The notes below the pieces were generated by a model that was not told where the DNA came from, made no database searches, and saw nothing but the letters and a program-made list of their open reading frames with translations. DNA of 62,581 nucleotides, counting the filler, from Diploschistes diacapsis (lineage: Eukaryota): assembly GCA_023645945.1 (NCBI GenBank). It is 5 parts of 5 records of this genome, joined end to end, with 100 filler letters (N's around TTAATTAATTAA, not from the genome) between each part and the next. Parts side by side here need not be neighbours in the genome. Positions count along the whole stretch, not along the records: positions 1 to 30,932 come from JALAIB010000123.1; 4 more parts are not named here. One strand, given 5' to 3'. A program made the translations under genes and the position numbers. Shown here piece by piece: positions 1-62,581 of this stretch. The number at the start of each line of letters is the position of its first letter. Position 1 is the stretch's first letter.

Positions 1-317
1 AGGGGGAGAGGCTTAGGGAGGTTGGGGATGCGGGTTTGAGGGATGTGGAGGAGAAGAGGAAGAGGAAGAGGCATCGCCATCGTCATCGCGACGAAGAGGA
101 AGAGTTGGAGGGCTTTAGCTTGGACGCTGCCGAGCCGGGTCGTCATGGGAGCAGGCATGGACATGGGCAAGGGCACGAGCATCGTGGAGATGGCGAGTCG
201 CGGCACAGACATCATCGTGGCCATAGTCGTCGCCAACGGGATCGAAGCCGCAGTCCTCGAAGGGACCAGGGCCGTCTCGACCATCCTGTTGAGGGAAGAG
301 CAATCCAGGCGTCCTGA
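1..317 (+). CDS. 3' end of a gene entering from the left edge; Arg/His/Glu-rich low-complexity C-terminus (RS-type, possibly splicing-related nuclear protein)
   Basis: Frame is open from the window edge (GERLREVGDAGLRDVEEKRKRKRHRHRHRDEEEE...RSRSPRR) to TGA at 315-317; purine-rich, coding-like composition. Family not identifiable. Confidence 0.55.
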   Translation, partial: GERLREVGDAGLRDVEEKRKRKRHRHRHRDEEEELEGFSLDAAEPGRHGSRHGHGQGHEHRGDGESRHRHHRGHSRRQRDRSRSPRRDQGRLDHPVEGRAIQAS

Positions 318-2070
318 AGCTAGTGGTATGACGCATCATATCGTGTTTTAGCACACGATCAAGGGGAGTCGACTGTCAGACCTATCAATGCTTGCTGTCA
401 CTTCTACACGTATACCTTCCTCTAGTATCGTAGCTACTAAGAGGTAGCATTACACGGCTCTTGGGTTTGTCATGGACACACAACAGTCTGCTGGGCATGC
501 TTTGTGTAGCACCTACAAACACAGTAGTATTGCTACCACTTAGCCGAGTCCGGCAGTAAGTACAACGCTGCAAGTCATTGGCGTTGGCGTTCCTGCCGCC
601 TGGGATGGTACGTAACTCCCCAGTTCCCCCACGAGCTGCAGCCCGGCGAGGCAGATAGGCCTCCTGGTAAGCAGCTGGTTGAAGTGCAGTGGTCCTTTGA
701 GACACATACACATACATTCGTTTAATTTATATACATGATTGCAACATCTTTTAGAAGCTTGGATCCTAGAGCTATTTGGTGTGTCTCGTCGCTCTTTGCA
801 TGCTAGGGGTAATTTACGTACCGCCTGCCTGCTAACCTTGATTGGGATAATGCTGAATTGGTAAGTCCACTCATTGGGTGTAGGATGTCAAGAAGACCTA
901 AGATTCCAGCCTTCAGGGCCGTCCAGTTTTTAGCGCGCTCCACAGTTTTTTGCCCTGTTTTCGACCAGAGAAAGTTGAGACGCTAACAGTTAGACCGCAC
1001 TGCTGGTGATGATGAGGACCACCCAGGACTTGGGAAGTTTGCCCTATGCCAAGGCTCGTATCTTAGGACGCAGTGATACATTGCTGCTCGATGATTTGAG
1101 AAATTGAGAGCCAGTTTCGTTTTACGGGAATACCTCGGAAGAGCTTTGTGCATGTTTAGGGCGAGGTGCAGAGAGGCCCCGGCCACCCAGGCAGCCCACT
1201 TGCGTAGGACCAATTATGGCTTCGTGTATTGCATCCCGTTTATGGATATTCTCGCTGGAGCGGGAGCATCCGTCCGGGTTCATCATCATCATCATCTTCA
1301 TCTTCTTCTTCTTCTCAAGCCTTTGACGATGGATGTTGTATGTTGTTGTTGTACGTTGTGCGTTTTACCTTTGTGAGATATTGAGATATTGGATTTAGTA
1401 TAGCGCTTTACAAATATTTATTTATTTATGCCAGCTGTGAAGGAAAAAGGCAATGGCGAAAGCGGGACGGGAAACACGGGAAACACCTATCCCGACAATG
1501 CGGTTGACTTGTTGGTGAGTGCATGTGGTTCCGTGATACAGTGATACTTCCGTACCAGGCCCCTATGCATCGGGGGTAAAACCTCTCACAACTATTTTGA
1601 TGACAACAGTAAGCGAAAAAGATCTTCCAATCTTCCAATCTTCCAATCTTCCCATGATGTGATGTGAGGATCTCCAGTCAGTCTAGTAGTAGTAAGTCAG
1701 AGATTATAGATTATTCCGTTGGATCTCCCAACTTGTGGGAGATCTGTGATTTAGGGTTCACAACTGAAAGTGTTGTTGTTGCTGGTGTCAGGCTGTTAGC
1801 CCACTTGCCCCGCCAGCTGACCTGCTATCAAGCGCCACTGCCACTGCCGGCCCCTGTCGGCCAACCTTCAATTGTCTGTCCTTTTCCATCAACTCAACAA
1901 TACGGACAAGCAGAGCAAAGCATGGAAACCCGCAGTGTGCCTAGGTAATAAAGATATCAAAGCAACATGCAGCAGGAGCTGCAAAGCGTCTTCTCACCGC
2001 TCCCTGCATGGTTATATGTATTGTGTTAGATGCGAGGACCCTTACCTTTGTGTGTGAGTGAGGGAAAGAG

Positions 2071-2131
2071 CCACCACTACCACTACCACTACCACTACCA
2101 CTACTTACTTACCACTACTACTTACTACTAC
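2071..2131. repeat. (CCACTA)n/(CTA)n simple repeat
   Basis: ccaccactaccactaccactaccactaccacta...ctactacta read directly. Confidence 0.85.
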
Positions 2132-2761
2132 TGGCTCAACCTAGGCCCCAAGTATTAGCACTACTGCCTCTAGTGTCCTTTGACAATTAGTACTAGATAC
2201 TTATGTGCTAGCAATTGGACATAGCGTTGGCTTCCCCGTGGGACCCTTCGGGTGCTACTGTATTACTTTTTATTATTACCACGCCGTCTTTCACTCTTCA
2301 ACCTTCAACTCAGTAGGGCTTCATTACCATCCTACTAAATCAATATCGTCGTGACTGCTCCTCTTGAACTACCGGCGTGATCCAGGAGGAGTGCATTGTG
2401 CATTTTGCATTTTGTACCATGAGTTGATGACCTATACCCCATTACTTACTCCGCTTGTTCCGTTTACCTACTTCGCCGACATCGTGCATAAGCGACTCGA
2501 TAGGAGCGGGTGCATCGATCCTTCTTCGATCACAATCCAGAGACATTGCCTTTGTGCGACGCGTCTTCTTCGTCAAAGTCCGTACTTTTCGATAGAACCT
2601 TTCACAGACGTGTGAAGCACCCACTTGGAGGCTACCTGTACGGTACGGTACGGTGACTTTCGTCTCGCCTGGTTCGTCCAGACTATTCTTGCACCGGGTA
2701 AAGGACTTTCATCGAACAGCGGCCCATCTCAATTGCCTTCACTGTTCAGGCTATATGGTTA

Positions 2762-5700
2762 ATGGCAATAGCCATTCAGACACCAAAGTCATTGAATCAT
2801 ACAGCTATCTGCAGCGGAAATGCGGTCGACAACCCATACGTCATCATGAGTGGCGGTAACGGTGTCGAGGACTCGGATGAGAGTGTCGGTCAAACACCGG
2901 TGAGCAAGGGGTCTGGGAGGACCCCGGAGGATGCGGGTACAGAGAGAAGGAAGCCGGAGAAGATCCCGGGTCTGCGAGCGCGACAAACTTCTCTAAGGAG
3001 AGTGAAGAATAGCACAGACATCTTACGCGAGCGATCAGTACGACGTCAACAAGTGAAAATTGAGAGCGTGCCAGATGGTAATTCCGCTAGTCGAGATGTC
3101 AAAGCCACGAAGTTTACGGTTGCAAATGTTGGAAATAACGGCAAGATATATCTACGGTCAGTATCCCTTCGTACCTCTCTGGCTTGCTAGTTCTTACCCT
3201 TTAACCAGGCCATCTTTGGAGCCCCATCCACAACAGGTACCTCAAGTTACCACCGTCTCTCCAAGCCCGATCAAGGCTGCCGCATTCGTTTCACGGATTC
3301 CAGAACTTCCTCAGAACATTCTGCACACTCGCGACAGCGTTTGGACACTCCTTTCAACTCCCATCCATGCTCCAACCCAACCGAGCACACCGCCGTCTGA
3401 CTACTTCGAATTGAGAACCAGGCCGAAGCGATCTCTATCACAATCAACCATCGAAACCCAGCTTGCGAACGAGCGGCTTGATTCTGGTGCTTTCAAGATT
3501 GTCATTGATCGTCCTGATTCCGCGCCGAAGGACGATACATCGCAACCACACTTTCCTGTGATTGAGGTGTCCATCCCTCACTATAGAATAGGGACGCCGA
3601 GGTTTAGTGCACGCGGAACGGCATTCTTCCATAATTCGGTCTATACAAGATCTTCGGTCCACGTCGATGGGGGGTCGTCTGTCCTGACTCCTGCGGAATA
3701 CGAAAGAATTTTCCCTAAGCCTCCTGGAATCGAAGCTCACGCGGTAGTGTCTCGTCGTCATTCGCATGCTGCTCAGCCGTACGCTTATTCCATCATTTCT
3801 AATGGCGGCGGACGTTCGATGGCCCCTGCACTGGCTACCCACCTCTACGAGCCGAGAGAACCCATCACTCCAGCTGTTTTCGAGCGCCTGGCTTTGAGTC
3901 CAAACGACCCATCCATAGTCAAATTCTCTCCAATCAACCGTGACATAATCGCGGCATCGCCGGCGCGTATCATCGCCCAGATTACGTCGGAAAAATTCCT
4001 CGATTACGAACTGCTGTCAGACTTCTTCCTCACCGTTCGCTCCTGGCTTTCGACACACAGTCTCCTATCCTACCTGCTTGCCCGTTTCGAATGGGCTATC
4101 AACCGATTTGACGATAACGGCCGCATCATCCGAGTTCGTGCCTTTGCCGCCCTGCGACATTGGATATTGAACTACTTCTCCTATGACTTCGTGACCGACC
4201 GGGAGTTGCGGGTCCTCTTTTGCGAGCGGTTGAATGCGCTGACGAAGCTCATCAAATCCCGCGATCATAGCGCTAGCGACCTGAAGCTCATCGCTGACCT
4301 GAAGAAGTGCTGGAACGGGAGATGCCTAGTATACTGGGATGGCCCCGCCTCTGCTGCTGATGGCCAGCAGGATGTCGACATACAACCTGGTGGTATCTTG
4401 GGCAGCAGGGACAGCGAACTGGTGCATCACAGTCAGCTACGCTCAACAACATCTTTGCCGGCTGCTCTCTCGGTGAACCCCGCTCAGGTTACGGCCTGCG
4501 CGACCTCGATATCGACGTGGTACTCGGTAGTAATGGATACTAGAGAGCTGCAGGCCCAGGCCCACAATCGACAATCCGCTGCTGGAACCTTGCAAAGTCT
4601 CCCACGATCGCCGTCGAGCGAGCAAAGCAACCCGGTACTCTCGTGCTCAATACCGGCGAAACAGTTGAAAAGAGTGCTTCCATACGCTAACAAAGCACCG
4701 GGCACCCAGCCTGTGCCGCACAATACCGACGGACGCCGAGTTTGTCCGGCTGCTCCATCGTCGACTGCATACGAGCCTGCACGACCGGTTGCTGTGCATC
4801 GGCGAAGTGGAAGCTTCTCAGATGCCGCAAGAGACAAAAGGGCCCCACTCTCGTCCGAGGTGCCCACTTCTTCTGAAGCTATCGCTCAGGAGTTATACCA
4901 AGGCAACAGCATGCTTCGCGGTCAGGTCGTCCCTCCTGGACCTCCATTCGTTACTGTCGCACCGACAACACCTATTTCAGAGCTTCCGCGACTTTTACCG
5001 ATGGCAGAGTCGTCCGTTAACGGAGGGGAAGGACCCTGCAACCGTAAGCTCGTTGTCCATAACAGCGCTCCTACTAAGGGCATCATCGGCAATATAAGGC
5101 GCGCATTGAGTGGCAAGCACGCTGGCGTCAGCCCAGCAACACAAGACGTTGCTCCTGTACCGTTCTCTCCCCTGACTGCTGGCAAAAGTGCAACATTGCC
5201 ACTCAATATCATGTACCAAGCATCCAGTAATGGCCACATGGAAGCCTTCAGGAGCCAATCTCGCGTGGACCTGCTCGCTGCGAGCACATATGATGCATTT
5301 CAGAAAGCAACCGCGCCGCCCCTGGAAGAACCTGATAACGCCGACATTGTCCTTGGCGATGAGGCTCCACAGCCTTCGCAATCCTCTGAATGGCAGAGCT
5401 CAGCTATCGCGGAGTCCAGCCGACATCTGTTACCGGAGCCACTGCGTCCAGATCTTAGCAGACTTACGAGCGGTGTAACGGACTCCAGCCAGTCCATCCT
5501 GATCATGGATGATACAGGTCTGAATATTCCTAACCTGACTGGTTTCCGTATCCCTCGTGCTCCGGAAACTGCCTCCACTTCCCGAGAGAACCTGCGCGCG
5601 ACCCCGGTTGCATTCCTACCAGGAAGCGCCAGCGCACAGCACACAGAAGGTGACGAGGGCCGCGGAGCCCGGGACATGTCTCATCAATCTAATAAATTCA

Positions 5701-7912
5701 TGGGTTCGAGAAGTCTAATTAACCCAATGGAGCATGATGCACGGCCCGTTTCATCGGCTGGTATAATGCCCCGTAGCAGACCGTCCGCCGTCACGAGAAA
5801 CATGTCCACAGGCTCAGCGTCGCTGTCACTGAGGCGCTGTGCCTCGTTCCAGAGCACATTTGGAAAGCATGTGGCTGGCAACAGCATCAATACTGACGCG
5901 CCAAGTGATTCCTCGAAAAGGATGACAAAGGAAACGCCGGAGAGGATGTTGCGGAGACGCCCGGGTGGTGACCTGCGAGCAAACCAAAACGTGCACGACA
6001 TGGAAGGTCCACGGCGGCCGAAGTCTGCCGGCTCCATTGCAACCTACTCCGAATCAATGCGCGGGTCCCAGATGCTCGGGTTTGGTGAAAAGATCACGAG
6101 GACGTTTATTGCACGGAAATCTCCCGATGAAGTCCTGTATGACCTGGCTGGTCCGCAGGTTGGCGGGAGACGGGAAGATATGCCGTCCTACGTGCGCACC
6201 CATTCATCGCAACATGCCCTGAAAAGACCCTCTTTTCAGGCATGCGTTGCTGAATTTGCGCGCATTCCAGACGACGATGAAGGTGGCGTCGCAGCAACTT
6301 TGCTCAAACTGGAAGGGAAGTACATAAGCCCTGTTCATTCGCCCGCGCCACCAGCTTCCAGCCAATCTAGCAAAGAGCGCTCGCCGGCTGCACCGCAACC
6401 TGAAGAACAAGTTCGCGTAACCGAGCTTGCTACAGACAGCAGCTCTTCGGCATCTGCGGCTCACCTGGAGGACGAGGAAATATTACTGCGTGGGCAGGTC
6501 CTGCAGGAAGATGAACCAGCCGTCAACTCACAGGCTGTGCCTAGAGAGACGGTGATATCGACCGTCTATTCCGAGTCAGAAGATTCCTATAATCCAATTC
6601 CAATTCTAGCACGTGTCGGAGGCGAAGACACAAGTCCTTCCCTTGACAAAGGCAAAGATAAATGCTCGAACAAGGACGGTGAGATGAGGATCGATATACC
6701 CAATGGTGAGAGGAGGTTGAAAAGAGGCTCCATTGCACCCTCCGCGACGACAGACTCTTTTCTCCTCGATGAGAACGACGAGTTCCTCAGCGACGTCGAG
6801 ACCGAAGCATCGGCCGAGACGATTGACGGCAACAGCAAGACCAATCGATGGCTGAACGGAACCAACCGGCCGATGAGCGAGCCAAAGGAGAACGCGGTCT
6901 TGCTTGGCCAGCAACACCCGCCTTCACCGCCTATGACCATGGAAAACGCTCTTTCAATACACTCGCAGGCCAGACAAGCGCACGACCAAAGGAAACCTCC
7001 AACGCCGGATCCTTCGCCCGTCAGTCAGCATGTCGAGCCTAACATTCTAGCCTCCAAGCCTACTGATGCGTTGGAGCTGAAGCACATGCCTTTCATCCTG
7101 GGTTGCGACTCGGAGCTGCTGGCGCAACAGTTTACTATCCTTGAGAAGGAAGCCTTGAAGGAAATCGATTGGAGAGATCTGGTCGACCTGAGATGGCACA
7201 ACACAACAGCTGCGCCGACCAACTGGGTCGATTATCTCATGGCCCACGACCCCCTTGGCATCGATTTGGTGACGGCAAGGTTTAACATCATGGTCAAATG
7301 GGCGCTTTCCGAAATCGTACTGACGGACAACCTCGAGGAGCGCGCCTTGTGCATCATGAAGTACATCCACATTGCGCAGCAAGCACGCAAGATCCACAAT
7401 TATGCCACGCTATTCCAAATTACCATTGCCCTAACGTCGACGGACTGCACTAGGTTGAGCAAAACATGGGACGCTGTGCCAACGGCCGAGAAAGAGATCT
7501 TGCAAGACTTGGAGATGTTGGTTTCGCCCCGGCGCAATTTCCACAATCTTCGATCAGAAATGGAAAAGGCCAACGCAGACGAGGGCTGCATTCCAGTCGT
7601 CGGTGAGTCAGGAAGGCCAATGCAATCCTACAAGCACTAATTAGTTATCTAGCCTTGTATATACACGATCTCACTTACAATTCTTCCAAGCCCTCTCAGC
7701 TGCCCGCTGTTGATGGCGGTGATCCTTTGATCAACTTTGAGCGCCACCGCCGGACGGCGACGATTGTCAAGAATCTCCTGAGACTGATCGACGCGGCGTC
7801 CAAATACCAATACAAGCCAGTCGAGGGCGTTATAGACCGTTGCCTCTGGATGGCGTGTCTGCCCGACCAGATTATCATGCAAAAGAGCAAATCCCTCACA
7901 CTGAACGTATGA
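2762..7912 (+). CDS. LTE1: Lte1-like Ras guanine nucleotide exchange factor (RasGEF_N/REM + C-terminal CDC25 domain); 3 exons: 2762-3156, 3209-7602, 7653-7912
   Basis: REM-like block (FLDYELLSDFFLTVR...ALRHWILNYF) and CDC25 block (LAQQFTILE...HNYATLFQI...GCIPVVALYIHDL...INFERHR). Introns GTCAGT..CAG (3157-3208) and GTGAGT..TAG (7603-7652) join ORFs 2762, 3060 and 7655 in frame. The start could be the downstream ATG (MSGGNG). Confidence 0.88.
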
Positions 7913-9019
7913 TGAACCCGCACACATCACCATACGAAAACTTCTCGAGACCTTTCCACTTTTTGACTATATTGCACCTATTGTTACGACTTCTGACATT
8001 TTCTCGAGCTACGATTTAGCGCGCCTCGCACCTGTCTTTTTACTAACTTACGTTGCATAGCAAGCAAGCATTTGAGCCTCGGCTAGGACTCCTTTGAGAG
8101 CCCGTTGGCTACTTCCGTTACCTTTTTTACGATTTATCTATGATGGGATTTCAAAACGACGGACTAGGACTTTGGGTAATTGGCTTGGCTTCGGACATTT
8201 GAATGTTCGGCGGCCACACATGAAGCATCTTTCGATACCTTTTTGTTTCTGTCCGTTTTGAGGGCACGGGTCTTATCCATCTAACTATAAGCAATGGCTG
8301 GGAAGTTCGCTTCGGTAGATTATCATCTAGCATTACTGACCGCCACGAAACGAGACGAGATGGTCCATACCCCTGAAGGCACGGCTTTTTCGATCAATCG
8401 GCATGTTATTGCTATTCATGTATGTATCTATGTACTTGATGCTATTTCCGCAATGTTCCACATTCATTGAAGTGCTTTCACTCGTGAGTGAGTTCATAAG
8501 CATTTTGCCCAGTACCAAACCGATTGAATGTCGTCCTCATTAAATCTCAAACATGATGGAGAGGACCTTCGTGTGCATGCACTTGTAGACTAAGGGTCCC
8601 AACTCATCATCTTATAATAACTTTTACCTCTCTACCCCATGCGCTGCCATTTTTGTATTACATTTGTTTCGATCGTATACATGAATATACGTCTCAAGGG
8701 TTATTCTTATGGATATAAGCCGCGACCAGTGATCCCAGCCATAGTCCTTATATAAGTCTGTCATATTACTATTAAAGGCCAGCGCGTTTCTGATCAGCAT
8801 ACCCACGAACAGCCACTGGCGAAGGCACCCTGGTTCAGGATGGTAAGTAACCGTCGTCGATTATCCCATCCGAATCGACAAGAGGCTCCCAGACTGACTC
8901 CGCTTCCCCCAGGATTCCCTCCACGAAAAGAAAACGAAGCGTCTCGCCACCCGAGACCCCGAGGCGATGCCGGACCAAGGCCGAAGAAAGCCCCTTTCGA
9001 GCTGCACACACTTCTGCCG

Positions 9020-10010
9020 TCATTCGAGGTGTTCGAGAATCAACAAAGTCCTACCGGCGAGGCAGTCGAGCTACACGATCAAAAGCAAACCTCGCCATCC
9101 GCTTCAGCAACACGGACATAACGGGCTCGATTTTCACTTCGCGACCGACTTCTTCGTCACCTCAGGAACGTAATACGATTGGACAACGGAGGCTTTTTTC
9201 GCGGTGGATGCAAAGAAGTCACGCGGTGATTGCACGAGGGACCTGCAGCAGAAGGATCAACAAGTTCAAAACTCACCCATGGAGATCCCCGCCGAGGGGC
9301 GGGGCGCTGCTGCTTGTGGCGTATCATAGTGGCTACATGGCCAGGAAGAAGAGTTTGGGGCGCTCCAAGACCCCGCCTCGGAGCTTGCTATATAGTAAGT
9401 TTTTCCTTCTGCAATCCACTTTTGATGAAAAGCTCTGCCTGATCTTACATGCCATGGCGGAAAGCAGAACGAACTGAGAAACATGTTGGACTGAGCGCGG
9501 CGCAACTTACCTCCTGTGTAACAGCTAGATGTCGAGGGATACCAGGAGGGTTCCGGCCGATTCTAAAGCGAGCGGAGAGAGAGGGGGGTGGAGGGGAAGC
9601 GCGCTGTTCCCTCGTATCGGTATCGGTATCGATGGGACAGACAGAGGGACAGACGCGGCAGGCGTAATGAACACGAGAGATACAAATGACGCCGAAGCTC
9701 CCCCCCAAACCCACTACCACCGGCACCATTACTGCAGCACCCCAGGCACAAGAGGAGCGCACGTCGTGCTATCCGTGAATCTTGGTGACGCTACCCACCC
9801 TTCCCGACGCTGGGGAGTGGGAGGCGTGGTTGGCGGCGAACATGCTGTCGGATATAGTAGGTAGGATCGGGATCAAGAGGGATCTGGGAGGACGAGGCCT
9901 CGTGTGGGCTGCTGGTTGTGCTGCCGTTTGAGGTGTGGTGCTATATCGAGGGATGGGCTGGCGTATAGTTTCGTTGGGGCGTATCACGCGGTTGGTTGGC
10001 ATGGGGAAGG
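9020..10010 (+). pseudogene. Decayed gene resembling fungal caspase-like (clan CD/C14-like) hypothetical proteins; multiple frameshifts and stops
   Basis: Fragments from three frames line up in order: INKVLPARQSSYT / KANLAIRFSNTDI / YDWTTEAFFAVD / RINKFK / ALLLVAYHSGY (cf. LLIVYYxGHG), then AHVVLSVNL / LPDAGEWEAWLAANML / GIWEDEASCGLLVVLPFEVWCYI / LAYSFVG. Family assignment is from recalled motif patterns only. Confidence 0.45.
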
Positions 10011-10471
10011 TAGGGGACGAGGAAGGGAAGGGAAGGGAGACGGAGACGGAAATGGAGGCGGAGAGAAGAAGGCCGGTTGGGTCTGAGTGGTAGTGAGGGG
10101 TTGGATAGAAAGGAGACGGGAGAGCTTTTCGGTGTACAGGGTAGAGGGTGCAGGTAGGAGAAGCGGGGGTCGGATTGAGGAGAGGGATTTGGAGGGGTTG
10201 AATACTTGGTCAATGGAGCGCGGATGCAACTCAGGTATATACGGGTCAGTAAGTGGGGTAGGCGGGCAGGGGAACGCTTTGGGTGATATATCAGTCCGTA
10301 GCCGGCTGTCTTCTCTCATAGACGTTGCACTGCACGACGAAGCAGCGACTTTGCGCTAAAATTTCCGGTAATATATTGGGCCCGCCATTTACAGCCCCTG
10401 TGGCGCTCTCAATAACAGCTTCCTGATATATAAAAACTGCCTGTTTAGGCCCAATGTGAATATATGCTACG

Positions 10472-10849
10472 TACGCCCCGATGCAACCCCTTTTTTTTTT
10501 CTCGCGCAGCTCACAAAAAATAGGGGCTTGATTTTTTTGCACCCACTCACTCAATGGGCTCCCAAAACTTATCAAAACGGATGCGCAAGAATAGATGGTT
10601 TCAATCTTCATTCAAACATAATACTTATCTGGGATTTTGAACTTTACGAGCACAAATCTTCGTTGAGTTATGCTCATACAAAATTAGCTGGAAAAAAGAT
10701 TAATGTTCAGTCGCGCCACTTTTGGGTGAGCTGCACGCGTCTGTTTCACGTAATTGTAATTGAAAGTTTTTAGACCTTTCTAGAGAAAAAAGACCTTGAA
10801 CAAAAAATTGATAACTGATCACAAAGTTTTTGGGTTGCATAAAGGTGGA
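10472..10849. mobile_element. Degenerate MITE/fold-back-like element (~380 bp)
   Basis: Inverted ends ATGCAACCC (10481-10489) / GGGTTGCAT (10832-10840) within imperfect 18-bp arms; internal inverted pair GCAGCTCAC (~10506) / GTGAGCTGC (~10726); AT-rich with poly-A/T tracts, no coding capacity. Confidence 0.45.
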
Positions 10850-10990
10850 TAATCTATGCTCCTTCCCTGTGTGTGTCGAATTGACTGGTAATCTCCTCTG
10901 CACGCACGCGGTCCACACAAGTTTCAACTGACGTCTTAAGAGCTCTCTATCTCCCTCCATTCCTCGTCCAGAAGCAACCCGCAGGCAGCC

Positions 10991-11770
10991 ATGCGCTCCC
11001 TCGAGCAGCTCAAGAACTCAAGCGACATTCTCTCCGGCGCGGAATCGCAGCGGCTCCGCACCTTCTGCACCTCCGAGTACCTCGACGTCACCACCGGGCT
11101 CTCCGACCCGGCCGGCCAACTGCTCCTGCACAACCGGCTCGACAGCCTCCAAGAACTCCTGCGCTCGCAGGCCGGCGCAAAGGACGAGCTGTTCCGCCAG
11201 CGCTGGGGCCCCACCCGCATCCCCGTCTTCAACGTCATCCTCACCCTGGTGTATCTGCAGCCGCGCTCGCGCGCCGAGCGCCTGGCGACCGTGCGCTGGC
11301 TCGTGCACGAGGCGCGGCTCGGCACCGACGGCATCGACCTCTCCGGCACGTCGGCGCTGATGCACGCCATCTCGATGAAGCCCTACCTCGACACGGACTT
11401 TGCGCAGCTGATGCTGGACGGCGGCGCCGACGTCAATCGGCGGAACAGGTACGGCTGCACCACGGCGAGCGAGATCGCCATGGTCTGGCCGGGCCAGGAC
11501 GAGGAGCCGGCGGCGAGGGCGATGCGCTGGTTCGTCGAGCACGGGGGGGACGTGGACATCCGGGACGGGGACGGGATCAGCGCGAAGAGAACGGTCATGA
11601 AGCAGGCGGGGAGGTTGCTGGAGCTGGCGGCAGCGGCGGGACTGGGGGAAAGTCCGTCGAATGCGAAGCCCGCGCCGTCGACGACGTGGGAGGGTAGGAA
11701 GGTGGCCAGGAACGAGCAGTGTCCGTGCGAGAGCGGGAAGAAGTTCAAGGCGTGTCATGGCAAGGCTTGA
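10991..11770 (+). CDS. Ankyrin-repeat protein with a C-terminal SEC-C zinc-binding motif (259 aa, intronless)
   Basis: ATG in good context (gcagccATG); strong G/C third-position bias; ankyrin-like repeats (GTSALMHAI...LMLDGGADVNRRNRYGCT; WFVEHGGDVDIRDGDG); C-terminus RNEQCPCESGKKFKACHG matches the SEC-C consensus RNxxCPCxSGKKxKxCHG. Confidence 0.88.
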   Translation: MRSLEQLKNSSDILSGAESQRLRTFCTSEYLDVTTGLSDPAGQLLLHNRLDSLQELLRSQAGAKDELFRQRWGPTRIPVFNVILTLVYLQPRSRAERLATVRWLVHEARLGTDGIDLSGTSALMHAISMKPYLDTDFAQLMLDGGADVNRRNRYGCTTASEIAMVWPGQDEEPAARAMRWFVEHGGDVDIRDGDGISAKRTVMKQAGRLLELAAAAGLGESPSNAKPAPSTTWEGRKVARNEQCPCESGKKFKACHGKA

Positions 11771-13925
11771 AGATTGGGAGGGGTCTGGACGGAGCGTTTG
11801 GAACGGAGAGCAACGGGAAGGAGGTTTGCAGAATCGGGTTGGAGGACCTCAAAACCACATAGCTAGCTAGCTGGCGCAGCTGATCCGCGAACACGGCGGC
11901 TGCACGATACGGAGAACGAGACCAATGCCAAAGCCATCATCTTAGTACTACCTGCCACCCCCTACCTCCGCCCACGCGCCGCTTTAATCCCCCAATGCCT
12001 TTCCCAGCGACATGTCGTCCTTCAGCGCGTCTGTGTTTCTTTTCTAGACCGCAAGGAAAGCCTCCACCCCGTGCCCTTCCTAGAAAGACCGTAGCTCCAA
12101 GCGCGTCTCCGCTCGCATCGTTGGTCCGTTCGGAATTCTGGATAAGCGGCCAAGACTTCTCAAGCGGTTGTTCGTGAAATGAGTGCTGCCGTATCCTGGA
12201 ATTGCAATCTCGCTTCAAGCCGCACTCTGCGCTGGCTTTTGGGCGTAGGGGGTTTTTTTTGCAGCCGTTCTTGTTTTCCAGAGGGGACTGCTAGTATATT
12301 CATGGCACTTTATCTTATCGTCCTTCACAGCCAAAAAAAAAAAGCAGCTGTGATTACGGCGCACTGTTTGATGCTGTCTATTCGATTCTCGTTTTCGGCG
12401 GCGGACCTGAATGTTTTTTAAGGATTGCAATGTCATAGACCTTCTAGACCTACATTTGATCGGAATAGGTAGTCATCTAACAGGCGATATTAAGAATAAG
12501 CTTACACGCCAAGACACCGATTTTCTATCACTTTATGCTCATACAAAGAGCTTTAGGAATGCTTTAGATTGAGTACAAGTCGGGCCTGAACAACTCGAAG
12601 CTCTCCCAGAATGTTCGGGTCTTTCCGTGGTGTATTCGATCTGAAGCGTCTCTCGAGCTCTTGTGTGCGCCTAAAGCGGTGATGTGGTCTCGCATATATA
12701 TATCAGTTTAGTTCGATATTGGCAGGATCCAGCATTGTTGGTCCTTTCGGCTATGTGGCCTAGCGATACTAAACTGGCGCTTTCCGATATCACAGAGGGA
12801 AGGGCGTTCGGTTGTGAATCATTCTTAAAATCGCCCGGGTGGATACCTAAGCTTTTATAGGAGAACAACCTTTTCCCGGCTAAAGTCGCTATCGTAAACT
12901 CAGGGCATCAGGGACACGCGCATCCTCTTAGTTGATCTATGGAGGCAGTTTAAAATAGATGACTGGTCGTTAATTTACGAGGTTGACCCCATTTAATGAT
13001 TAGATTCTTGCGCCAGCATATCAAATGGCGCCTACTGCTGTCGGAGAGGTGGCCTGGTATTCATGGCAGTTTAAAATCACCTCATCCTTTAGATACGTTT
13101 GAAGGGCAACCCGACTGGTAGCTTGCTAGGTATCGGAAGCTCTATGCCCTGGTTGGGGCCGCGCGAGAATATCGGTATGTATCAGCAAACCATACCAGTA
13201 ATGAATCCACAGTGTGCTCAACCTCTCAATGGACACTTCCCATGATGCTAGAGCGCGGCACCTCAAGTTCATCACCAGAAGAGACCCTTCCGAGAGCTGG
13301 CACAGCAAAGTCCGAAATGAAAGATGGTGACAGAGCGCCTTTGGTGGTAGAGAGACCGCCTTCATAGTTGCGTCAATCAACGTCCCACCTTTGATCGCTA
13401 GAACTTGAAGCATCACCATTATGTATCTTTAAGCACGTTTGCATACATTTTGTCCAGGTTACGAGCTTGAATGAAGCCTTATAATAACTTTGCCCCTGAC
13501 GAAACCAAGAAAGGCAATAATAGTTTCGGCTCTTTTCGGTTCTCTCGGCTCTTTCGGCTCACAGTGGCTGCCCTGCCCTGCTTAGTCACTTCGGACATCC
13601 GAGTGGAAGTAATACGGACCGAGAGACCACATACAGAAAGCAAGAGCTTGAACGACTGGCTCAAAGCGACTGCTGTTTTGCTGGTCTGGAGTTTGTCTCG
13701 ACAATGACCCAAAAGCTCAAGACAAGAAAATTTTGAGACACAGTGTTACTATGGATATCTGTCTCGTACCCACTTTGCTCGCGCTAGGTCGTGGCACGTG
13801 ACGACCAGCCTTGGCTCGGCACCGAGTCACAGTGGAAGCTCAAAATGAATGCATGGTTCAAATTTTCTACACCTATGTCTCGGTAGATTGTGCTGGACTT
13901 TACAGAAGCTCACCTGCCAGACAAG

Positions 13926-16900
13926 ATGGCTGAGCCATCTGAAGTCAATGGCGAAGTACTGCCTTCAGGCCCACAGGCTGCTGCAACTACCGGTCTCGGA
14001 AACGGGATCTCTGCCCATCATGAATTTCTGGACAAAGTTCGAGAGCCCCCAATTACTCGACTCCTAAAGGCGGGGGATACAAACCGGAAGATGCTGCTTG
14101 AGCTTCAAGATGGCTCTACATATCAAGGCTACAGCTTTGGCGCAAGCAGAAGTTGTGGGGGTGAGCTTGTTTTTCAGACAGGTATGTTTTATCCCATCTT
14201 GGTATTTAATCAGCTTGGTTCGAAGCCATCCATGTTGGACAGCACACTACTTCTCTTCTCATAGTTATTCCGCCTTGTAAGTTTCTGCAGCACTTACACA
14301 ATCGCAGGGATGGTGGGTTACCCCGAGTCGGTCACGGATCCATCATATCGGGGACAAATCCTCGTCATGACATGGCCGCTTGCCGGGAACTATGGAGTGC
14401 CTTCGCGGAATACAAGGGATAAGCTTCTTGAAGCTGTCCCTGCGTATTTCGAAGCTGCAAAGATCCATATTGCCGGCCTTGTTGTTGCGTCATATGCAGG
14501 AGAGGACTATTCTCACCACTTGGCCTCATCTTCACTTGGAGATTGGTTGAGAGAGAACGATGTTCCAGCAGTCTATGGCGTCGATACAAGAGCTTTGACC
14601 AAGAGAATACGGCACAAGGGGAGCATGCTCGGGAGAATGCTGCTTGGAAAGGGTGTGACCGGTGCCGCTTCGGGCCAGCGACAGTTGGACATCGGCATGG
14701 GCAAGAACGTTTCAACAGGCCAGTTTGAGTACGTGGAATGGTCAGATCCGAATGATCGCAACCTTGTAATTGAAGGTGAGATCGTAATGAATCTAGATTC
14801 CGTAGACAGTCGAATTAATCATTCGCAGTCTCATGTCACGAGCCGCAACTGTACACTCCGAGAGCAGAATCTGCTCTTTTCCATCCCTCTGGGCGGCCTA
14901 TTCGCGTAATATGCGTGGACGTAGGCCTGAAATTCAATCAGCTACGCTGCTTGGTATCTCGAGGCGTTGAAGTTTTACGTGTGCCGTTTGACTATGCCTT
15001 CCCCAAGCTAGCAGGCAAAATTTTCGATGGACTCTTCATCTCGGTATTTGGAACATGGCTATCAGCACACACGCGGTCCATGGGTGCTAACACTTTGTAG
15101 AACGGCCCTGGCAACCCAGCTTTACTCACAGAGACAGTGCAGAACATTGAGACAGCCATTGCAGAAAACCGTACGCCAATATTTGGTATCTGTCTTGGTC
15201 ATCAGCTCTTAGCGCGCGCTGCGGGAGCAAGCACCCTGAAGATGAAATTCGGTAACAGGCAAGGCTTCTGCGGTGATAGAGTGGTCCCTATCTGACGATG
15301 GCTTCCAGGGGCCACAATATCCCATGCACCAACAAGCTCTCAGGAAGGTGTTACATTACCTCACAAAACCATGGCTATGCTGTAGATGCCATGAGTCTAC
15401 CGGCCGATTGGGAAGAGATCTTTGTAAACGCCAATGATAAGAGCAATGAGGGTATTAGGCATAAGAGCCGGCCAATCTTCAGTGTCCAATTCCATCCAGA
15501 AAGCGCCCCGGGGCCCCGTGACACTGAATTCCTATTCGATGTCTTCATTGACGCAGTCAAGAGAAGCGTGCAAGATGCTAGTACTTTACTAAGACCGCTC
15601 AACTTCCCAGGAGGATCAGCCGAGGAGAACGAAGCACTGCATCCTCGAGTTAATGTGAAGAAAGTTCTAGTGATAGGGAGTGGAGGACTTAGCATAGGGC
15701 AAGCAGGAGAATTTGACTACTCAGGTACGACGAATCCTTCTATGATAATCCGGCAGCGGCAGGGATGGTACACAGAGTTCAGAAAACTCACGTGATTTTC
15801 TGTCAAGGGTCTCAAGCGATCAAGGCGCTCAAAGAAGAAGGAATTTACACAGTCCTTATCAATCCGAAGTATGTAACAATCCTTGAGCATACGACCCCTG
15901 GCTTATCATTGCAGTATCGCAACAATTCAGACTTCCAAGGGGCTTGCGGACAAAGTCTACTTCGTACATTTGTCCTTTTGCTTCACTAATGCCGCTAATT
16001 GTTGCAGCTACCGGTCAATGCCGATTCAGTCCGTAAGGTCATCAAGCATGAAAGGCCGGATGGCATTTTTGTGACGTTTGGTGGTCAAACAGCACTTCAA
16101 ATTGGAGTCGAGCTCGAAAACGAGTTTGAATCCCTTGGGGTCACTGTTCTGGGAACGCCAATTGAGACCATCAAGCTCACTGAAGATCGAGAGCTCTTCT
16201 CTCAACGAATGGCAACCATTGATGCCCCGTGTGCCCCGGGAATCACTGCAACTTCCTTGGAAGAGGCGGTTCAAGCCGCCGAGACCATCCGCTACCCGGT
16301 CATCGTCCGTGCCGCGTATGCTCTCGGCGGGCTTGGAAGTGGCTTTGCAGAGAACAAAGCCCAGCTGCAGACGTTGTGCGAGAAGGCATTTACTGCCAGT
16401 CCCCAAGTGCTCGTCGAACGAAGTATGAAAGGCTGTGTGTATTCCACCAAGTTGAAGCATGCGTCGCATCTGCTGACAGTAAGTAGGGAAAGAGATTGAA
16501 TATGAAGTTGTTCGAGACGCACAAGATAACTGCATTACAGTGTGCAACATGGAGAACTTTGATCCTTTGGGAATTCATACCGGAGACTCTATTGTGGTTG
16601 CGCCCTCCCAAACTTTGAGTGACGAAGATTATCAAATGTTAAGGAGCACTGCAATACGGGTTATACGGAATCTAGGAGTCATAGGCGAATGCAACATTCA
16701 GTACGGCTTAAACCCTGACTCTAACGAGTTCGCCATCATTGAGGTAAACGCAAGGCTGTCACGGTCCTCAGCCCTAGCTTCAAAGGCTACGGGGTATCCT
16801 CTTGCATTCGTTGCCGCAAAGCTCGGCCTTGGAATTCCCTTGAACGAGATTTCTAACAGCGTCACGAAAGTGACTTGTGCTTGCTTCGAGCCGTCTTTGG

Positions 16901-19900
16901 ACTATGTGGTGGTTAAAATCCCAAGGTGGGACCTCAAAAAGTTTACACGCGCTAGTAAAACGTTAGGCAGTGCTATGAAGTCTGTGGGTGAGGTCATGGC
17001 AATTGGCCGGACGTTCGAAGAGGCCATTCAGAAGGGCATACGAGGGGTTGATCATCACAATGACGGTTTCAATGCTACCGAGGCCCTTATATCTATCGAT
17101 ATCGACACTGAGCTCCAGACGCCATCAGACCAACGGTTGTTCGCCATCGCCAACGCTTTCTACCAAGGTTATACTATAGATGAGGTCTTCAGAATGACCA
17201 AAATCGACCGATGGTTCCTCCAACGACTCAAAGGTCTCAGCGACTTCAGTATTTACCTTTCGCAATTCACACTTCATTCAGCGTCGACCGAGCTTCTACG
17301 CCAGTCAAAGAAGCTCGGATTCTCGGATCGCCAGTTAAGAAAACTCTTCGATTCTAATGAATTAGAAGTGCGAAGGCGAAGGGTCGAAGCTGGTATCACG
17401 CCTGTCGTCAAGCAGATCGACACTGTTGCGGCAGAATTTCCTGCAGTTACTAATTATTTATACTTGACTTACAATGGCTCCGAGCATGACATTGGATTTA
17501 ACGATCATGGCATCATTGTTCTCGGTAGTGGTGTGTATCGTATTGGTAGCTCCGTCGAGTTTGACTGGTGCTCCGTGACTACGATTCGAACACTCCGGGA
17601 GAATGGATGTCGGACAATCACAATCAACAATAATCCGGAGACCGTGTCAACAGATTTTGACGAAGCTGACAAGTAACGACCCCAGTCGCACGTTGGGTCG
17701 GTAGGGATGCTGACATAGTATCAGACTCTATTTTGAAAACATTACTCTTGAAACCGTACTGGATATCTACCAACTGGAAAAGTCGAGCGGACTGATTTTA
17801 TCTATGGGCGGCCAAACACCTAATAACATTGCGTTGCCATTATATCGTGCAGGCGTCCACATTCTTGGTACGGTACGTAAGATCTGAAAAGTTACATCTT
17901 CTAGTCTTCATATTATCATGTTCACTGTGGATGACTTCTCTACATCACTAACAAGATGGTATCTAACACGTCAATCTATTCTAGTCCCCTGAATCAATTG
18001 ACCGAGCAGAGAATCGCTTCAAATGGAGCCGTCTATTAGACCAAATTCTTGTGGATCAGCCGGCCTGGAAAGAGCTTACCAACTTTGATGAGGCAGCCAA
18101 GTTCTGCGAAAAGGTGGCTTACCCTGTCCTTGTTCGACCGTCTTATGTCTTGTCTGGCGCTGCCATGAACATTGTCTATTCGCGGCACGATCTTGAAAGA
18201 TACTTACAAGAGGCTTCTGATGTGTCCCCTCAGCACCCGGTTGTGATTACAAAGTATATCCAGGTGAGTGCTAGGGCATGTCTCGAGATTTGAAGGACAC
18301 TGATCATCCCGCCTCAGAACGCAAAGGAGATTGAAGTGGATGCAGTAGCTCTCAACGGGAAAGTGGTAATTGGTCCTTTTTTTTTTTTTTTTGCTCACCA
18401 AATAACCAGCACCGTAGATAATTCTAACAAATCATTGACTTCATTTCTTTCTAGATTGGCCACTTCATCAGCGAGCATGTGGAAAACGCTGGTGTCCATT
18501 CTGGAGACGCAACTCTGGTGCATCCGCCCCAGGATTTGGATCCAGAGACCGTTCGGAGGATTGAGAATGCTACCCAACAGATTGGAGGCTCCTTGAATAT
18601 CACAGGCCCTTTCAACATACAGTTCATCGCCAAAGATAATGAAATCAAGGTTATAGAGTGCAATGTACGAGCGTCAAGGAGCTTTCCGTTCGTCAGCAAA
18701 GTAACTGGAGGTAAGATTTAGAACCATAGGCTGGAGCTTTGTACTGATGGTTGCCAAGTCAATTTGATCGAGATGGCTACCAAAGCCATGATGGGACTTC
18801 CTGTTACCGAATATCCATCTGTATCTATTCCAAAAGACTATGTTGGAGTCAAGGTTCCGCAATTCAGCTTCTCACGATTATCAGGGGCCGATCCCGTTTC
18901 GGGTGTCGAGATGGCCTCGACGGGAGAGGTTGCTTGTTTTGGTAGAGACAAGTACGAGGCTTACATCAAGGCGTTGATTGCCACAGGTTTCAAATTACCT
19001 AAAAGAACCGTTCTACTCTCTCTCGGGTCGCATAGAGACAAGATAGAGCTGCTACCTTCGATCAGGAAATTATATCAGCTTGGATATCACCTCTTCACAA
19101 CCCCAGGTACACACGACTTCCTAGAAAGTAATGGCGTCTCCTCTCAATACTTGGACGACGTTCCCGGCAGCTCAAGACCTGAGTACTCACTATCCGAATA
19201 CATGTCAAACAAGGAAATTGATATGTATATCAATCTTCCATCAAACAATCATTTTCGCCGGCCAGCAAACTTCCTCTCAGCAGGGTACAAGTCACGACGA
19301 CAAGCCATTGACAGGAGCATTCCTTTAGTTACTAACATCAAAAAGTAAGCGGCCACAACGGTTAAGTAGTGGTTCAATGCTGACGGCATCTAGCGCAAAG
19401 ATTCTTGTCGAGGCACTCAGCCGAAGGTTTGACTTAAATATTCTTGAGATTGACAGCAAAACGTATGAGACATCAATAAAGTTGGCTACACAATCTCTCG
19501 AGGCTCCCCCAAAACCCTTGGAACCAGCATCGACTGTACATTCACGGATTCTCGAGCTTCTCTCAAGATCACCACAGTTCAAAGATCAAGACATTCTTTC
19601 TGTGGACCAGGTTAATCGGGAGTCACTTCACTCACTGTTCACTGTTGCTCAAGAGATGCGTCTCGGAGTAGAAAAGCATGGTATTCTCGAAATATTAAAA
19701 GGCAAGGTGCTTTGTACTCTATTTTATGAGCCGTCAACCCGGACCTCGGCTTCTTTCGATGCAGCCATGCAACGCCTCGGCGGTGGGACGGTCCCAATTG
19801 CAACATCCTTCTCCAGCACTGTCAAGGGCGAATCGCTGGCGGACACAGTGCGTACTTTGGCTTGCTATGGAGACGCAATTGCTTTGCGCCATCCGCTGCC

Positions 19901-20662
19901 CGAATCGGCCGCTATCGCCGCGGAGGCCTCCCCAGTACCGGTTCTTAATTGTGGTAACGGCTCGCTGGAGCACCCCACACAAGCGTTTCTAGACCTTTTC
20001 ACAATACGCGAAGAATTGGGCACCGTCAATGGACTTACACTGACTTTCATTGGGGACCTACGCTGGGGCAGAACTGTACATAGTTGCCTGAAGCTATTGG
20101 CACATTACAACGTTAACATCCAACTTGTCGCTCCCACGGCTTTAGCCCTGCCGGCCGATATTCGTGAATCTCTCGTCTCCCGGGGGCAGCTTCTGGCTGA
20201 ATCTACGGAGTTAGATCCGAAGATTGTCGCGCGGAGCGACGTACTCTACTGCACCAGGGTGCAGAAAGAGCGTTTCGACAATCCTGCCGAGTACGAGGAG
20301 CTAAAGGACAAGCTTATCGTCGACAACGCCGTGCTGAGCCACGCAAAAACGAAAATGATCGTCATGCACCCCTTGCCAAGGAACAAAGAGATCCCTGAAG
20401 AGGTGGATCTGGACCAGCGGGCTGCATATTTCAGACAGGTGAGTTTCGCAACGCTTTCGATCCTAAACTCTCCCTTTAAATAATTGGAGCGCTGTCGGTA
20501 TGGATGGGCTATGAGCATGGGGAAATTTTCCAAAGATGCAAAGGGTGAACTTGGGATCGAAGACATGGTAACTTGATCAAAGATATTTCAATGCTAACGT
20601 TCGAGCAGATGCGACATGGCTTATTTATTCGCATGGCTTTGCTGGCCCTTGTATTATATTGA
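13926..20662 (+). CDS. URA2: URA2/pyrABCN-like multifunctional enzyme (glutamine amidotransferase + carbamoyl-phosphate synthetase + aspartate transcarbamylase) lacking the DHO-like domain; 16 exons, ~1883 aa
   Basis: Exons 13926-14181, 14308-14775, 14829-15043, 15101-15258, 15309-15724, 15808-15868, 15915-15963, 16008-16434, 16487-17672, 17725-17872, 17985-18263, 18318-18365, 18455-18710, 18759-19344, 19394-20438, 20609-20662 sum to 5652 nt and stay in frame. Motifs: [28 protein letters not shown] (GATase); [35 protein letters not shown] (CPS); [19 protein letters not shown] (ATCase). Confidence 0.95.
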
Positions 20663-21064
20663 TGAGAGCTTCAAGCCTCCGGAGGCCTTCCCACCAGAGC
20701 GGGTGGGGAGCACCTTGGCTATTAGCAGCAAAAACCGACAGCAATTCTGCGGGGTGGGATATTGAAGAGAAAAACAGCTAGCATCAAGAAGTGGGCTGGA
20801 TAGCTTGGCCTCTTTGCATCGTAGCTTCTAAGTTAAGCTGCACGTGACCCACGGGATACCAGCTGCCCAACTCGGATAGAGGTCGATTGTAGAAGGTATG
20901 AATACTAAAAGTTTCTCGATATGGCGTACATGCCTTTTCATAGGTCAAAGGCAAAGAGCTTCTCAATAACTTTTGATCTTAAGCGAGGTATTTACTGTAC
21001 CTAGGTACCGCTTTGTGCGTTGACTTACCGCTGTTCGCTGCCGTAGCTGCTGTTTCTTTTTTTC

Positions 21065-21098
21065 AGCCGTCAGTCTGGCCGGGGCCAGACTGACGGCT
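21065..21098. repeat. Perfect 16-bp inverted repeat with 2-nt spacer
   Basis: AGCCGTCAGTCTGGCC-GG-GGCCAGACTGACGGCT. Confidence 0.9.
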
Positions 21099-21540
21099 TG
21101 ATTATTGCCCCTTCACCTCGGTTTCAGCCCATTTAGTCATGGAAACTCAGGCTACGTTACTTATTAATAAATACATAACACATGATCTAGGAGCTCGATT
21201 ATAGGTACTGGGGTCGCTTGTAGTGTCTAGTTACTGATGCGCATACTTACTTTCCTATTCTCCTCCATATCACGAGCTGAGGGTCGCCGCACAGTCTCCT
21301 CCTCTTTTTGCTCAGGCTTTGTTGCTGTAGACTCATCTCGCGAACCGTGCTTGCGTTGGGGATTCGCTTTCAAGACCCTCGGCTTCATTTTGTCTTATGC
21401 TTATCCTTACACTGCTGCTCCTGTATCGTATCTAGTTCGCATGCATTGTCGCTAGGGCCTAGCCGCCTCTGCTTTCCCTGAGTGGATATACCACAGAGCC
21501 CCAAGACTCAATAGTCAAGAATAATTTTTATTTTGATAGA

Positions 21541-23580
21541 ATGGAAATGAACTATGATGAAAAGGTATCTCCGCTTTCCTTTTTATAGCGCATTTAACAA
21601 ATACACCACATGGAAGCTGACGTCTCTCCTATTCAAGGTGCTCCACGAGCTCGAGGAGGAACTCAACGTCGAGATCCTCCCGGGGACGGAGATCATGGCC
21701 GACGTGGGCTCTCGTCATTTCGTGAAGTCGAATGCGGGCGTCCTCGTCCCCCAGCCCACGGACGACCCGCGCGACCCCTTGGTATGTTCCGTACCTATGT
21801 AAGTAAACGGGCAGATTCGCTGAGACAGAATGCAGAACTGGAATGCCTTCTGGAAATTCTCCACCATGGCCTGCGTGACCATAGAGAGCTCCGCTCAAGG
21901 AATGGGTCCCTTGTCGCTTGCCCCCATGTTTCCTCAGTTGATGAAGGCTTTCCACTGCGACCTGGCGGACGCCGTGCAGTTCACCGGTGTGTGCATCCTT
22001 ATCCTAGGGTTCAGTAATTTCATTTGGTGAGCTTGGTCCCCCCCCCCAATGCCCTATAGTTTGCTGATACCTCCTGGAGGGTGCCTCTTGCCACCTGTTT
22101 TGGTAGACGGCCTGTCATTCTAGCGTCTACCTTGATATGCCTGGGCTCAAATATTTGGCGGGCACAAGCCCAGACTTACTCGTCGTTCATGGGGGCCTGC
22201 ATTCTAAACGGCATCGGGGCAGGTCCCGCTGAAGTAGGCCCGAGTATGCTCGACGTATACACATACCGTTTGCTAAGATGACCGTAGTCTCTGCAACCTA
22301 CAGTGATCACGGACATCATGTTCCTACACGAGCGTGGCCGGTACAACACGCTATATTTCTTCTTCTACTGGGGCTCGATCACGGTATGCTCATATATGGA
22401 TTGGTAGCGTTGCGGTATTAACCATGGCCAGATCGGACCCGTTGTTGCTGGAGTGATGGCCGAGTACAGCAACTGGAGAAACTACTGGTGGTTGAACGTT
22501 GCGCTACATGCGTTCATCTTCCTCATCTGTCTCGTCGGCTTCCCAGAAACCAAATGGCACCGTGTCCACCCATCCGAGACGCCCCGAACGGCACCAGCTA
22601 CCCATTCACAGTCTTCCGACGAGCCAAAAGAGAAGATCGCAGCTCATGACGACATTACGATCGAGAAGATGGACGCAAAGCTCGGCGCTGGTGGAGACGG
22701 CGACCTCTCCAAGCAGGCTACGGCCGTGCGCGACCCGTACCTCGGAAAGGGGAAGCCCGACAAGAGACAATTCAGCCTGTACCAGCCGAACTCGAACCCC
22801 ATCAAGAGCCTCATGCTCGACTTCTGGACTCCCTGGAAGCTCCTCGCATTCCCCATCGTCGAGTTCGCCGCCTTCGTCGTCTCATGGAGCGCCTCATCTT
22901 TCCTCACTCTGAACCTCACACAGAGCCAGGTCTTCGCCGCGGCACCATACAATTTCCCACCCCAATCCGTCGGCTTCACCAACTTCGCCACGTTCGCCGG
23001 AAGCCTCCTCGGCCTGCTCATCGCCGGTCCGATGTCGGACTGGATATCGGCGCGCCTGACGAAGCGCAACCGCGGCATCCGCGAGCCGGAAATGAGACTG
23101 CTCGCCATGGTCCCCTTCGTGTTCGTCATGATACTGGGCAACTTCGTCGTCGCCTTCGGATACCAGTACAAGTGGGACTGGCGCGTAAGCTTTCCCTTGG
23201 CCCCGCGTCCTGCATGTCCCCCCAATGTTAGCATCTGCATAACTAACCCCCTTTCGCCACAACAGGCGATCGTCATCATCGGCTACGGCTGCGGGGGCCT
23301 CCAGGTTGCGGCCCTGCCCTCCATTGCGGCCACGTATGCCGTCGACAGCTACAAGCCCGTCACCGGCTCCGTGTTCGTGTCCATCACGATCAATAAGAAT
23401 CTGTGGGGGTATGGCTTCTCGGCGTTTATTACGCCCTGGTCTCTGCGGAGCGGGTTCATTCCGCCGATTATGACGAACATGTGCTTGATCACGCTGTGGT
23501 GCTCGTTTGGGTTCTTGTTCTGGTATCTCGGGAAGAGGTTTAGGTATTGGACGAGGAATAGTAGCGTGCATAGGATGTAG
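21541..23580 (+). CDS. Major facilitator superfamily transporter, DHA1/Hol1-like; 7 exons
   Basis: Exons approx. 21541-21564, 21638-21781, 21836-22026, 22080-22233, 22288-22383, 22432-23184, 23266-23580. Motifs LVPQPTDDPRDPLNW, FGRRPV (motif A), FLHERG, FPETKW, REPEMRL; many hydrophobic helices. One acceptor (22079) is an atypical GAG. Confidence 0.88.
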
Positions 23581-24510
23581 ATGGGAAGGATGTTTGACTG
23601 AGTGGGTGGGTGGGGTCTTTGTGGGGTCTATCTACCGCCTATTGCTCCGGTCTGGGCGATTTGAAGCTCGTTGGATACCGTATCTTTTTGCGAGGGATTA
23701 TGAAGTATATTCGCTGCCTTTGGTCTCAAGCCTTCTTTTACACCTGTCATTTTCATCCGCCTTAGTGCAGAGCTACACTGATAATCCGAGGAGATCAAGA
23801 TGCGCCGTTTTCTCCGTTAAAGGTGCGCCAACGCCCAACGTGCAGTGCATAGCTACTAAAGACATTTCTCTGCCTCTTATTGGGCGGCCCATCCAACAGT
23901 GCACCAGTCTTACTTGATATACGAGTACGTCTTATCAAGTGCATAGGACGTCAGCGGCAACCAAACGGCCTGAAGATACTTGTGGCTTTGAGAGTGCTTC
24001 CCATTCTAGACACTGAGATCGACCCCTTGCAACCACCTCATTTTTACCTTCCTCTAGCGTACCTGTGATTGTTGTTTCGTGGTATGGTTGAGTTGTAATG
24101 CCGCATTTTTGTTTTTGGTACATGGAAGTCTCACTTAGCCGTCATGCTCTTGGGTTTGTGGGTGCTCCGATGACTATGCGGTAAAGCGGTGAACGGTTGG
24201 CGGTTGAGTAATGGCAGCTGCTAGCAGAGTGTAGGGTGTTAAGGTAAGTTGCGTGTATGTTCAACGTCCCAGGTGATTGAGCGGCCTTATACTGGGGGCA
24301 TTAGTAGGTCTTTCAGTCCGTTCAAATAATGGCCAAGGGTTCAGTTTGCAAAGAAGGACGACGAAGATGAGCTCAAACTGAAGGATATATCGAAGACTCC
24401 AGGCTCCAGACGCCAAGGGGTTAAGCGAGGCTCTAAGCCCGGGTCTTGGCATTTCAGGTACATATCACCAGTAGCCTAGTAGGGCTACTACGCGCCGCCT
24501 TGCAAGCAAT

Positions 24511-24619
24511 GTAAACAAACTGAAGGACAAACTCTGAATCAACAAAGTACGAGCACCCACTACACTTTCTTTTTCTGCTTAATGATCATGAACGCCTTTA
24601 TTTGACGCTTACCACGCGT
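24511..24619 (+). promoter_or_regulatory. Candidate cell-cycle elements upstream of TOP2: forkhead site GTAAACAAA (24511-24519) and MCB ACGCGT (24614-24619)
   Basis: Exact matches to fungal Fkh and MluI cell-cycle box consensus within 200 bp of the TOP2 ATG. Confidence 0.5.
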
Positions 24620-24707
24620 AGGAAGAGTCTCTACTCTTCACTTCTTTCGTTCAGTCTCTTCTTCAATCGCTCTCACCAGAGCACATCCTTGTCCATCGCC
24701 GCGTATC

Positions 24708-27700
24708 ATGGACTCGTTACTTGACGACTCGGCCTTCGGTGCCGGTGGTGGTAGTGAGGCCAGCTCAGACTTTGAGCCTCCAGTTGTAAGTATCGGGCTC
24801 GGGTCCCGCTCTCAGCATGTCTCCATTGTTTGCTTACTAGCTTCCGGCAGAAGATAACAGCAAAGGCCGCACCTAAGCCGAAGAAACCAGCTGCTTCAAA
24901 GGCCGCGCCAAAAAAAACAACGCAGACTACCCTCAAGCCTACTAAGACCAAACCAGCCCCAAAGAAACGCGCCAAGCCCATGTCAGACGACGAAGACGAG
25001 GACATCTCCCTTCGAGACCATGTTACTAACGACGATTCCGTACTCTCGCATACTCCGCCTAGTGCCAAGAAGCAGAAGAAGGCTCCGGCACCCAAAAAGG
25101 CTGCCGGCAAGCCTTTAGCTCCTGTTGAGAATGAGGTTGCGGCCTTCGACGGGGCTGCCGAGTCGAAGTCGAAGTCCGCCTCAGACAGGTACCAGAAGGT
25201 ACAGTATTTACATATCCGAGCATGATTTATTTGCTGACAGCCGGCAGCTTACTCAGTTGGAACACATCATCAAACGTCCAGATACCTACATTGGCTCCGT
25301 CGAGCACAATGAAAAGCAGATGTGGGTATATAACAGCGAAAAGGAGTCTATGGAGCTACGAGATGTAAGCTTCGTGCCTGGTCTGTACAAGATCTTCGAT
25401 GAGATCTTGGTCAATGCGGCGGATAACAAGTCAAACGACAAGAACATGGATACTATCAAGGTCTCTATGGACAAAGACAGCGGAGAAATTAGCGTATGGA
25501 ATAATGGACATGGTATCCCGATCCAGATTCACAAGAAGGAGAACATCTACATCCCGGAGATGATTTTCGGCCACCTCCTGACCGGCTCAAACTACGATGA
25601 CGACGAGCAGAAGGTTACCGGTGGCCGTAACGGTTATGGTGCCAAGCTGTGCAACATATTCAGCACGAAGTTCACAATCGAGACTGCAGACTCTAAAACG
25701 AAACAAAAATACAAGCAGACGTGGACCGACAACATGAGTAAGATGGGTAAGGCTACCATCACAACCCAGAAGGGCAGCGATGACTACACCAAGGTCACCT
25801 TCACTCCAGACTGGAAATATTTCAAGATGGATGGCATCGACGACGACTTCGAAGCCTTGGTTAAGCGTCGCGTCTACGACGTGGCCGGAGCGTTGAGGGG
25901 GGTGAAAGTCTATCTCAACGGCGACAGAATCAAGACAAACAGCTTCAAAGCCTACATGGAGATGTATACGAAAGCCATCAAGGCCGAGCGAGGCGAAGAA
26001 GCTGCCGGCGACCTTTCCGAGATCGTTACGGATACCGACAAGAGCCGCTGGGAGATTGGGTTTGCCGTTTCGGATGGCTCGTTCCAGCAAGTGTCCTTCG
26101 TCAACTCGATTGCGACGACTTCGGGAGGTACACATGTCAACTACATCGCTGATCAGATCTGCAACAAGCTGATTGACATTGTCAAGAAGAAAAAGGACAA
26201 GAGTGGAGCGCAGCTGAAGCCCGGACAGATCCGAAACCACCTCTTCGTGTTTGTCAATGCGCAGATCGTCAATCCTGCCTTCACTTCCCAAACGAAGGAA
26301 CAACTGACCACCAAGCAGAGTCAGTTCGGAAGCAAATTCCAGGTCACGGATGAGTTCATGAAGAAAATTGTTAGCAAAACGCAGGTAGTTGCAAACATCA
26401 TGGCCTTTGCCCAGCAGAAAGCGGATCAGATCCTCAAGAAGAGCGACGGTGCTCGCCGTAGCCGCATGGATAACCCAAAATTGACGGATGCGAACAAGGC
26501 TGGTACTAAAGACGGGTGGCAATGCACCTTGATCTTGACCGAAGGTGATTCAGCCAAAGGGCTTGCGATGCAAGGAAGATCCATCGTTGGCCCCGATCTG
26601 TTTGGCGTGTTCCCGCTGCGCGGTAAGCTGCTGAACGTGCGCGACGCCTCCATCGATCAGATTTCGAAGAACGCCGAGATCCAAAATATCAAGAATATCC
26701 TCGGCCTCAAGCACAAGCAAACCTACAACGACTGCAAGAGTCTTCGATACGGCCACATTATGATCATGACTGATCAAGACCACGATGGCTCTCACATCAA
26801 GGGGCTTCTGATCAACTTCCTGCAGGTTCAGTATCCTAGCCTACTGAAGATTCCGCAGTTCCTGATCGAGTTCATCACTCCCATCGCAAAAGTGATAAAA
26901 GGCGACCCCAAAAAGCCTACTAAATCGCACATGTTCTTTACCATGCCAGAGTACGAAACTTGGAAAGAGGCACACAAAAATGAGCGCACCTGGGAACACA
27001 AGTACTACAAGGGTTTGGGTACCAGCAGCGATGAAGATGGAGAGAGGTACTTTCGTGACCTGGACAGGCATCTCAAAGAGTTTCACGCAATGCAGGAGCA
27101 CGAGCCCGAGCTGATCGAGCTTGCTTTCTCCAAGAAGAAGGCTGATGAACGTAAAGAATGGCTGCGGCAGTACAGGCCTGGTACTTTCCTCGATCATACG
27201 ACCCGAGATATCACCTACCAAGACTTTGTCAACAAGGAGCTTATCCTTTTCAGCATGGCTGACAATGTGCGTTCTATCCCTTCGATAGTTGACGGATTTA
27301 AGCCTGGCCAGCGGAAAGTCTTGTTCACGTGCTTGAAACGCAACCTGAAGAAGGACATGAAGGTTGTCGAGCTTGCCGGTCACGTCCTCGGTGTTACTGC
27401 GTATCACCATGGCGAAAACTCTCTCCAACAAACCATAATCGGTATGGCCCAGACATTTGTTGGCTCCAACAATGTCAATACACTAGAGCCAAGTGGGAAC
27501 TTCGGTAGTCGTCTTCAGGGTGGTAGCGATGCTGCTAGCGCCCGATATATCTTCACACGGCTCTCTCCGTTCGCCAGAAAGGTCTTTCACCAACTCGATG
27601 AGCCTTTACTCAAGCACAACGTCGATGATGACAAGATCATCGAGCCTGAGGTTTATGTACCTGTTGTCCCTATGGTTCTGATTAACGGCGCGGATGGTAT

Positions 27701-30407
27701 TGGGACTGGCTGGAGTACGTCAATCCCGAACTACAACCCGAAAGACATTGTCGACAACTTGAAGCGTATGATGAGAGGCGAGGAGCCTGAAGCTATGACG
27801 CCTTGGTTTCGTGACTTCGAGGGAGCGGTTGAAAAGATCGCTTCTGACAGATACAAGATCAGCGGTATTATCACCCAGACTGGAGACAACGAACTCGAGG
27901 TCAGGGAACTGCCGATCCGAATGTGGACCCAGGACTTCAAGGACAGGCTCGTCGACGTGATCAAGGCCGAGAAGGCGCCTTCATGGATCAAGGACTACGA
28001 TGACTACAACACCAAGCAAAAGGTCAACTTTGTAATCCGTATGGAGGACAAACATATGCAGGCTGCTCTCAATGAGGGCCTCGAAGAGAGGTTCAAGATC
28101 GTCAAGACCATGGCCACTTCGAACCTCGTGGCGTTCGATGCGCAAGGGAGGATCACCAAGTATGCCAACGTTGAGGAGATCCTGAAGGCCTTTTATGATG
28201 TGCGGATCAAATTCTACGAGAAGCGAAAGGTAAGGGGTAATGAAGCTTGGATGCCAAGTTGATACTGACACTGTCTAGGCTTATCAGCTCGCTGAGATGA
28301 ATAGTCAGCTAGAAAAGCTGACCAATCAAGCGCGATTCGTACAAATGATCATCGACGGCAAGCTGACCGTCTCAAAGAAGAAGAAGAGGGACCTCGTCAC
28401 TGAGCTCAAAGAGAAGAACTTCAAGCCATTCCCAAAGATCGCTGATGCCACCAAGGATGGTGAAGTGGAGCCAGCCATGGAGGACAAAGATGACGATGAA
28501 GAGGTGGACACTGCTGCCAATGCGTATGATTATTTGCTCGGGGTAAGATTGCAACCACCGGAGATGTTTCGGTTCCTTGTTAACGCCGTCTTTAGATGGC
28601 CATCTGGTCTTTGACCAAAGAGCGCGTGGAAAAACTCCTTAAGCAGATAGGTGACAAACAGCTTGAAATCGACGACCTCATCAAGCTCAGCAAGGAGGAT
28701 CTTTGGAACCGTGACCTCGACGGCTTCATCCAAGAATGGGAGTGCCAGCTCGAGGAAGACCGGTCCATGCGCAAGAAGGTCCATGGTATGAAGCGCCGCG
28801 TTTCCTCCAAGCTCCGAACTCAAGTCAACCCGGGCCGCAAGCGCAAGGGGGGTGAGGACGGCGATGACTCTGACTTTGGCGCGGCGAAGAAGCTTGCTAA
28901 AAAAGCCAAGCCGCAAGAGAACAACTTGCTTGGATACCTCGCTCAGCCCAAGGAATCCGCTCCCACCAAGAAAGTTGCAGAAGCAAAATCAAAACCCAAG
29001 CCAAAATCTGACGATTTCTGGATGAACATTGATGACAATTCCTCCGACATTGACCTCGCAGCCGTCAGCGCCGCAGCATCCAAATCAAAAACCGTGCCCA
29101 CAAAACCACCTGCCGTTGCAACTGCAGCAACTCCAGACTCCGATTCTGACGCCGGCCCAACAGCGGCCCGTGGCGCCCGGCGTGTCGCAGCTCGCAAGCC
29201 CGTCAACTACGGCGCCCTGACAGACTCCGAGCTCGACTCGGACGGAGACTTTGACGTCGGCAAAATGGTCAAAGGCATTGGCGAGAACTCGTCTTCTGCC
29301 ACAACTTCGCGGCCACTGTTCGCTGCCTCAGCCACCACCTCGAGGCCCGGATCAAGTCACGGCCTGGCAGCGGCAAGGAAGAGCTTCACCATGAGCGGCC
29401 GTCCTAGCATGGCGAATGTAGGCGAAGACGGAGAAGGCGAGGACGAGACGGATTATACGCGCCTTGCTCCCTCCAAAGCCGCAACGGCCAAGGCAGCTGC
29501 GATTGCATTAAGCGACGACGAAGACATTACCGGGACCGTGGACCTGGATGGCCCTAACCCCGTCGCTGCCCCCAAGCCCGCGCCGGCGGCAACCGCGACT
29601 GCTGCAGCCAACGGCGTCAAGAAACGAGGGCGACCGGCGGCAGCCACCAGCAAGCCTAAGGGGGCAAAGGAGAAGGAGCCCAAGGCAAAGGCCGCCGATT
29701 CAAAGAGAGCCAAGGCCGCCGGCAAACCAGATAAGAAACAGCCGACCCTCTCGCCCGCCGCCAAGGCGTACGCGGCGAAACAGAAGCTCGCTGCGGCGCC
29801 GGCGTCTTCTGCACCCTCAAAGCCTGCTGCGGCTTCGAGAAGTAAGAATGTCTTTAGCGATGAGAGCGATAACGAAGATGTCTTTGTGGACGCCAAGGAC
29901 GACAAGGGCAATAGTGTGGAGAAGCTCGCGGACGAGATTCTCAGCGATGATGAGGACGACGAGGACGATGATCTGCCTGTTTTGAGTAAGGGTAGGGCCA
30001 AGGGCAAGGACACTGGCGCCAGAACCGCGAAGCAGGCTGCGGCGCCCAAGCCGAAACCCAAGGCTGCTGCGAGTGCTCCGGCGCCGAAAGCGAAGGCTCA
30101 GCCCAAAGCCAAGGGCAAGGCGGCAAAGAGGGCGGCGAGCGAGGACGAGGATGAGCTGGACGCAATGAACTTGGATGGCGCAGATGACGATGATGATGAC
30201 GATGATGACGATATCATCGCTGCGCCGACGGCGAGGGCCGGAGGAGTGAGGCCGGCGAGGAGGGCGGCGGCGGCTGCGGTGAAGAAGGCTTGGATTGTTG
30301 ATGACGACGAGGACGACGAGGACGACGGTGGAGTCGATGAGAGTGAGTTGGTGGTGGATGGGGGGTCGGACGAGAGCGTGGAGTTCGACGAGGATGATGA
30401 TGAGTAG
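24708..30407 (+). CDS. TOP2: DNA topoisomerase II; 5 exons: 24708-24785, 24851-25198, 25248-28229, 28279-28542, 28596-30407
   Basis: GHKL ATPase motifs (KIFDEILVNAADN, GGRNGYGAKL), TOPRIM motifs (LTEGDSA, PLRGK, MTDQDHDGSHIKGL), catalytic ARYIFT, long Ala/Lys/acidic C-terminal tail; all introns GT-AG and in frame. Confidence 0.97.
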
Positions 30408-30932
30408 GGGATTGGGAAGGGGTAACGACTTTGGATGCAAGGGGGGGAAGGAGTACCTAGTGAGCTGGATGGATATGCTTCTACGTACGGAAGGAAGTTT
30501 TGCTGGTTGGCTTTGTGGGGTTGGGGGGCCCTTCATGGGGTGTACGCGTGAGGTTTGCTGGATCGGGGGCTCGTGGCGTTTGCATGGTACTGGTACTGGT
30601 ACTTACTCGACCCAATGGCGAAATTCTATCCATCTTACTTTCTTATTTGAAAATCGCGTCACATTCTGTGACCGTTGTCTGCGAGCTCCTCGATGCTTCT
30701 TCCTACGGAAGGTAGGAAGGTGGGCGACCTCGACTTTTCTGTCACCTCACCCCCATCTCAACCCCAACCTAGCCCACTTTTTTACCCCAGCCTCCTCCCC
30801 CATCGTCCCCTCATCTAAACACATACATACCTTCCGGCTATATCAAGAATCTACATACCCTACCTACCTTTTGTTGTTGTACCCAACCAACCCAGCTAGC
30901 TACCTACCTACGCCACATCTCAACCCCCGCAG

Positions 30933-31032
30933 NNNNNNNNNNNNNNNNNNNNNNNNNNNNNNNNNNNNNNNNNNNNTTAATTAATTAANNNNNNNNNNNN
31001 NNNNNNNNNNNNNNNNNNNNNNNNNNNNNNNN
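30933..31032. other. Artificial contig spacer (N44-TTAATTAATTAA-N44)
   Basis: 100-nt N run carrying a linker with stop codons in all six frames. Confidence 0.98.
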
Positions 31033-31409
31033 GTTCTTCTACTGGTGCTTGAGGAGATCCGTGCGAGCGAGCGTGGCTTTGCCTGCGGAATATCACAGCA
31101 GCGTGTTTAGCGAGGCGTTTCCAGGATGCTTCTGTAAAGGGTGAAAGATTCTCGAGGGGGCGTGGGCGGTAGATGGTTATTCAAGACCGTTTATTTCAGA
31201 GCATGGGCGGAAAATTATATCAGATTTCGTGATAGCAATGAAATACAACCCAAGTTAGGGGTTTGTGTGCATATGACAATGCTTTGTTCAAAGTTCTTCA
31301 ATTCTTTCGTTCATTCAGACTATGCAAAGACAGACTATGCACAGGGCGAATAATCCTCTCGCAAGCGCGCAACAGCTATCGCCCAAACCCGGCTTTCCGC
31401 GAAAGTCCT

Positions 31410-32272
31410 TCAAGCCACCAACGTGCTCGCCGTAGCACTCTCGTATCTCCACGTGGGCGGTAAAGCGCCGACAGTCTTGTAGTATCTTGAGAGGCGGTGA
31501 ATACGGGATTCGATCAAGATAAGGCGGAACTTGGAATCTTTGTCTTTACGGTTACGCTCGAGGTGCTTCCGGACGGCGACAGCCTAACAGATTCATATCA
31601 GCATGCTCCTTTAAGTGGCAGCAAATTCCGAGAGCCCATGGAGGGGTAGAACACCCATGTACCTTCTTGATAAGCATGTACAGGTCCTCGGGAATTGCTG
31701 GGGCGAGGCCTGCAGTTCAAAATCACTCCGTCAGTCATCGTTGACCAAGCAGAGGCATAACGGGCATGGGATCCACAACGAGGCCAGGCGACGCCGTCAT
31801 TGCATGAGAAGGATCATGCTTGTGCAGCAAAGGAATGCTCGAGGGGATCAAGCAGGCCTGTGAGCAAGTGCCATTCCAATCCCATTTCCCTTTTCTCTTT
31901 ACATAGGTTGTAGCATACCGTTCGACTTCAGAATCCGGAGGATCTTGTTGCCTATAGCGGAAGATGTCAGCTGGTACAGTCAAAAAAGGCTTGCGAGTAG
32001 AGACAGCAACCGTACCAGTGATGACCTTGACCCTGGATAGAGTGTCAGTATGTTGCAGTAGAGCGCTACAGAGCTTGTGAGGCTTACTGGCTGATACCAT
32101 GCGCATCCCTCAGACTGGTGCCTATCTGCGAAGGTGAGGCTCCTTTTTTAGCGAGCTTGCAGATCTGCTCGACGATTTGGTCAGGAGTGGTTTTCAACCA
32201 GGCTGGAGGCGTTCTCGAGTATGGAATTGCACTGCCGGAGATACCCTTTCCGTTGCTATGAAGGCGACCCAT
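31410..32272 (-). CDS. RPS13: 40S ribosomal protein S13 (uS15); 5 exons: 32272-32088, 32032-32016, 31951-31919, 31709-31663, 31583-31410
   Basis: Spliced product [20 protein letters not shown]...[72 protein letters not shown]...TLVA*; four GT-AG introns. Confidence 0.97.
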
Positions 32273-34785
32273 GATTGCAGTAGAGAGATTATCGTGATTG
32301 AATGGAATATAGAGATCTTCCTTGGATGTCGGTTGTGGGAGATATTGTCGTAGGGCTGTGGACAGAAGGTGAGGTACGCTAGGCTTCTTGTGGCTAGACA
32401 CCCGCTTCACGAAGCTCAACTTTTCCTTCTCTCTAAAATGTTTCAAAGTTCGGTGTACCTTCCTTCCACGAAAGCGGAGGTTCATCATCTTGAGGAGCCT
32501 CTCATACCTTAGGCTCATTGAGAGTAACCATCGCTCCAGGCCTTGAGCTCAGCACAGTTGGGAGTCCTACGATGAATAGGTACAGTCCAGCCGGTGCAAC
32601 AAGCATGTCATTAGGTTACTAGTAAGTGCACACATTCTTCAAATCTTAACTGACATGATGAAACTTAAATCTTTACTATTTCTGGTACCTCTTATGCTAG
32701 AGACTTCTATATAGTCTCGATGATCTAAACGGACTCTGATACTGTCACCCTCTACAAATTCTATCGACCTCTTCCTCGACGTTGTTTCTTGGTTTGCTAA
32801 TATGCTTTCTCGACTCAGGTATGCCCAAGAGCTCGGATTCGCGAATGTACGACCATCGATGGTACCCATTGGTGTAAAAACAATCTGTCCAACTTGAGAC
32901 ATTCACCCACCCTATGTTACAGCAGTCCTACCGGCACTGCATTGAATCTGCCAGGAGATTTTACGTTGGGAGAATAACATAAAGACGTCTCGGCCAAGCG
33001 CCATACTATTACACCCTACTATCGGAACGTTAGTAGTAGGCTTATAGGAATTCCTTAATTATAATCTCTACGATCCTAGTCATTCACTTATAAGACCGAC
33101 ATCTGTCATTGTCATTGATATCATGCATACAAAGCTAAAATGAGTCCCTTTATACGTCCCAGTTTTCGAAGTGCAATCATGCGGTCCGTCCTAGTCTTTG
33201 CATCGGACAGCTATTTTAACGCCAAAGGTTGAAAGCCGAAGATTTGAAGATCAACAGGATCTCAGCTGGTCGATTGAAGATGTTATCCACGTCATCTAAT
33301 AATTCATTGCTGCAAAATGTTTGATCCTGCACAATGCGTTCAGCTCCCCAGATTTAGGGAACAAAAGCTTACACATTGTGTATGTGGTCCAGCCTCGAGT
33401 GTCTGCTACAAGGGCCATCAGACCTTCGACATGCAGCGATGGTTACATTGGCTTTGCAATTACTTATTGTAGCACTCCACTAGTCCTGTTTTCCTCGTAC
33501 TAGCCCACGCCAGTCAATGATTTGCAGGACCCTCCTTAGTCCGTCGTACTCAGTCCCGTGGGCGGATGGCGTATGTAGGTTTGGCCTGCTATAGGCCAAA
33601 CCCTCGATTCAGCTAGATACTAAAAAGGCATTCTCCACGAGGGGTGGGCGGATAGTTGCAATATCTTATCGCTTTGCACGCGCCTGAGGTTGCTTCGCAA
33701 AGCTGAAGGGCGCATGGCAAGAAACCAATGATTTAGAGCATCAACGACGTTAGGCGAGGAGGAACTCTAATTGGCGTTTGCGAATGGCGGCAAAGTCTCG
33801 CTTAGTACAGGGTTACGGATAATGGGACACAGGTAGGGAGGGGAAGAGTAAGCTGAGGGTGTGCCGACCCGCCAATTCCACAAGAGAACGAGTCTGCTTC
33901 TGTTTTTGCAGCATTGGTTTTTAAGATCGGTTCATGCACCATTGGATGCCTCTCTAGCAAAACGACATTGCCTTGCAGAAATTATACTGTCATCCCTATG
34001 GCTTTTCGATGAGACGCTTACACGCGTTGCTTGCGCCTAGGGCTGAGGAAGAATTTTACTTAGAGATGTGTGAAATTACAGGAAGGAGTGGTGATGCGCA
34101 AAAGTTCAGTGAAGCGTCTTTGGGACTTTCGTAAGGCTGCCATTTCACCGCCTCAGTTTTTTCTATGTCGGGGGGCTGAGGCACTTCATTTCATTTCGTT
34201 CATGCTACCTAGGTACAAAACGATCAAACACGAAGGCATCCGTGCATATCAAACGCTGGTGGAAATGAGGGAATGTTTGACTGGACAGATCTGGAATAGA
34301 ACCTCATCGTGATATGTTACGGGCTGTTGCACATCAAACCATCGGTACAGTCAGAATTCTGCTTTTGAAAAATGTCTGGATGGGGCCGAAGTCAGATCTT
34401 AGCATTGTTCAGGTCAGAAATTTTCCCGCCCGCATGTGTGGGGTCTGTCTTCTTGGGGAAGAGCTGCAAGCCCAGTCCCCAAGCCAGTCCCCGCGTAGTA
34501 GTAGAGGTCAAGATTGCCTTCTTCAGGCCGGCAAGGCCAGGCGTATTGCATTGCGTAGGCAGAATCAGCACCCGCGCATATACTGCAATGTCACTCCAAT
34601 GGCGCAGGGGGATTTATTCATCTGAGATTCGAGGCTCCTTACGCTGCTTCAAATACTAATCGACTTTCGTTGTTGTTGTTGTTGTTGCCACCGTAGAGCT
34701 TGGCTGTGCAGGACAAAGCTCTGGTTGAGGTTGTTGAATGGAAAAGGCCAAGAAACTTTGAGCTTGGCGGCGGATCGCGCGAAGT

Positions 34786-34850
34786 GATATGTGATTATGT
34801 GATGTGTGATGTGATGTGATGGGATGTGTGATATCACGGATGTGTGATGT
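34786..34850. repeat. Imperfect (TGTGA)n pentanucleotide repeat
   Basis: gatatgtgattatgtgatgtgtgatgtgatgtgatgggatgtgtgat... read directly. Confidence 0.75.
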
Positions 34851-36342
34851 GACAGAATATTCAACCCTATTATCCTATCGCTGTTGAAATGAATGTAAGA
34901 CTTTTCGCTTTTAGTACTCTTTAATAAGAGATCACAGTGGTTGGTTGGCCTTTGGATTTAAGCTGATGACTGGCGTTTGGCTAGTGCTTACGTGCTAATA
35001 TATTTCAACCGCCATGGGCCAATTACGATGTTTTGCTAGTGGTCATGGTTATTGGCCGAAGAATGGGGGATAGGGATGGGGATAAACATTGAGATAATGG
35101 AAGAAATGAGATGTGACGAAGTGCGCTTAGAGCAGAAAGGGTAAAAATGCAGTAGTGGCAATTGTCAGTTTTAGGAAAGTCGAAGGCGGAAATGGCGCGA
35201 AAATGATAAATTGGTGCGGACAAATGGGCGTGTGTGAATGCGGCCAGAAGAGGAAAGTCCCGGGCAGGGCCACGGCACGTGAGTGAAACCTCGCGATTGG
35301 TGCTCTTGCTCTAGCCTCCGTTCCAGCTCTTCGGCCCCCGGCCCACGCCACCATCCTTCGAAGCTAGAACTTCTCTTTCATTCACTCACTCACTCACTCT
35401 CTCTCTCTCTCTCCGTGCCACCCTTGTGGACTCCTGCCGCCAGATCATGCCTCTCAGCAAACATCCTTACAACTCCAGAGGCTCCCTTGCTGACCGGGGT
35501 CCTGACTGGGGTGCTGCTGCACGCCTCCAGTGCCTCGTACGAGTGCGCCTTTATTATTGCATTATCACTAACTATTGCACCTCCTACCATGCTACCATGC
35601 TTCCCCATCGCACGATCAACAGTCGGGACGGCAACACTACTACTCGTAGAAACGTTGGGTCGGCATCGGTCTATGGCCTGCTCTTACCACGCGGCCTCAG
35701 GTTTGATCTCGCATAGGTACAATAACAGTGCCACCTACCTCTCGTTTTTTCCTACGTGCCTCGCTTCTGTCATTCAACTTTCAAAATCCATACATAAACC
35801 TACGTACGTACGTACGTTGGTGGTGCTCTTGTCGTTTCATGGATTCTGCGCGTGGTCCCGACAGACCGGAAAGGGCAACCCCGATGTCAGGCTTGCACCG
35901 TGCACAACTGTGATACCCCCAGATATCTGCTTTAGGCCCTTCCTTTGCCACCAGAGTCTTCGGCCGCTCTTCATGCTGCCTGTTTCGTGTTTCGGATTCC
36001 TTCCATCTTTAGATAGCTTGTTGCTCCGTCGAATATATAGAACGCATATCACTCTTCTTAGCTCTTGCGCGACCCTCGATATATTGGCTCCAGCCGTTTT
36101 GCACACTTGCACCGCATTATACCAGCGAGCATCGATATTGGCGTGGCTTTCATCTGAGGTGGGAACAACCGCTATATTGTGATATTGAGGACAGGTCGAG
36201 GTGGGAGCAGCTGCAGGCCAAAAGCATATTGTTCCGTCTTGGTGTAAATGGTTTTTTGGAGTACCGGTCGCCGTCACCGCCTTGCTTTCGAACGCGGTTT
36301 TTATAGAGCTATAGTTGCTGGCGACGCTGTAGCGCCTACGGC

Positions 36343-38498
36343 ATGGCTAACATTACCCTTTCATCGTTTTGTCCATCGCCTTTTTTGGCATTGGACGAAT
36401 TTCCTTACAAGGGTGGATGTCAGTGAAACCCCCACTCCCGAGGGCACAAATTTCAGACTGACGTTCGGCACAGTCAATTCGAGTCGCTTCTGTCAGAAAT
36501 CCCCAATTTCAGAGACGGTGTGCTGTCTCCCATGTCCGGTCAACGATTGGATCTACCCTGACAGTACGTGGCTGTTTCCATATGTTGGAGTACTCTAACG
36601 TTAGAACAGACTTCAACACCATCGCACTCGCCACCAATTATCTTGCACTGGGCAGCTTCGTATGCTGCCTGTTTCTCCTCCTCTCTTTTGTTTTCCTGCC
36701 CGTAGCGAAGACGAGCCGCCATTACCTCACGATAGGCCTTGTAATGGGCGTTGGGCTCATCTCCTTGGCCTTTATGATCCCAATATGGGCCAAGCCGGAT
36801 GAGTGCTTTGACCCCATCACGGCGAACGATATGTACACGAACATGGCCTGCGCTTGGAGCGGAGCCATCGTCTTGTTTGGCGGGCTGGCGGCAGTGATGT
36901 GGATCTTCAACAGATCGCTGTCCCTGCACCTCCAGATATGCTGGCAGAGGACGATGGGGAAAAAGTTTTTTTACTGCACACACGTCCTAGCCTGGGGCCT
37001 TACCGCTCTCCTAGGCGGCATCTCCCTCGGTCTCTCCGGGGTATCGTATCGCTTTGGCAAAGTGTGCCATATCAACCACGAAAACAGCCTGGCAGCCTTC
37101 TGGGGTCCGGTCCTTGGGTTTGCGGCCCTCGCCGCTATGCTGCAATTCATAACCTTGGGCTACTGCATGAAGGTCTACCTGCGACATCTTTGGGATCCCG
37201 ACACCACTTCCGGCCCATCTTCCAGCATACCATCGGTACTCCCCTCCATGACGGGAAGCAGCATCAAAACCAAGAGCGCAAAAGCTACGTACAGGAGGGT
37301 GCGTAAGGTCATCGGCCTGCAGTGGAGGGGCGTGCTCGTCGTCATGATCCTTCTCTTCTCTGCCATATATTTTGCAGTCATCTTTCAGGTTTTTGACAGT
37401 CTCAGCCAACGGTCCATTGAGGATCCTACCCGGACCGAAGGTTGGGTTGCCTGCCTGATCGTCAACGGTGGCAACAAAGAGCCGTGTCTTGGTCTCGCCA
37501 GCGAGCTGAGCCTGAGAGAGCCGGTCGTCCTGGCCGTTCTTTACTTACTCTCACTCATGGGCTACTGGTGCCTTCTCTTCCTTGGCCGTCCAAGCATGTT
37601 CAGCGCTTGGTGGGCATTCATCAAGCGGCCTTTTGGTCCACACGACCACTTCGTTTCCTACGACGCACGCCGCATTTCAGATCCACGGAACTACGAGATG
37701 CTCACCTCACCACCGCAATCATACCATATCACCAAGAGACCGCAAGGCGGCCTCGTCGCAACAGCCAAGCCTGCCAGCTACCAAGACGTTCGCGCCTCGG
37801 ACGCCTTTGTTCTGGACCCGGCGCAACTCAAAGATTTCGCCGAAAATTACGGCAACGACGAGAGCCCCATCGACGACATCCCGGAAGAGCCACCACAGCA
37901 ACAACAACAACAACAGCAACAGCAGATCCTACCACAACCAGCTGGCCGCTGGAACACCAACACCGCCATGGCATCCTTCTCCCAACCCTGCCCTCCAGCT
38001 CGCTCGCACAGCCAGCAAAGCCACGTGACCTTCAGCCCCGAAGGCCCTACCGAAATCCCCAGCACCACCGCAACCCCCACGCGCATATCCCACGGCGGCT
38101 GGCCCTCCACCGTCACCCGGCCCGCACCCGTCCTCACATCAGCTTCGCGCGAGACACCTAATACGACAGTTCCAAGCGTTCACCATCCAAGCCAAGACAA
38201 ACAGCCACGCAACCCCAGCGCCTCCTCGTACAGCAGCACTACGCATTTGCGCTCGGAGTCTGCGCTGAGCAACATCGGACGATCGGGCCCGGCGTTGGGG
38301 AGGGAGTTGGTCGGTTCCGGCCATGCGCCTCTAATGACGACAGCAACAACGCCGCCGCCCGTGGCCGGCTCGAGAGGGTTCCCAGGGCCGCCAACGGGGA
38401 AATACGCCTATCGGAGTAATTCGCGGATGGGACTCGGTGCGTTGGCAGGGACTGCGGGGAGGGAGTGGGACGAGCAGGGGAGCTTTACGCGGTACTGA
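36343..38498 (+). CDS. GprM-like (MG00532-type) 7-TM G-protein-coupled receptor; 3 exons: 36343-36418, 36474-36563, 36610-38498
   Basis: N-terminus MANITLSSFCPSPFL...GGFNSSRFC...CCLPCP..DWIYPD, then seven hydrophobic segments with LHLQICW, SYRFGKVCHINHENS, LQWRG; long Pro/Gln/Ser-rich tail with polyQ. Introns GTCAGT..CAG and GTACGT..CAG keep frame. Confidence 0.82.
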
Positions 38499-38856
38499 GG
38501 CTGTGGAAATGATGGGGTTCGTTTCTTTACAGGCCATTTCGATATTTTGACCCAACCGGTTCTTTACAGCGCAGCGAGCATTTGGGAAGGACGTGATACC
38601 CGGCGAGGGCCCGTGATTTCTTGCAGCGGACTACTTTTTCCTGGCTCCTGTATCATGACTTTGTACGATAACGTTACCATCATTCTAATATTTATCATTT
38701 ATTATTCACTATATCGATTCAGAAAGCAATGCAAAGATAGTAATCTCCGCAATCGCTCTGTACTAGTAATCGAAACCCTATGATAAGCTATTAGTGTAAT
38801 CGTCCGTTCGCAAACCCGCCCACTGTCACCCACCCCCCTCTTCGTTAAAAAAGGGG

Positions 38857-38956
38857 NNNNNNNNNNNNNNNNNNNNNNNNNNNNNNNNNNNNNNNNNNNN
38901 TTAATTAATTAANNNNNNNNNNNNNNNNNNNNNNNNNNNNNNNNNNNNNNNNNNNN
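38857..38956. other. Artificial contig spacer
   Basis: Same N44-TTAATTAATTAA-N44 linker. Confidence 0.98.
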
Positions 38957-38979
38957 GAAGAGAAAGGCGATGGACTTAC

Positions 38980-40556
38980 AACACGAGGTACGCATCCACG
39001 ATGTAGTTCAGCGCATTGAGAAAAATGCTCAGCAGCCCGAAACCGGTCAGCAGGCCCGAAAGCGTGGGCACGATCCAATGTATGTCGGCCTTGTACCCGG
39101 ACCATCCGAACCAGAACAGACCGCCCGCGAACGCGACGCCGCCCGCGATGACCGGCGGCAGACGCCACTCGGGGATCGGGACGCCGTTGTTCGCCTCCAG
39201 CTTCCGGACGTAGCGCGGCTGGTCGAAGATGATCCACGCGCCCGCGGCGACTTCGCCCAGGATCATGCCGAAGAAGGGCAGGCCGCCGACGCCGGGGCTG
39301 AAGCCGTGGATCTGCTGGAAGGTGATGGGGTATGCGGTGAGGAAGAGGTAGAGCAGGCCGTAGATGAAGGCCATGTAGATGGACAGGAGGAGCACGATGG
39401 GCTCGCCGAAGAGGATCCTCAGTGGCCGCGAAAAGTTCTTCTCCAGCAGTTCGCGCACGTCGATTTCGATCTCTTCCTGCTTGGCGTGGATGCCCCAGTT
39501 TAGCGTTCGCCGGCGCAGCTCCGCGGCCTTGCTGACGAGCACGACGGGCGGGTACGTTTCGGGTAGGAATATCACGTCGAGGATCAGAGCGGCTCCGCCC
39601 AGGATGGTCATCAGGTACTCGGTCCAGCGCCAGCCCAGATTGACGTTCTCGACGATGAAACCGCCGACAAAGGGAGCCATGAGCGGGCCCGTGAAGACGC
39701 CGAGCGAGAAGATGGCGATGGCAGAGCCTCGGTTACGGTTGTCGAACATGTCGGAGAAGACGGCGGCGACGACGGCGAGGGGGCAGGAGGCAAAGAGACC
39801 ACCGAAAAAGCGAGATATGAGGACGGTTTGGAGGTTATCGGCGGTGGCGGTGGCGGCCTGGAAGACGGTGAAGCCGAACATGGAGATGAGCAGGGGCAGC
39901 CGTCTTCCCCTTAGCTCCGAGAGCGGCGCCCACAGTATCGGGCCTGTCGCGAACCCGAGGACGTAAAAGGACAGACCCAGCACACCGACCTCTACGGAGA
40001 CACCAAAGTAGGTCGCCACCTCTGTGGTCGCCGCGGAAAAGATGCTACTCCCGAAGGCTGCCAGAAGCGTTGTGTATCCCAGCATCACGGCGACGAGTAT
40101 CTTTTTCTTCATGGGCCAATTTTGCGGATGCAATGGGTCGTCCGGGCCGTCGAACTCGACGACGTAGTCCTCCATTGCTGGCAGCGGAGGCGGATACGGC
40201 TTGCCCGCGCCGAAACTCGGCAAGGGCTTCTGCGATCTTTTGCTCGTCGCGGTCCTCCCAACCGTTCCTATGTGCTGGCTCCTCTGTGTCTGTATTCGAC
40301 TTAACGCCGTCGGATGCCTTTCGAGATCCCGCTGCGTATTCAACCTCGACATCCTCTGCGCTACGCCCGCCGTCGAAATCGATGACGAGCTGTCCGTCGA
40401 GCTCGTAACCACTGAGTCCGTTCTCTCAAGCTTTTCGCCATTTATGCCGTTACCAGCCGAGGGAGCCGCGGTGGGGTGTGTATGTGGAGCATGGAGCCTT
40501 TCTGGGTTGCGCGCATCCATCTCCGCCCTCAGCACCTCCCGGTCGACGATATCCAT
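38980..40556 (-). CDS. MFS drug:H+ antiporter (DHA1, Tpo/Flu1-like); 3' end cut off by the contig end
   Basis: VEFDGPDDPLHPQNWP, WAPLSELRGRR, WRWTEY, LPETYPP, PEWRLPP; the exon ends at a GTAAGT donor (38979) just before the spacer. Confidence 0.92.
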
Positions 40557-40879
40557 CACGAAGTAATACTGCAGGCGGCGGACTGGAAGGAGAGGCTAGC
40601 AGGGCTGCCAGGGCGAATGTCCTCGGCAGCAAACGACAGAAAACAAGGGAGAGAAGCGTAGAGAGAGGAAAGTGAGACTGGACGGAGCAAATAAGAGAAA
40701 CACACAAGAAGCCGGAAGCTGTTTTATTAAGGCCGACCAAGGCCACCGATGCTGCTATTCCGGGTCGCGAGCTGGGTGGGGGGGGGGGCAAAATGACGCA
40801 TTTTCCATAAATATTATAAAGATTTTAAAGATTTTACGGACCTCGGCACAGCCAAATATTCTGCCTATCGAGCAACAAG

Positions 40880-40945
40880 TTAGATTAGATTAGATTAGAT
40901 TAGATTAGATTAGATCACAAATTAGATTAGATCAGATCAAGATCA
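40880..40945. repeat. (TAGAT)n microsatellite in the MFS promoter
   Basis: Seven perfect TAGAT units at 40881-40915 plus degenerate units. Confidence 0.9.
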
Positions 40946-41730
40946 GAGAGGTTGTCTCTTGGTGTGACCAAACACTGCCAAGTGCTCCAAGAGCATGAAT
41001 CCACTTACTACGGTGTATACAGCTCGAAAGTACCTCGCTAACGGATGGCAGGAACGATAGCTTTACGTTTTCTCGTACCCAGTACCTAGAAAACAGGCCG
41101 CGCTGTCTGCTGCCTCTTGCACTTCTGGTTGAACTCGCTGACAATTGCATAAATAAAAAGTCTGCTGCCAAGCCTTCGGATTTAACAATTTATTTCCGAA
41201 CAAAAACCACACATCGATGGTGTGTACCTTACTATAGGCATCCAACTGTTCGAGACGGGGGCTAACAGTTGGGGGGGGCTGTGACTTCTTTTTGCACCTT
41301 CTGATAACAAACCCGACACACATGCACGCTTATCTCCGATGAGCTATCACAATGGCACTGCTGTAAGAATAGTCTTGATAATTTAAGATTTCAAAATCTC
41401 CTCTGAGCTTCCAGACCTCTCTTGTATCTTTGGCATGACATGCATGCACGTCTTACTTTTGACGCTCGCTCGCCGTATTCCAAATCCCTCACTTATCTAG
41501 CACAGCAAACACTCTGCAGAGATTGATTGCGTGGTCACGCATATACCCATATGCAAGCGAGCATTCCCGCCTGTCAAAAGCATTGCCGTCTACAAGCCGT
41601 AAACTTCCCAGCCGTCGAACGAGCGCTCCTGTCCTCCGACCGCCGATGAGCTCAGGGCAGGAGCTCCGACCTCTCCTCTTCCCTGTAGTGCCTGCTCGCT
41701 GGGGACTTCGGCTCTCAGTTCCTCCCGCAG

Positions 41731-44700
41731 TCACAGCTCGTCGTCCTGGTCCAGGTCGGCGGGCTTGAGCAGCCCCCCGACTTTCTTCGCTCGCTCCATG
41801 TCCGCGTCCTTCTGGGCTTGCTGCGCAAGCTCGCGGTCTTCGGTAAAGAGCTCTGCATTGTCACCGGAGAACTCCCTCAAGCTGATCAGAAAGTCGCGGA
41901 GAGTGGTCTTGAATTTGTTGATGTCGTTGTTGTAGGCGAAAAGACCCTCGATAAACTGATTGATCTGGACGCTGCGCCTCGTTAGACTGGGGCTCTCAGT
42001 AGAGAAGACTGGGGTACTTGCGCTTGAAGGTTGGGGAACGCCGAACGCAAGATTTCGCCAACAAAGTTTCGCAGAAACTCCTTGTTCGAAGTTCCAGGCT
42101 GACCTTGCTCCGGACTATAGATGGGCTCCGTGATCTTTCCGCTCTCGACAAAATAAAACATTCGGGCCATGAGCATCGACTGCGTCTTGAAACCTGTATG
42201 GACGTGAGCCTCTGGTCGCCAGATATGGGCAAGTCAGGGTTTTACTTACCAGCCTTGTGATCGGTATCCGTGAGCACGAAAAACACATCTTGCAGGATAC
42301 TGATAAAGTACTGCTGGAAGAAGATGTTTGCCGTCTGCGGATCCTGACTCGCCATGTTGTCGATGAGCTCCATGAGCATGGTCAGACCGGTGCCTTCAAC
42401 CTCTCGGTTGTCGTGCTTGCTGGCCCACAGACACGAATCGATCACAAACTTGAACTGTCGTTGGTCGAGTTTGAGAAGGGCAGGGAAGCAGGAGTAGTTG
42501 ATGGCCTTGAGAAGTTTAAAGAATTCCACCCGGTGCTGCGGGTATTCCGAAAAGTCCTTGTTGATCATCTCGAGCGTGCATTCGAACACGTTCTCCATGA
42601 TCACAGGTATGCGATCTTCCATGAGGCCCTGCAGTGAATTAGTAATGTTCGAGGAAAAGATGGTGACACAACAGCTGACCGACAATCTCGATCTGTGGGG
42701 GGAGTTCCAACGTACATGAAGTTTGGTGATGATTGTGGTCATCACGTTGAGGACCTCTGGGTCTCTGGCATCTGGCACGTTCCGGTTGTAATCGACAAGG
42801 ACAGCCTCCAAAAGGGGTGGCACGATGTTCGTGTTGACCATCTCGTGGTCATCCGCCTTCTGTACGTAGATGTCGATAAGTTTGAGGATCTCCTTCTTGA
42901 TAGTCCGCAGCCCTCGAACCTTGGGCATCTTGGTCGCAAGGTTGCCTGTGGACATTAGCCGGAGCGCTTACTGCAGGCAAGATAAAACATACCTTCTTTC
43001 TGAACGGCCTCCGAGATCATTTGGCTCGTCGCACGGTACATCTGTAGCATGTCCATGTATATGCGCCCTATTTGCGGGTAGAAGTAGCTTCCTATCGAAG
43101 AACAGGCAGCCACATTCGTTTTCATAATGTTACCGATGATCTTGATCGTTTCGGCATCCTGGAGGATGGTGTTGTCCTCCATTGCGCTTCGGATGATTTG
43201 GTCCCACTATTTTTGGTAAGTACAAGCACTGAGATGCGGAACGTGTAATTGGTGACGAAAGACTTACCGCCTGATTCGGCGGAGCCATGAGCTCCTGGAT
43301 GAGCCTCTCCTGCACGCTCTTCTGTCCTTGAGCCGAAACCATGTAGCCACAGGCCTCATAGAAGGTGTGCACCTGCTGTGGAGACAGATCGCAGGTGATC
43401 TTCTGCATAGTTCGCACGATTTCGTCAATGAATGGCTCCTGTTCGCCCGGCTGCAAGGCCACGAAGTGCCTCTTGCATTTACTCGCAATCTTGATAAACG
43501 TGTCGCAAGCCATGTCCTGGACGCCTGGGGAAGGCATCAGCAATCCGCAAAGGGCGGAGCTAAAACGACTCGTACTTACCTTCATGTGTCTCGTGCATAA
43601 ATTCGAACAGCTTGTTGACGACCGTCTTCAAAAATTTCCAGTGTGCCTTGAGGAAGCGCGGGTACTGGCCAACGATGTACATAATGTTGCTGGCGACGAC
43701 CGCCTTGTTGTCCTTGCCGCGCTTGGCTTCCGTCAGGCCCAGCAGGTCCTTGATCACAGTGACGAGGAACCGCTTCTCGGTTTCCTCGTTCATCGCACCC
43801 GATATCGAGCCAATTGCCCAGCACAGAGTGTTGCAAGCGTGCCACGACCACTCGGAATCGTCGACCTGACGGGCAAGCTTTTCCGACATGATGTGCTCCG
43901 TGTCCATCACGTCCAGATGTGTCAAATAGACCAAGACCTCACGGCTCGTCTTGTACAGTTGGATCGTGTCACTTTCCTTTACGAATTCTCGCACGATCTC
44001 GCCCTCGTCGTTTTCGACGATCAACACTTCTTCCGGCCGCACCATGTTCTCGATCATGACTTGGCGCAAACTTGTCAGGACCTGATCATACTTGTGTTTC
44101 CGCAGGGGGTAGTTGGCCAGCAGACTGGGGTTGGGAGCACCGCCGTTCGAAAGTCCACTGACGCCGAGAGACACCAGTGGGTTGATGTCGGTCACCGGCA
44201 ACTGCTGCATCTCCTCGTGGAGCTCCTGCACGAGTTTGGCCCAGTAGTCCAAGCATATCTTGAAGAGCTCACGGTCTTCAATCTGGGAGATGCGGATGAG
44301 GTAGAAGTGGGAGTGCGTCAGATAGTCACGGTTCGGAAAGTTCTCGATGAGAGTGAGATGTACAGAAAAGAAGTTACAGAGGAACAGGGCAAGGTTCTGA
44401 ACAAACTCTTGGTCACGCGAATTGCTCTTGGGATATGTCTCCCTCAGACTGACGCTTAACGGTACGATCTTGGATACTGTGGTGATGACCTCGGTAAACA
44501 TCTGGATGAGCTTGTCGTCGTAAACATACTGCGGGCCTATCTGCACGCTCCCAATTTCAGTGAGGCATTTCAATGTCACGTTGCGGAACTCGGGAGCTTC
44601 GAGAAATCTTGTGCGCAATGTCTCAATGATGGGTGTCTCGAATATGTAGCCAAGTGGAATCCAGTTCAAGAAGCGTAGCAGGGTTTCCAGAGTAGCTTTT

Positions 44701-45531
44701 ATCAAGCTTGCCTGGTTCGCAGTCGTCAGGATTTCCTGGCAGAGCTGGAATATGGCAGCGAATTCCGACGACATGGAGTTTTTGAGGTTTTTTGTCTTGG
44801 TCGATGTCATCTGCTCGGCCGAGAAGTCGAAGACCTCTTCCGAAAGGAGACGGAGTATAGCCATGTTGTTTTCGCATATCGATAGATTTGTGTGGCAAGA
44901 CGATATGATCTCTTGGATGAAGGTGGGCCAGTTGTGCGGCCACTCCTGCTTCAGAATCGATACCAGCACCAGATTGAGCTTGTTCAAGAATGTCTTATTG
45001 TCCCTCAGGCTTTCTTCGGAGCTGGACGTCTGAATGATGAAGTTTACGACAAAGTTCCGTATGCCTAGCATGCCGGTTAGATTGTCTCCTGATTGCCAGA
45101 TTGAAGCCGTACCTTGGCATTGCTCTCGGGGCAACACCTTCCACCTCGTCATTATCACATTGTCAAGTACCTGTAGCCCGAGATCTGTTCGTCTTGTCAG
45201 ATATTGCTCCCACCACAGCCTCGTCTAGGTAGCATACATTTGGTTTGCGGATACGTAGACTCTTGAAGGATTTTGTCAACCAAGAGCCACGAGTCTGGGT
45301 TCTCCTTAAACTGAGGATTGTGAGTAGACTGCGAGCTAATAACCTGAGCCAATAGCCTGGGCGAACTTACCTGGTTCATGGCATTCTGTGCTTGGTTTTG
45401 CTAGCAACAAGGGCTTTCAGTATATCTCTCAAGGATGGCAGAACTAGGTGAAGGTGACGTACCACATCCCCCCTGCTCTCGTAGAAGGCTTTGACCGTTC
45501 GGTCAAGCTCCTCCACAGTCGGAGTCGCCAT
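41731..45531 (-). CDS. CRM1: Exportin-1 / CRM1 (KapK), multi-exon
   Basis: [21 protein letters not shown]..., [88 protein letters not shown]-terminus [17 protein letters not shown] (TGA 41731-41733). Confidence 0.97.
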
Positions 45532-46644
45532 CTCGAATAGGACCGGAGAGCTTGCGCTCTCCCAAGGCTGATCTTGGGAACAGAAGTGTTTTGGCAAACA
45601 GGTCAGAGGGCAGTTGAGTCGGTGAGTAGATGGGCAAGGGTCGGGCTAGTGTCCGCTGGAAAGAGGAATGTATGGGTGGGGAATACAACAGGCGGCGATA
45701 GAGGTGTTTGGCGACAGAAGCTACATGCACCGGTGGTGTCGGAAAAAAAGCATGCAGATGCTCAAATCTTTGGTAACGACTCCAACGCCTGGAACAAGAG
45801 AAGAGTCATAGATGGCACAGAGGCTGGTCCTATGCTTTCAACAGCCGACAGAGGGTGGGCAGCCAGTTTGATGAAGCTTCAACAACCGCGTCAACATCCA
45901 CGCCCGCCGCAAGCGAGCAGTGAGGTCACGTGATCCAGTGATTTTTCAGCCCCTCAAGGCTTGACCCTTAGGGCTCATCCATCCCACTCTGCGGCTGTGC
46001 GCGTCTAGAATCACGATGCCGATCTGCACTTTTGCGCTGTCACATCAAGTTCTACAGTATTCCCATTGGATCCTGGTTGGAATTTCATACCACATTTGGG
46101 GCAAAGTGCTGTGCGAGCTTGTCCTGCTTGGTAGAATTGAAGAAAGATGTGGTGATATTTACTACAAATGCAGATTAATCCCTCAACCCCGCTATTCATA
46201 GGTGAGCCCTCTGTATCACGTGACTATAAGCGGACTCTCTCCGGATCAAAAAGTTGGATGTCCTTACCTTACCTTATCGTACTTGCAGCCACACGGATCG
46301 AGCCATCGCCACAACGTTCAACCAACGCAAGCCGGAAGGGCTTTAGGTCCAATGGGAAATTGAAGCAATCAAACAGTTTATTGTAATATACCGTAACGTG
46401 CACACTAGAGGCGCCGCTTTGCCTCAGTTCTGCATTAATCTCTGCTTGGCAAAGAATCCTAAGAAACAGAGCATCTTGATTGGTTGGATGCTTGCTCCCG
46501 GCTGTTGGAGGAAGCTTAAACGAATCCAATCGCTGGCTCTGCTATTTCCTAGCTCTGTGAGTGGGGTTTTTTACTCTTGGCACCGTTGCTCAGTGGCAAG
46601 GACATATCACGTGAGAGATACCGAGACTAGCGCCAAATCTCGGG

Positions 46645-46710
46645 GTTCTATTAGTTCTATTAGTTCTATTAGTATTAGTCCTATTCAGTCCTATTAGATT
46701 AGTCCTATTA
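46645..46710. repeat. Degenerate (TTCTATTAG/TCCTATTAG)n tandem repeat
   Basis: ttctattagttctattagttctattagtattagtcctattcagtcctattagattagtcctatta. Confidence 0.8.
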
Positions 46711-46773
46711 ACGTTAGTACAGATTACTGCTTATTCAGCACAGTTATCAGTGGAACGGGGCGTTGTTAACTTT

Positions 46774-46873
46774 NNNNNNNNNNNNNNNNNNNNNNNNNNN
46801 NNNNNNNNNNNNNNNNNTTAATTAATTAANNNNNNNNNNNNNNNNNNNNNNNNNNNNNNNNNNNNNNNNNNNN
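46774..46873. other. Artificial contig spacer
   Basis: Same linker. Confidence 0.98.
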
Positions 46874-47030
46874 AAATCACGAAGTCGTTCTTACTCGATC
46901 TCCCCCGTATAAATCATGACTTAATAATTTATTTTTAATTAATATTTCTTTTATTAAACGGGAATAGATGACGATATAAAATCATTTAAAATAATTATAA
47001 ATAAATTGTTATTAAGGACGTAATACATCT

Positions 47031-47431
47031 TAGGCTGGCCGTCACGGACACTAACACGGCCGTGTCCGTGACAATATCCGTGTTTTAAAATTTTTAGCCG
47101 TAATGTCCGTGTCCGTGTTTTTATTATAATATAGTATTCGTGAAAGTAGGCTGGCCGTTATTAATATTGATAGTATTAATATCCGTATTTTAAATTTTTT
47201 ATTTACGGTGTCCGTGTTCGTGAATTCACGAAAATATAATGTCCGTATTAATATTAATATTTTAAAAATTTTAATTATAATATCCGTGTCCGTGAATTCA
47301 CGGAAGTGTAGTGTCCGTGTTAATATCAATATTTTAAAATTTTAACTGTCGTGTCCGTGTCAATGTCCGTGTTTTGAAAATTTTTGCTGCAGTGTCCGTT
47401 TCAGTGACCGTGGCACGAAACGGCCAGCCTA
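47031..47431. mobile_element. Non-autonomous TIR element (hAT-like MITE), AT-enriched as if RIP-mutated
   Basis: TAGGCTGGCCGT at 47031-47042 and again at 47147-47158, with the exact inverse ACGGCCAGCCTA at 47420-47431; about ten internal (G/A)TGTCCGT(G/A) repeats; TpA-rich spacers. Confidence 0.7.
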
Positions 47432-47438
47432 GGCAAAA

Positions 47439-47481
47439 GTGGCCCACTTCTGGGGGTGGCCCACTTCCCCGTCAAACACGT
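47439..47481. mobile_element. Isolated pogo/Fot1-like terminal inverted repeat (element end)
   Basis: Two direct copies of GTGGCCCACTTC (47439-47450, 47456-47467), terminal ACGT at 47478-47481, followed by TA; this is the architecture of fungal Fot1/Pot-type TIRs. Confidence 0.6.
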
Positions 47482-47522
47482 TATATAAAGTTGTAGGTTA
47501 AAAACATGTAGAAGGGGGGTAG

Positions 47523-47566
47523 GTGGGCGGATGACTGGTGTGGGCGAATGACTTTGTGAAATACGT
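47523..47566. mobile_element. Second, different pogo/Fot1-like TIR end
   Basis: Direct repeats GTGGGCGGATGACT / GTGGGCGAATGACT, terminal ACGT at 47563-47566, followed by TA. Confidence 0.55.
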
Positions 47567-47569
47567 TAA

Positions 47570-47991
47570 GGCCCTGTTTGGCGCCACGTAGGGCTGCTCT
47601 ACGGTATAGCGCATCTACGTGGCGCGTTTGGCAGCCAGCCCCATCACGCTGTCGCTTACCATCCTCGGCCTAGTAGTCTAACCTCGGCCCAGCCTCCCAG
47701 CCTTCTCAGCCTTCTCTGCGCATGCGTGATGACATCTTTACGATGCCCTCGTAATACTGGGCTGCGTATAGTTGCGCAACATCAGCGAGCAAAACAACGG
47801 TCACTTTGTTTTTGTTTTCGTGATATCTGGATTAAAAAATCGTCCATTTTGGCTAGATGGGAGAGAGAAATGGGGTCTACGTAGGAGCTCTACGAAAAGG
47901 GGCGTTTGGTGGGAGCGTAGGGTGTCATGTGACCTCGTACAATCTACGTAGGAGCTCTACACATGCTCTACGCTGACCACCAAACAGGGCC
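47570..47991. mobile_element. Tourist/PIF-Harbinger-type MITE, 422 bp, with TAA target-site duplication
   Basis: Perfect 12-bp TIRs GGCCCTGTTTGG (47570-47581) / CCAAACAGGGCC (47980-47991); TAA on both flanks (47567-47569, 47992-47994); subterminal CTCTAC/CTACGTAG repeats; no transposase ORF. Confidence 0.88.
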
Positions 47992-50954
47992 TAAAGTCAA
48001 TGCAGAGTACAGATTTGAGCCGCTTGGGCCTGGGCAACTCCGTACGATAAATCCGATCCTGGACAACTTGCAGGATCCTCAGCCAGCTGGACCTAAGATA
48101 AAAATGCTCTCATGTCACGCTCCCCCAGTTACTTTATTGAGTTACAATAGTCCGCCGGCGTCGGACGCTGTCCTGTTCAACTCCCATATGGTCTCGGATC
48201 ATCTTGCCGTGGAGCTGTTTTAATATATATTTCATGGGCTTTCTCCTCCCCGCGGTAACCCATTCTCGTGATCCAGGATCCCTTTGAATGCTTTCGTGTA
48301 TCGAAGTATATCCTATTCTTGGCTCCCATGGCAGCCGCTAGTGGCACTTGAGAACTATCCCTGTTCGGGTCGCTTCATTCTCATTTATAGAGCAGTTTGA
48401 TCGATGGGTACAGGTTCTTCAGCCCGGCGTTATGAATGGTAAGCTCTCCGTTAGTTCATTCTTTGACTAACCAGCTAGCTTCGCTCAATGTGGGTTTTCA
48501 AAGTTGCATGGCAAAATTATTCCAGCCGCCCCTAGATGTGAAACCACGACATGCGGGAGCTAATTCCCCCTTTCTTTCGAAACCTGTTCGGACGAAATCC
48601 CTTAATACAGCCGCCAGTCCATCGTATGTCAGAGCTGTCCCAAGGTCGATATCTGTCTGCATTCGATACTTGACACGGTAGCGATTAAGGACAGTTACCT
48701 CCTTCGGGGTTGCCCCACAACTAAGTTTGCGAAGAGGTTGCATGCGCTCAAGCTTCTGTCCATGCTCAAAAGGGCTCAGAACCACCCGGGCCACGCATTT
48801 TGTCGTATTATTGATGAAGGCTGCTTGAAAATGAATAGCTACATGGGTTCTATATGCGACAAACTGGAGGCAGCTGCTGGTGGAATGAGGTGTCGAGTGC
48901 CCTGGATGATCCTTGACGTCGCACGAGAGATCGCTGCACAGTCTATGGGAAGAGGAGAGCTCTGGATTGTCAACCAGTGGTGCTCATAACATGGAGAAGA
49001 GCCCTACACGCTGAGACGATGCCGGAGTACCACTAACCGCCTTCGGGATTGGAGGGACTTCACAGCTGGTTACAAGAGGATCTACAATACCCTGTAATAT
49101 CGTACTTCCAAACACATCATCATTCTATATTGATAGGTTGGATATGGATGCACCGGTTGGCATCATGGGCCTGTCAGACTTTGAAGAGATGATCACGCCG
49201 GATTTCCGTTTGGGACATAATGACAACCCCGGCTTTGGGGTTCCGAAGTATCAGGCTATTGACGGGAATGAGGCGCCATAGGCTTTGGATAAGTTGGCTT
49301 TGCTTGAAATGAACTATCATTCATACCTCAAGCTTACTTGCTGAAAGTATGTTCCGCGCAGCCCTGCTTCGCCTCCGGCTTCGGAACCCTAGGGTCTTCT
49401 CGGTTCTCAGCTTGCAATTGCTGGTTCTTAGCGGAGTGAGTGCCTGCGCATTCCGCGATCGGATGTATCCCTCGACCAGAGCCTTGCAAAGCTTCTGAGC
49501 GCCTGTGTCATCGCATCCCATGGTAGTGGTGTCGATACCGCACTGCCTTGCATAGCGCAGGCAAGTCTGCGTATCTGACGTGGAAAAATCGATCAACCTA
49601 TCAATTAAATTGAAATCCAAAGGGCGCTGAAAGTCATGGCTACCATTCGGAGTGTAATAGGCTCCGAAACCTTCCCGCAAGTCTCCCAAACTCAGATTCG
49701 TTGCTAAAGAGGCTGAGCGTCAGAGCAATTAACATATCTTCGATGGACAGCATGAAATGCTATCGGCTCTGTCGTGGTTAGTGATAGAAGACTTTACAAG
49801 GAATGGATCGCTTTACAGGGTATAAACTTGTTCAATCTTCTTGAAATGGAAACTATGCGACAACAGAACACTAGCTCCTGACGTTTTCGACTCCATCTTA
49901 TACTTTCATCAGCTTCTAGCAATGCTCCAATCTGTTCTAATTTACTTTTTGCTCGTTTCTGTTTCGGTGTGTTCGGTTCATGTCGGAATTCTTTACGCAA
50001 ATGCTTCAAAGACACTTCAGAACACTGCCGAAGCTTTGGATGGTATGGACGTCCTTGAAAAACATCACGACTTTCTCATACGAGGATTTGACCATCTGTC
50101 GCAGTCAAACTCTGTCACAGAACTTTGGGCTTAATAGCTCAGACCAGTCGATTTCGCCTGCTGGGATCCAGATCACGTTGTTCATGGGAGGCAATAAGAC
50201 GCCGTAAGAACATATCGATCGTGCCTACCATTACAACGACTACTGGATCTGGTCGCTGCTAAATCTCACACCTGGAATAAACTGCTCTATGGTTGTTCAA
50301 GATGGCTCGGTACGGGTTTAGCTGCTTCAACCAAGGGCAGAACAACTTCTGCGCCAACAATCCTACAGCTGCGCTTGGATGCGCGGACGCTTACTTGACG
50401 AAATTGCTCGTGCAGCAGGCCCATCAATTCGCCCTTCCGTGGATGATCTAAATGACCGCCTCGGCTGTGCTTGCACCAGGGTTCTTGTCCGCATCACCGT
50501 TTGCGCCCCAAAAATGGTCATCAAGCAAAATATCCTAAAGAAACCGCTGGCGAGTCGTCAAGGCACACCTATCCACGGCAAGCTTATCTATCTTATTTTG
50601 TCTTCTAGTGACCTTGTGGGTAGCTTTGAAGCCTTTACCCTTGTTTAATGCAGGGGTCGAAGGTACTACGCATGGCTTTACCAAAGTTCTCTCGATTAGA
50701 AGAGAAGGTTAGATACTCAGAGTGTGCTTAGACCATCAAGGTCTGTTGAATAGCCGACAACCATTGCCTCACAGTCTTGGGAGGCGTTTTTCTTCTCTTT
50801 GTCTCTACTTCGCCATCTCCAACCTGGCTATGGCATCAGCATCAGCATGTCTGTATCTCTGTTGTCTCGATTTCGGGATCGAGGATAAAGGAAACTCCTT
50901 CGACATTTCGCAAATAATCTAGCTGTAATTACACTATAGCAATTCGAGGTAGAG

Positions 50955-53900
50955 ATGGCGAGGCGACAAAACCGAGTTGCCATTCTTGGTCTGAGCTGAC
51001 GCCTTCCCGGTTTTGCTAGCGATCCAGAGCGATTAAGGGATATCTTGGCCTTTGGGAGGGACATGTGGACGCCTGCGCCATCTGATCGCTACAATAAGAA
51101 GCATTTTCTTCATCTGGATGCTGACATTAATGGAACGCACAACTGTCATGGTGGACATTTCATCAGCGATGACGTTGCCATATTTGACGCAGGATTCTTT
51201 GAAATTAGCCCACAGGAGGCGCAGGCTATGGATCCGCAACAGAGGCTGCTACTAAAAGCAACGTACCAAGCATGTGAGAATGTGGGTATACAATGGAGGT
51301 TTTGCGCGGCTCTAATCTCTACACGGCAAGCTTCACTAATGATTACGATCGCAATATGTATAAAGTCCTATTATCCTACCAAAATACCACGTCACTGGCT
51401 GTGGTGAAACCATTCTAGCAAACAGGATACCGTACGTCTTCAACGTGAAGGGCTCTTCAGTACACTGGATACGGGATGTAGCGGAGAGCTGGTAGCCCTG
51501 CACCAAAGCCTGTCAAAGCTTGTGCTTAGGCGAATGCGATATGGCTGTAGCAGCGGGCGCTAATCTTATATTGAGTCTCGACTACACGATAACCATGAGT
51601 AATCAATAGTATGCTCTCTTCCTTATCAGACAACAAAATGTTTTACTGGCCGCAGTATGGTAAACAGCCAAGGCCGGTCCTTCTCCTTCGACTCGCCGGG
51701 GTCAGGCTATGGTCGGGGAAAGGGCCTGAAACATGCTATGCGCGATGGCGGTCCAGTGAGCGCTTTGCTTAGAGGCACTGGCATAAATCAGGACGGTAGG
51801 ACGGCAGGATCACGAGGCCGAATGCTGCGTCGCAGCAGCTTCTGATTGATTGCGTGCTACAATAAATCCAAATTGACCCAGCAACGATTCAGGCACATGG
51901 AATAGGAACAAAGCGGGAGATGAATCGGAACTCGAAGCACTTGCAAGCGCGATATGCGCCAACAGAGATAGTAAAATATGGGTTGGCTCAATCAAATTCG
52001 ACATAGGACATTGAGAAACTTCATGGTGGTTTGGCCGGTCCAGTAAAAGCTGTTATGATCTTCAGTAAGAAGCAAATACCTCCCACCGTTGACTTTCGTA
52101 CTGCTAAGCCCACTCTAAGTCTCACTTGGAGAACATTAAGCTATAGTACAAGGCTTTAAACCCAACCCATGTACCACTACTGATCCTTTTTACTTAGATC
52201 CCGCAACTGTTGGACCGCATACCTGTCTCCGATATTCCTTTGCTATCCATAAGTAGTTTCGGTTACGGGGGAACCAATGCCTATACTATCCCAGAAGGGC
52301 TTCCCCAATCAGAGCTACTACGACATCCACAAAGATCGTTGACAAACTCTAGAAATGGACAAACACACTCTGGGCGGTCTCGTTTGTTCCTGCTTTCTGC
52401 ACAGTCAGAAGAGTCGGTTAAAAGAGGTGCCATAGAACTCTGGCGTTGGGTCCTGGAGCATCCGCAAGGTGGTGATTGCGAAGGTCTTTGCTCATGTACT
52501 CATGAACCGCCGAACACGGTTCCTGTGCACGTCAACTTATGTTGCGAGTGACCATCAAGAGTTAGTTATAACCTTGCAGGCTTCGAAACCTCCCCGTCGC
52601 TCATATGCCTCGCTGAATATTGCCCAATCTCTCACTCCATCACCGTGAAAAATCAGGTAGGTGACAATATTAACCTAGCACAAGACTTAAAGACCCGATC
52701 AGAAGCCGTGCAGCATCTTCCGAATAGATCTCATGAGTCTCGGCTTCCGCGACTTCTTTTCACTGATTTGCAAAACAGTATCGAATTGTATTTGGAATCA
52801 CGGAAACCTTTATGTCACCTTCGCAAGCCCAGCGATGTTCGAATGCTATTAAGGACTTCTCGAGAAAATGGCTCAAGAGGCAAACTCCAAAACCGATTGC
52901 GGGAAGCATTCAATGATCCTGCGGTCGAGGACTGGTTGTCGGTCTTGTACACCAATAGTATATTTCTGAGCTCAAGAGTGCCGCTTCACCTAGTCCATAA
53001 GTTCTTCGCTTCTCATCCGCTTTCCAAGACACCTCACACTCAGGCCGAACGCGCTGCGATCATGGCAGTGGCTGCATTCCAACTGCAGAAGATGGTGGAG
53101 ATGGGAGCGCTTGAGCCAGAGTATGAGAACGAGATACTGCTTTGTAACGACCAGTTTTTCAATATTACTTCAACGTCAATCATGAGCCAGGTACAACGCT
53201 TGATAATATGAGATGGTATACTGGAAATTACCACATTGCGGTGCTTCGACGCGGCCATATCTTCAGAGTTGCCGAAGGAAAGGACGGTCGTGCTGCTGCG
53301 TATGAAGAGTTGAAATCCGCTTTTAAATCTATTCTGGATGCCTCAGAAACGCTTGTACCGTCAATAGCCTCACTGACAGCTAAGGAGCGAGATTTCTGGG
53401 CAAGGGTGAGCCTTCTTCGAGCGCAGAGCGGTACTGGAGGCGCCACTAACGGTTTCTAGCTTCGCGAAGATGTCAAGTCGAACCAGCGAAGAGAACTCGG
53501 CCACACCCAGCACCGCTGAGGAATCCGCATACGTTATGTGCCTCGACAACGACGCTCCACAAACCCCCCGTCCGAGCGAGGCGACCAATTTTATTTGGGA
53601 GACCCCGCCAACAGATGGAGCGACAAGGGTCTGCAATTTGTGGTCTGCGAGAATAGTCTCTTCTCCAATCGCCGGCCACGGGAAGCTTGAGGGTACAGGC
53701 GTCCGTCCCATTGATACGGCTCGTCGCCGAAGCGATCCTTAACCAACTAGCCAGCCCGGAAAAGCAGCTTTACGGACGGCCATGTAGATGGGCACACCAA
53801 CGACCCACTCGCAGGACCATGACCTCGTCAGCAAGCACTCTTTCAGTCTCTCACCCTCCCTCCTCTCCCACGCCGCTTATGTGCGCTCCCGCTTCCTCAC

Positions 53901-54600
53901 CGCTCAGTCCATCGAAAATAACCCACATACACCTCACCGCCCTCAACACCGCCTTCATCCGCGCAAAGCAAGTGCCCTGCCAAAACCTGCTACAACCTCA
54001 TTATCAGCTCATCTGCGCAACGTGGGTACGGTCGCGTGACGCCGATCCGCCCAAACCGTCTCATTAAGCCGGCTTCCCACGAGGGGCCGCGTCGACTTCT
54101 TTTACATCCTGTCTGTCTGCGTAGAGCGGAGGTCTTCATCAAAGAAAGCCCCAGGCCTCCTCCTCGCGCCAGACGTTCAAGCCGAGGCCCAAACCACGGC
54201 CCCCGACGAGCAACCCAGCCTCATCGCTGAAGGCCTCCCCACGCCTGACGGTCCCCAACGGAAAAGGCCCCCGCCAAGCCCCGTCTCGCGCACCACGGGC
54301 CGACAAGCGTTTTTTTTCTCTCTCTCGCACACATGCACCTGCTCCCCAGGACTCGCGCAGCGCCCCGGCCACGACCATGTCCCGCGACCCGTTCCAGGAC
54401 CCCCTTGTGGCGGGGGGACGAGACGCGGCGGGACGAAGATCGCGTGGCCGTGCGCATAGGCCTGCTTGGAGGGGCCCTGCCGATCGAGGAGGACTGCGCT
54501 CCTGCTACCGGCGAGGGAGAAAACGTGTGGAATGCATTATCGGCGTCAAGGAGGATGGATGCAGGTTTTTAATGTGTAGACGTGGCCGGGGGTTCAGTGA
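50955..54600 (+). pseudogene. Pseudogene of a reducing-type PKS with a C-terminal carnitine acyltransferase domain (KS + linker joined to ACP tail + cAT; AT through KR missing)
   Basis: KS motifs VAILGLS*RLPG (stop at 50997), FDAGFF..EAQAMDPQQRLLL, LDTGCSG, GSGYGRG, NQDGRT, VGSIK..IGH, SISSFGYGGTNA. cAT motifs LPRL, DWLSVLYTNSIFL, HIAVLRRGHIFRV, IASLTAKERDFWA, SAYVMCLD, NRWSDK. Many stops and frameshifts. Confidence 0.85.
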
Positions 54601-54685
54601 GAGAGGCTTTGTGGCGCGATTAGGAGGGTTTGGAGGCGGGGGCGTGATTTGGGTGTGGTGATTTGGTAGTGGGGGATGTTGGGGG

Positions 54686-54785
54686 NNNNNNNNNNNNNNN
54701 NNNNNNNNNNNNNNNNNNNNNNNNNNNNNTTAATTAATTAANNNNNNNNNNNNNNNNNNNNNNNNNNNNNNNNNNNNNNNNNNNN
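54686..54785. other. Artificial contig spacer
   Basis: Same linker. Confidence 0.98.
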
Positions 54786-54970
54786 CCCCCCCAGCCAAAA
54801 GTGCTAGCCGCGTATTCAACCAAAACTGTGCGCCCTTCGCTAGATGCTGCTTGATGCGATGCAGTTAATCCGTCTGGACAAACGATCCACCGCCAACAGC
54901 GAATCGACCAACTCGGCAACTGGGAGTCGGAAAGCAAGGGTTCCATCGTGCGAAGGAACCCATAGATCAT

Positions 54971-55984
54971 TCACTCGGCAGACGGCGAAAATTGGCTATT
55001 CGACCTCTTCTTGGTCCCCAAGCGCCCAGCCATCTTCTTCCAAATATTGTCGCTCTTCATCTTGGGACTCGACCCACCAAGGTCGCTGGACGGCGGTGTG
55101 GTGGGAGGGGTGATGGGAGGATCTGTGGGGCTTGGTATGCTGCCAGAATCGTCCGTCATCAGGTCGGTATTTGGGCTATTGCGAGAGCTATGTCGCGAGC
55201 CAGTCGAGGCTTGCGAGTGACGTGCATTGTCCCCAAAATGCGAAGTCACATCCATCGCTGTCGTCTTCCTCCGGGAGCGACTTCGATTCCTAGTGTCTTC
55301 AGGGCCCATTCGCACGCGGAGTCGGTCTTCCGACTCACTGTCTTCCTGTATCGATGCTGCACTTCGCGTGGGCGATAGTTCGCTGACGAAAGACATGAGG
55401 CTCGACTCGCTCATCAGCTCGTATGCTCTCTGGATGGCAATATCTAGCGTGTCCGCTGGCGGGGGTGTTGATTGATTCGGAAGGGTGAGCAGGGCGTCTC
55501 TGACGTTGGACGGAAGATTGACCTCTCTCGGGGCGCCGGGTGAAATGTATGCTTTGATCAGCTTTTGCCAGAGTCTCTTCACTTCGTCTCGTTTCTGAAA
55601 GTGTGGAGACCTCGAAACGTCCGAGAATTCGGCCTTGAAAGCCTCATATTCCTTCTGATAGCGCTGGGCGTCTTTGACAAATTCGAGGTTTTCCAGGCAA
55701 TGGTTTTGCGACAGGTGAGCCGTGAAGGCGCTCAGCGTCCACGGCGGTGGTGCCGTGTTAGTGAGGATTTCCTGCAAAGTTGGGACTCTTGGACAGTACG
55801 GTCCTATTGGATGGAACCCTCCAATTCCAATGCTTAACGGGCGGGTCGATGGTATGTTCTCTTCCGATGACATCGCTTCTTCGTCATCGGCTTCGCCGTC
55901 AGAAAAAACCAAAGACGGTGGTGGAGAATGCTCGGGCGAGGGCAAGGATATCTGAAACTGTGGTGTCTGAGGCTTCGCAACCAT
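54971..55984 (-). CDS. Regulator of G-protein signalling, RgsA-like (single RGS domain)
   Basis: PTLQEILTNTAPPPWTLSAFTAHLSQNHCLENLEF...YISPGAPREVNLPSNVRD; Ser/Pro-rich tail PPITPPTTPP. First ATG at 55984; the frame is also open to a GTG at 56005. Confidence 0.88.
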   Translation of the reverse strand: MVAKPQTPQFQISLPSPEHSPPPSLVFSDGEADDEEAMSSEENIPSTRPLSIGIGGFHPIGPYCPRVPTLQEILTNTAPPPWTLSAFTAHLSQNHCLENLEFVKDAQRYQKEYEAFKAEFSDVSRSPHFQKRDEVKRLWQKLIKAYISPGAPREVNLPSNVRDALLTLPNQSTPPPADTLDIAIQRAYELMSESSLMSFVSELSPTRSAASIQEDSESEDRLRVRMGPEDTRNRSRSRRKTTAMDVTSHFGDNARHSQASTGSRHSSRNSPNTDLMTDDSGSIPSPTDPPITPPTTPPSSDLGGSSPKMKSDNIWKKMAGRLGTKKRSNSQFSPSAE

Positions 55985-57089
55985 TATCTTTCTCCAGAAT
56001 TTCACTCGTGAACCCGATAGCCCTTGCTTGGTGATAGTAGTGCTAGTGCTAGCGCTCCGAGGAACGTAGTAGGTTGACGAACAAATGGAAGAGCTTCGTG
56101 TAGCCAGGGTGACGATGAGCCTCGATTCCTCGAGGAAGTATATCGTGCTCGACGGTGGTCCTCATCTACTGCCACCAACTCGCGTGGGCGTCGGTCGCTG
56201 GCCTTCGAAAGTGGAATGTTTGTTTGTGGAGAGGTTCTGGATAACAACGAGAAACCGAGGACCAGGTAGTCGCCTGATAGTTAAGCCAAGCCGAAGCAGT
56301 CCAAAGAACTTGAACAATGAAAACTGTCACAATAGGTAGGCAGCCTTCAAATCCGTCAAAAGCCTAGCGATGCTGCAGTCAACCCGAATACAACCAGTGA
56401 TCGACAGGGAAGTATGCAAATTGGATTGTATAAAGGTATCGAGGTCGGCTATCTGCTGATGTCTCTCAAAAGCAACTAGCCTTGAATCCGATGTCTTGGG
56501 AGGCCTCTGGGTCGGATCGTTATGTATTGTGAGCAGATAGTGCTGTACAGAAACCTGATGCACGTAGCGGAGTAGTGAAGAGCGAATAGCAGTCCCAGGT
56601 GGTTCAAGAAGGCAGTGATAATTCGAACGCTGCCGTTGTCAGGTTGTGCAAACTGGAGAAATTCGTAATCCGATCAAGGCGGCTGTAAGGGAGTGAAGGA
56701 CAAGGCCGAGGGAGATGACAAGATTTATTTGCAAAAGCCAAAATAATTGACGTCTTAGCTCAGTACGGCTGTCTAGCAGTCTGGCAGTCGTTCGTACCAG
56801 GGCAGCGAGAAAGGGGGAGGATGCAGAGATGGCAGAAAGACGATGCAGGCAGAGATGGGTAAAGACCAAGACCAAGACCAAGACCAAGCAGGAGATTGGG
56901 AGGGGAGGTATTGAAAGATTATGGATGGATTATGGGATGGCCGGGGGGGTAGAAATCAGAGTCGCAGAGCCGAAGGTTGGAGCTAAGGCAAGAGCGCCGA
57001 GCTGAGTAAAGCAGCGGGCGGAGAAGAAGTGCAGCAAAATGGCAGCAAATAGTGTTAATGGCAGCAAATCGGACCAACCACGAAAGGGT

Positions 57090-57380
57090 AGAAGGAGAAG
57101 AAGAAGAAGAAGAAGAAGAAGAGGAGGAAGAAAGAAGGAGGAGGAGAAGAAGTTGAAAAGGAGTGTCAGTGGCGTTCTTTGGGCAGCGTGTCAGACAGGT
57201 AATAATCCTAGTCCAGAGCTGGTCTAGTCAGTGAGACTAGAATCAATGGTTGTGCTTCCATAATACAAAAGACCATTGAGGCGTTTTCTAGAAGGCGACC
57301 AGAAGGGAAGAAAAGAAGGGAAAGGAGGGAGAGGAGAGGAGAGGAGAGGGAGCGAGGGGAGCGAGGGGAGCGAGGGAAGG
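57090..57380. repeat. Purine-rich (GAA/GAG)n and (GAGAG)n/(GAGCGAGGG)n tracts upstream of the RGS gene
   Basis: gaagaagaagaa... at ~57097-57150 and gaggagaggagag...gagcgagggga at ~57330-57380; CT-rich on the minus strand, as in fungal core promoters and 5' UTRs. Confidence 0.75.
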
Positions 57381-60300
57381 GCAACCAACTAACTAGGAAG
57401 GGCGTAGGTTGCAGGTTGCAGTAGTGTGACTTGGTACTGCAACTAGTCTTGTGGGCAGCAAGTACGAAGGAAACCCCATGGTGAAAGGTTAGCGCTGACT
57501 AGTGTGGCGCCATACAACGGCTCCTGATATATATGGGTATTTGGTGAAAGACACCTGCGCGCACTAATCACCGCTAACCTTTCTTCTAGGGCGTCCTTTG
57601 TAGTAGTATTCATTGTGTGTTGTGTGGCTTCACCGGCTACGCGTAATAGAGCTGACCACCAACCCACCAGCATGACTGCTTGAAAGAAAACCTAGCCTAG
57701 TAATTAATTATAATCGGAAACGCTGAGAAAGGAAAAGGCTTGCGACTGCTAACACACGAGACATAAGTATCCCCCGGGCCCCAAGCCCCCGGACGGCTTA
57801 GCCCCCAGCCCCTTTTTTTTGGAATTGCTGGTCGGAGCAAACTTCCGCTTCAAGCCCACCAATCAACGATTCCTATAGCTACTTGCATAATGCATAATGA
57901 CTATTCATCTATTTCTGCTCCTGGCTGATACCCCTTCCAAAGGGGCCATGGGCTTAAAGCAGACCTCAAGATACGATATATAGTTTCAGCATGATGATGC
58001 CACCCCTCACCTCTGTGGCCGGAAGCCGGCTTAGGCGCCAGCTGCCGCCTTCACCACGCGCTTGCTGATGCTGCAGATATCAAACTGTTGTCCATGGCCC
58101 TCTTCCGTCAGTGTCCGTGTGAAGTCCGTCTTCATAAGATGAGAGGAAACTACGCTCCTTGGTCTTGACTGGCTGTCCACCCTTGCAGCAGGGAGCAGCT
58201 CCTCATAAGGGGCTGCAGTACTAGGCTACACTTGTGCAGCTCGATGGGGGTCGCGGTTCATCTGAGTAGCTCTGCGTTCAACCCTCACCATGTGCCTAAC
58301 TTTTCGCTCTAGGTCGCCTGACTTGAACTTGACATCTCTGTTAGTTCTTCACATTCACGTATTGACTTTTGCCGCGTGACAGGTATGTATGAGCATGAAT
58401 TTATCTACAGCAAGCATACGAACCACTATTCCATCTTTCGATGCATATTCTTCGCAGCTTCCTGGACGAATACCAGTTGTTGGAGAACGAAGGTGATCCG
58501 TCGAGCACAGAAATCCCGCTGTTCTGTCGCTGGGAAAGCCCTGGAAGCGGATATCTTTCAAGAACCATAGTCAAGAGATGGCCGTTGCCATCTACCAGTC
58601 ACACAATCCTTCTATGCAGTTGTTGCATGTACAACTCAGTATGCTTATCGCTGTCCATTTCGACAAATAGCACATGCTGTTCCCCCGTGGTAGACCAAAA
58701 GTCACAATGTCATCTGCCTTTGAAGCAACTCCATTTAAACCTCACAGGGACATGGGATGCGCAAATGATAGTCCATTTCGAACTCAAGGCAGCTGTCGGC
58801 ATCCATACTCCGGGCACTTTCATACCTACCGTCAGCTCCACCAGCGGGCGAGCTATGGCAGGACTCTTTCGATACCTTATACCGGGCGCAGCGGGAATGA
58901 GCCGGTCTTCAATGGCGGAAAGCGGAGCTCCGCAACAGAGCTGGAGGGAGTTGCGACGAGTAGTAGGAGCGTCAATAGAAAAAGGTTTCAGCTGGAGCAC
59001 TGTCTTGCTAAGGTCGCTCGTGCTCCGTTTCGCTGTGATTATGAACATGCAAGGAGGCTCGCCGGATCTCGGTAAGATCCCTGGAGTGCAATAGGCTAGT
59101 AGCCGACTCGACCCTTGAAAAAATTGTCGGTTCTTTATTTTAAAGCCAAGCCATGCCAAAGCAACTTGTGAAACTACAAAGCGCCAGTTTAAATACCGCT
59201 AGGCCACGTAGCCAAAAGACCACCAACACTGGACTGTGCCAGTATTGTACTAAACCGTGATATATATACGCAATCATTCGTTGAGGTATGATGTAGCGCG
59301 GTATGATAAGGGAATCTAAACGAAATATGACAATCGAATGCAGACGCCGCATTTTCATATTAAATATAATCCGATGCCTGGGGCTCATGAGTTCGTTCGT
59401 CCTTCAGGGTAATTGGGGCCAAGCCATGCCAAGACGCTGTTTCCTGGCAATTCGCCATCTCGTATTTACCCATCATGGTTGTCGCTTCTCTGCAGGCAGT
59501 GTCATCCCCTGCTTAGCCCATCAGGCCGCTTTTACCTCAGACCTTTGCCGTTGGACCACTGAATAAACAAGGAGCAGAAAAAGGCTCTCTGATCGTTGGC
59601 CCGGTTCAGTATGGCAATGACCATAGTTAGTGGCTTCCAGTATTTCATGCGCCCCCCGCTTTCTACAAGCCCCAGCAAAAGAGCCATGGACACTTTATAT
59701 CGAGACATTTGGCGCTTAGCAGGTAGCAAGGCGCTTTTCTCATCACCAAGTCTGTGCGATGACGAAAATACCTCCCAAAATAATCTACCCATGACGTCTG
59801 GCCTGCGCGAATGACAGAACGCTGTTTAGCGTGCTAATCATCTCAATTATCGCCAGTCGATCAAGTTTGTGAGAGGCGAAGAGGGGGGCTGAAGATGGGT
59901 GGGGAAATCCTCAAGCCCAGATTGGACGGGATCGCGGGAAGGGGCGGGAGAAGGCCTTCAGAAAAGGATTGGCAGATCGAAAGGAAGTTTAAGAAGCTTC
60001 TAGCTGCTTTCTAGCGCTGTTCTACCGTACTTCTAGCGCTTTCCCTTTTCCGGAGACGCCCCGATTCCTTCTTGTTTTTTGTTTGGCTAGCTCTTCAAAA
60101 TGGGTACGAGCACGAAATGACCTGGTGTTCTCACGTTCAAACTGGTTCACCGCTCAACTGCATACTTGCTTTAGAATCCATAGTTCGGCATAGCCCGGTC
60201 CAATGGGATGCAGAAGGCAGCAAACCCGGCTTTCTCATTTGCAGACCTGCGAAGCGATAATCGGCTACGCGGGGCAAGTTCCTGCTGTATGCCTATTGCC

Positions 60301-60736
60301 CCGAGATTACAGCGACCATACCATGGGTGGGATCTCATTGCTCAGCGGAGCCTCCGGTGATGAAAGAGCCCGTCGTCATGGAAACACGTGTTCCCGACCA
60401 AGGCAGCAAGAGGAGCAGGAGCATTCCTCAGTGGCCGTCGGTCGAGCGAGAGTGCCGATTCTAAATCTTCTCTGATGCACAGATCCATCTTTGGACTGCA
60501 GGCACGCAAGCTAGGTGAAGCCGCCCGAAGAGATCTCACCCCATATGCCTGATGATTTGTTGTGCTTATCCTCTATGCAGGGGCTCACTTGGGAAAATTC
60601 GCAATGCACCAACTCTTTTTTTTTGGATCACATTCGCAAGGCTAATGGCATACCAGGTGTCATCAGCTGGCTTTTCTACTTCACATGCTTGTAGAGCTCT
60701 TTCAACGGTGATCTGCATTCAGCAATGAGCCGGCTT

Positions 60737-62473
60737 TCATACCTGAGGGGTGCCTGCAGCTAAGCTCACGCGGGTACCCGACACCGTTTCTAAGCTGGCC
60801 ACATCCAAGTCCCAGCCTGCTGCTGCTAATGCTGCTGTGTCTTTGGTCCAGCTGCTCTTCAATTCCCGCAAGCTTGTGTCTATCAGCTTTGCTATAGCTG
60901 CAGAATCCTCTCGCTCGGCTCTGGACCGCTGTTGAAGATCTCGTATAAGCAGCATTGCGTGCGCCCACGCTTGCAGCTGCGAGACGGGGCGTATTGACTC
61001 TTTAAGGGCAATCAATACCGTGTCCTGGGACCATGCATAACATAGTAGGTAATCCTCTTCGGCGAATATGTCTATGAGTCCTGTCAAGGACGACTGGCCT
61101 TGTTTGACCGAGTTGGTGATGTGATGGGTGCTTCCAAGAGCTGACACGATTTTGAATATGCTAACTCCCATTGTCGCTCGCCCTATTGCATCTCCTCCAT
61201 TCCACCTTATGAAACTGCTCCTCTCAAATATGCGTTCTTTCTTTGATATTTCCTCTGGGCTCAAGACAGATCCAGTATCGAACAGATGTGAAAAGCATAG
61301 GCAAGCACGCTGGCGATTCAGGGTGTCCATTCTGACAGCTCTGACAGCTCTGTGATTCATCCCAAGGTGGATTGCGAGCAAAAGAATGAGACACGCCCAT
61401 GTTGCCTCCAGGGAAGTTACATAGGATACCACCAAACTCCCCGCCTAGCCGAAGCATCAGTTCTGCTACGGTTTCAATCGATGCTCCGGACTCACCAGCA
61501 TGCCTATCAAGGATATGACAGTTTCTTGACTTGCATCTTTCTACGCGGCCACAGCTGTCAGCTATTTGCCAACTCTCTGTTTTTCCACAGGCCTTCTCTA
61601 AATCCTGTTTGCATATTCTCACTACTTTCTTTTTCACCTCCTCCATTCTTGCACCTGAGATTGAAAGGACTCACCGCGTTGAGCTCCCCCACATTTCCCC
61701 TCCTAGCAAAATGTACGCTCAAACTTGCCTTGGCAGCTCCCGCAGCAACCCCACATAGCGCCCTCAGCACTCCGCTCGCACTCAGCACCGATATCCTTAC
61801 CAAACCTCTAGGTAAAGCAGGCGATAAACAGTCCAAGAGCATCGCACAGTCGTTCAAAACATCTGCCAGCAGGCGGTAGCGCTTGCACTCGGGTTCCAGG
61901 GCGGAGCCGAAGCGGTGCGCGAAGAGGATCGTGGAGATGCGCCCTGTTGAGTCTTGAAGGATGTGTAGCAATAGGGCGGAGGTGGGAGAGGCAGTGGAGT
62001 CGCCTACGCCTACGCCTATAGGGACATGGGGTTTAGTCGCAGTCGATGAAGGGGAGAGGGAGGAATGGGGCGAGAAGGACTGAAGGGGGGCGCGTAATGG
62101 GATGGGAAACATACCTTCGAGGACGGCACGGGAGGAAAGGAGTCCAGCTATGGAGCTGGAAAAGGCTTGGAGGGAGTCCTGGATACACTTCTTAGTCCCA
62201 GCCCAGCATGAGGCATCGCGGACTGACATAGATCTGATAACTGCAGACCACAAGAAGTCAGACCAATTGACACTCTTTCCGATCGTCCCTTCTCCTCTCT
62301 TTCAAGACGAACCGCAGCCTCCACGCCGACCGCAGCCCCCCGAACTTGAGGACGTGTAAAACTCACGGCATATAATCCTCCGTCACGCTAGCCGGATACC
62401 CAACAGGGAGAAACACCTCGAGCAGAGCATTCCACGCATGCGCGAGGAAGTTGCCATGATTCCTTCCCGGCCT
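60737..62473 (-). CDS. RUS1 / DUF647 family protein; 5' end lies beyond the window
   Basis: Spliced motifs FLPVGYPASVTEDYMP-YQIY-DSLQAFSSSIAGLLSSRAVLEG-VGVGD...KRYRLLADVLND...HFARRGNVGELNA-KDSCQET...NHRAVRAVRMDTLNRQRA; includes a 13-nt micro-exon (62240-62228). Confidence 0.9.
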
Positions 62474-62581
62474 CTAGACGAACAAGAACAGCACCTATTA
62501 GCCGGAACGCCTCCCCAGAAGCGGATCCGTAATACAGAATGCACACATGCCAAAAACACAGGACGCGCGCGAGGCTTCCAG

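Follow-up and report, generated by a model that had tools for sequence, protein, structure and literature searches.

A pyrABCN/URA2-type gene of a lichen-associated ascomycete encodes a direct CPSase-ATCase fusion without the inactive DHO-like domain

In the window (the whole stretch of DNA that was analysed, 62,581 nucleotides or 62.6 kb), we found a URA2/pyrABCN-type gene that encodes a natural GLN-CPS-ATC fusion; about 1.15 kb has been deleted cleanly and in frame, and the whole DHO-like domain is missing. The gene is probably the native pyrABCN/URA2 of a lichen-associated ascomycete, in which the domain was lost by one recent in-frame deletion, and the shortened protein is presumably the working enzyme of the cell. 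This is neither a new pathway nor a new fold.

The gene lies at 13926-20662 on the + strand and runs from start to stop codon through 16 exons and 15 introns. Splice sites were picked so that the product aligned best with P0104, the homologue from Glarea, which gave the following exons.

13926-14181, 14308-14775, 14829-15043 and 15101-15258 (+): exons 1-4
15309-15724, 15808-15868, 15915-15963 and 16008-16434 (+): exons 5-8
16487-17672, 17725-17872, 17985-18263 and 18318-18365 (+): exons 9-12
18455-18710, 18759-19344, 19394-20438 and 20609-20662 (+): exons 13-16
15259..15308 (+): the sole GC-AG intron, between exons 4 and 5 (donor GCAAGG)
19345..19393 (+): intron 14 (GTAAGC...CTAG, 49 nt), directly upstream of exon 15, which bears the junction
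20439..20608 (+): intron 15 (GTGAGT...CAG, 170 nt)
20609..20662 (+): last exon, 17 codons finishing the ATCase C-terminal helix, plus TGA

The joined coding sequence of 5652 nt contained no internal stop and encoded 1883 aa plus the stop codon, in agreement with the spliced product of about 1883 aa that the initial annotation had proposed. Introns were 44-170 nt long, 14 being GT-AG and one GC-AG; no junction candidate between exons 4 and 5 other than the GC-AG one stayed in frame and free of stops. The peptide of the last exon matched the C-termini of P0100 and P0104, and full-length alignment of the protein gave 72% identity to P0142, P0141 and P0104. Exon 15 was free of N, and the peptide previously quoted from it was read in frame in a single ORF (19329-20483). 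The read-through 3' end of intron 14 was also present at the start of the ORF of a relative, P0001. Neighbouring genes were of the housekeeping type (RasGEF, MFS transporter, topoisomerase II and CRM1), and a biosynthetic cluster was absent.

Pfam searches with the exon ORFs recovered CPSase_sm_chain, GATase, CPSase_L_D1/D2/D3 twice over, MGS, OTCace_N and OTCace, arranged as follows.

14304..15552 (+): glutaminase part, CPSase small-chain N domain plus class-I GATase (PF00988, E = 1.1e-32; PF00117, E = 8.2e-23)
15655..18712 (+): CPSase synthetase part, two halves of pre-ATP-grasp plus ATP-grasp (Pfam PF25596, PF02786)
17110-17346 (+): CPSase oligomerisation domain, between the two halves (PF02787, E = 7.2e-26)
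19046..19333 (+): MGS-like (allosteric) CPSase domain (PF02142, E = 4.8e-18)
19548..20438 (+): ATCase domain, main part (STRT, HPTQ, RxQxER and HPLPR motifs)
19590-20012 (+): OTCace_N (PF02729, E = 2.1e-42)
from 20031 (+): OTCace (PF00185, E = 3.3e-24)

The strongest PF02786 match came from the exon-9 ORF (E = 1.1e-52). GICLGHQ and HPE, which we take to be the catalytic triad motifs of the GATase, were visible in the glutaminase translation. Exon-15 residues 52-348 aligned to solved trimer structures of the C. thermophilum CAD-like ATC (8bpl, 8bps and 5nnn; E ~1e-123). In the predicted fold of this exon, pLDDT was mostly 70-97 from residue 51 to about 330 and fell below 50 at the C-terminal residues 328-333 and 337-348; the ATC domain is predicted to fold confidently apart from its C-terminal end.

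A single exon, exon 15, holds both the CPS tail and the ATC domain, and in it the CPSase tail passes through about 28 residues straight into ATCase, as the initial annotation, with a linker of ~30 aa, had described. Global alignment with P0001, which carries the domain, placed the junction as follows.

19395..19463 (+): end of the CPSase region, 23 residues (AKILVEAL...EIDSKT) that DHO-bearing and DHO-less relatives alike conserve
19464..19472 (+): deletion junction, three codons (YET) assignable to either flank
19473..19547 (+): kept tail of the old DHO-ATC linker, aligning to P0001 residues 417-441

By the same alignment, the window lacks P0001 residues 34-416 (383 aa, about 1149 nt). Together, the linker tail and the three junction codons make up a tether, rich in proline, of about 28 residues. 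Coil was predicted at exon-15 residues 32-46, and pLDDT was below 50 at residues 1-41, of which residues 1-31 are uninformative on disorder, as a low value is expected for a helix cut from the MGS-like domain. P0001 residues 31-372 matched chain residues 1-339 of 342 in PDB entry 5nnl, titled 'Inactive dihydroorotase-like domain' (C. thermophilum), with E = 8e-115, and this region also matched human CAD's DHO domain (E about 1e-53). Alignment to full-length fungal homologues had been suggested as a check, and the 2252-aa Aspergillus sydowii and 2249-aa Acarospora proteins, to which the window protein is 72% identical over its full length, each showed one large gap only, of ~370-390 residues at positions 1541-1564 of the window protein. 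Seven DHO-like probes gave no blastp match to the window protein at E<=1e-5, and in tblastn over the whole 62.6-kb window the best reached only E=0.23. By both searches, an active DHO domain of the animal CAD type is likewise absent from the protein.

No further Pfam family was found between MGS and OTCace_N in the window protein, which is what the initial annotation had expected. This outcome does not discriminate, because the DHO-like regions of the DHO-bearing P0001 and A. sydowii P0142 were equally blank. The valid tests for the domain are the CPS-ATC spacing and comparison with 5nnl.

The closest sampled relatives keep the domain. Over exon 15, identity to the window was 87% for P0001 and 79% for P0002; P0003 was 73% identical. 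In all three the ORF runs on without interruption through some 380 residues more than the window has. P0001 (an ENA record with a 751-aa exon ORF) and P0002 have the same intron positions flanking exon 15 as the window. Unusual ATC substitutions, for example NCGNG and RWGRT, are common to the window and P0001. Both sisters retain a DHO-like domain conserved to the usual degree. Trees of the ATC domain, built with FastTree (227 rows) and IQ-TREE (67 rows), placed the window alike, as sister to P0001 (support 99) and then to P0002 (97-98). Because these closest sisters keep the DHO-like domain, the loss in the window lineage is new and independent. Identity between the DHO-like domains of P0001 and P0002 was 67%, where their ATC identity would predict 65%, which suggests that the domain did not decay before the loss. 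A metagenome scan with P0001 returned 16 loci, all distant (49-66% identity over the best segment), and none resolves the breakpoints at the DNA level; the neighbour genes of the window had no match at any of the 16, so that synteny gave no guide to orthology.

The rarity implied by the initial annotation was overstated. Among 143 other database relatives examined, 36 were DHO-less, a class defined by a spacing below 200 residues between CPS tail and ATC in a single reading frame, to which the window belongs. The CPS-to-ATC motif spacing was 109 residues in the window, 88-194 in the 36 DHO-less proteins and 403-518 in DHO-bearing forms. The set of 36 includes Glarea lozoyensis (P0103, P0104), Hymenoscyphus fraxineus (P0100) and Peltigera leucophlebia (P0137); Lichina confinis (P0264), Cryomyces minteri (P0176) and a cluster including Friedmanniomyces endolithicus (P0190) were classed as DHO-less separately. 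Among these forms, those of Glarea, Hymenoscyphus, Peltigera, Lichina and Cryomyces include annotated NCBI proteins, and the short-spacing forms of Cryomyces and Friedmanniomyces belong to a Dothideomycete clade. Since many DHO-less forms are uninterrupted ORFs, the short spacing is not an artefact of annotated splicing. Grouping all 27 DHO-less rows in one clade was rejected (p-AU 1.6e-71), as was grouping the window with its two nearest DHO-less rows (p=0.004, for a group picked after the tree was seen). In the older DHO-less lineages linker remnants vary in length and sequence, and 275-404 of 500 residues are missing in total, a figure usable for total length and not for boundaries, as the remnant alignments are noisy.

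The DHO-less architecture is abundant in databases, though apparently uncommented. The initial annotation had asked whether such forms are already common and described in this lineage; common in databases they are, but the sisters of the window bear the domain and no describing paper was found. That search, for fungal CAD-like proteins that lack the DHO-like domain, covered the open full-text literature (subscription journals lay outside it). DHO-like presence and absence needs about 11 changes on the tree. We tentatively raise the possibility that the domain is dispensable in fungi, having been lost repeatedly and independently, being apparently absent in the sampled Dothideomycetes and having been lost recently here.

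The shortened URA2 was seen in three samples, the window and the sequencing runs X2 and X3 of two separate studies, X2 being about 99% identical to the window. A 4141-nt contig of X2 spans 18000-19509 and a 163-nt contig of X3 spans 19351-19513; each crosses the junction (19463/19473) and reaches at least 36 letters past it. With the junction bridged by contigs of two other studies, the deletion is not explained by an assembly collapse, which the initial annotation had named as a possible refutation. A collapse or mis-join that removed about 1 kb would gain from the fact that the bridging DNA comes from X2 and X3 and not from the likely source run X1, which had a share of words of 1.00 but gave 0 contigs (possibly a false blank). 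Against it, the two contigs cross an identical junction, and the deletion keeps the reading frame exactly and is flanked by conserved sequence on either side. The X2 contig breaks at 19509/19511, ~38 nt downstream of the junction, where it omits exactly one base with extra depth in both adjoining bins; we read this as the pattern of a SNP bubble, which also speaks against collapse. The explanation is largely refuted and we give it hardly any weight. Shortly downstream of the linker tail, at the ATCase start, X2 also has a 3-nt in-frame deletion at 19571. Over 18000-20686, the window and X2 differ at 16 synonymous, 5 non-synonymous and 8 intronic positions, and dN/dS is about 0.10 (binomial p=6e-7 when tested against neutrality); for X3, the 15 listed differences comprise 6 synonymous, 4 non-synonymous and 5 intronic ones. 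Given a dN/dS of about 0.1, purifying selection acts on the shortened gene. Gene decay in a fungus that obtains its pyrimidines by salvage from the symbiotic partner would suit the lichen-associated source and the raised protein divergence described below, but it is contradicted by this selection, by 5.65 kb of coding sequence without stop or frameshift, by 15 intact splice-site pairs and by the conserved GATase and ATC motifs; we consider it extremely improbable.

The shortened protein is unusually diverged. Median identity of URA2 to 57 other long homologues was 73.3%, the lowest of 58 (median of medians 83.0%), while CRM1 of the same organism was unremarkable (77.3%, rank 39 of 104). URA2 also deviated at 57 of 953 otherwise conserved columns, a count inflated by the want of a close relative of the window in the long-sequence set, and it was replaced by median pairwise identity as the measure of divergence. 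Such divergence could reflect relaxed constraint or a paralogue, that is, a redundant, fast-evolving copy in which the deletion was tolerated because a canonical ~2250-aa URA2 lies elsewhere in the genome. The low dN/dS in the shortened state and the housekeeping neighbourhood argue against a paralogue; the tree groups URA2 with other single sequences and gives no sign of a duplicated clade; and tblastn found no second copy within the 62.6-kb window. The ATC domain alone is not an outlier either (4 deviations in 135 conserved columns, the 90th percentile being 5). Two of four unusual ATC substitutions of the window are common to the DHO-bearing P0001 and none to P0002, and these, with the low recent dN/dS, would counter both relaxed constraint and a paralogue as the source of the divergence. 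A paralogue is unlikely on this evidence. If the preferred reading is true, the raised divergence could instead be compensatory change accompanying domain loss. Somewhat less likely still is a scaffold in trans, in which a separate DHO-like protein or the active DHOase docks non-covalently on the ATC trimer and the hexamer is kept, although it is compatible with the deletion account given here. By analogy it has a bacterial precedent in the ATC-DHO and ATC-pseudoDHO complexes of A. aeolicus and of the P. aeruginosa pseudo-DHO, according to the portions available of PMC8442968 and PMC7053772. Yet the 62.6-kb window holds no DHO-like coding sequence, and the active fungal DHOase, as far as the available part of a review describes it, belongs to the E. 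coli type, which forms its dimer in another way and has no binding to ATC.

Under the preferred reading of a native gene with a recent deletion, a single ~1.15 kb in-frame genomic deletion within exon 15 would have occurred after the split from the closest sampled relatives and removed the complete inactive DHO-like domain with about 44 residues of the linker after it. The glutaminase-CPSase of the 1883-aa bifunctional enzyme would make carbamoyl phosphate, and ATCase, tethered to the CPSase C-terminus by ~28 flexible residues, would turn it into carbamoyl aspartate. Trimerisation of ATC is probably kept, because the catalytic sites of ATCase are formed at the subunit interfaces. The contact between DHO dimers that is proposed to pair trimers into hexamers would be gone, and the enzyme would therefore exist as a trimer or be joined by another link, for example CPS-CPS contacts. 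Its channelling or UTP feedback may differ as well, as the initial annotation proposed. The linker of yeast Ura2 carries an RRFS PKA site, and RRSS and RRDS motifs occur in P0002 and P0003 in the stretch deleted from the window; any phospho-regulation once seated in the DHO-ATC linker would presumably be lost.

In the available portions of several CAD papers, the DHO-like domain is described as conserved for pairing ATC-linked trimers into a hexamer, and DHO dimerisation is argued to be necessary for CAD function in human cells. A clean loss under purifying selection is a natural counter-example to this view of structural necessity, as are the other DHO-less lineages. Should no other working enzyme exist beside the shortened proteins, these would be natural 'minimal CADs', which would do without DHO dimers and assemble as trimers or by way of CPS contacts. 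The window with P0001 and P0002 offers natural comparators without and with the domain, and the recent loss beside domain-bearing sisters makes activity, UTP feedback, channelling and oligomeric state comparable between very similar proteins; if the reading holds, the window and its 87%-identical sister would be a near-isogenic pair for probing the role of the hexamer. The smaller particle may also suit structural study better than full CAD.

According to the CAD literature, in the parts available, an inactive DHO-like domain is part of the fungal CAD-like protein. The window shares the order and content of GLN, CPS and ATC with S. cerevisiae Ura2, Aspergillus PyrABCN and the C. thermophilum protein, being colinear with A. 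sydowii P0142 at 72% identity and matching ctATC end to end over its ATC domain. Unlike these proteins, it is without the inactive DHO-like domain (~340 residues) and most of the DHO-ATC linker. The DHO-less forms of Glarea, Hymenoscyphus, Peltigera and others have a direct CPS-ATC link like that of the window, but arose by separate deletion events. Bare-trimer ATCases (B. subtilis type, Arabidopsis), which in the sources available need no DHO partner, are a possible working analogy. They are stand-alone enzymes, whereas each ATC chain of the window protein remains covalently joined to some 1500 residues of GLN-CPS.

The fungal URA2/pyrABCN-type gene lies on the + strand at 13.9-20.7 kb of the window. 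Every in-frame, stop-free GT/GC-AG junction was scored against the full-length homologue of Glarea lozoyensis (P0104) as guide, and the resulting model has 15 introns of 44-170 nt (14 GT-AG and one GC-AG, at 15259), with no N letters inside the gene.

13926-20662, + strand: URA2/pyrABCN coding sequence; 16 exons, 5652 nt, 1883 aa, no internal stop
19394-20438, + strand: exon 15; a single frame holds the final 23 CPSase-region residues, a proline-rich linker of ~28 residues, then the ATCase domain

Pfam searches of the exon ORFs recovered CPSase_sm_chain and GATase, two copies of CPSase_L_D1/D2 on either side of the D3 oligomerisation domain, MGS, and OTCace_N with OTCace. The initial annotation had described a CPSase tail passing through a short linker into ATCase within one exon, in a spliced product of ~1883 aa, and both points were borne out by the exon 15 translation and the gene model. 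The model shows one predicted polypeptide that carries intact glutaminase, CPSase and ATCase (aspartate transcarbamylase, ATC) parts, with a short flexible CPSase-ATCase tether and no dihydroorotase-like (DHO-like) domain.

The top database match of exon 15 was P0001, a relative from the sister lineage (87% identity), whose single unbroken ORF of 751 aa shares the intron borders of the window exon: it begins in read-through sequence of the upstream intron and stops within the downstream one. Both flanks matched, and P0001 carried 383 additional residues (34-416) between them. Residues 31-372 of P0001 matched residues 1-339/342 of the chain in PDB 5nnl, which comes from the CAD-like protein of Chaetomium thermophilum and is titled 'Inactive dihydroorotase-like domain' (E=8e-115), and also human CAD's DHO domain (E ~1e-53). 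The same insert was present in P0002, also of the sister lineage (79% identical to the window), and in the further relative P0003 (73%). The window protein was colinear, at 72% identity, with its full-length counterparts from Aspergillus sydowii (2252 aa) and Acarospora (2249 aa), save for a single break at window residues 1541-1564, where 370-390 residues are missing. Seven DHO-like probes gave no match to the window protein (blastp, E<=1e-5) and no real match to the rest of the 62.6-kb window (tblastn, best E=0.23). The Pfam amidohydrolase check proposed earlier returned nothing between MGS and OTCace_N, as foreseen, and nothing in the DHO-like region of P0001 or of the A. sydowii protein P0142 either; since Pfam is blind to the domain even in these two, the check is uninformative. 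These comparisons indicate that the short junction is a deletion, and a recent one.

Only the last part of the old DHO-ATC linker is left in the window. From exon residue 52 on, the ATCase part aligned with the crystallised ATC constructs 8bpl, 8bps and 5nnn. The predicted fold of exon 15 gave a confident ATC core (pLDDT mostly 70-97, residue 51 to ~330), a coil at residues 32-46, and pLDDT <50 at residues 1-41 and the C-terminal end (328-333, 337-348); the first 31 residues were folded outside their domain context, so their low pLDDT is uninformative. P0001 and P0002 were 67% identical in their DHO-like domains, against 65% predicted from their ATC identity, and this comparison gave no sign that the domain decayed before its loss.

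The stretch was found in three runs from three studies: X1 (lichen metagenome, the probable source of the window), X2 (labelled 'organism A') and X3 (rock metagenome). X1 yielded no contig over it, a blank that may be false. An X2 contig of 4141 nt spans 18000-19509 and an X3 contig of 163 nt spans 19351-19513, both reaching at least 36 letters past the junction (19463/19473). A short junction produced as an artefact is rejected, because both contigs bridge it. The X2 contigs end at 19509 and restart at 19511, with added depth in the adjoining two bins; we take this break, which lies ~38 nt past the junction on its downstream side, for a bubble caused by a single-base polymorphism. It does not have the appearance of branching into a longer allele. 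A T/A-rich simple run within intron 12 (18367-18401) was left out of the read mapping as a repeat. Outside the URA2 gene, four pairs of 44-N runs (30933-31032, 38857-38956, 46774-46873, 54686-54785), with 12 bases between pair members and a period of 7.91-7.92 kb, look by their regular spacing like a masking or scaffolding artefact, not biology.

Single-base differences between X2 and the window at positions 18000-20686 numbered 16 synonymous, 5 non-synonymous and 8 intronic. X2 also had one 1-nt intronic insertion and one 3-nt in-frame deletion at 19571, which removes one codon where the ATCase part begins, shortly downstream of the retained linker. The dN/dS was ~0.10 (538 synonymous and 1730 non-synonymous sites; binomial p versus neutrality = 6e-7), and this pattern indicates that the shortened gene is under purifying selection. 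The differences listed between X3 and the window (at least 15) comprised 6 synonymous, 4 non-synonymous and 5 intronic. Codon 1649 (window 19785), in the GGRT (GGxT) motif of ATC, encodes G in the window and R in X2, X3 and the family consensus, so that G1649 is private to the window. The junction residue Y1542 (19464) is H in both X2 and X3.

The spacing between the CPS-tail motif and the STRT motif of ATC was measured in 144 proteins, made up of 120 hits, 23 members of clusters and the window protein. It was short (88-194 residues) in 37, the window (109) included, long (403-518 residues) in 102 and not measurable in 5, counts that are drawn from the best matches to a short-junction query and are not a prevalence measure. 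Many short-spacing proteins are unbroken ORFs of 1540-1700 aa running from GATase through ATCase, so their short spacing cannot have arisen in annotation. The DHO-less cases with a species name were Glarea lozoyensis, Hymenoscyphus fraxineus, Peltigera leucophlebia, Cryomyces minteri and Lichina confinis, together with a cluster that has Friedmanniomyces endolithicus as a member. Botrytis (P0218) retains the domain. This 593-aa protein of Botrytis cinerea T4 carries the annotation 'similar to isoaspartyl dipeptidase (secreted protein)'; its ATC domains and DHO-like blast match identify it as a C-terminal fragment of pyrABCN, probably from a split or mis-named gene model.

ATC-domain trees of 227 rows (FastTree) and 67 rows (IQ-TREE, LG+C20) placed the window as sister to P0001 (support 99) and then P0002 (97-98), both with the DHO-like domain. 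With presence or absence re-scored by blast with DHO-like probes, either tree required 11 trait changes; well-supported branches alone forced at least 5 (227 rows, as first scored) or at least 3 (67 rows). Grouping all 27 DHO-less rows together was rejected (p-AU 1.6e-71), as was a group of the window and its two nearest DHO-less rows (p=0.004), picked after the tree had been seen. The well-supported clade of Cryomyces and the Friedmanniomyces cluster (23 rows) was DHO-less in 18/18 classifiable rows, with P0192 re-scored. The trees indicate that the losses in the window and in other DHO-less lineages are independent.

The other genes of the window are ordinary ones and encode a RasGEF, two MFS transporters, topoisomerase II, a 7TM protein, CRM1/exportin-1, a carnitine acyltransferase fragment, an RGS protein and a RUS/UVB_sens protein, and nothing among these neighbours points to a biosynthetic cluster or a resistance copy.

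3057-7637, + strand: Cdc25-type RasGEF
25119-30404, + strand: topoisomerase II
42245-45224, - strand: CRM1/exportin-1

The 7TM protein (36462-38495, + strand) weakly matches the Secretin family (7tm_2) of Pfam (E=2e-7); the RGS-domain protein (54974-56161, - strand) lies ~16 kb from it in window coordinates. Against 57 other homologues of at least 1840 aa, the median identity of the window URA2 protein was 73.3%, the lowest among 58 (second-lowest 79.9%, median of medians 83.0%). CRM1 of the same window was ordinary (77.3%, rank 39/104), so the fast evolution is that of the URA2 gene and not of the organism as a whole. Among named species, Thelocarpon superellum (83%) and Sclerophora amabilis (80%) gave the best CRM1 matches, a hint at a lichen-associated ascomycete from outside the classes that are well sampled. 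The URA2 medians next above that of the window are those of further DHO-less proteins, from Lichina, Glarea and Hymenoscyphus, a pattern for which taxon sampling could account. The ATC domain alone showed a small excess, with 4 deviations in 135 conserved columns; 2 of these 4 are common to P0001, so at least part of the acceleration predates the deletion.

Excerpts of four sources (PMC8442968, bioRxiv 10.1101/2024.07.30.605799, PMC9863657, PMC4581275) place the ATCase active sites between trimer subunits and describe a dimerising DHO or DHO-like domain that is proposed to build the CAD hexamer by joining two trimers. All four give the fungal CAD-like protein an inactive DHO-like domain. The excerpts of the first three assign this domain a structural role in the hexamer, by which the bioRxiv excerpt explains its conservation. 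In the window protein, trimerisation would be kept via the ATC domains and carbamoyl aspartate would still be made, and DHO-mediated hexamers would not be possible. The DHO-ATC linker holds a PKA site in yeast, and its region reads RRSS in P0002 and RRDS in P0003; any kinase site formerly there would be lost. A full-text literature search, with most subscription journals outside its scope, turned up no account of a fungal CAD-like protein lacking the DHO-like domain. The finding is genuine, and the architecture first claimed for the gene is correct: the window is a new, recent and independent case of a domain loss found commonly in databases and uncommented in print as far as searched, and its value is that of a clean natural experiment, not of a unique object.
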